Assembly: GCA_002269645.1 (NCBI GenBank)
Contig: NIVC01001009.1
Span: forward strand, 1 to 64,000
Direction: 5' to 3'
Length of the DNA: 64,000 bases
From: Macrostomum lignano
Taxonomy: Eukaryota
Shown here one piece after another: positions 1 through 64,000 of the stretch. Both the position numbers and the translations under genes were made by a program. The notes under the pieces were generated by a model that ran no database searches, was not told the DNA's origin, and saw only the letters and a program-made list of their open reading frames with translations. Every line of letters starts with the position of its first letter. Position 1 is the stretch's first letter.

Positions 1-2
1 AC

Positions 3-242
3 GAATTAACAGCCGATAATCATTGGCGCGAGGCGCTGCTAGCGCGCTGCCTGGCCGCCTGGCGCCGTCTGCCAGAGGCGCGCAAAGCTGAAGAAGCCAA
101 ACGTCAGAGGCTAGACCAGCTGAGATATCGGGTCAGAGATTTGCTGCCCGACTTTGAGTTGGGCTCGGCTGCTGCCTCCTTAGCGTCATTGGAAACCACC
201 GGCACACCTGTTGCTAAGCCGGACAGTAGCGGCGACTTTTGA
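3..242 (+). CDS. 3' end of CCDC191-like (SFI1-repeat-like) protein; gene starts upstream of the window
   Basis: Frame 3 open from base 3 to TGA 240-242: ELTADNHWREALLARCLAAWRRLPEARKAEEAKRQRLDQLRYRVRDLLPDF. This resembles the recalled CCDC191 C-terminus (HY..LL..F.AW...P....E.RR.QLR.KV.E.LPDF). Recalled similarity, not a search result. Confidence 0.55.
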   Translation, partial: ELTADNHWREALLARCLAAWRRLPEARKAEEAKRQRLDQLRYRVRDLLPDFELGSAAASLASLETTGTPVAKPDSSGDF

Positions 243-1633
243 CTTTTGAGTTAACTGTTGAGTCACCTGAGCTGCAGAATTGTAAGAGTCGCGAAAGAGT
301 CTCACAAGAGTCGTGTTAGCGTTGAACTTTCTACTAACTCAAGTAGACTAAATGAAATATAGTTGTTATATAAATTAGAAAGGCCCTTTATACGCAACTC
401 GCTACAGTGACTCCAGCACGCCTCAGATGCAACTCCGCGTCCCCGGAGTTGTACGTTGCACCGAGTCCTCTTAAGTCAATTATTTCCTATTTTACCTGTG
501 TTACCTGAAGCGACTCTGCGGGCTAGAGATGATGCCTCCATTAAGCTGCATACTAACCGCTGCCAAATCAGCTTAACTTGCACAATTATCAGTCTGGGGC
601 TTGGCACTTATGTAGAATAATTTTGTTTATGTTATACTGTATATTTAAATTGTATTTCTAAGAATCACAATTTTATCCTCGGATTATATCGCTTCTCATG
701 AAATCATTCCAAAAGTTCAACATTCCAAACTGATTTAAAACAGCCGTCCCTTTAAACAAAAATTATTGCATTTTAAATCAATCAACTGACGTTTTTATAT
801 CGCTAAGTTCTGCGTGTACTTTATGAATTATTTAGATATTGATTATGTTCGTGCATATACGTGTTTTATTATATCGATTTTAATATAGTGGAGTTTATAA
901 ATTAGCAGGCGGGCGTTACGTATACAAGGAGTGATTTGAATTATAAAATATTCTCTTCAGCTAGTAATGTGGAGTTTAATTTCCACTCTTTCGAGGTGTT
1001 TTCCTGTTTGAAACGGAAGCCCCATTGTTAGTAACGGGTTTTTTCAAGCCTTCAATCGGAAGCGTCATCGGAAGCGTCAATCCGATTTTTAAAAACACGC
1101 ACTAATGTGGAAACTCGTGATTTTGTTGCTGGGCATTCATCTATTGTGCCGTCGTGTTTTTTTATTCTACTGTTTGACTAGCTTCGGATTTTCACTTGAA
1201 GTTTGGCTGTAAATACAGGTCTTTTTTATCTACAGTGAGAACCGTCCATATTTATTTTGCTGTTCTTAGAAACCATAAAGCTTGGTTACGACTTCTATTT
1301 TGTACGCTTCAACGCGTATAGCCTTATATAATTTTAAGACTTTTTGTGTTTAATTTTTAATTTTGTTAACAAAAATTTGAAAATCAGGAATCAGTTTTGT
1401 CATTGAAAATGGCAATAAAATGACTCGAAAACTGCGTTGCCTTCAGTTAAAGCAATTGTTTTGTGCTGTTAAAAGTACATTTATTAAGAAAAAGCACTAC
1501 TTTTGTTTTATTTGTTATTTGATTCTTTGAATTTCGGCATTTTCTGGCCTATTTGCAATCTGACCTTCCATCTCTTCATAAACCATTATTCATGTACTTA
1601 TTCTCCGGGATTGTAGAAATCCCTTTATAGAAA

Positions 1634-1990
1634 TCTAGTACTTCCTTTCCTGGCATCTAGCGCTCCCTTTTCAGGCATCTACATGTAGTACTCCCTGTCT
1701 AGGAATCTAGCACTCCCTTTCTAGGAATCTAGCACTCCCTTTCTAGGAATCTAGCACTCCCTTTCTAGGAATCTAGTAATTCCTTTCCTGGCATCTAGCG
1801 CGCTCTCTTTTCAGACATCTACATGTAGCACTCCCTTTCTAGGAATCTAGCACTCCCTTTCTAGGAATCTAGCACTCCCTTTCTAGGAATCTAGCACTCC
1901 CTTTCTTAAAAAAAATCTAGCACTCTAGGGATCTAGTAGTCCCTTTCCTTTCATCTAGCACTACCTTTCTAGGAATCTAGCACCCCCTTT
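1634..1990. repeat. Degenerate 22-bp minisatellite (CTAGCACTCCCTTTCTAGGAAT)
   Basis: Directly visible tandem copies between two convergent gene ends. Confidence 0.9.
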
Positions 1991-2188
1991 TCAGGGTTCT
2001 GCAAATATGTTCTGTTTTTCCAATACCCACTTATTAGTACAAGCACGTCGTACAGCGTTCAATATTTGAAAAAATCACCTGTTCCGGTAATTTGATCGCA
2101 AAGGCAAAAATATTAATAATATTCCTAATTAGACAATCAAGACTTAAAATCAAAGTTTTAAGACTTTATTCCAATAAGTCTTTGTCCA

Positions 2189-2908
2189 TCACTCGAGCGC
2201 GCTGACAGCCAGGCCAAACTGGGCCGCATAGTAGGTGAGCATGATCAGGAAGGTGCCGCCCTCCCGTCCAGCTGACAGCTCCTTAGCTAGCAGTAGGATA
2301 TCGCTGGCAATGAAAGCGATGGCTCCAATTAATCCAAAGATTGCCGCGTAGCTCTTGGCCTGCTGTACGTGCCAAAACCGATTGTAGGCCTTTGACATGA
2401 CGTAAAATAGAAACACTAGGTAGCCTTTAGCCATGGCGCCCAAGATGAAGCTGTGCCCAGAGCCGAGCATCAGCAGCACTGGCACGCTTAGCAGTACCAG
2501 TACACTGCTTAACGGACTGTCGCCTCCGGTCTTGCCTTCGGACTGTTGAAAAGCTCGCTTGTATTGCACATGAGCCGCTATGAAGCTGGCCGCTCCCAGT
2601 ATGGCGCACAAGTCGCTCTTTACATTCACCAGCAGAGCGTCGCCCAGAGCCGACCAGAGCAGAGCCTTGCGAATTCGTTCGGCGTACTTCGTACTGCCAG
2701 TCTGCTGGAGTCGCTTAGTCAAAATGAATACCAGAGTGAAGATTGGCAACACCTTGACGAATATCTCCTCAGCCAGAGCCACTCTGCAATGTAGCCTTGC
2801 TTCTGGCTCACTAGTAGACTTGGTCAAATAGTTGAGAAAGTACAGACCGACCGGATAGCTGTACAGTTGCAGGGCGGCATGATAGGGTATCGGAAGCTGT
2901 GGCAGCAT
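2189..2908 (-). CDS. TMEM86: YhhN-family lysoplasmalogenase (TMEM86A/B-like), single exon
   Basis: Multi-TM protein with YhhN motifs VKVLP, SALGDALL, F..AHVQY..AF, GAIAFIASDILL and IMLTYYAAQ.GLA.SA. First ATG at 2908; frame open back to GTG 3001. Confidence 0.85.
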   Translation of the reverse strand: MLPQLPIPYHAALQLYSYPVGLYFLNYLTKSTSEPEARLHCRVALAEEIFVKVLPIFTLVFILTKRLQQTGSTKYAERIRKALLWSALGDALLVNVKSDLCAILGAASFIAAHVQYKRAFQQSEGKTGGDSPLSSVLVLLSVPVLLMLGSGHSFILGAMAKGYLVFLFYVMSKAYNRFWHVQQAKSYAAIFGLIGAIAFIASDILLLAKELSAGREGGTFLIMLTYYAAQFGLAVSALE

Positions 2909-3652
2909 CTTGTCCTCGATATGTAACAAAAGTATCAGCTTTGGAATCTCGCACCGCGCGAGACGTGACTTCTTCTTTGATCGGGTGTTTGTAAGCGTCA
3001 CGAGAAAAGCGAACGGAATGCTGTGTCTTTTAAGACTTTGGCGAGCCTTTTCCCTATCTGGCTTGGTGCATTCGTGAGAAGGGCTTCTATTCCAAGAGAG
3101 ATAAGAAATAATCTTGGGCTAAGCCTAGCTCACGGTCTGCAATCTGCAGCGGGGTAAGGTATTGTATATAGGTGCCCTTGAAACTCGTAAGCGAGCAAAT
3201 GAGCGAATATGATACATTGCCAAGTCTGTCTGTGCCTGAGTGATTTGGCTCTAGATCAACCCTCAGGGGGCTACTAAGTATAAGTCATATGCGCCAGAGT
3301 TACGATGCAATGGGCCTTGCAGATAAAAGTCCAAGACACTGTCCGAATGGCAACTTTACTTACCTACATGTAGAAACCCTGTTGGAAGATAGGCTGAGTG
3401 CTGTCTTAGTTTTTGTTTTTTCCTGCTATCTTTCTAAGCAGGAGATTCCTTATAGAAAAATATATATATTAAAATTTTTAATCAAACTGAAACTTTTGTA
3501 GTTTTCAAAATTTTCAACTGCAGTCAAAATCAGAAAATTTTTGACCACCTTTCGAAGGCTTCATTTTAAAGTGCCCGAAATCACCTCTTAGAAATCGCAT
3601 ATACATCTATATGAATCTACATGAAGGTTTTTGCCGACAGTCTTGCTTAGAA

Positions 3653-6600
3653 GATGCAGTCATCAAGTCTAATTGGCCTGACACTCAAAGCTGCAGTCTA
3701 ATAGATGCAGTCATCAAGTCTAATTGGCCTGACACTCAAAGCTGCAGTCTAATAGATGCAATCATCAAGTCTAATTGGCCTGACACTCAAAGCTGCAGTC
3801 TAATAGATGCAGTCATCAAGTCTAATTGGCCTGACACTCAAAGCTGCAGTCTAATAGATGCAGTCATCAAGTCTAATTGGCCTGACACTCAAAGCTGCAG
3901 TCTAATAGATGCAATCATCAAGTCTAATTGGCCTGACACTCAAAGCTGCAGTCTAATAGATGCAGTCATCAAGTCTAATTGGCCTGACACTCAAAGCTGC
4001 AGTCTAATAGATGCAGTCATCAAGTCTAATTGGCCTGACACTCAAAGCTGCAGTCTAATAGATGCAATCATCAAGTCTAATTGGCCTGACACTCAAAGCT
4101 GCAGTCTAATAGATGCAATCATCAAGTCTAATTGGCCGACACTCAAAGCTGCAGTCTAATAGATGCAATCATCAAGTCTAATTGGCCTGACACTCAAATC
4201 TGCAGTCTAAAGATGCAATCATCAAGTCTAACTGGCCTGACACTCAAAGCTGCAGTCTAATAGATGCAATCATCAAGTCTAATTGGCCTGACACTCAAAG
4301 CTGCAGTCTAATAGATGCAATCATCAAGTCTAACAGGCCTGACACTCAAAGCTGCAGTCTAATAGATGCAAGCATCAAGTCTAATTGGCCTGACACTCAA
4401 AGCTGCAGTCTAAAAGATGCAATCATCAAGTCTAACTGGCCTGACACTCAAAGCTGCAGTCTAATAGATGCAATCATCAAGTCTAATTGGCCTGACACTC
4501 AAAGCTGCAGTCTAATAGATGCAATCATCAAGTCTAACAGGCCTGACACTCAAAGCTGCAGTCTAATAGATGCAAGCATCAAGTCTAACTGGCCTGACAC
4601 TCAAAGCTGCAGTCTAAAGATGCAGTCATCAAGTCTAACTGGCTGACACTCAAAGCTGCAGTCTAATAGATGCAATCATCAAGTCTAACAGGCCTGACAC
4701 TCAAAGCTGCAGTCTAATAGATGCAATCATCAAGTCTAACTGGCCTGACACTCAAAGCTGCAGTCTAATAGATGCAATCATCAAGTCTAATTGGCCTGAC
4801 ACTCAAAGCTGCAGTCTAATAGATGCAATTATCAAGTCTAACAGGCCTGACACTCAAAGCTGCAGTCTAAAGATGCAATCATCAAGTCAACTAGTCTGAA
4901 CTCAAATCTGCAGTCTAATAGATGCAATCATCAAGTCTAATAGGCCTGACACTCAAAGCTGCAGTCTAATAGATGCAATCATCAAGTCTAACAGGCCTGA
5001 CACTCAAAGCTGCAGTCTAATAGATGCAGTCATCAAGTCTAACTGGCCTGACACTCAAAGCTGCAGTCTAATAGATGCAATCATCAAGTCTAACAGGCCT
5101 GACACTCAAAGCTGCAGTCTAATAGATGCAATCATCAAGTCTAATTGGCCTGACACTCAAAGCTGCAGTCTAATAGATGCAATCATCAAGTCTAACGGCT
5201 GACACTCAAAGCTGCAGTCTAATAGATGCAATTATCAAGTCTAACAGGCCTGACACTCAAAGCTGCAGTCTAATAGATGCAATCATCAAGTCTAACTAGT
5301 CTGAACTCAAATCTGCAGTCTAATAGATGCAATCATCAAGTCTAATTGGCCTGACACTCAAAGCTGCAGTCTAATAGATGCAATCATCAAGTCTAATTGG
5401 CCTGACACTCAAAGCTGCAGTCTAATAGATGCAATCATCAAGTCTAATTGGCCTGACACTCAAATCTGCAGTCTAAAAGATGCAATCATCAAGTCTAACT
5501 GGCCTGACACTCAAAGCTGCAGTCTAATAGATGCAATCATCAAGTCTAATTGGCCTGACACTCAAAGCTGCAGTCTAATAGATGCAATCATCAAGTCTAA
5601 TGGCCTGACACTCAAAGCTGCAGTCTAATAGATGCAAGCATCAAGTCTAATTGGCCTGACACTCAAAGCTGCAGTCTAAAGATGCAATCATCAAGTCTAA
5701 CTGGCCTGACACTCAAAGCTGCAGTCTAATAGATGCAATCATCAAGTCTAATTGGCCTGACACTCAAAGCTGCAGTCTAATAGATGCAATTATCAAGTCT
5801 AACAGGCCTGACACTCAAAGCTGCAGTCTAATAGATGCAATCATCAAGTCTAACTGGCCTGACACTCAAAGCTGCAGTCTAAAGATGCAGTCATCAAGTC
5901 TAACTGGCTGACACTCAAAGCTGCAGTCTAATAGATGCAATCATCAAGTCTAACAGGCCTGACACTCAAAGCTGCAGTCTAATAGATGCAATCATCAAGT
6001 CTAACTGGCCTGACACTCAAAGCTGCAGTCTAATAGATGCAATCATCAAGTCTAACTGGCCTGACACTCAAAGCTGCAGTCTAATAGATGCAATCATCAA
6101 GTCTAACAGGCCTGACACTCAAAGCTGCAGTCTAATAGATGCAATCATCAAGTCTAACAGGCCTGACACTCAAAGCTGCAGTCTAATAGATGCAATCATC
6201 AAGTCTAACTAGCCTGACACTCAAATCTGCAGTCTAATAGATGCAATCATCAAGTCTAACTGGCCGACACTCAAAGCTGCAGTCTAATAGATGCAGTCAT
6301 CAAGTCTAACTGGCCTGACACTCAAAGCTGCAGTCTAATAGATGCAGTCATCAAGTCTAATTGGCCTGACACTCAAAGCTGCAGTCTAATAGATGCAATC
6401 ATCAAGTCTAATTGGCCTGACACTCAAAGCTGCAGTCTAATAGATGCAGTCATCAAGTCTAATTGGCCTGACACTCAAAGCTGCAGTCTAATAGATGCAA
6501 TCATCAAGTCTAATTGGCCTGACACTCAAAGCTGCAGTCTAATAGATGCAGTCATCAAGTCTAATTGGCCTGACACTCAAAGCTGCAGTCTAATAGATGC

Positions 6601-9524
6601 AGTCATCAAGTCTAATTGGCCTGACACTCAAAGCTGCAGTCTAATAGATGCAATCATCAAGTCTAATTGGCCTGACACTCAAAGCTGCAGTCTAATAGAT
6701 GCAGTCATCAAGTCTAATTGGCCTGACACTCAAAGCTGCAGTCTAATAGATGCAATCATCAAGTCTAATTGGCCTGACACTCAAAGCTGCAGTCTAATAG
6801 ATGCAATCATCAAGTCTAATTGGCCTGACACTCAAAGCTGCAGTCTAATAGATGCAATCATCAAGTCTAATTGGCCTGACACTCAAAGCTGCAGTCTAAT
6901 AGATGCAATCATCAAGTCTAATTGGCCTGACACTCAAATCTGCAGTCTAAAAGATGCAATCATCAAGTCTAACTGGCCTGACACTCAAAGCTGCAGTCTA
7001 ATAGATGCAATCATCAAGTCTAATATGCCTGACACTCAAAGCTGCAGTCTAATAGATGCAATCATCAAGTCTAACAGGCCTGACACTCAAAGCTGCAGTC
7101 TAATAGATGCAAGCATCAAGTCTAATGGCCTGACACTCAAAGCTGCAGTCTAAAGATGCAATCATCAAGTCTAACTGGCCTGACACTCAAAGCTGCAGTC
7201 TAATAGATGCAATCATCAAGTCTAATTGGCCTGACACTCAAAGCTGCAGTCTAATAGATGCAATCATCAAGTCTAACAGGCCTGACACTCAAAGCTGCAG
7301 TCTAATAGATGCAATCATCAAGTCTAACTGGCCTGACACTCAAAGCTGCAGTCTAATAGATGCAATCATCAAGTCTAACTGGCTGACACTCAAAGCTGCA
7401 GTCTAATAGATGCAATCATCAAGTCTAACAGGCCTGACACTCAAAGCTGCAGTCTAATAGATGCAATCATCAAGTCTAACTGGCCTGACACTCAAAGCTG
7501 CAGTCTAATAGATGCAATCATCAAGTCTAACTGGCCTGACACTCAAAGCTGCAGTCTAATAGATGCAATCATCAAGTCTAACAGGCCTGACACTCAAAGC
7601 TGCAGTCTAATAGATGCAATCATCAAGTCTAACTCCTGACACTCAAATCTGCAGTCTAATAGATGCAATCATCAAGTCTAATAGGCCTGACACTCAAAGC
7701 TGCAGTCTAATAGATGCAATCATCAAGTCTAACAGGCCTGACACTCAAATCTGCAGTCTAATAGATGCAGTCATCAAGTCTAACTGGCCTGACACTCAAA
7801 GCTGCAGTCTAATAGATGCAAGCATCAAGTCTAACAGGCCTGACACTCAAAGCTGCAGTCTAATAGATGCAATCATCAAGTCTAATTGGCCTGACACTCA
7901 AAGCTGCAGTCTAATAGATGCAATCATCAAGTCTAACTAGCCTGACACTCAAATGCAGTCTAATAGATGCAATCATCAAGTCTAACTGGCCTGACACTCA
8001 AAGCTGCAGTCTAATAGATGCAGTCATCAAGTCTAACTGGCCGACACTCAAAGCTGCAGTCTAATAGATGCAGTCATCAAGTCTAATTGGCCTGACACTC
8101 AAAGCTGCAGTCTAATAGATGCAGTCATCAAGTCTAATTGGCCTGACACTCAAAGCTGCAGTCTAATAGATGCAATCATCAAGTCTAATTGGCCTGACAC
8201 TCAAAGCTGCAGTCTAATAGATGCAGTCATCAAGTCTAATTGGCCTGACACTCAAAGCTGCAGTCTAATAGATGCAGTCATCAAGTCTAATTGGCCTGAC
8301 ACTCAAAGCTGCAGTCTAATAGATGCAATCATCAAGTCTAATTGGCCTGACACTCAAAGCTGCAGTCTAATAGATGCAGTCATCAAGTCTAATTGGCCTG
8401 ACACTCAAAGCTGCAGTCTAATAGATGCAGTCATCAAGTCTAATTGGCCTGACACTCAAAGCTGCAGTCTAATAGATGCAATCATCAAGTCTAATTGGCC
8501 TGACACTCAAAGCTGCAGTCTAATAGATGCAAGCATCAAGTCTAACTGGCCTGACACTCAAAGCTGCAGTCTAAAAGATGCAGTCATCAAGTCTAACTGG
8601 CTGGACACTCAAAGCTGCAGTCTAATAGATGCAATCATCAAGTCTAACAGGCCTGACACTCAAAGCTGCAGTCTAATAGATGCAATCATCAAGTCTAACT
8701 GGCCAGACACTCAAAGCTGCAGTCTAATAGATGCAATCATCAAGTCTAACTGGCCTGACACTCAAAGCTGCAGTCTAATAGATGCAATCATCAAGTCTAA
8801 CAGGCCTGACACTCAAAGCTGCAGTCTAATAGATGCAATCATCAAGTCTAACTAGTCTGAACTCAAAGCTGCAGTCTAATAGATGCAATCATCAAGTCTA
8901 ACTGGCCGGACACTCAAAGCTGCAGTCTAAAAGATGCAATCATCAAGTCTAATTGGCCTGACACTCAAAGCTGCAGTCTAATAGATGCAATCATCAAGTC
9001 TAACTGGCCAGACACTCAAAGCTGCAGTCTAATAGATGCAATCATCAAGTCTAACTGGCCTGACACTCAAAGCTGCAGTCTAATAGATGCAATCATCAAG
9101 TCTAACAGGCCTGACACTCAAAGCTGCAGTCTAATAGATGCAATCATCAAGTCCAACTAGTCTGAAACTCAAATCTGCAGTCTAATAGATGCAATCATCA
9201 AGTCTAACTGGCCGGACACTCAAAGCTGCAGTCTAAAAGATGCAATCATCAAGTCTAACTGGCCAGACACTCAAAGCTGCAGTCTAATAGATGCAAGCAT
9301 CAAGTCTAACAGGCCTGACACTCAAAGCTGCAGTCTAATAGATGCAATCATCAAGTCCAACTAGTCTGAAACTCAAATCTGCAGTCTAATAGATGCAATC
9401 ATCAAGTCTAATTGGCCGGACACTCAAAGCTGCAGTCTAAAAGATGCAGTCATCAAGTCTAACTGGCCGGACACTCAAAGCTGCAGTCTAATAGATGCAG
9501 TCATCAAGTCTAACTGGCCGGACA
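3653..9524. repeat. 51-bp satellite, about 115 copies (GATGCAATCATCAAGTCTAATTGGCCTGACACTCAAAGCTGCAGTCTAATA)
   Basis: Head-to-tail units with no spacers; explains the 17-aa periodic ORFs at 3611 and 7614. Confidence 0.97.
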
Positions 9525-9888
9525 CACAACAGTTTTTTCTAGCTGATCTCACACGACAAGAAGACACTACACTGCACTGTATGGCCACAATTGCGATAGC
9601 AAAGCAGGGATTGGCTGCAGAAAAGCTTGGCCAATCCCAATTACAGAGCTGCACTCAGCAGCATTCCAGCGTCCTAAATCTACTCTTAGGCTTTCCCTCT
9701 GCATGCTCCCTACAAGCAGAAAGCAAAGCACTGTTTGTCAGGACGGTGTCAAACGAAAAAAGTTAATAAGCTATCAATCCATAATCAAGTCAAAGGGACA
9801 AAAGTGAGCAGTTGCCTCCAGCAGAAAGGGTACGTCAATCCATACCTATTATTGGACAGAGCTGTTTTAGCAATCCAGCATCCACAAA

Positions 9889-22641
<12,753 letters not shown>

Positions 22642-23026
22642 AAATTGCTGAGAATCTACATTTGATTGCGTCACATACTGTCTGGTTTCCATGATACCAA
22701 TTTTTTAAACTAATTGATGTCAATATTTTCTACCAATTTACTGCTTACTAATTTCTCAAACTTTTCTTGAATCACAAACTTTCACAAATCACATTCTTTT
22801 ACTCATAACAATCATGTACTAGAGTAACTTGTTTGAAAAGCTTTGACGAAACAAATTGAATTTTCAAGGTAAAATATACTGTTTTTATCGAACTGCCTAC
22901 TTGCCAGTAGGCTGCAGAAAAAGGCGGTGTACTATTCTTTGTTTATTAAATTATGCTGAGGCAAGTTATTAAGAGTTAAAAATTGTTTCGTATCAATCTT
23001 AATCACATTTCATTTGTCTAACTAAC

Positions 23027-23378
<352 letters not shown>

Positions 23379-24234
23379 TATCACTACAGGCCAAACCAGC
23401 ACAGAGCAGCTGCTCTCTCCCAGCTCCAAGCTCTCTTGTGTTCAAGAGGCCACTGCTCAGATCGATTTCATTGAACAAAGTTTGGCCCGCGGTGCTTCTC
23501 AAACTCAAAGCGACTTGCCAAATAACTTACAGCTAAGGAGGGATCTCTCGCTCCCTCTCTCCCCTCGCTCTCTAGGCGCATGCAGAGCTGCAGAGAAACT
23601 CAGTCTAACTAAACCAAGCCCCTCTCGGTCCCCTTCGTGAACTCGCATGTCTCAGCCACCTTCTCGTGCGCTGCACTTGCCGCCTCACTCGCCTCTGAAA
23701 ATATGCATGGCGGCGGGGAGCGTTGGAAAAAAGTTCCGACTTCCAATTCCCCCCGTCGATTTCTTGATTTTCTGCCCTCACACGCCAGGGTCCGGAGCAG
23801 CAGGCGCATTCGATTCATATCTGAACGGCGGGCGACTCCTTGCGAAATTCGTGCTCAACCAGTTTACAGGCCTTTTTGCTTTCTTGCTTTCTGCGCTGCT
23901 GCTTACCGGTTATTTTTGTTTGTTGCCAGGCAAAAAATAATTGAGAGGGAGAGGAAGCCAGGGTAGAGAGGGGGAGCGGACATGAGCAACAGGAGTGGCT
24001 ATGAGAAGAGGCGTCGGTAGAATTTCTATTTTTTTGCCTAGCGACTCGCTCTGTGCGGCCCCGGACCAATGCCGAGTGCGCGCCAATCATTCTCCTTGCC
24101 GTCTTGGCACGCACAGACGCCTCTCCGCTTCTGCATAAGTCAACTGCTTCGAATCGACTGCTGTATTGCGATATGTAATATCAACAGTACTGCTCTAGAA
24201 AGCAAATTAGGGATTAATTAACTGCCGCGTTATA

Positions 24235-27200
24235 ATGAGCCCGAGGATCATCGCACTGCTGATGGCTACACTGCTGGCTTCGCCTGCTTGCGGTAAGTCT
24301 GCGAATTTCAGCTCCTGTCTGTCACTGTCTGTCCATCTCTGTCCCTGTCTGTCCATCTCTGTCCTGTCTGTCTGTCCCTGTCTGTCCATCTCTGTTCATA
24401 GCTGTCTGTCTGTCCCTGTCTATCCATATCTGTTCATAGCTGTCTGTCTGTCCCTGTCTATCCATCTCTGTTCATAGCTGTCTGTCTGTCCCTGTCTATC
24501 CATCTCTGTTCATAGCTGTCTGTCTGTCCCTGTCTGTCCATCTCTGTCCTGTCTGTCTGTCCCTGTCTGTCCATCTCTGTCCTGTCTGTCTGTCCCTGTC
24601 TGTCCATATCTGTCCATAGCTGTCTGTCCATCCCTATCTCTTCATCTCTGTTCATAGCTGTCTGTCTGTCCCTGTCTGTCCATCTCTGTCCATAGCTGTC
24701 TGTCTGTCCCTGTCTGTCCATCTCTGTTCATAGCTGTCTGTCCATCTCTGTCTCTACCTGTCTTTCTATAGCTGTCTGCCCATATTTGTCTGTACCTCTC
24801 TGCCCCTAGCTGCCAATCACTCTTTGGTAGACGGGTATGCATGCTATGTATCTACCAATCGCCTCTGAATAAGTATGAAGTATCTACTTTACCAATAGCA
24901 TCTGGTGTCTATCCATATCCCATTAACTTTGCATCAGAATGACAAAGTTCAGCGTTCTGCAAGCCAAATTCATATTGAGAATACTTGGTGCCTGGCTTAA
25001 ATATTCTGGTTAGAATATTATTCATTTGCATTAGAAAGGGCAGGAAATTAAAGTCTGAAAGTTACTGTAATCAGAGACAAGAGCCTATATTTAATTTAAC
25101 AACTCTGTTGGATTATTAATTAGACTCAAAAGTGCTATTGCACTGCTCCTTTAAATAATTTAAATCAGTAGAAAATATTCTTAGTTCATTGTCATCGATC
25201 ATGATAATGAGCAGCGCATTTTTACTGCCTGTGCTTCCAAAAATTACGAGTACCTATGAGCAGTTAAATTGTTCTCATTCGTGCCGTCTCTATGGCAACC
25301 ACGCATTCCCCTTTTCCCCCGAAAGCCTGAAGTTTCCGACTGTGACCACGCAGCACAATTCTTGAGAGGCAAAGGTGCGCCATTAAGGTTGGGACAGCGC
25401 CATCATGCTGATTTTTCACAGTCCTCTCGAAATCCTCTCAATCAGGGACACCTGAAACTAAGATCTGGAGTGGTAAACCAGGGACACCTAAATCGAAGAG
25501 GTTCAACTCCAGATTTGAGCTAAGATGTCCTTGGCTCAATGCTCAAACTGACACACTTGGTAGGCTCACTGTCAATGATGATGGGGCATCGATCTCTGCC
25601 GATCTTGAGCTTTTTTGGCTTCCTCACCCAAAGGTAGGTCGAGTTCAGTGCGACTCGAGCTAAAAGTGCTCTTGAGTACTGGTAGCCCGATCCTTGAGCA
25701 CACAATCATCCATTGAGAAGTGGGGGCAAATGTATAGCTGAGGTTTGCTCAACCCAGCCGATGCAAGGGCTTGTGCGCATGTTCTGGGACACGAATCGAT
25801 AGACAAAGTCCATATTTATGCCGTGTAAATTTTACTTAGTCTGACTGAAATTTAACTGGCGCAATGGATTCCATTTCTCTGCATTGAGAAATGTTCTCGT
25901 GGGAAATTTTATCCAAAGCACGATGGTGCTTCACTATTTCGGTTAAATTTTATGCTATGAAAGTTTGCCTGTCCACTTTGAATGTAAGGTCTACTTTTTT
26001 AGTAGGCAACAGTAAACAGTATCATTCTTTAAATTCACAGTGAACTTCTCAAATCCCTTTGTCAAATCTCAAAGCTTCTGCTGTCTAAAACTGTCAAATC
26101 TCAAAGCTTCTGCTGTCTAAAACTGTCAAATCTCAAAGCTTCTGCTGTCTAAAACTGTCAAATCTCAAAGCTTCTGCTGTCTAAAACTGTCGAATCTCAA
26201 AGCTTCTACTGTCTAAAACCTGTCTAATCTCAAAGCTTCTACTGTCTAAAACCTGTCTAATCTCAAAGCTTCTACTGTCTAAAACTGTCTAATCTCAAAG
26301 CTTTCTGCTGTCTAAAACCTGTCTAATCTCAAAGCTTCTACTGTCTAAAACCTGTCTAATCTCAAAGCTTCTACTGTCTAAAACCTGTCTAATCTCAAAG
26401 CTTCTACTGTCTAAAACCTGTCTAATCTCAAAGCTTCTACTGTCTAAAACCTGTCTAATCTCAAAGCTTCTACTGTCTAAAAACTGTCAAATCCCTAAAG
26501 TTTACTGTTATACCTTAAAATCTACTGTCTAATAATTAAACTTCATTGTCTAATCCTTAAACTCAACTGTCTAATCCTTAAACTCCACTGTCTAATCCTT
26601 AAACTTCATTGTCTAATCCTTAAACTCAACTGTCTAATCCTTAAACTCCACTGTCTAATCCTTAAACTCCATTGTCTAATCCTTAAACTCCATTGTATAA
26701 TAATTAAACTCCACTGTCTAATCCTTAAACTCCATTGTCTAATCCTTAAACTCCACTGTCTAATCCTTAAACTCCATTGTATAATAATTAAACTCCACTG
26801 TCTAATCCTTAAACTCCACTGTCTAATCCTTAAACTCCACTGTCTAATCCTTAAACTCCATTGTCTAATCCTTAAACTCCATTGTATAATAATTAAACTC
26901 CACTGTCTAATCCTTAAACTCCACTGTCTAATCCTTAAACTCCATTGTATAATAATTAAACTCCACTGTCGAATCCTTAAACTCCATTGTCTAATCCTTA
27001 AACTAATAGACTAAGTAAACAAAGTAAAGCATTGACGATGACAGTTAGAGACAGGTACATTAATCAGAAATATAACATTTTTATCAGCTTTCTATTAAAC
27101 GTTTATTTTTAGAGAAGCGGGCCGTTGCTGATGAAATCGACAAGCAATTAAGATAACTGTTGCATTCAGAAGAACAAAATATTAAAAAATTTTAATCACC

Positions 27201-30200
27201 TAAATTAAACTGCTTGACTTCCCATTGCTTCCCATTTTTTGTTTAACGCTCATAGTTAAACAAAAGTGAAAATTTGAAACACAAATTCGAAAGCGAGGCA
27301 AATTATAGAAAATTCTGAAATACGCTCATAGTTGAGCTAAAAACTGTAATTATCCAAATCTCTAAGATTCCTACCATCATGTAAATTAATTATTAGTGAT
27401 TTCAATTACGCCGTTCAGTGAACAACGAATAAGCTCAACGAATGTGCGAGAACGAGTCTCACCCTAGCCTGTGGGAGAACACGAGGGATTTAATCTCTCT
27501 TTAAATTATTCTTCGAGGCAAGTTCGCTGGGGTGTGAAATTTCCTTCTGGATCAATATTGCTGAGCAGCCCTGGCTTTGCCGGCTGGCGACAGCCAATTT
27601 GATCGCTTTTTCTCAGTTGGAGAATTCTGTCTTATCAGTCATTTTCATAGTGCAAGTGATCAGCCTGTGATAGTGATGAGAACGTGGATCCAAGCAGTAA
27701 GAGAGTTATACTGTATGCTAAGGATACTGTATGCCGCTGTCAGAGGGTGTACAGCGGCCCTGAATTTTCAAGCATAAAAAATTCCGTATCGTAAAGTCCG
27801 GACTAAATCAAAATTCAAACCACACGTGTAGAACTAATAGTGCTTATGAAGTTGCTCTCCTCCCAAAAAGCAGTTTGGAGTTTGCACTAGCTGCCGTCAC
27901 ACTTTTCTAACTTTGCACTTTTGGCAAACACAGCTTCTTAACTGTGGGTCAAAAGTGCCTCACGGCGTATCCTCTGCGCTGAACTGACGGCGCGCACCCG
28001 ACTACCGCGTAAACAGCGCCTTCGTATAAGTTAGAAAAAATATTACAGAGCGAGGGACGGAGCGACAGATGAAGAATATGCTGGTGTCTTGTCTCCCACT
28101 GCGGCCATGCTAAGAATAGAACCTGGATTGCGAGTGCATGTTCAATCATCAATAGGAGTTCTTGGTTGATGGCTGCTGTGTATTCAAGGTGTCATGTTTT
28201 TGCGGAGGGAATTCGGTCCACTTGAAGGCTAGTTGGCGAGTAGGTCAGGTGGTAGGAATTATCTTACAGTAAAAAAGAAGCAATCACTGAGGCAAGCAAT
28301 GGTTTAGAAGGAAAATCAGTCGCTTGCATGACAATTAAGAGAGCCCGGAAAGATGCCTAAAAAGAGCATCTACAGGATGCTCAAGGACCATCCTGAGGTA
28401 GTTAATTCAACAGAGCATTCGAAAGAAATGAGCTTTAAAAAGTTCTGTCCTGACTTCGTGCCTCTTCGTTCTAATTGCAAGCAAAGGGTACAAGCTTACA
28501 GGCTTAGAGACAGTTAGCTCTAAGCTGGGCAGAGGGGATCGAGAGGGAGGTTGGGCGCAAGCAAGAGTTCAGAAGCACACCGCGGCGTCACGCAAATGGC
28601 AGCAATTGATTGCTAAAGGTGTGTTCCGCCAAGACCTAAATAGCTTCCTTCCTCCTATGCGACAATCGCTAGCTGCACCTAAACAGCAATTCAGTTAGGT
28701 CAGTAGGACAAACATGACATGAATAATGTCGGTCGCTGTGTTCCCTGCGTGCGTGTTTGTTTTTGCATGCTACTTTTCACTTAGCAGACAGCTGACCGAC
28801 CGTATGGGTTTATGGTCCGCTTTTAAAGCGTCCGATGACGAGCATAGAAATAAAGGAATGCACTTCTGTAAAAACCTTCTAAAGGTTAATAAACTTATGA
28901 AGCCGTAGATTCCAAAGCTTGATTCTAAATATTAAGTACCGCCAAAACTAAGGAGAAGTGTATACTCGAAACTGACGATCCCATCTAACGATGGCTTTAT
29001 AGAACGGGCCCAATATCTCCCCTGCTGAACTTCCGAATCACAAACCGAACATGTCTTTTGTCCGAGGTTGATTCACAAGTTTCACGTTTGTCTAGACAAA
29101 ATTTTCTCGCTTAATTGGCAACGCTCAAACTGGTTTCGGAAGGGGATTTTGCATGGCGCTAGATGGAGTTTTGCCATAGACAAATTCGGACTGGAATTTC
29201 GCGGAAACTTTGCTCGCTTGTCCGCCTCCAGTAGCTTTACGAACTTTGCGAGTTAAAAATCTTTGCTACTCGGAAATCCAGAAGGTCAACAATGTGTAAA
29301 AAACTGAACTTCGGCAGCAAAATTAGTCTGCAGTAAATTTTCAGGACTTGCGAGAGTAGTTTTCTTCTGTCTGTAGTGACCTTAATTTCACATTATGTAT
29401 ATGCAACAAACTATTCCAACCTGTGTTCTTCAGTCCACAGCCTCGGCTGTTTCGTCTGCACCTCGAACAACAACTCGAAGCCACTTTGTGACGACACATT
29501 CGGCAATGTTGCAAACTTTTTCAATTCCAACTGTCAGGCGGCAAGGGTTGGCCGAGCCGGCCTGTTCCCAGCGACTGAGTGCATCAAAATCAAGCTGCAG
29601 AATCGTGAGTATAGGGCACGCCACTTGTCAGCGATTTTTATCGTACAGTAGTGCTGTCTGATATGCTATGTCCGTGATTCTGTGTTGACGGTTGCATCAG
29701 CTGAACATGTGTCTACAGCTTTGTCTGAGTGTTGCATCAGCTGAACATGTGTCTATAGCTTTGTCTGAGTGTTGCATCAGCTGAACATGTGTCTATAGCT
29801 TTGTCTGAGTGTTGCATCAGCTGAACATGTGTCTATAGCTTTGTCTGAGTGTTGCATCAGCTGAACATGTGTCTATAGCTTTGTCTGAGTGTTGCATCAG
29901 CTGAACATGTGTCTATAGTTTTGTCTGAGTGTTGCATCAGCTGAACATGTGTCTATAGCTTTGTCTGAGTGTTGCATCAGCTGAACATGTGTCTACAGCT
30001 TTGTCTGAGTGTTGCATCAGCTGAAAATGTGTCTACAGTTTGGTCTGAGTGTTGCATCAGCTGAACATGTGTCTACAGCTTTTTCTGAGTGTTGCATCAG
30101 CTGAACATGTGTCTACAGCTTTGTCTGAGTGTTGCATCAGCTGAAAATGTGTCTACAGCTTTGTCTGAGTGTTGCATCAGCTGAACATGTGTCTACAGCT

Positions 30201-31032
30201 TTGTCTGAGTGTTGCATCAGCTGAACATGTGTCTACAGCTTTGTCTGAGTGTTGCATCAGCTGAAAATGTGTCTACAGTTTGGTCTGAGTGTTGCATCAG
30301 CTGAACATGTGTCTACAGCTTTTTCTGAGTGTTGCATCAGCTGAACATGTGTCTACGAGCTACAGCTTTGTCTGAGTGTTGCATCAGCTGAACATGTGTC
30401 TACGAGCTACAGCTTTGTCTGAGTGTTGCATCAGCTGAACATGTGTCTACAGCTTGGTCTGAGTGTTGCATCAGCTGGACATGTGTCTACAGCTTGGTCT
30501 GAGTGTTGCATCAGCTGAACATGCGTCTACAGCTTGGTCTGAGTGTTGCATCAGCTGAACATGCGTCTACAGCTTGGTCTGAGTGTTGCATCAGCTGAAC
30601 ATGCGTCTACAATGTTGTGTCTACATAGCTGTTTCATGAACTGAACATGTATCTGCAATATTGTGCTTTTGTTAGCATTCGAGATGAACCTATGATGCTG
30701 TGTCTGATACATGTAGCTGTGTGTTTCAATCTTGTGCGTTTCTGCAAAACTGCATAAACCGCATCCTCCAACGACCAACAGCCAATGACCAAACGCGAAC
30801 GGTGATTCGGACATGTGTTGTGGACAACGGTGGCAATTCCGACAATACGGAAATCGGTCGCAGCACCCACTGCGGCCCGATGCAGAAGGTGAAGTGGCAG
30901 GGCGTACTCATGTACGGCTGCATTCTCACCTGCAACACTGACGGCTGCAACGGTGACTCTCCGATTGCTGCTTCCTTGCTGCTCCAACTGATGTCACTGC
31001 TGCTAGCCTTCTTAGCGAGAGCGTCCGTTTGA
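24235..31032 (+). CDS. Ly6/uPAR (three-finger, quiver-like) GPI-anchored protein, 3 exons, about 159 aa
   Basis: Phase-1 exons 24235-24292 (signal peptide MSPRIIALLMATLLASPAC), 29434-29604 and 30782-31032. Ten Cys with CFVC start, LFPATECIKIK and C-x4-CN end, followed by a hydrophobic GPI-type tail. Confidence 0.88.
24312..24775. repeat. Pyrimidine-rich CTGT/CCAT degenerate repeat after the Ly6 exon 1 donor
   Basis: Visible repeat units such as ctgtctgtccctgtctgtccatctctgttcatag. Confidence 0.88.
26062..27003. repeat. Two adjacent minisatellites: 32-33 bp (26062-26490) and 21 bp (26530-27003), sharing CTGTCTAA
   Basis: TCTCAAAGCTTCTACTGTCTAAAACCTGTCTAA units followed by TGTCTAATCCTTAAACTCCAC units. 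Confidence 0.92.
29690..30610. repeat. 40-bp minisatellite, about 23 copies, Ly6 intron 2
   Basis: CTGAGTGTTGCATCAGCTGAACATGTGTCTACAGCTTTGT; period checked at 120-bp intervals. Confidence 0.95.
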
Positions 31033-31585
31033 CGACAGGACAGCTTCAAAGTTGTTTAAATTTTTTTGAAGGCAAGTGCACTGTTTCAAAATGCAAGGTA
31101 GGGATTTTCTGTTTTCGGCAATAAACTCAACATTGTTAATAATCATTAGGGACTCGTTTGATGCGAGGCTGATTTGTTGAAGTAAACTAGCTAATCTCAA
31201 TGAAAAATAGCAGTCAGTTAGGTTTCCATATTTCTAATCCGTATTCGTCCTTGCTAATTTAGAGATTAGCAATTTGCCTTAATCCGATTAGGAAGATACA
31301 AAAAAGAGTGCGCCAGAATTTATATTTTTGCAAATTGTACTTATCGAGCGTTTTTTAAAACTAAAATTGTAAACCAACCATAAAACACATGGCATCTTCG
31401 ACTCTTCAAACATAAGCTGAAAACTGAGAATATTCCATCCTATCAATGCATTTTGCAACAAAGCTTGGCTTTTTATACGTGTACTTGAGCAGTAACTTAC
31501 CGTTGTCTGTTTCAACTAATAGTAATTCCGCCTCGCGTATGCAACTCTTTGATGATGTGCTTTTGCGGAATGAGTCTCTCTCTCA

Positions 31586-32836
<1,251 letters not shown>

Positions 32837-33449
32837 CAGGCAGACAGATGGGCTCCTTAGCACAGAAATTTCTTCCCGATCCCATTCACAAGTATAGCCA
32901 TAAGCTGCTGGCGTTGGTCCATTCATTCGCAACTGCTATATTATCATGCTGTTGATGCTCAGAATCCTTTGTGAAACCCAACACGGCTGGTGTGAATGCG
33001 AACTGGGTCCCCTCTGCATGCCAGGTTTGCACTACTGATTGCACTCGAGTAGAAGGATGCTACACTCCCTGTTCGTGTATTTTTAGGCCCCGTTTCCCCT
33101 TCAAACTGCGAAGCAAACAAAGGTGTGTCTGAAGTTTCAAATATGCTTAGCTGTAATTGAGAGCTGCAGCGTTAAATTGCGATTCACTATTCAGAGTTTC
33201 CAGTTTTTTCAGAGTTGCATCTCGGACTGATAAACATGTAACTTGTTTCATGCAGCATGTGGGTTAATCAGGTTCTAACCTGTAAAACTTCCGCTGTAAA
33301 AATTCAGCAGTAATCCATTTCCTTTAGTCTTTAGACTTAGAAAGGGTTTTACTTTTAGTCTGGTGTTCCTTGCTTGCTGGTCTGAAGTATCAGATAGGAA
33401 GTTTTCTTACACTCGCTTGATAAACCTGTGAGTTGAGCACCCACCAAAC

Positions 33450-34052
33450 AGAACAACAACAGTAACAATACAGCCAATAACAGAACAATAACAGTAACAA
33501 TACAGCCAATAACAGAACAACAACAGTAACAACACAGCCAATAACAGAGCAACAACAGTAACAATACAGCCAATAACAGAACAACAACAGTAACAATGCA
33601 GCCAATAACAGAACAACAACAGTAACAATACAGCCAATAACAGAGCAACAACAGTAACAATACAGCCAATAACAGAGCAACAACAGTAACAATACAGCCA
33701 ATAACAGAACAACAACAGTAACAACACAGCCAATAACAGAGCAACAACAGTAACAATGCAGCCAATAACAGAACAACAACAGTAACAATGCAGCCAATAA
33801 CAGAACAACAACAGTAACAATGCAGTCAATAACAGAACAACAACAGTAACAATGCAGCCAATAACAGAACAACAACAGTAACAATACAGCCAATAACAGA
33901 ACAACAGTAACAATACAGCCAATAACAGAACAACAACAGTAACAATGCAGCCAATAACAGAACAACAACAGTAACAATACAGCCAATAACAGAACAACAA
34001 CAGTAACAATACAGCCAATAACAGAACAACAACAGTAACAATACAGCCAACA
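33450..34052. repeat. 32-bp A/C-rich minisatellite (AACAGAACAACAACAGTAACAATACAGCCAAT)
   Basis: About 19 copies; source of the Cys/Leu-rich pseudo-ORFs. Confidence 0.95.
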
Positions 34053-34734
34053 ACAGTAGCAAAACAGTCAGCAACGGAACAGCAGTGTTTCCACTTGCAT
34101 TATATAACCAAACAAAAAAGCACACAGTCACTTGCTTTATTTAGTAATCCAGAAGTTTGCTTTAAACTTTTTATCTGATAAAAGTGGTTTCGACCTAAGT
34201 AAAACTTGATGCGTTACATCATTTAAACACTACACAAATACAATACGTTTATATTAGAAATTTGTAGTAGCAAAGCGTCCAAATTTTTTCGAATCTCTTT
34301 AATTTATTTTTCGCATTGCCTATGCAGAACTGTACCCGAGTGTGAACATTTTTTTCATTGCTCCGCCGAGCCCAGCTGCACTGTGAAGACACTTTTTGGA
34401 CACTCGTTCAATTTTATGCGCGAGTTATTTCCGTAGTGAAGTGTTTTTCCAGAATTTTGTACTTTGTTGGAGTGTCTGCAGCTGCACTGAATAAATTTGT
34501 CATCTTTCCGAGAAACTGAGCAGCAAATATTTGACCGAGAAATTTTTGCCTTTTTTCTGTCTTCCTCAGTTTTTTGTCCGTAGTTCAAGTTGGTTCGGCT
34601 TTGTAAAGCCCTATTTACACAGACACTGACTTCCATTCATATGTTGCCCAATGTACATGTAGAATGCCTCTTTTGCTTGAAACCAAACTATGGTAGCTCC
34701 ATGATACACTGACAAACTATACAGGTTATTTGCC

Positions 34735-35720
34735 GCTAATCATCATATTTCAGGCTATCTAATCATTATCTTTCGCGCTATCTAATCATCATCTTTCAGA
34801 ATATCCAATCATCATCTTTCAGGATATCTAGTCATCTTTGGAGCTTATCTAATCATCATCTTTCGAGCTAATATAATCATCTTTCAGAATATCCAATCAT
34901 CATCTTTCGAGCTATATAATCATCTTTCAGAATATCCAATCATCATCTTTCAGGATATCTAGTCATCTTTGGAGCTTATCTAATCATCATCTTTCGAGCT
35001 ATATAATCATCTTTCAGAATATCCAATCATCATCTTTCAGGATATCTAATCATCTTTGGTGCTATCTAATCATCATCTTTCGAGCTATCTAATCATCTTT
35101 CAGAATATCCAATCATCATCTTTCAGGATATCTAGTCATCTTTGGAGCTTATCTAATCATCATCTTTCGAGCTATATAATCATCTTTCAGAATATCCAAT
35201 CATCATCTTTCAGGATATCTAATCATCTTTGGTGCTATCTAATCATCATCTTTCGAGCTATCTAATCATCTTTCAGAATATCCAATCATCATCTTTCAGG
35301 ATATCTAATCATCTTTGGTGCTATCTAATCATCATCTTTCGAGCTATCTAATCATCTTTCAGAATATCCAATCATCATCTTTCAGGATATCTAATCATCT
35401 TTGGTGCTATCTAATCATCATCTTTCGAGCTATCTAATCATCTTTCAGAATATCCAATCATCATCTTTCAGGATATCTAATCATCTTTGGTGCTATCTAA
35501 TCATCATCTTTCGAGCTATCTAATCATCTTTCAGAATATCCAATCATCATCTTTCAGGATATCTAATCATCTTTGGTGCTATCTAATCATCATCTTTCGA
35601 GCTATCTAATCCTTATCTTTCAGCTTTTCTAATCATCATTTTTCAGATTACCTAATCAATATCTTTCAATCGTACCTAATCATAATTTTTCAATCTATCT
35701 AATCATCATTATTCAAGCTA
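34735..35720. repeat. 86-bp higher-order repeat of four related 20/23-bp monomers
   Basis: ATCTAATCATCATCTTTCGAGCT / ATCTAATCATCTTTCAGAAT / ATCCAATCATCATCTTTCAGGAT / ATCTAATCATCTTTGGTGCT; period checked (35315 to 35401). Confidence 0.92.
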
Positions 35721-36615
35721 TCTAATCATCACCTCAGGTGATCTAACCAAGTTCTTTTGGCATACGAATCAATCAAATGGTAAATTCATTATCTTCTAGC
35801 TGATCCAATCATGTTCACTCAGGTTATTCGATCGCGATCAAGTGATCCAATGTGATCTAATCAGAATATCACAAGAGGAAAGAGATAATCAGAAGCTTAA
35901 AGTGCATCTAGATACGAGCTAAACTAATCTTGAATTTTAGGCCATTTGGTAATGACTGAAGTTTTAAGTAAAAAGCAGCTACCTAGACAGAAAAAATCTA
36001 TCAACTGATAAAAGCTTACCATATAGCTTCGTGTAATTAGCTGAATAGAATGCTATTTCAAGGATCAAAAGACAGATTTTTGCATTTGATCAAAGGAGAA
36101 AAAAATTGAGAATCAAATAGCAAAGGCCATACAAGGTGAGCTTGAGCAATAAAATCAGGAAAAATGGAGACAAACACAGACTCACTGGGACTTGTGCTCA
36201 CAGAGCACTCAGCCAAAAACGAAGCCCCATGTTGAAGTTCTGTGCTGCAGCTCTGGCAAAATTCATAGATTATCATATTTCTTTCGAGTCGAGTCGAAGC
36301 TGCACAGCTCAAGCAGGGCTCATGTTTCCTGCAACTTGAGTCCCGAATTCCACGTCACGGGAAACTGCAGTATGAAGTATCCCTCTCTGACTCGTTATTA
36401 TTCTCAGCTGGGGGTTGTAAATCATGTCTTCAGTCTAGAATTTTTATTGCTCTCTTATGTGCATGTTGCAGAACGGAACTACAGTTTCGATATTTTATAC
36501 TGCAATACACGAATGCTCTACTTGTTAGTAGAAATATCTGCTAAAACAAATTAAAGATTTCAATGACTTTAACAAGGTTGAAACTTCATGCAAGACCGAA
36601 ATTGCGCAATGAAGC

Positions 36616-37267
36616 AAGGGGATGTGAACTTAAGAGTCGAAATGGAGCCTGAAGCATTGGGTCCCGATTTCTCTACGCCAATCCCTTCATTTGGAGCCAA
36701 CTAGCTCCCGTTATGCCGAAAACCCGACCACTTTAGCATTTGGAGATCTCTGTGAGGAGAAAGGGGATAAATGGGGATTTCATGTGAACTTAAGCTCCAG
36801 AATGGATTAGCTAGGATTAGCAGAGGGAGGGTGGAGTAAGGCAGGCTTGGATTTTTGCAAAAATTCGATTGGTCCTCCCGAACAATTTTTTGCGGCTCGC
36901 CTCCTAAGGTGGGGGGGGGCAACCGCTTCCCCATCCGCCAGCCTGAGTGGCGATGATGGCACCTTATGGTCTTTTACAATTAGACCATAAAAAAGTCACA
37001 GCCTAAACCAAAAACTGAAATGAGAGGGCCATTGACTTGCTTCTTGGTTTCCAAAATAATCACTATCCTTAACATGGCTTAAGGGCTGCATATCCTTGAG
37101 ATAATCTCTAGAGCCTTAAGTTCATATGAAATCCCCATTTATCCCCTTTCTCCCCACAGAGATTCGGCATAACGGGAGCTAGTTGGCTCCAAATGAAGGG
37201 ATTGGCGTAGAGAAATCGGGACCCAATGCTTCAGGCTCCATTTCGGCTCTTAAGTTCACATCCCCTT
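36616..37267. mobile_element. MITE/fold-back-like non-autonomous element with long inverted arms
   Basis: Arm 36616-36794 is the near-perfect reverse complement of 37115-37267 apart from a 26-nt insertion in the left arm. No ORF and no clear TSD. Confidence 0.7.
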
Positions 37268-37831
37268 TCTTTTCCAAAGTCTTTTCTAAACAATATTCGC
37301 TTTTCCTATTTAAGTCATTCAAATTCTAACTTTTGCGCTTCAGGAGAATTTGACTATGCAAAAAAGCCTAGTCTTACACAAAATCAATATCCTGCTTACA
37401 CAACAAAAAATCGCATAGGGCATGCACATTTTGGAACTATGTAGATCAGAAAATTAAAGTCGAATCGTGGGGGGTGTTTTTTAGCAGTTTGGGGATGAAT
37501 ACTACAACTACAACAACAGCATCAACTGGGGCTTTGCACGTGGTGATATGGTGGCGCAGCTCCTGGGAGCCGTCGATTGGCGGCCCCTGTGAGATGCTCA
37601 GCGCAAACAACAACAACAGCATCAACATATGGTCTACTCCAATGCCGAGACACGTTGAAAAGGACATGGCTTGTAAATCAAAAGAAATTCGCAAGCAGAG
37701 AAGCAAGTCCACGGGAAAAACTGCACGTAGTGAATAAATAATTATGCCTAGTTTTTAGTATTCCGAATGCGTTCTGAAAATTTCTATTTACGAATAAAAA
37801 TTGAGTTTGCAAATTAGTCAGTCAGTGGGTA

Positions 37832-40800
37832 CACACATGTCCTGAAGCCTTCTCAAGGTGAAAATAATGTCAGCCTCAAATGACAGTGATTTATGCATTC
37901 ACTTGAACCTTAGCAAGGTATACGTGCAATTTTAAAAAAATCTACCGAGCTATCTCCATTCTACAAGTACTTCATTCCATAGCTTGTGATAATGCATAAT
38001 TTGCATTGATTGTACATATGGGTAGAACCGTAGATCAAAGTACATGTAGGTTAAACCAGTGATAGCCGATTTCAATTATAGTAAACCAACTTAGATGATG
38101 CAACAAATATAAAGTTTCATGTAGCTCAGCGGGGGTTTGGGTTGTGTGGCTTTGCCAATGTACTCAAATTTGGTCCCTCTGGCCCATGAGCTTGAGTGTG
38201 CTCTGTCCAGTGTACTTGACTCTAGACTGTTATAGGCATGTTGGTTGTATGCTTCCTACTTGTATAATAAAATCAATTGATGATAAATTCTGCAAGGCAC
38301 GATTTCTTTTCACAAACCAAGCTCAACCTGTATTTGTTAGTGACTTGACTTGCAGTCCATAGTGAGCTTCAAGCCTACTTTCAATATTTCTACTCACCTT
38401 GCCATACATGTATAAAGAAATGAGCCATGCAACGCATGCACTATCACACGAAGAAAATCGCCTCAAGATCTGCTTGTTGTGCTACAAAAAGGGCTCATCA
38501 ATGCAACGAATAGGTAATGCCTCACTGAAACGCATTCAGGCACACTTTTTGCCCAACTACAATGCGAATGATGAGCAGCTACCTGCAGCACTCTGTGCCC
38601 GATGCAACAAGCTTCTGGCTGACGTCGACAAGGGCATAAAAGCGCCGAGTGTTTTGCCGAACTCCTCCGAGGTCGTAAAGGTGAGCCCAACAAAGATTAC
38701 GCGACAGTCCAGCAGTTGTGCTTGCAAAATATGTGAGACTGCCCGGTTCAACCCGATTGGGAAAGGACTGGGAACATGGAAACCAGAGCCACATTCGCTT
38801 GGACGACCCGCGTGTTCGGATCCAGATCATGGTCTGCCACCGGCACAACCTGTTGTCATCTGCCAGCGCTGCCACTCAATGGTTGGCAGAGGTTTGCCTC
38901 ACTACTGCACGCAAACACAGTGACGAGAAAATCTATTCAGTAAGTTGTCGCTAGACCGTCGAGGTGCCGAAATCCACGCAAGTGACGTGATCAAAGCTAA
39001 GGCTGCTTCCACCGGCTCAAACTCTAGATTTCAATTGGCAACTAGAGGTCGTGATCTTACAGTGTGTGTTGGGCAACGGGCTGGTAGTTCTACATCAATG
39101 AGAGGTGGCTGCGCCGTACCAGCAGAGGAATTCAGCCGATTCCAGCAGACGCTGTGTTTGAGCGGTCGGCAAACTAAGTTGGCTGCCCAATTTTTTCGAG
39201 CATGGAAAGGACGCAAGAGCATTGAGCCCAATTTGCGCAGCAAACTGAGCGCCATCGACTCTGCTCTAGACGATTTGTTTGAGTTGACTAACCTAGAGAT
39301 GGACTGTGCCAAAGGAAAAAGGGAAATGCGCAGCATTGTATTCTGCACTGATCCTCTGGCTCTGATTGACAGAGTGATGGCACGTCGTCAGGTCAGTGCA
39401 GATGACGGCGCATTGATTAAAGTTGGCATCGACAGCGGAGGCGGCTTCTTGAAGTTTTGTGTTAGCATTGTGCCTGCTCAAGGTTTAAAAGATCAACCTA
39501 CCGGAAGTCGCAGCACGTACGCAGAAGGCGCATGCCGTTTCCATTTTGAGGATGGAGGAGTCCGTAAACTGCTCCTGCTTGCCATTGCCGAATCTGTTTC
39601 CGAGTCCTACGATAATCTGCAGCAGATCCTGAATCTTCTTAATTTGCAAGGATTTTCATTCTGTGCAGCAGTTGATATGAAAATTTCGAATGCGATCCTG
39701 GGACTTCAGTGCTGCAGCAGCACCCATCCCTGCCCTTGGTGCGAGACTGCCAGGATCGATTTTTCTAATCCAGACCGCACAAACGTGTTGAGATCGATCG
39801 GCGGTATTCGGCTACAGGCATTTGAGTACCAGCGCACTGTAGAAGAAAAAGCGCCGCGCAACGTGTCTGCTGCTGCTTTCAAAAACTGTGTGCGTCCTCC
39901 TCTGCTCGAAGTTCCAGACAGCACGATGGTGCTCCAGGCCATTCCACCAATGGGGCTGCATCTCTTGCTTGGCGTGACCAATCGACTATTCGAAGAACTG
40001 GACACTCAACTGCGAGGACTCGAAGACTGTCAGATAAGCACCGATGACTGGCTACAGCAGCTTGGCCTTCGACGACCATTGCAGAACGGTGGGAACTTTG
40101 CCGGAAACGCCTGCGAGTGTCTTCTAAATGGCGTCGACATTTTGATTGCAATGCTGGCTCAGCACAATGTGTTTTCGGCAATGCCTGTAGCTCACGCCCT
40201 ACGCTGCTTCCGCGATGTGAAGGCCTCGTGCTTTGGTATGAGTGTGTGTGGAGACTTTGAGAATCGAGTCCGGGCATTCGAACAAGCCTATATCGATCTT
40301 GGAATCCGCGTCACCCCGAAAGTCCACGCTGTTATTGACCACGTTGTCCAGTTTTTGAACATGTCCAATATAGCTGGAGAACCCAAGAAGGGACTTGGCT
40401 TCTGGTCTGAGCAGGTGGTTGAGACTGCACACCACGATTTCAGCAGCATGTGGCAAGACTTTCGGATCGATTTTCATCATCCATCGTATCCAGATCGACT
40501 GCACAAGTGTGTTGTTGCATACTGCTCTCGTCATGCCTAAACAAAATGTGAACTAGCTAAATCAATCAAGACTGCGAATTAGGATTATACATTTCTCTTT
40601 ATTGGGATGAACAAATAGTTCTTAGTCAGACCCTGTAGACTGGAAAGCGAAATTAAACAGAACATAATAAACAGGAAGTAAATAATTGGAATCTTTCAAA
40701 AAGCGTGTTATCTTACCCATTCAACCCACCGAAATACAATGTCCGCATTTCAAAATTCCATTCCAGCTTTGCAATGCATGCATAGAGATTGTTAGTTCAC

Positions 40801-41660
40801 TAGAAAATGAAATCTAAAAAAGACTAGATGATCGCTAGCTATTGTCTTATCCCGATAGGACCCTAAAGTTATTTTTTCTTTTATTTATTTTTTAATTAAT
40901 GATAGGAATACATTAGGTAGCTGGTGGAAACCTTAATTTAATTCTTTCTACGAGCGTTTGGTAAACTTATATCGCAGAAGTCCTTGTTCTTACCCATCAT
41001 CATGGAAAGGGAATAGCTTCCTTTGAAAACTCAGCAGAATTTAATAGAAGGATATGCCTATGGTTTCAAGGGCCAAAATGGCATGAATACGAGAGCTGTG
41101 CAGCAAATTTACAGGCTCACAGCCAATGAGATGGTAGCTACGTATGAGGAGGGAATAATAGCTACAACTCAAAAGCAAGCGATAGAAAAATATCTGGGAT
41201 AATATGCCCTTCATGCCTTGCATCACTCACGCACAATTTTGCGCAATGCTTCTTTGTCCACTTTTATGTAGCATTCTCTGTACTGTACTGTACGAGTGTT
41301 TATGCTGTTTTTTGTTACATTTAGTCACAATTATTCATTGATGTTTCAATTTATACTTTATACTTTGGACTTTGTAAGGTGATGGCATACCTATGAATTA
41401 TAATGAAAAGTTTCTGACTTGTTTTAAGATCATTTTTTCAAATTTCACAAACTCATGTAGACACTCATTTTTTGCATCACGCATATTGAAAACCAATAGT
41501 AATTAGGTCATTTGGTAATAAAGTGCTGTAAATCAGAGATAGCTCTGGAGATTTTTTTGAAATTGCACATATGTTGTGCTAAGGTCCAGATGAGTGTGTA
41601 AATTATTGTCATTTCAGGCTGACTTTATTTTCACCTTTAAAGGGCTTTAAGACATGTGTG
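37832..41660 (+). mobile_element. Full-length RAG1-like (Transib/Chapaev-related) cut-and-paste DNA transposon, 3,829 bp
   Basis: Gapless 125-bp TIRs (37832-37956 and 41536-41660), both starting CACACATGTC, with about 23 mismatches by hand count. Identical 5-bp flanks GGGTA (37827-37831 and 41661-41665). Internal DDE transposase. Confidence 0.92.
38420..40540 (+). pseudogene. RAG1-like DDE transposase (about 706 codons) interrupted by one in-frame TGA at 38921-38923
   Basis: Track ORFs 38399-38923 and 38945-40540 are in the same frame and read ...HYCTQTQ*RENLFSKLSLDRR.... N-terminal H-x7-C-x2-C...P-x3-C-x2-C...CKICETAR. Core GIDSGG (D at 39431), AVDMK..GL....THPCPWCE (D at 39674), GLHLLLG, FAGNAC..LL, HAVIDH, GLGFWSEQVVE (E at 40421). 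Confidence 0.85.
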
Positions 41661-42294
41661 GGGTAGAGATAAAAACGGGCTGTTTTTAATAACAACTTCT
41701 AAATTCACTAAATTCCAAACAAATTAAACTTTAAGACAAATATTAAGTAATTCATATTGAAACACAATTTTAATATTCTGCCTGTTAAAACTTAAATTCA
41801 CTTTTTATTTAGAATAATTGGGGCAAAACCAAGCGTTAATGTACTTACAAAGTCTAAATATAACATTTAACTTGCAGGAACGGAATGTATTGTTGTGCAT
41901 TCTGCAATTGAAAAGAAATTAAAAACTGATTTTTAAGCATAATGGACGGATTTTTCATACCTCAGTAATTGGAATAATGCAGAATTCCAAACCTACACAC
42001 ACGTGATATATTACTGTGATGTTGATAAATAAGCATCTATCAATCATAAACAGCCAAAAAAGTCAGGGCTGCTGTGCGAGCACGTGCAACTAATAACGTA
42101 TTTGTACTTGTATTATAACAAATAGCATTCACAGAGGGCTGTGAGGACCCCGAGCGACATCAAAACCAGCGCTGAGGCAGCTCTGTCCATTCCGCTGACT
42201 CCTGAGCACATATGCTCGTACAAACCAAGGACTGCTCAAGTAGATGGAAGGGAAACCTCGTTTCCTAGAAAATTTTAGAAGGCAGGTTTTCCCA

Positions 42295-42834
42295 AAAAAT
42301 ACACTACGGAGATAGGAAGTTTTCATTTTTTCAACACAAAAATTGTTATTGCTTTTGATAGGAGGCAGATCCAGTGCTTATCTCTTGATATGTTGTGCCT
42401 TTCTTATTGCTCTATCGATATTCAAAAAGCTTTTCGTTCAGAAAATTAGGATTCAATGTTAATTTTTTATTATACGTACATTTGCACGTGTCTTGTGCCT
42501 AAAAGCCTAAATTTAACATGAAAGATCAATTAATGTGTCGTTAGAGCAGCATGTGAGGCACAAAATAGTGTGATTAGAACTTTTTCAGACACTGTTAAGA
42601 GACCCAATCAGTTTTAGTGCTGAAAATCGTGAAATTTCCTACCTCCGTAGTGTATTTTTCCGGTGAAACCTGCCTTTAAAACTATTTCTGAACGAAAAGC
42701 TTTATGAATATCGATAGAGCAATAAGAAAGGCACAACATATCAAAAGATGAACACTGGATCTGCCTCCTATCAAAAGCAATAACAATTTTTGTGCTGAAA
42801 AAATGAAAACTTCCTATCTCCGTAGTGTATTTTT
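42295..42834. mobile_element. Second fold-back/MITE-like element with about 150-bp inverted arms
   Basis: 42295-42444 is the reverse complement of 42685-42834 (AAAAATACACTACGGAGATAGGAAGTTTTCATTTTTTCA...). An extra copy of CTCCGTAGTGTATTTTTC lies at about 42637-42660. Confidence 0.65.
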
Positions 42835-43014
42835 CGGCGAAAAGTTACCTTCAAAACATTTACCATAGATTTCGAGTGTTGCGTCCTTCTACTTAAGTTG
42901 TCCTTGGGACTACTTGGAGGAGAGGCCCATCTAGAGTTCATAAGACCTGGGTAAAAAGTACATGTTGCAAAAGTACGCCCATAAAGCATTAAAAACGCAT
43001 GAAATGGTGTCAGA

Positions 43015-43596
43015 TTACGCCCGTCCACTGCTGGCAATCTCGGTCATCTGACTGCACCGTTCAGCGTACAACTCTGCGTACTTCTTTGCCAGCTCAATGA
43101 ATGGAGCGTCGACTCCGTGCGCCTCCTTGGCGGAGGCCTCAAAATACAGCAGGCCATTGTTCTGGGCCATCTCCTGGCCTTGGCTGGCTGTAACAATTCG
43201 ACGATTGTCCAAATCTGATTTATTGGCCACCAGAGCGGTCGGCACGGCGCCTGAGCGGCCGAGCTTGGGCAGCTTGGCGAGCCACTGGGCGCACCTGCTG
43301 AACGAAGCCTCGCTAGTGACATCGTAGACCAGAATGCACAGGTCAGGCTTTTGCACATACTTTTCAACTACATCGCTGTAGGCGTCTTTACCGGCGCAGT
43401 CGTACAGGTACATTTCTACCTGGTCGCCTTGAGTCTGCGGCAGCATGCAGGATTTCACCACCAGCTCAACTCCCGTGGTCATGGAATAATTCTTTGGAAA
43501 ATGCTGGCCATCGCTGTGGAACATTTGCACCAGGGAGCTCTTGCCGGCAGTTGAGTCTCCGACTACGATCACTTTGGCTCGAAGGATCAGGGGCAT
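43015..43596 (-). CDS. IFT27: Intraflagellar transport protein 27 (RABL4), single exon, 193 aa
   Basis: LRAKVIVVGDSTAGKSSLVQMFHSDGQHFPKNYSMTTGVELVVK, DCAGK, NKSDL and EASAKE match IFT27 ([23 protein letters not shown], DSAGK). Confidence 0.95.
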   Translation of the reverse strand: MPLILRAKVIVVGDSTAGKSSLVQMFHSDGQHFPKNYSMTTGVELVVKSCMLPQTQGDQVEMYLYDCAGKDAYSDVVEKYVQKPDLCILVYDVTSEASFSRCAQWLAKLPKLGRSGAVPTALVANKSDLDNRRIVTASQGQEMAQNNGLLYFEASAKEAHGVDAPFIELAKKYAELYAERCSQMTEIASSGRA

Positions 43597-44363
43597 TGTG
43601 CCGGCTGGCAAACCAGTGCAAATCACGACGGGCTTGGGTGGATTGGAATGTGGGCTTGCTGTGAGCTGTGTTGGGGTTTGGCCTTTTTACCCGGGGCAGA
43701 GCGGAGAGGCGTGTAGGGTAAGAGGTTTTTGTACACTCGTTGCTATTGACTACGCCTCTTTCTGCGCGTGTAAAGGAGAGACCGAGTTGAGAGGTGCGTG
43801 GAAGTCAGCCCCGAAAAGAGGTGTACGTTGCTGGAGTGTACATTTTTTCTCCTTCCTATCCCCAGCCTCTCCGTTTATCTGTTTTGTACATTGACTCAAA
43901 ATTATTGTAGATCGGCTGTCTAAGTTTCGCACAACACTTTAGCATTGAAACCAATACTCTATTATGAGTTTAATAGAGAGAATAAATGAATAAGCTGTTA
44001 AGGCTTGAAGAGCTGGCTCAATTTACTATTGAAATGCGGCCCTCATATTCCGCTGCTCTGTTCAAGTTACACCAGTGCAAACAATGGTAGGCTAGAGAAA
44101 GGTCTGAAAGCGTACTTAAAATGCCTTTATTCAGCTGAAATAGAAATTCCCAGTAAGCGCCAGAGCAGCTCTGCATCTCAGTTCCTTCTCGGCTCATCAT
44201 CAGATTGTTATAAACTCCAAGAATTCAAGACACCCTCTGAGAAATGGCTGCAACCTGGTCCGTAACTGACTACCAGTACAACGTGACAACCAGACCCTAC
44301 ATTGAGTCCTGCGAATTGAGTCCTTAACATTTCATTTTGTGCGCTGTTTTTTCTTTTGCACAG

Positions 44364-45842
44364 TTGCAATCCACTTCCGAATTTGCAGCATTTGGCCGAG
44401 AAATGACAAACGGGACGCGGTTCACACGGCGTCTCCATTTTCTGTGAGCTGTGCAGAGTTCTTTCTGAGGGCGATTCTCTAAGGGGTATGGAGGGCGATT
44501 CTCTAAGGGGGTTGAAGGGCGATTCTCTAAGGGGGTTGGAGGGCGATTCTCTAAGGGGGTTGAAGGGCGATTCTCTAAGGGGGTTGAAGGGCGATTCTCT
44601 AAGGGGGTTGAAGGGCGATTCTCTAAGGGGGTTGAAGGGCGATTCTCTAAGGGGGTTGGAGGGCGATTCTCTAAGGGGGTTGAAGGGCGATTCTCTAAGG
44701 GGGTTGGAGGGCGATTCTCTAAGGGGGTTGAAGGGCGATTCTCTAAGGGGGTTGGAGGGCGATTCTCTAAGGGGGTTGAAGGGCGATTCTCTAAGGGGGT
44801 TGGAGGGCGATTCTCTAAGGGGGTTGGAGGGCGAGTTCCTAAGGGGTTGGAAAACGATTCTCTCAGAGTGATCTAAAGCGATTAAATACTTAGTCCCTAA
44901 AATTTAAACGCATCTTCAGTCCAATCGAAATCCCCGGGATTTCTACGTGATCCACCCCGACTGGACCTCGGAAGCGCTGAGCGCCGCTCCCCTCGCGCCG
45001 CCGAATACCGCTAAGGAGGACGGGCGCCGACGCCCTTGGCTGTGGGAGCACCCGAGAGCCAGGGAGCTGTTCTATCCGGATAAGCGAACCCAGCTGCGCA
45101 ACAGAGTGCTGCGAGATATGCAGACGGAGGACAGGGTCAGGCGGCTGCACACCGACCCGCACTATCAGGTATTTGCGCTGACTAGGGCGCTGTGTGACCG
45201 GTTGAGTTGTCTAACAATTAAACTTCATCTAATGTGTATACTAGTCTAGTCTAACAGGTAGGTTAGTTTATCAGGTGGGCTTGTCTTAAATCTAGGCTAA
45301 TAAATCTAACAGATTAGACTTACTTATCTAACAAATATGCTTATCTAATAGGCAAGACAGTCCGCCGCGTGTAGGTATGCTAATCTATTTAACAGGTATG
45401 AGTACATAGGATTTAACTATCTAACAGATAAGCGCCTAATCTAACATATATGCTTATCTAACAGGCAAGGCAGTCCGCCGCGTGCATGCATAGGCATGTT
45501 AGCTTTAATTATCTAGGAGATAAGCGCCTTACGTAACAAGCCATTGATCCATTCGGGTCTTAGGTCAAGCACAATTCGCCCTGGTATGTGAACAACCCAG
45601 CCGAGGTCCGGGACTCGAATCCGCTGGAGAAGCGTCGGCCGCTACCGGATCTGTATCATCAGCGGCCGTGGAACAATGCCAGGCAGGTGCTGGCGCGGGA
45701 GCTGGCGAACCCGGTGCCGCCGGAGGCGCGGCTGCTGGCCGCGAATTCTTCGGAGATGAACGGCCGGACGATGACGGAGAGCGAGGTGGCGAGGTTCAGG
45801 TGCAACAGCCGGCAGTACATGACGCCCTGCGATTGGAACTGA
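44364..45842 (+). CDS. Uncharacterised multi-exon protein, 5' end unresolved
   Basis: Phase-consistent GC-rich exons 44364-44443, 44920-45168 and 45564-45842 with canonical sites (..[37 protein letters not shown]). A possible upstream exon ends near 44256. No family recognised. Confidence 0.6.
44466..44860. repeat. 24-bp G-rich minisatellite (AGGGCGATTCTCTAAGGGGGTTGA)
   Basis: About 16 copies inside intron 44444-44919. Confidence 0.95.
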
Positions 45843-45919
45843 TGGTGGCACTGGCCGCTTCTACTGATAATTGCCATTGGCTTCCGAGGGTGAATAGGTC
45901 GGTTCCAGAGTGTAGAGTA

Positions 45920-46975
45920 CGCTTTTGTGGCGCCGATTGGGCTCTGTGGCGCCAAACTAGGTTCTCTGTTGTCAAACCGGCATTGATTGGCTTCTGTGGC
46001 GCCAGATTGGGTTTGATACTAGCTGTGAAGTTTGCTTCTGTGGCGCCAGATTGGGTTCGATACTAGCTGTGAAGTTTGCTTCTGTGGCGCCAGATTGGGT
46101 TCGATACTGTCAAACTGGCTTCCGTGGCGCCAGATTGGGTTCGATACTGTCAAACTGGCTTCTGTGGCGCCAGATTGGGTTCGATACTGTCAAACTGGCT
46201 TCCGTGGCGCCAGATTGGGTTCGATACTGTCAAACTGGCTTCTGTGGCGCCAGATTGGGTTCGATACTGTCAAACTGGCTTCTGTGGCGCCAGATTGGGT
46301 TCGATACTGTCAAACTGGCTTCTGTGGCGCCAGATTGGGTTCGATACTGTCAAACTGGCTTCTGTGGCGCCAGATTGGGTTCGATACTGTCAAACTGGCT
46401 TCTGTGGCGCCAGATTGGGTTCGATACTGTCAAACTGGCTTCTGTGGCGCCAGTTTGGGTTCCGTGGCTCCAGATTGGGTTCTGTGGCGCCAGATTGGGT
46501 TTTGTGGCGCCAGATTGGGTTTTGTGGCTCCAGATTGGGTTCTGTGACCTCAGATTGGGTTCCGTGGCGCCATATTGGGTTCGATACTAGCTGTGAAGTT
46601 TGCTTCTGTGGCGCCAGATTGGGTTTGATACTGTCAAACTGGCTTCTGTGGCGCCAGTTTGGGTTCCATGGCTCCAGATTGGGTTCTGTGGCGCCAGATT
46701 GGGTTTTGTGGCGCCAGTTTGGGTTTCGTGGCTCCAGATTGGGTTCCATGGCTCCAGATTGGGTTCTGTGGCGCCAGATTGGGTTTTGTGGCGCCAGATT
46801 GGGTTTCGTGGCTCCAGATTGGGTTCTGTGACCTCAGATTGGGTTCCGTGGCGCCATGTTGGGTTGTGACCTCAGATTGGGTTCTGTGGCGTCAGGTTAG
46901 GTTCCGTGACGCCAGATTGGGTTCCGTGGCGCCAGTTTGGTTTTTTTGGCGCCGGGTTGGGTCCTGTGGCGCCAA
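45920..46975. repeat. Mixed 40-bp/20-bp minisatellite with CTGTGGCGCCAGATTGGGTT core
   Basis: Begins about 80 bp after the stop at 45842; source of the overlapping ORFs at 46032-47054. Confidence 0.93.
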
Positions 46976-48259
46976 ATTGAATTTGGTAGCGCCACCAGTT
47001 CTAGTTGTATGTTTAATTACATTTATGATACCGGAACTGCATATTGGATTCTGAATTTCTGCTAAATAGAAGGATCAAAACTGAAAAATATTTATAAAAT
47101 TTTACGTATACACTACTTACTAAGTAGCTTATTAGACTCCCCTTCTGTAAAATAGCCGAGCTTCTGCTGAAAAAAATTTCTTCTTAATACGGTTAGCCCT
47201 GTTCTGACTATTTTTTGCTTTCAAAATCTTGCTTTCAAAATCTTGCTTTTTCAAGCAATTGTTATATATACATTTGATACCTTTGTTGTTGGGAACCTAT
47301 TTGTCAATAAAAAATGAATAAAGTCGTTAAAAACAAAAGCTTACAATCGATGTTTCTTTTTATAAAAAATCTTGATTATAGATACGCATATTTAATAATG
47401 ATATTTAGACAAAATAAGAAGAGATTCATTCAGAATGCATTCTGTATTTAAAGCTTTATTTACTCAGACAGAGAGTAAAATTACAGAACACTATTTTTAT
47501 TGTAGTTGAGTCTTACTAACTAACTAATACTGGGAATTAAACCTAGAAATTAGAAATATTGATAAATATGACTTTTTAAATTATTAATGAATACACATAT
47601 CATAATTCTAAACACACTGAATTTATCTATTCAGCTTCAATTAGAGCATAAAGCATGTGCAAACAAACCGATTGAATCCGCAAGAAAGACTTGCCGAAAG
47701 TGTATATAAATATAATAATAATCTGTTTGTAATATACACAAATCAGTAAAAATATGAAATCACACATTTTGCAAAGCTGAAAAATTTAAGCAGGCCTGAC
47801 TGATAAACAGTTCAATATCAGGTGATTGATAGACAGCTGCGAAAAAGAACTGAAAAAATATGAATATAATAAATATTGCTAGATTGCAAAGCGTGCGCGA
47901 ATTAAAATATAGTCAAGTGCATCTTCAACTTGAACGAGTGAGCCAAGATTCTATGCAGGCATATAAATGTAAGCTATATGAATTGTAAAATTATGAAGAT
48001 TACTAATTATGCCAATCATTGATAATGCAAATGGATTGCTTGCGTAACAAAAATTATTGCATTTAGCTCTAAGAGACAAAGTGAATAGACGTTTATTGTC
48101 AAAATATTTAAATCAAAGACAAAAAATATCTGTCAGCAGTAAAGCCTTCCATTGCTATAAGCAAGTCTTAGGTGAATTTTTATTTGCTAAAAATGTAAAA
48201 AGCCATCAAAATAACGAAACTATACATCTTACAAAACAAATCCCCCATGAATACCTATA

Positions 48260-48540
48260 GACAACCCCATTCTATAGAACCCACAGAACTACTCCACTCT
48301 ATAAACCCTATGGACAACTACCCCACTCTACAAACCCATAGACAACTACCCCACTTTACAAACCCATAGACAACTACCCCACTCTACAACCCATAGACAA
48401 CTACCCCACTTTACAACCCATAGACAACTACCCCACTCTACAAACCCATAGACAACTACCCCACTCTACAAACCCATAGACAACTACCCCACTCTACAAA
48501 CCCATAGACAATTACCTCACTCTACAAACCCACAGGCAAC
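48260..48540. repeat. 28-29-bp minisatellite (ACAAACCCATAGACAACTACCCCACTCT)
   Basis: About 9 copies just past the stop of the BCAR3-like gene. Confidence 0.9.
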
Positions 48541-48604
48541 GACTCCACTCCGAAAGCAATAGTAAAATCACAAAAACTAAGCATTAAGGCGTTGCCAAAG
48601 AAAA

Positions 48605-51600
48605 TCACGGTGTGAATCCGGCCCTGGCCGCCATGGAAGTCATTGAAGCTTCGAGAGACTGACAGAGCTCTGAGAATCTTTCCACGGTTGGAACTTCAGA
48701 CATCGCTGGATCCATTAAAACTTTGAGCAGCGTCTCGGAAGAGAAAATCTCCTTCACCATAGGAATAAGCGACTGCATTTTCATGAGAGTGCGACAGTGC
48801 TCCATAACAGAGTGAAGCGAGTTCCCATCGAAGCTGTACCGCTGCAGCATAAGTTCTAGATTTACTAATTCGTCCATTGTTGTGTCTTCAATTTGTTTGT
48901 CGTGACCTTCAAAGCTGAACGTGTACAGATGAGCCGGAAACTTCACCAGCGGTATGAGATCGTAGATGACGCGCTTATCAGCTGGGTCTACAACGCATCT
49001 GAATCGGCGAAATTCCCGCGTCTGCTTTTGGAAGACACCAAATAGAGTTTTGTCGCGCGATTCCAATAGCCGCCAAGAGTGAGTCAGCGAGAGTACCTGC
49101 ATTCAAGATAAGGGAAGCTATTGAGTGAGTCAGCGAGAGTACCTGCATTCAAGATAAGGGAAGCTATTGAGTGAGTCAGTGAGAGTACCTGCATTCAAGA
49201 TAAGGGAAGCTATTGAGTGAGTCAGCGAGAGTACCTGCATTCAAGATAAGGGAAGCTATTGAGTGAGTCAGTGAGAGTACCTGCATTCAAGATAAGGGAA
49301 GCTATTGAGTGAGTCAGTGAGAGTACCTGCATTCAAGATAAGGGAAGCTATTGAGTGAGTCAGCGAGAGTACCTGCATTCAAGATAAGGGAAGCTATTGA
49401 GTGATTCAGTGAGAGTACCTGCATTCAAGATCAGGGAAGCTATTGAGTGAGTCAGCGAGAGTACCTGCATTCAAGATCAGGGAAGCTATTGAGTGAGTCA
49501 GTGAGAGTACCTGCATTCAAGATAAGGGAAGCTATTGAGTGAGTCAGTGAGAGTACCTGCATTCAAGATAAGGGAAGCTATTGAGTGAGTCAGTGAGAGT
49601 ACCTGCATTCAAGATAAGGGAAGCTATTGAGTGAGTCAGTGAGATTACCTGTATTAAAGATCAGGGAAGCTATTGAGTGAGTCAGCGAGAGTACCTGCAT
49701 TCAAGATAAGGGAAGCTATTGAGTGAGTCAGTGAGAGTACCTGCATTCAAGATAAGGGAAGCTATTGAGTGAGTCAGTGAGAGTACCTGTATTAAAGATC
49801 AGGGAAGCTATTGAGTGAGTCAGTGAGAGTACCTGTATTAAAGATCAGGGAAGCTATTGAGTGAGTCAGTGAGAGTACCTGTATTAAAGATCAGGGAAGC
49901 TATTGAGTGAGTCAGTGAGAGTACCTGTATTAAAGATCAGGGAAGCTATTGAGTGAGTCAGCGAGAGTACCTGTATTAAAGATCAGGGAAGCTATTGAGT
50001 GAGTCAGCGAGAGTACCTGTATTAAAGATCAGGGAAGCTATTGAGTGAGTCAGTGAGAGTACCTGTATTAAAGATCAGGGAAGCTATTGAGTGAGTCAGT
50101 GAGAGTACCTGTATTAAAGATCAGGGAAGCTATTGAGTGAGTCAGTGAGAGTACCTGTATTAAAGATCAGGGAAGCTATTGAGTGAGTCAGTGAGAGTAC
50201 TTGTATTAAAGATCAGGGAAGCTATTGAGTGAGTCAGTGAGAGTACCTGTATTAAAGATCAGGGAAGCTATTGAGTGAGTCAGTGAGAGTACTTGTATTA
50301 AAGATCAGGGAAGCTATTGAGTGAGTCAGCGAGAATACCTGTATTAAAGATCAGGGAAGCTATTGAGTGAGTCAGTGAGAGTACCTGTATTAAAGATCAG
50401 GGAAGCTATTGAGTGAGTCAGTGAGAGTACCTGTATTAAAGATCAGGGAAGCTATTGAGTGAGTCAGTGAGAGTACCTGTATTAAAGATCAGGGAAGCTA
50501 TTGAGTGAGTCAGTGAGAGTACCTGTATTAAAGATCAGGGAAGCTATTGAGTGAGTCAGTGAGAGTACCTGTATTAAAGATCAGGAGCTGCCCCCCTATA
50601 GTGGGGGGGGGGGGTAATGTTTCCTGAAAAGACTGTCAACGCGGCTAAATTGACTCTTTGCCCCAGCCATCCTAGTAACAATCGTTCCACAGTCCCTGGG
50701 TTTGATTCCGCGCACGAACATTAATTTGGTCAATGGGGCTTGTTGCGCGGCTTAATCCACGAAGTCCAACCTCCCAAGGCGCAGAGTATGTACATGTCTA
50801 ACGGTGAGAAAGTCATGGCCGCTGTATATCCTGTCATGTCAAAATGAGAGAAAATTACCTGACTAGACGTCAAAGCCATCAGGACTGATCGATAAGCGAA
50901 CAGGTCTTTGAATTCGTTGCGCAACAGGAACAGTACTTCGATCCAGACTGAGAGCAGTTTAACTCGCTCTCGAGTGGTGCGCCGGGACAGTACAGTGAGG
51001 GACACGAGGCAGCGCAGCAGGTTGTGCCTGGAGAATTTGGCCAGGCTTGGTTTGATAAAACTCATCGATAAAATATACCTCACTCCGCATCAAGACACCC
51101 ACCTCACTCCGCATTCAGACACCCGACTCACTCCGCATTCAGACACCCACCTCACTCCGCATTCAGACACCCACCTCACTCCGCATTCAGACACCCACCT
51201 CACTCCGCATTCAGACACCCACCTCACTCCGCATTCAGACACCCACCTCACTCCGCATTCAGACACCCGACTCACTCCGCATTCAGACACCCACCTCACT
51301 CCGCATTCAGACACCCAACTCACTAAGCATTCAGACACCCACCTCACTCCGCATTCAGACACCCACCTCACTCCGCATTCAGACACCCACCTCACTCCGA
51401 ATTCAGACACCCACCTCACTCCGCATTCAGACACCCACCTCACTCCGCATTCAGACACCCGACTCACTCCGCATTCAGACACCCACCTCACTCCGCATTC
51501 AGACACCCACCTCACTCCGCATTCAGACACCCGACTCACTCCGCATTCAGACACCCGACTCACTCCGCATTCAGACACCCACCTCACTCCGCATTCAGAC

Positions 51601-52999
51601 ACTCACCTCACTCTGCATTCAGTCACCCACCTCACTCTGCATTCAGACACCCACCTCACTCTGCATTCAGACACCCGACTCACTCCGCATTCAGACACCC
51701 ACCTCACTCCGCATTCAGACACCCGACTCACTCCGCATTCAGACACCCACCTCACTCCGCATTCAGACACCCACCTCAAGAAGTTTTCAGCCTCAAAAAC
51801 CAATAACCCACCTGAAGAAGAGAAATCGTCTCAGCTCGCCAGCCTCGTCAAACACAATTGTTTGTAGCCGACAATAAAGCCCCGGCAACAACTGAGTATC
51901 GTAATTTTCCAACAGGTAGACATAATCGTAATAAAACAGATGAACAGCCAAATCTCTGGCTGACTGGCTAGCTAACAATTCTGCAATCAGATCGACAAGT
52001 TTGTTGTCTAACGCTTTCGACGGTTCGTCAAGAAATTGGAAATTATGCAGCTCCGGGAACAGCATCGACCGAGACATGGCGTACTGCCACTGATTGGCCA
52101 GCTGCCAAGACCCCGAGCCAGTAGCTGAGGAAGGTGCCTGACCACCGCTGCTGCCTGCTGTTCCCGACAAGTCGGCGTAGACACCGCTAGTCACCATAGA
52201 TGACGTCATCAATAGGAGGGACTCAGCCGGGCGGGACATGTCCAGGTAGGGCGCCAGGGCCGGGTCCACCCGCTCGGCCGGGTACAGGACATTGAGCTGG
52301 GCCGGATCTGTGTAGTCTCGACCGTCGTCTTCGTACAAAGCGGTGTTCGTGATGGCCACCTGACGAGGGTAAGTTTAGGGGCGATTCTCCGGTGATATTG
52401 AGGACGATTCTCGGGTGAGATTGGGGGCGATTCTCCGGTGAGATTGGGGACGATTCTCAGGTGAGATTGGGGACGATTCTCAGGTGAGATTGGGAGAGGT
52501 TTTCAGGCGTCCTCAGGCGTCCTCAGGTGAAGTTAGGAGAGGTTCTCAGGTGAGATTGGAGGCCATTCTTAGGTGGGTTTATGGGCAATTTGAAGAAGGT
52601 GGAGGGGATTCTTATTTAGAACGAGTGTCATGATTTATACAATCTATACTGAATTCAGGTCCAAAAGTAAAAACAAATCACCATTGGCTTAGAGGTGGTT
52701 GCCTTAGCAACTGAGGGCTGACGTCGCAGCCCCCTGGCAATCCGGCGCTTCCGCTCCTCTTCAGCGGTGTCGTCCTTAATTGACGGCTTTGCCGCCACCA
52801 AGCCGGTCGAACCGACACCTTCCGAATGCACCTTCGAGCAGGACGACGCCGCATTGCCTGCGTCAGCGGCTCCGACGTCTTCGCAGCTGCGGCTGGTCAT
52901 GCGAACGAACTGCACCCGCCGGTGACCGCGAGCGCCACGGTCCACAGGCTCGGGAGACTCGGCGTCCCCAACATCCGTAAAGCTCTCGGAGCGGATCAT
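48605..52999 (-). CDS. BCAR3/SH2D3 (NSP family)-like protein with CDC25/RasGEF-like domain, 4 exons, about 508 aa; no SH2 exon found
   Basis: Phase-consistent exons 52999-52682, 52359-51812, 51027-50859 and 49096-48605. Segments ARDLAVHL..D, ELRRFLFFRH..RERVKLL..WI, DLFAYRSVLMAL...QV..L..SW and EIFSSETLLKVL parallel the recalled BCAR3/SH2D3C segments ARTLARHV..D, QLRLDLLERF..EERAALL, NMFSFAAVMGAL..AQISRLEQTW and EVFSTEFQMRLL. Confidence 0.72.
49077..50585. repeat. 46-bp minisatellite, about 33 copies, each containing the 3' splice junction of the last BCAR3-like exon
   Basis: Minus-strand unit aatagcttcccttatcttgaatgcag|GTACTCTCGCTGACTCACTC; the upper-case part equals the first 20 nt of the exon. 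Confidence 0.96.
51077..51778. repeat. 24-bp minisatellite, about 29 copies (ACTCCGCATTCAGACACCCACCTC)
   Basis: Fills intron 51028-51811 of the BCAR3-like gene. Confidence 0.95.
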
Positions 53000-53224
53000 A
53001 ACTTGCGTACTGCTATGGGGATAATTATCCCAATAAGCAGATGAGGTGGATCAGCGAGGCTCGCTGATTTGTTGCCAAGCCGGGGTTCTCATGCAACGAA
53101 GCGAATCAGTGTTTTTCAGTTTTTATTTATTGCTTAAAACTTAAACTAATTGAGCATTTTCATCTGTTTACGGCAAATGGATATACGGTATTGACAATTG
53201 CAGATTTTGAAAATCTCGGGTAAA

Positions 53225-54170
53225 TCTAGGGGATAGATTGATAGTCTAGGGAATTGACTGATGATTTAGGGGATAGATGATAGTCTAGGGAATAGACTGA
53301 TGATCTAGGGGATAGATTGATAGTCTAGGGAATAGACTGATGATCTAGGGGATAGATGATAGTCTAGGGAATAGACTGATGCTCTAGGGAATAGATTGAT
53401 GATCTATTGGATAGATTGATGATTTAGGGAATATATTAAAGATCTCGGGGAAAAATTGATAGTCTAGGGAATAGACTGATGGTCTAGGGAATAGATTGAT
53501 GATCTATGGGATAGTACGATTATCTATGGGATAGTTCGATGATCCTGGGGGATAGATTGATGCTCAAGGGGGATAGATCAAAGATCTTGGGGATATATTG
53601 ATGATCTAGAGGATAGATTGATGATCCAGGGGGATAGATCAAAGATCTAGGGATATATTGGTGATCTAGGGGGATATATAGGTGATCTAGGGGGATAGAT
53701 TAAAGATCCATGGGGATAGATTAATAATCTAGGGGGATAGATTAAAGATCTAAGGGATATATTGATGCTCTAGGGGGTTAGATCAAAGATCTAGGGGATA
53801 GATGAATGATCTAGGGGGATAGATCAAAGATCTAGAGGATTATATTGATGATCTAGAGGGTTAGATCAAAGATCTAGGGGATATATTAATGATATAGAGG
53901 ATAGATTGGCGATCTAGGGGGATATATAGGTGATCTAGGGGGATAGATTAAAGATCCATGGGGATAGATTAATAATCTAGGGGGATAGATTAAAGATCTA
54001 AGGGATATATTGATGCTCTAGGGGGTTAGATCAAAGATCTAGGGGATAGATGAATGATCTAGGGGGATAGATCAAAGATCTAGAGGATTATATTGATGAT
54101 CTAGAGGGTTAGATCAAAGATCTAGGGGATATATTAATGATATAGAGGATAGATTGGCGATCTAGGGGAT
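53225..54170. repeat. Degenerate ~20-bp repeat (GATGATCTAGGGGATAGATT) with an internal ~250-bp duplication
   Basis: Visible units; the block starting near 53670 recurs near 53920. Confidence 0.85.
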
Positions 54171-54419
54171 AGAAATTATCTAGGCGCTAGACAGATCATC
54201 TATATATTTTTGCTTAACTGACGCTACTAACAGTAACTATGTTTGCAGCGCAATATAACGTGAAAATAGAACTGTAGAAATACATGTAGGAATATAACTT
54301 TTATTCAAATCCATTTTTTTACTTCTTAACATGTCAATCTAAATAATGAATACACTTTATAACCATTTTAGCTAATAAAGCATTTCATTCAATTCATCAG
54401 CTGCACGTATTTCTGCCGC

Positions 54420-56200
54420 AGAGGGCAAGGAATAAAGGGTCTGGGAGGGGAAGCAATGAAGGGTCTGGGAGGGGAAGGAATGAAGGGTCTGAGAGGGGAA
54501 GGAATGAAGGGTCTGGGAAGGGAAGGAATGAAGGGTCTGGGAGGGGAAGGAATGAAGGGTCTGGGAGGGGAAGGAATGAAAGGTCTGAAAGGGCAAGGAA
54601 TAAGGATTCTGAGAGGGCAAGGAATGAAGGGTCTGGGAGGGGAAGCAATGAAGGGTCTGGGAGGGGAAGTAATGAAGGGTCTGGGAAGGCTAGGAATAAA
54701 GGGTCTGGGAGGGGAAGGAATGAAGGGTCTGGGAGGGGAACGAATGAAGGGTCTGGGAAGGGAAGGAATGAAGGGTCTGGGAGGGGAAGGAATGAAGGGT
54801 CTGGGAGGGGAAGGAATGAAGGGTCTGGGAGGGGAAGGAATGAAGGGTCTGAAAGGGCAAGGAATAAGGATTCTGAGAGGGCAAGGAATGAAGGGTCTGG
54901 GAGGGGAAGCAATGAAGGGTCTGGGAGGGGAAGGAATGAAGGGTCTGAGAGGGCAAGGAATGAAGGGTCTGGGAGGGGAAGGAATGAAGGGTCTGGGAGG
55001 GGAAGGAATAAAGGGTCTGGGAGGGGAAGGAATGAAGGGTCTGGGAGGGGAACGAATGAAGGGTCTGGGAAGGGAAGGAATGAAGGGTCTGGGAGGGGAA
55101 GGAATGAAGGGTCTGGGAGGGGAAGGAATGAAGGGTCTGAAAGGGCAAGGAATAAGGATTCTGAGAGGGCAAGGAATGAGGGGTCTGGGAGGGGAAGGAA
55201 TGAAGGGTCTGAGAGGGCAAGGAATGAAGGGTCTGGGAGGGGAAGGAATGAAGGGTCTGGGAGGGCAAGGAATGAAAGGTCTAAGAGGGCAAGGAATGAA
55301 GGGTCTGGGAGGGGAACGAATGAAGGGTCTGGGAGGGGAAGGAATGAAGGGTCTGGGAGGGCAAGGAATGAAAGGTCTGAGAGGGCAAGGAATGAAGGGT
55401 CTGGGAGGGGAACGAATGAAGGGTCTGGGAAGGGAAGGAATAAAGGGTCTGGGAGGGCAAGGAATGAAGGGTCTGGGGAGGTAGGGAATGGTCTGGGAAG
55501 GGACAGAATGAAGGGTCTGAGAGGGCAACGAATGAAGGGTCTGGGAGGGGAAGGAATGAAGGGTCTGGGAGGGCTAGGAATAAAGGGTCTGGGAGGGCAA
55601 GGAATGAAGGGTCTGGGAGGGGAAGGAATGAAAGGTCTGGGAGGGCTAGGAATAAAGGGTCTGGGAGGGGAAGGAATGAAGGGTCTGAGAGGGCAAAGAA
55701 TGAAGGGTCTGGGAGGGGAAGGAATGAAGGGTCTGGGAGGGGAAGGAATGAAGGGTCTGGGAGGGAAGGAATGAAGGGTCTGGGAGGGCAAGGAATGAAG
55801 GGTCTGGGGAGGTAGGGAATGGTCTGGGAAGGGACAGAATGAAGGGTCTGAGAGGGCAAGGAATGAAGGGTCTGGGAGGGGAACGAATGAAGGGTCTGGG
55901 AAGGGAAGGAATAAAGGGTCTGGGAGGGCAAGGAATGAAGGGTCTGGGGAGGTAGGGAATGGTCTGGGAAGGGACAAAATGAAGGGTCTGAGAGGGCAAG
56001 GAATGAAGGGTCTGGGAGGGCAAGGAATGAAGGGTCTGGGAGGGCTAGGAATGAAGGGTCTGGGAGGGGAAGGAATGAAGGGTCTGGGAAAAGACAGAAG
56101 GAAGGGTCTGGGGAGGTAGGGAATGGTCTGGGAAGGGACAGAATGAAGGGTCTGGGAGTCTGGGAAGGGATGAATTGAATGAAGGGCCTGGGAAGGGAAG
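54420..56200. repeat. 24-bp purine/G-rich minisatellite (GGGTCTGGGAGGGGAAGGAATGAA), about 74 copies
   Basis: Source of the 342-627 aa periodic ORFs. Confidence 0.95.
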
Positions 56201-56929
56201 GAATGACTTATATGGTAATCAAAATCTCCCATGTAAGAAATGTAACCAGGAAGTACAAAGAATCGATACAAAGACAACAAAAGTAAAACGAAAAGTTAAA
56301 CAATATTATGATTGCATTTATTTTTAGTAAATCAGCTTATTCAACATTTGAAAGGCGCAGAAATATATAATTATATACATAAGCAAAATCGGCAGGTAGA
56401 GAAATTTCAGATTGAAAAATTTATCTGAATTACGGCTTAAAAATCAATACAAAACTATCATTGGAACCCAAATAAAAATTGAAAAGTAAAGATCGTAGGT
56501 CCCATGAGTAGTGATTGAGTAGGTTGCGGCTGCATGCTAATCATTTATTAAATAATAAATGAATAGTGCATACGACAAACTTTGAGACAGACAACAAAAA
56601 GGATTATATATGAGATTTAATGAACAGGAGCTACTGTGGTGTACAGCAGAGCATGCAAGATATTGTACAAATATGACGAAACTGATATGAAACACGCAAA
56701 ATACGACTATCGGTTTAAATAATTATCTGGCTAGTTCTCTTGTAAACTATCTGCTCAAATACGAGTACAAATTAATCAAAAAGAACTGGTCAATGAAAAC
56801 ATCAAAAGAATATAAGTTTAGCAAGGTCTGCTAAATAAACCAGCTCGAGAGGGTGGTAAACACACGAATCTGGTAGCCAGATAAACACATACCCTCTGCG
56901 AGATTAGTACAACTGTCAGTTAAATAAAC

Positions 56930-58368
56930 ATAAGCTTTCTAGCAAGATAAACACACGTCTAACCTAGACAAACACATGACTGTCAGATGAATAAACAGTG
57001 TCATCTAGATAAACACACACCTGCTAGCAAGATAAGCACACGTGTAACCTAGACAAACACATGACTGCCAGATGAATAAACAGTGTCATCTAGATAAACA
57101 CACATGCCAGCAAGATAAACACACGTCTAACCTAGACAAACACATGACTGCCAGATGAATAAACAGTGTCATCTAGATAAACACACATGCCAGCAAGATA
57201 AACACACGTGTAACCTAGACAAACACATGACTGCCAGATGAATAAACAGTGTCATCTAGATAAACACACATGCCAGCAAGATAAACACACGTGTAACCTA
57301 GACAAACACATGACTGCCAGATGAATAAACAGTGTCATCTAGATAAACACACATGCCAGCAAGATAAAAACACGTCTAATCTAGACAAACACATGACTGC
57401 CAGATGAATAAACAGTGTCATCTAGATAAACACACATGCCAGCAAGATAAACACACGTCTAACCTAGACAAACACATGACTGCCAGATGAATAAACAGTG
57501 TCATCTAGATAAACACACATGCCAGCAAGATAAACACACGTCTAACCTAGACAAACACATGACTGCCAGATGAATAAACAGTGTCATCTAGATAAACACA
57601 CACCTGCTAGCAAGATAAGCACACGTGTAACCTAGACAAACACATGACTGCCAGATGAATAAACAGTGTCATCTAGATAAACACACATGCCAGCAAGATA
57701 AACACACGTGTAACCTAGACAAACACATGACTGCCAGATGAATAAACAGTGTCATCTAGATAAACACACATGCCAGCAAGATAAACACACGTGTAACCTA
57801 GACAAACACATGACTGCCAGATGAATAAACAGTGTCATCTAGATAAACACACATGCCAGCAAGATAAACACACGTCTAACCTAGACAAACACATGACTGC
57901 CAGATGAATAAACAGTGTCATCTAGATAAACACACATGCCAGCAAGATAAACACACGTGTAACCTAGACAAACACATGACTGCCAGATGAATAAACAGTG
58001 TCATCTAGATAAACACACATGCCAGCAAGATAAACACACGTCTAACATAGACAAACACATGACTGCCAGATGAATAAACAGTGTCATCTAGATAAACACA
58101 CATGCCAGCAAGATAAACACACGTCTAACCTAGACAAACACATGACTGCCAGATGAATAAACAGTGTCATCTAGATAAACACACATGCCAGCAAGATAAA
58201 CACACGTCTAACCTAGACAAACACATGACTGCCAGATGAATAAACAGTGTCATCTAGATAAACACACATGCCAGCAAGATAAACACACGTCTAACCTAGA
58301 CAAACACATGACTGCCAGATGAATAAACAGTGTCATCTAGATAAACACACATGCCAGCAAGATAAGCA
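56930..58368. repeat. 83-bp repeat, about 17 copies, built from four ~20-bp AGATAAACACAC-like subunits
   Basis: Period checked (57421 to 57504); ends about 10 nt from the KLHL stop codon. Confidence 0.95.
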
Positions 58369-58377
58369 CAAAAGCCG

Positions 58378-61300
58378 TCAAGCGGCAGCAAAAGCCACAG
58401 CAGCGGCGCCAGCCCTGCCGCTGGGCAGTGTGGCCCCGCTGGACCACCTGGCGGTGGCAGGATCGTACAGGTCCACGCAGTCGCAGTGAGTGGTGCCGTC
58501 GTAACCACCGCAGACGACAAGCAAGCTGCCCAGAGCACCAACGGCGGCCGCCTCTCTTGGAGAGCTTAGCGAAGCCAGCAAAGTCCATTGGTCGGTGAGT
58601 GGGTCGTAGCGTTCCACGCAAGCGAATCGTTTAGCGCTGGGATTCGAACTCGGGGCGTCGTGACCACCTACTGCGTAGATGTGGTCACCTAGCGCGGAGA
58701 CTCCGGCGCCACCGCGCCGTTTTAATAATGGCGCGCAGAGAGACCAGCGCTGGCTGTGAGGATTGAAGCTCTCAACCTGGATTGGGAACAGTTTTGAATA
58801 GTTTCAGGCCGATTGTCTAGGATATAGAGGCGATTTCTAGGATGTAAGTCGATTTCTAGGATGTTAAGGCGATTGTCTAGGATCTGTAAAGAGATTGTCT
58901 AAGATGTAGGGCGATTTTTAGGATGCAAAGGCGACTGTCTAGTATGTAGGGCGATTGTCTAGGATGTAGCGCGTTGGGCCATCCCACACAACATAAAAAC
59001 CTTACGCAACCCAAAGCCAATTCCAATTCCAATCAACATAAAAACCTTACGCCACCCAAAGCCAATTCCAAACTAAATAAAAACCTATGCTAACCTTAAA
59101 TTCATGCAAACCCATCACTAACTCAGCTCGGACTGCATATCCCGCACTGCACTATAAACAAAAGCATAAGAAGCCAGCAAGACACTTACAGTTTTCAAAC
59201 AAGAGGACCCATCCCTGCCGCCAACAGCGTACAGCCTGCCGTGCAGGGCGGCCACGCCAACAGTAGACCTAGGCAGCGACATTGGACTAACATAAGACCA
59301 AGACTTGGCCCCGGTGTCCCAGCGCTCGACAGTGTTCAAATAGGACCAACCATCGTGACCACCGATCGCGTAGACAACGCCAGCCAAGATGCCAACGCCC
59401 AGGCCGTGCCTGTGAGTGTTCATGCTCTGCAAGCTGGTCCAAGCAATCGGGCCGCCGCCACTGCCGCTCAGATTGGCGCAGATCACCGAACTAGTAGTCT
59501 TCAGGCCGTCCCGACCTCCCACTACTATTATTCTATTGTCAGGCAGACAGGCGACTCCGAACTGCAGCCGTGGACTATCCAGCTGGCCAGCCGGGCACCA
59601 TTTATTAATAAACGGATCGTAGGCAAGAATCTCCGTCAATGGCGTATCGGCTACGCCTCCTAGAAGCAGCAATTTACCGACTGTGGACAGTCTAGGCCTA
59701 GGACAGGCGTGCTGCAATTGCAGCTGAGGCCTGAGCTGATGCCTGTAAGCTTGCAAAACCTGGCGCAGGCACACGGCGCAGTCCCTAACTAACGGATGAG
59801 ATTCGACGCGATTAGCCAGGTAATCTGGCGGCAGCCGGCACAGGCGTACAGTCTGCAGAGCTCTGGGGAAATCTGCCCGACGTTGCGCAAGATCCGAGTC
59901 GCACCATTTCAAAATGGCCTCGAATACGACTGATTCGTTGGCTACTCTGAGCTCGTCTGAGTCCAACAATGCCACTAGTTCGTCAATTGACAGGCCTAAG
60001 AATTCCTGGTGCATTAGTACAGATGGGAAATTGGCTACAGCGAAGGCTGACGCAGCCTGTTGCAGTTTGGAACAGTTGCGCAGCGCAGCGAATTGCCCAA
60101 TGCCTAAACAGTTGGATGCGTGCAGCTGCTTGGCCAGGTACTGGGAGGCCGCGTCAATCACGGCACGGATCTGGAGCAGGCAGGCGGCTGATAGAAGCGA
60201 CTCAACATTGTCCTGGCCCAGCTGCAGGGTGCCTGGAGTGCGCCATGGTGGTATTTTTTTAATTCTTACACTCTGTCGTTTATCTCATATACTCCATCTA
60301 ATGGCTCTCCCTTTATCAGAGCCCTTACACTTAATCTCATCTATCCTATACCATCTCAGATTTCTCGATCTTTGTCTTATCGCACCCTCATGCTTTATCT
60401 CAGATCTCACTCATATATTTACGCTCGTAATCTTAACGGTGAATTTCCTAATTCATACTTAATCCCAATAGCCAGAGACTCGCACCAGTGTACAGGAAGC
60501 TGACGCACTGCCTCAGCGCTTCCGGTTCAACCTCGTGCAGCGCCACCTCAGAAGCGGCCGCTTCGCTCATTCTGCCCTGAAACATGGCCCGGAAGTAGTC
60601 CGAACCGGCGCTTAATACCAGCTTGTGCGCCGGGATGCGCAGGCAGGTGGATTGCACCGAACCCGAACCGGCTGCGTCACTGCCCGAGTCTGCGTAGGCT
60701 ATCAGGGTGACGTCAGTGAGAGCTTCGTCCGACCAGCAGGCGGCCATTTGTCTGCGGAGAGACCGGGCAAAGCATAGGTCAGGACAAGGAAAGCTCAGTG
60801 GGAGGTACGGATTCATCTCAATGAGTTAGTCGGTCGGGATCCCTAATCCGGTAGGTCAAAGTGGATCAGGTCAGTTCGAAGTTCGAATTGGATCAGGTCA
60901 TTTCAAAGTGGGTCAGGTCAGTTCAAACTTCAAAGTGGGTCAGGTCATTTCAAAGTGGGTCAGATCAGTTCAAACTTCAAAGTGGGTCAGGCCAGTTCAA
61001 AGTGAGGCAAGTCAGTTCAAAGTGAGGCAATCAGTTCAAAGTAGGTCAGATCAGTTTGAAGTGGGTCAGGTCATTGAAAGTGGGTCAGGTCATTTCAAAG
61101 TTCGAATTGGATCAGGTCATTTCAAAGTTCGAATTGGATCAGGTCATTTCAAAGTTCGAATTGGATCAGGTCAGTTCAAATTGGATCAGGTCATTTCAAA
61201 GTGGGTCAGGTCAGTTCAAACTTCAAAGTGGGTCAGGTCATTTCAGAGTGGGTCAGATCAGTTCAAACTTCAAAGTGGGTCAGGCCAGTTCAAAGTGAGG

Positions 61301-63132
61301 CAAGTCAGTTCAAAGTGAGGCAATCAGTTCAAAGTGGGTCAGATCAGTTTGAAGTGGGTCAGGTCATTGAAAGTGGGTCAGGTCATTTCAAAGTGGGTCA
61401 GGTCAGTTCAAAGTGAGACAAGTCAGTTCAAAGTGAGGCAAGTTAGTTCAAAGTGGGTCAGATCAGTTCAAAGTGGGTCAGGTTATTTCAAAGTTATTCA
61501 GGTCATTTTAAAGTGGGTCCGGTCATTTTAAAGTGGGTCAGGTCATTTCAAAGTGGGTCAGATCAGTTCAAACTTCAAAGTGGGTCAAGTCATTTCAAAG
61601 TGGGTCAGGTCATTTCAAAGTGGGTCAGATCAGTTCAAACTTCAAAGTGGGTCAAGTCATTTCAAAGTGGGTCAGGTCATTTCAAAGTGGGTCAGATCAT
61701 TTCAAAGTGGGTCAGGTCAGTTCAAAAGGAGGCAAGCCAGTTCAAAGTGGGTCAGGTCATTTCAAAGTGGGTCAGGTCAGTTCAAAGTGAGACAAGTCAG
61801 TTCAAAGTGAGGCAAGTTAGTTCAAAGTGGGTCAGATCATTTCAAAGTGGGTCAGGTCATTTTAAAGTTATTCAGGTCATTTTAAAGTGGGTCAGGTCAT
61901 TTTAAAGTGGGTCAGGTTTTTTAAAAAAAGGTGGCCAGGTCATTTGAAAGTGGGTCAGGTCAGTTCAAAGTGAGGCAAGTCAGTTCAAAGTGGGTCAGGT
62001 CAGGTCAAAGCGGGCCAGACCAGTTCAAAGTTGATCAGGTCAGTTCAAAGCAGATCAGGTTCAGTTCAGTGTGTGAGCAAGAGTGCTCACTGCTAAATGA
62101 TCAGGCCAGACACAAATTGCAATCACCTCAGCAACCGATCCGGATGCTCAACATCCGTCACCAGATCAACGATAGCCGAATCCGAATCGCTCTGATTGTC
62201 AGTTGCAGTTTCACTTGGCTGGAGGCCGCATTCAATCATGTCTGACCGTACTGGCGATGACGGTGCAACAGCCTGCGCTCTCAATTGTAAGGGCTGCGGC
62301 AGTGTGCGCTGACTCTCCGCTGCATTGGCTGGCAGGCTGCGACTAGCCGAGTGATTGGCAGCCAGTGACAGGTAGCTGGCAGGTTAGAGGGGCGAGTCCG
62401 TGTTACAGGGGTAAGGTTTCAAGTGCGAACTTCGATTCTACTTCTATTGAAGTAATGTACATCTATTTTAAGTCTAACTTTATGAAATATCTTCAGTCTA
62501 GTTCTGTGTCTATTCTCAGCCTAGTTCTGTGTCTATTCTCAGCCTAGTTCTGTGTCTATTCTAAGCCTAATTCTGTGCATCTATTCTCAGCCTAATTCTG
62601 TGTCTATTCTCAGCCTAATTCTGTGTCTATTCTCAGCCTAATTCTGTGCATCGATTCTCAGCGTAATTCTATGTCTATTCCCAGCCTAATGATGTCTATT
62701 CTCGGTCTAATTCTGTGTCTAAATATCTGTAGGTCATAGTCTCCATCTTACAGTCTTCATCCCATAGCTTCATCCTATGACACTTTGTAAATGGATGATT
62801 AAGGATATTCAAAATAGATGTAAATGCTCCGAATAAATTTATACGAATGATGACGCGGAGTGAATCATACAAAACTAAGGATAATATGGACTAACTGAAT
62901 GAGGGAACCATATCTGAGTAAGGACAATGGTTCCAGTATTAACTAGTCTAATGTTAACAAAGGAAAACGTTGGGGCTCGTAAATTACGCTTAATGCAATT
63001 TACTTGAGTTTTCAGGTTTGCTAGTTTACGTACATGAATCGCATTTTGAGATTACTGTTAGATCGCTTTATCATATCCCCTAATTGTTCGCTTTTCTAAA
63101 TATAGCTAAAAAGTCATTGATTTTCTGGCCAG

Positions 63133-63201
<69 letters not shown>

Positions 63202-63209
63202 TTATCTAT

Positions 63210-63279
<70 letters not shown>

Positions 63280-63756
63280 CTCTCTCTATCTATCTATCTA
63301 TCTATAACAAACAAAGTATTATGCAGGACTTTAGAAGAAACAGAAATTCATTACTCTCCAGGTAATTCAGCTTGAAGGCCCAGTAAATATGAAAACAGAC
63401 ATTGACTATTAATGAATTGCTGTTTCGCATTGACTCCCGCTCCAGCACTAGTCTCGCATGGAATTACAGAGTCAAGAGATTGTCAACATTTCTGTCCTAT
63501 TGGCATTGAGTGCAAGCATTTCGCCTATTTGCTAATCGGAAAGCCTCCGTAGCCTCTGGAAATGTCATGCAGATTTATGCCAAGTCGCATGCATGCATGC
63601 AAGTCCCTCTGATCCATTATTAGCAACGAAATGTGAAACCAGGGCCCTGCTCCATAGCCCCATGACTGGTGGGCCATTGAAAAGCAACAGATCATTTGGA
63701 CTGGCTAAATAAAGCAAAGCAACTTACCCAACCAGTTGCAGGTAGGTTTTCGACAT
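58378..63756 (-). CDS. KLHL5-like: BTB-BACK-Kelch protein of the KLHL1/4/5 group, about 661 aa
   Basis: Phase-consistent exons 63756-63728 (least certain), 62375-62127, 60751-60486, 60232-59190 and 58776-58378. Diagnostic stretches RLQFGVA, GGRDGLKT, THRHGLGV, GGHDGWSYLNTVERWD, RSTVGVA, GGRDGSSCLK and GGHDAP are essentially as in KLHL5. Confidence 0.92.
60862..62060. repeat. Degenerate ~20-bp minisatellite (GTGGGTCAGGTCATTTCAAA) filling a KLHL intron
   Basis: Visible units; source of the many ORFs at 60908-62245. Confidence 0.92.
62500..62720. repeat. 23-bp minisatellite (TTCTGTGTCTATTCTCAGCCTAA)
   Basis: About 9 degenerate copies in a KLHL intron. Confidence 0.85.
63133..63303. repeat. (TATC)n microsatellite
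   Basis: Directly visible. Confidence 0.97.
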
Positions 63757-64000
63757 CAAAGAGAATAATCTGAGCTTTTCCCTATGCCTATTATATACCT
63801 TTATCCCGACTTAGGCCTACTCAAAAACTGAGCAGCGAGAAGGAAAGTCTTTGTATAAAGCCACGGCGAGACTTGACCTGTACTCACTACCTTTATAAGG
63901 GATGTTGCCTTTGCCTTGAGGCAAAACTGCGGCAAACACATAGGTGACAGAGAGAAGCGGAAAAGCTAGACAGACGAGCCGGGCAAAGGAGCGGAGGACT

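What the first reader, a model, noticed from the sequence alone, without database searches (positions are those of the whole stretch)
37827..41665. Complete RAG1-like transposon combining a RAG1 N-terminal-type zinc finger, a RAG1-core-like DDE domain, CAC termini and a 5-bp TSD
Seen: 125-bp CAC...GTG TIRs, perfect GGGTA duplication and one long frame. The N-terminus HEENRLKICLLC..LPAALCARC..SCACKICETAR has the same spacing as the recalled human RAG1 non-core region (HQANLRHLCRIC..HPTEFCHNC..SCDICNTAR). The core has counterparts of RAG1 D600 (GIDSG), D708 with C727/C730 (AVDMK..CPWC vs GYDEK..CTLC), H937/H942 (HAVIDH vs HKTLAH) and E962 (WSEQVVE vs WASEGNE). Established: Transib and RAG/ProtoRAG make 5-bp TSDs. 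Chapaev elements carry this N-terminal Zn finger but are described with 4-bp (Chapaev3, 3-bp) TSDs. Inference: this may be a RAG2-less intermediate with Chapaev-like domain content and Transib/RAG-like target duplication. A C-x2-C-x9-H-x-C motif sits where RAG1 has its RING.
Basis: partly seen in the sequence, partly recalled or inferred. Interest (0 to 1): 0.85.

Follow-up and report, generated by a model that had tools for sequence, protein, structure and literature searches.

The report
Chapaev-type DNA transposon, nonsense-mutated copy
This is one recently inserted copy, disabled by a single stop codon, of a Chapaev-group cut-and-paste DNA transposon of the flatworm Macrostomum lignano. 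Its RAG1-like transposase and RAG1-like N-terminal zinc finger are already described features of Chapaev elements, so it is a new family of a known kind with a slightly unusual 4-5 bp target duplication.

Summary
Window 37832-41660 is a 3829-bp element with imperfect ~134-nt CAC...GTG inverted repeats. It is flanked by GGGTA on both sides and carries one 710-codon frame broken only by a CGA>TGA change at codon 172.

Two paralogous loci in the same Macrostomum lignano assembly are empty sites with a single GGGTA. Four further independent insertions exist, and three insertion loci carry intact ORFs.

The protein is collinear end to end with Hydra Chapaev-5_HM (30% identity, E 2e-97). That includes the N-terminal 'Chapa' zinc finger and the C-x2-C-x9-H-x-C knuckle, which is not a RING. 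It has the Chapaev/CMC motifs C(2)C, LH and H(4)H, and it nests among Chapaev-like sequences.

The RAG1-like core is real: predicted fold E 1e-11, profile E ~1e-5. D423, C442/C445, H640/H645 and E672 align to mouse RAG1 D708, C727/C730, H937/H942 and E962. This resemblance is already published for Chapaevs.

The target duplication is 5 bp at three of five insertions, 4 bp at one, and ambiguous at one. So the element is not a clean Transib/RAG-type intermediate. Verdict: a new, probably still active Chapaev family of modest interest.

The parts
37827..37831 (.). Left copy of the target-site duplication, GGGTA
   Evidence: The paralogous empty sites L007 and L006 carry a single GGGTA.
37832..37965 (+). 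Left terminal inverted repeat, starting CACACATGTCCTGAAGCC
   Evidence: 134 nt, 80% complementary to the right arm. The terminus is identical in all five insertion loci. The motif CACAnnTGTCCTGAAG is shared with a marine-metagenome sister family.
37966..38407 (+). 5' non-coding part of the element; presumed to hold the promoter and 5' UTR (inferred)
   Evidence: No ORF was listed here that belongs to the frame. It is conserved at ~98% in the other copies.
38408..40540 (+). Transposase gene: single exon, 710 codons plus stop. This copy is interrupted at codon 172.
   Evidence: It is 99% identical to M. lignano PAA49210.1 (P0001), which is intact.
38447..38746 (+). Chapa domain (RAG1 NZD-like zinc finger), residues H14-R113. 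Candidate ligands: H14, C22, C25, C63, C66, C104/C106, C109.
   Evidence: The cysteines are invariant or nearly invariant in 79 homologues. phmmer with Chapaev fragments taken from PMC4411706 supplement 5 identifies homologues. The BLAST alignment to Chapaev-5_HM covers the domain. The AF2 model has pLDDT >90 here and its nearest solved folds are ZAD domains. hhalign to RAG1 95-230 registers the same His and three Cys pairs but is weak, E 0.016.
38801..38809 (+). Conserved G-R-P motif between the Chapa domain and the knuckle. AT-hook-like; a role in DNA binding is inferred.
   Evidence: 'GRP' appears in the consensus.
38861..38908 (+). C152-x2-C155-x9-H165-x-C167 zinc knuckle.
   Evidence: Nearly invariant in the family. 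Present as CTKCLSVIARGLPHNC in Chapaev-5_HM. It has only four ligands.
38921..38923 (+). Premature stop TGA (codon 172). CGA/Arg in intact copies.
   Evidence: The copy at locus L025 shares it.
38930..40537 (+). RAG1-core-like DDE transposase domain, residues ~175-710
   Evidence: Foldseek: the top 44 PDB hits are all RAG1 core chains (E 1e-11, ~580 aligned columns), then BbRAGL and HzTransib. HMM against PDB sequences: RAG1 4.8e-6, BbRAG1L 6.7e-5. hhalign against vertebrate RAG1: E 1.2e-5.
39431..39433 (+). D342 in GIDSGGG, the proposed first catalytic Asp (counterpart of RAG1 D600; inferred)
   Evidence: Conserved in at least 90% of sequences. It sits at the end of a beta-strand in the model. 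The residue-level match to D600 was not obtained by profile alignment.
39674..39676 (+). D423 in AVDMK, the second catalytic Asp. Aligns to mouse RAG1 D708.
   Evidence: Invariant. Aligned.
39731..39742 (+). C442-P-W-C445, the C(2)C zinc motif. Aligns to mouse RAG1 C727/C730.
   Evidence: This is a motif of the CMC/Chapaev signature (PMC4079192).
39959..39961 (+). H518 of the 'LH' motif (PPMGLHLLLG). Aligns to RAG1 ALHCDIG.
   Evidence: Invariant. Aligned.
40325..40342 (+). H640-AVID-H645, the H(4)H zinc motif. Aligns to mouse RAG1 H937/H942.
40421..40423 (+). E672, the last residue of SEQVVE and the catalytic Glu. Aligns to mouse RAG1 E962.
   Evidence: Invariant. Aligned.
40541..41526 (+). 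3' non-coding part of the element, with no second gene
   Evidence: The only ORF of at least 60 aa here is a 61-aa one on the minus strand.
41527..41660 (-). Right terminal inverted repeat, ending ...GACATGTGTG
41661..41665 (.). Right copy of the target-site duplication, GGGTA

Best explanation
The feature is one copy of a young, low-copy family of Chapaev-group DNA transposons. It belongs to the RING-less subgroup that includes Hydra Chapaev-1/2/5_HM and Aedes Chapaev-1_AA, within the CMC/'CMCT' clade that also holds Transib and RAG1. The host is the flatworm Macrostomum lignano.

The element encodes a single intron-less 710-aa transposase with three parts:
- a GRP motif followed by a C2HC knuckle;

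Inferred mechanism: transposase dimers bind the ~134-nt imperfect TIRs and cut at the conserved CAC...GTG termini. By analogy with RAG, Transib and hAT they probably leave hairpins on the flanking DNA. They then join the 3' ends to target DNA with a stagger of usually 5, sometimes 4, nucleotides, and gap repair produces the duplication.

This copy inserted after the local segment was duplicated, because two paralogous loci are empty. It cannot make full-length transposase because of the CGA>TGA change at codon 172. A second copy carries the same stop at another site with its own duplication, so the defective lineage was apparently mobilised in trans by the intact copies present elsewhere in the genome.
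For: Shown directly:
- TIRs, termini, TSD and frame.
- Organism and source contig: L008 is 100% identical to the window (names).
- Two empty sites, each with one GGGTA.
- Five independent insertion loci with identical termini. Three loci have intact ORFs; two copies share the TGA.
- 15 synonymous against 6 non-synonymous codon differences between copies, which indicates selection for a working transposase.

Family placement:
- P0065 matches the published Chapaev-5_HM N-terminus at E 1e-61. It aligns with this protein over 711 columns at 30% identity, E 2e-97.
- The Chapaev hallmarks of CAC/GTG termini and the C(2)C, LH and H(4)H motifs are all present (PMC4079192).
- 8555 representative clusters match the family profile.
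- The M. lignano clade nests among Chapaev-like sequences in an NJ tree.

RAG1-like core.

Chapa/NZD link: PMC4411706, preprint 10.64898/2026.01.24.700457, and the ZAD-like fold of the N-terminal model.
Against: - No Repbase or Dfam library was available, so the classification rests on one sequence identified through a published alignment fragment and on a distance tree without an outgroup.
- The TSD (5 bp in 3 of 5 insertions) departs from the 3-4 bp given for Chapaevs.
- Hairpin formation, the 4-5 nt stagger as an enzyme property, and current activity are inferred, not shown.
- Assembly indels could distort junctions: L001 and L003 differ by one C at the same junction.
- D342 as the counterpart of RAG1 D600 rests on conservation and the fold match, not on a residue-level profile alignment.
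Confidence: 0.88

Rival explanations
1. One reading: a RAG2-less evolutionary intermediate that is closer to Transib/RAG than ordinary Chapaevs are, combining Chapaev domain content with a Transib/RAG-type 5-bp target duplication.
For: - 5-bp TSDs at three of five insertions, with empty sites confirming the window's.
- RAG1 chains are the best fold matches, ahead of HzTransib.
- Profile matches to RAG1 and BbRAG1L.
- The terminus CACACAT resembles the RSS/Transib heptamer.
Against: - Full-length collinearity with Chapaev-5_HM at E 2e-97, against only ~13% structure-based identity to RAG1.
- No Pfam RAG1 family matched even at E <= 1.
- The M. lignano clade is a terminal branch inside Chapaev-like diversity.
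- At least one insertion has a 4-bp TSD.
- No solved Chapaev or CACTA structure turned up among the PDB matches. The fold ranking therefore cannot show greater closeness to RAG1 than other Chapaevs have.
- TSD length is already known to be labile in this clade (10.64898/2026.08.26.747230).
Confidence: 0.06
2. All insertions really have 5-bp duplications. The 4-bp cases (L023, L024, and the L003 variant) would then be single-base deletions or long-read assembly errors at the junctions, making the family a uniformly 5-bp Chapaev.
For: - L001/L002 and L003 are copies of one insertion yet differ by one C in a C-run at the junction.
- L024 becomes a perfect GGTCA duplication if one G of a GGG run was lost.
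Against: - L023 (cTTAA|...|TTAAg) would need a non-homopolymer deletion exactly at the junction.
- L023 and L024 belong to the same sub-lineage and both parse as 4 bp.
Confidence: 0.25
3. A domesticated host gene derived from a transposase, rather than a mobile element.
For: Excess of synonymous over non-synonymous differences between copies.
Against: - Intact TIRs and TSDs.
- Presence/absence polymorphism between paralogous loci.
- Five insertion sites with unrelated flanks.
- A nonsense allele that has itself been copied to a new site.
Confidence: 0.01

Closest known systems
Chapaev-5_HM, Chapaev-2_HM and Chapaev-1_HM (Hydra) and Chapaev-1_AA (Aedes): the RING-less Chapaev subgroup of Repbase (Kapitonov & Jurka 2007; alignment in PMC4411706 supplement 5)
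   Same: - Same end-to-end protein architecture: HEENR...CxxC / PxxxCxxC / CxCxIC Chapa domain, C2HC knuckle, then a DDE core with C(2)C, LH and H(4)H.
- 30% identity over 711 columns to the Chapaev-5_HM protein.
- CAC...GTG termini and a single gene.
   Different: - The host is a flatworm.
- The TSD is mostly 5 bp here. The one Hydra Chapaev-5_HM-like copy examined has 4 bp, ATAT, and the literature gives 3-4 bp.
- ~134-nt imperfect TIRs.
Transib transposons (e.g. HzTransib)
   Same: - 5-bp TSD at most insertions.
- CAC termini.
- DDE core of the same fold with C2/H2 zinc site (6pqy, E 2e-4).
- No RAG2-like partner.
   Different: - Transib transposases lack the Chapa/NZD domain.
- There was no sequence-level match to HzTransib in the profile search.
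- A 4-bp TSD also occurs here.
RAG1 / RAG1L of the ProtoRAG and RAG-like transposons
   Same: - Core fold over ~580 columns.
- Aligned D708, C727/C730, H937/H942 and E962.
- An N-terminal zinc finger of the NZD/Chapa type in the same position.
- 5-bp TSD.
   Different: - No RAG2-like gene.
- No RING or C2H2 dimerisation domain.
- No Pfam RAG1 family matched.
- Only ~13% identity in the structural alignment.
- The TIRs are long and similar on both sides. 12/23 asymmetry was not examined.
Chapaev3 (e.g. Garfield, Merrow)
   Same: CAC termini, a Chapa-related N-terminus and the CMC motifs.
   Different: Chapaev3 elements insert with a TWA 3-bp TSD between A and T. Their Chapa sequence type (CxNxxDxFCYICG...) is different and gave no match to this family's proteins.

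Membership tests
Chapaev (CMC / CMCT clade DNA transposons) | TIRs with invariable 5'-CAC ... GTG-3' termini | tested here: met
   CACACATG...CATGTGTG in all five insertion loci. The hallmark is as stated in PMC4079192.
Chapaev (CMC / CMCT clade DNA transposons) | [quoted passage not shown] | tested here: met
   D423; C442-PW-C445; L517-H518; H640-AVID-H645; E672. All are invariant or nearly so in 79 homologues.
Chapaev (CMC / CMCT clade DNA transposons) | N-terminal Chapa zinc-finger domain | tested here: met
   Chapaev-1/2/5_HM and Chapaev-1_AA fragments from PMC4411706 supplement 5 match family members at E 1e-9 to 1e-61. The BLAST alignment to Chapaev-5_HM covers the domain. The fold is ZAD-like, as reported for NZD/Chapa.
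Chapaev (CMC / CMCT clade DNA transposons) | Full-length transposase homology to a catalogued Chapaev family | tested here: met
   P0001 against P0065 (Chapaev-5_HM): 30% identity, 711 columns, E 2e-97. Nested in the NJ tree (no outgroup).
Chapaev (CMC / CMCT clade DNA transposons) | Target-site duplication of 3-4 bp | tested here: inconclusive
   Five insertions: GGGTA, TCTCC and TAATA are 5 bp; TTAA is 4 bp; GTCA is 4 bp, or GGTCA (5 bp) if a G-run indel is assumed. The range overlaps the family's but the mode is 5.
Transib | 5-bp TSD | tested here: inconclusive
   Met at 3 of 5 insertions and not met at 1-2.
Transib | Transposase groups with Transib proteins and has no Chapa/NZD domain | tested here: not met
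   A Chapa domain is present. HzTransib is only the 45th fold hit, at E 2e-4, and is absent from the profile search.
Transib | RSS-like TIR (CACAATG-type heptamer plus A-rich nonamer at a 12/23 spacing) | not tested
   The terminus CACACAT is heptamer-like. Nonamer and spacer asymmetry were not analysed statistically.
RAG1/RAG1L (RAG-like transposons, ProtoRAG) | Adjacent RAG2-like gene inside the element | tested here: not met
   There is only one substantial ORF between the TIRs.
RAG1/RAG1L (RAG-like transposons, ProtoRAG) | Sequence membership in the RAG1 families (Pfam PF12940 and related) | tested here: not met
   No RAG1 Pfam family matched at E <= 1. Real RAG1 proteins carry 9-11 such domains.
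RAG1/RAG1L (RAG-like transposons, ProtoRAG) | RAG1 core fold with the DDE triad and the C2H2 zinc site | tested here: met
   Foldseek E 1e-11, TM (target) 0.5-0.6 over ~580 columns. Residue alignment of D2, C/C, H/H and E. D1 was not aligned at residue level.
RAG1/RAG1L (RAG-like transposons, ProtoRAG) | RING finger after the N-terminal zinc finger | tested here: not met
   Only a four-ligand C-x2-C-x9-H-x-C knuckle is present. The same motif occurs in the RING-less Chapaev-5_HM.

The most novel reading that the evidence does not exclude
The transposase of this M. lignano Chapaev family genuinely integrates with either a 4- or a 5-nucleotide stagger, with 5 as the mode. It would then be a natural bridge between the 4-bp Chapaevs and the 5-bp Transib/RAG enzymes. 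The family has intact copies that look recently active, and its host is a laboratory flatworm. It could therefore serve as an experimental system for how RAG1-like transposases set target-cut spacing, and for what the Chapa/NZD zinc finger does in a transposase.
Probability: 0.35. Interest if true: 0.5.

Novelty: new member of a known kind. Interest (0 to 1): 0.3.

Why it matters
[quoted passage not shown] No Chapaev work in the papers read here included biochemical or structural experiments, and the 2026 NZD preprint notes that experimental validation of Chapa-domain function is lacking.

This family offers:
- intact 710-aa genes at three loci;
- exact ends;
- verified empty sites;
- evidence of very recent movement, including trans-mobilisation of a nonsense copy.

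That makes it a practical candidate for a first functional study. Its mostly 5-bp, sometimes 4-bp, duplication adds a data point to the emerging view that TSD length is a labile trait in the CMC/Transib/RAG clade. It does not change the picture of RAG origins.

Tried and rejected
- **Pfam on the two ORF halves:** no family matched, RAG1 families included. The only weak hints were zf-AD and DUF6487.
- **Single-sequence phmmer against PDB:** nothing relevant.
- **Word-indexed search with alignment A1:** fewer hits than with the single sequence.
- **TSD of the marine sister family (P0023):** termini are clear ((C)CACAGTTGTCCTGAAGG). Flanks cannot be paired, because contigs break at the repeat. 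L012's left flank is the reverse complement of L014's right flank, and the one contig with both flanks (L013) shows no duplication. This is probably chimeric assembly.
- **P0022 contigs:** the left end is cut inside the TIR.
- **Second M. lignano family (P0004, L004):** 216-nt 99% TIRs starting CAG, but no clean TSD of any length.
- **Patella element (L005):** degraded, with a large interruption near the left end. The TSD is ambiguous, 3 bp TAA or 4 bp AATA.
- **Chapaev-2_HM-like contig (L022):** the right end is cut by the contig end.
- **hhalign of the N-terminus against vertebrate RAG1 alone:**
- **RAG1 NZD NMR structure:** it did not appear among the PDB matches, so no direct superposition was possible.
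- **Yuan & Wessler 2011:** could not be read.
- **Rejected: GGGTA is a chance match.** Contradicted by the empty sites.
- **Rejected: the TGA lies in an intron or is recoded.** The paralogues have CGA in an otherwise identical single exon.

Full report
**1. What is in the sequence**

Window 37832-41660 (3829 bp) is bounded by imperfect inverted repeats. The arms are 37832-37965 and 41527-41660: 134 nt, 80% complementary. BLAST extends them to about 148 nt. They begin CACACATGTCC and end GGACATGTGTG.

GGGTA lies immediately outside both ends, at 37827-37831 and 41661-41665. A 23-nt terminal probe is unique in the window, with no matches expected by chance.

Between the repeats there is one long frame, 38408-40540, interrupted only by TGA at 38921-38923. 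No other ORF of note lies inside the element, so there is no RAG2-like second gene.

**2. Where it comes from, and proof that it is an insertion**

The protein is 99% identical to hypothetical protein BOX15_Mlig018049 of Macrostomum lignano (P0001 = PAA49210.1, 710 aa, intact).

I looked up the neighbouring single-exon Rab-like GTPase gene (window 43018-43596, minus strand). This returned three loci of assembly GCA_002269645.1:
- L008 is 100% identical to the window, which therefore comes from contig NIVC01001009.1.
- L007 (elsewhere on the same contig) and L006 (NIVC01000077.1) are paralogous segments, about 97% and 93% identical in the flanks.

In L007 and L006 the two flanks abut with a 5-bp overlap. 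Their sequence is ...cagtcagtGGGTAgagataaaaacggg..., with one GGGTA. The element therefore inserted after the segmental duplication.

**3. Other copies and the length of the duplication**

Members of the same 90% protein cluster led to four more insertion loci with unrelated flanks: L001/L002/L003 (three paralogous copies of one insertion), L023, L024 and L025. All align to element positions 1-3829 and stop there, and all have identical termini.

| Locus | Left / right flanking bases | Reading |
|---|---|---|
| window | GGGTA / GGGTA | 5 bp |
| L001, L002 | TCTCC / TCTCC | 5 bp; the paralogue L003 lacks one C of a C-run on the left |
| L025 | TAATA / TAATA | 5 bp |
| L023 | cTTAA / TTAAg | 4 bp (TTAA) |
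| L024 | gGTCA / GTCAg | 4 bp (GTCA), or 5 bp (GGTCA) if one G of a GGG run at the right junction was lost |

Strictly, the window's empty site is also compatible with a 4-bp duplication plus one extra G. Three loci would then each need an extra base that happens to extend the repeat, a chance of about 1/64. So 5 bp is real at those three sites.

The family thus makes mostly 5-bp and at least occasionally 4-bp duplications, unless the 4-bp cases are junction indels.

**4. State and history of the copies**

The copies fall into three sub-lineages, about 98.6% identical to one another: {window, L025} at 99.84%, {L001-L003}, and {L023, L024} at 99.76%.

The window copy and L025 both carry CGA>TGA at codon 172, while the other three loci are intact. 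Because L025 sits at a different site with its own duplication, the nonsense-bearing element was copied after it was broken. It was presumably mobilised in trans.

Between the window copy and L001 there are 15 synonymous and 6 non-synonymous codon differences. That is the pattern expected for a transposase kept functional while the lineages diverged.

**5. What family it is**

Single-sequence searches found no Pfam family and no PDB sequence relative. A profile of the homologues, however, matched 8555 representative clusters (1282 at E <= 1e-30). Most are 650-730 aa proteins in which the core starts near residue 150. This is a very large family with a constant architecture.

Kapitonov and Koonin (PMC4411706) describe the 'Chapa' zinc-finger domain shared by RAG1 and the Chapaev transposases, and their supplement 5 prints its alignment.
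- P0065 matches Chapaev-5_HM at E 1e-61.
- P0066 matches Chapaev-2_HM at E 2e-33.
- Several others match Chapaev-1_AA and Chapaev-1_HM.

P0065 aligns with the M. lignano protein over 711 columns (30% identity, E 2e-97). The alignment runs from HEENR/HNQCR...CxxC through the CxCxIC motif, the C-x2-C-x9-H-x-C knuckle and the whole core.

The published Chapaev hallmarks are CAC/GTG termini and the C(2)C, LH and H(4)H motifs (PMC4079192). All are present: CPWC, GLH and HAVIDH.

In a distance tree of 79 homologues the M. lignano sequences form a terminal clade. That clade is sister to a marine-metagenome clade and lies inside the diversity that contains the Hydra and Aedes-like Chapaevs (no outgroup, so indicative only).

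A Hydra-genome copy of the Chapaev-5_HM-like element has CACCG...CGGTG termini and a 4-bp ATAT duplication. This agrees with the literature value.

**6. How RAG1-like it is**

- *Fold of the whole protein.* An AlphaFold2 model of the 710-aa protein (pLDDT 75.8, core mostly >85) finds RAG1 core chains as its 44 best PDB matches: E about 1e-11, 570-600 aligned columns, target-normalised TM 0.5-0.6. BbRAGL follows at 1e-7 and HzTransib at 2e-4. The next hit, Hermes, is not significant.
- *Profile against PDB sequences.* A 79-sequence profile hits zebrafish RAG1 at E 4.8e-6 and BbRAG1L at 6.7e-5.
- *Profile against vertebrate RAG1.* hhalign against 16 vertebrate RAG1s gives E 1.2e-5 over the segment from the second Asp to the Glu.
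- *Residue pairs.* In these alignments D423 pairs with mouse D708, C442/C445 with C727/C730, H518 with the His of ALHCDIG, H640/H645 with H937/H942, and E672 with E962. D342 (GIDSGGG) as the D600 counterpart rests on conservation and the fold match only.
- *Fold of the N-terminal domain.* A separate model of residues 2-171 is confident (pLDDT 84). Its nearest solved folds are ZAD domains, led by Pita 7POK (probability up to 0.98, 2.6 A over about 62 columns, E 0.05-0.14). [quoted passage not shown]

The RAG1 resemblance is therefore real. It is the resemblance already documented for Chapaevs as a group. C(2)C and H(3-4)H are shared by EnSpm, Mirage, Chapaev, Transib and RAG1 alike (PMC12730594).

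**7. Mechanism (inferred)**

- The transposase probably binds the long imperfect TIRs.
- The first ~16 nt, CACAnnTGTCCTGAAG, are conserved even in the marine sister family, whose protein is only about 38% identical. This suggests that they are the recognition and cleavage site.
- It probably cuts at the CAC/GTG ends through the D342-D423-E672 site. By analogy with RAG, Transib and hAT enzymes, it probably leaves hairpinned flanks.
- It probably then integrates with a 5-nt, sometimes 4-nt, stagger.

None of this has been tested for any Chapaev, as far as the papers read here show.

**8. Comparison and novelty**

The architecture, the termini and the RAG1 relationships match the RING-less Chapaev subgroup. 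The C-x2-C-x9-H-x-C motif is a conserved four-ligand knuckle that is also present in Chapaev-5_HM. It is not a RING.

The only departure from the family description is the predominance of 5-bp duplications. Variation of TSD length within one lineage of this clade has just been reported for Transib relatives, with 5, 3 and 2 bp (10.64898/2026.08.26.747230). The clade as a whole is described as making 2-5 bp TSDs.

I therefore file the element as a new family of a known kind, probably still active, with a 4-5 bp TSD. It is not an intermediate on the way to RAG. No paper in the library links Chapaev elements with M. lignano beyond a passing mention. Repbase and Dfam could not be consulted.

Noticed in passing
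window 38921-38923 and L025:2236-6063: The same CGA>TGA nonsense mutation is present in a second copy that is 99.84% identical. That copy sits at an unrelated site with its own TAATA duplication. The defective element therefore seems to have been mobilised in trans by the intact copies.
   Followed up: yes
L011-L020 (marine metagenome contigs, Tara and others): A sister family, with protein P0023 about 38% identical, has termini (C)CACAGTTGTCCTGAAGG. These are nearly the same as the M. lignano terminus CACACATGTCCTGAAGCC, so the terminal ~16 nt are conserved across distant hosts. L012's left flank is the exact reverse complement of L014's and L016's right flank, probably because the assembler joined the flank to either TIR.
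   Followed up: partly
L004:4503-7870 (M. lignano NIVC01000691.1): A second Chapaev-like family in the same genome (P0004, 47-49% identical). It has 216-nt, 99% identical TIRs that start CAGCGCG rather than CAC, and no recognisable target duplication. It sits next to a (TGTC)n-like tract.
   Followed up: partly
window 1-64000: The window is unusually dense in minisatellites, giving 56 TRF rows at score >= 200. Examples are a 51-bp unit x 116 copies at 3652-9529, an 83-bp unit x 17 at 56941-58370, and a 46-bp unit x 33 at 49077-50585. Many long 'ORFs' in the ORF list are just these repeats.
   Followed up: no
window 43018-43596 (-); L006, L007, L008: A single-exon Ras/Rab-family small GTPase gene (Pfam Ras, E 1.6e-40) lies 1.35 kb from the element. 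Its product is encoded identically at three paralogous loci, two of them on the same contig about 230 kb apart. All three share the same neighbours (a RasGEF gene and a 218-aa gene), which indicates a recent segmental duplication.
   Followed up: partly
window 59121-60161 (-) and 2192-3001 (-): Two host-gene fragments: a BACK plus Kelch-repeat ORF (E ~1e-28) and a YhhN-family ORF (E 6e-23).
   Followed up: no
L001/L002 versus L003, left junction of the element: Paralogous copies of one insertion differ by a single C in a C-run exactly at the TSD/TIR junction (TCTCC|CAC versus TCTC|CAC). This is a warning that single-base indels, real or from the assembly, can change the apparent TSD length in this genome.
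   Followed up: yes
L022:306-1916: The metagenome contig that carries the Chapaev-2_HM-like element also carries a retrotransposon pol fragment (RVT_1, aspartic protease) just upstream of the element's left TIR.
   Followed up: no
L005:1553-7378 (Patella caerulea chromosome JAZGQO010000015.1): A degraded relative (P0010, split ORFs). Its left terminal ~45 nt appear about 3 kb away from the rest of the left TIR, suggesting a nested insertion or a rearrangement. Its termini read CAGCTCACACC...GGTGTGAGCTG.
   Followed up: partly
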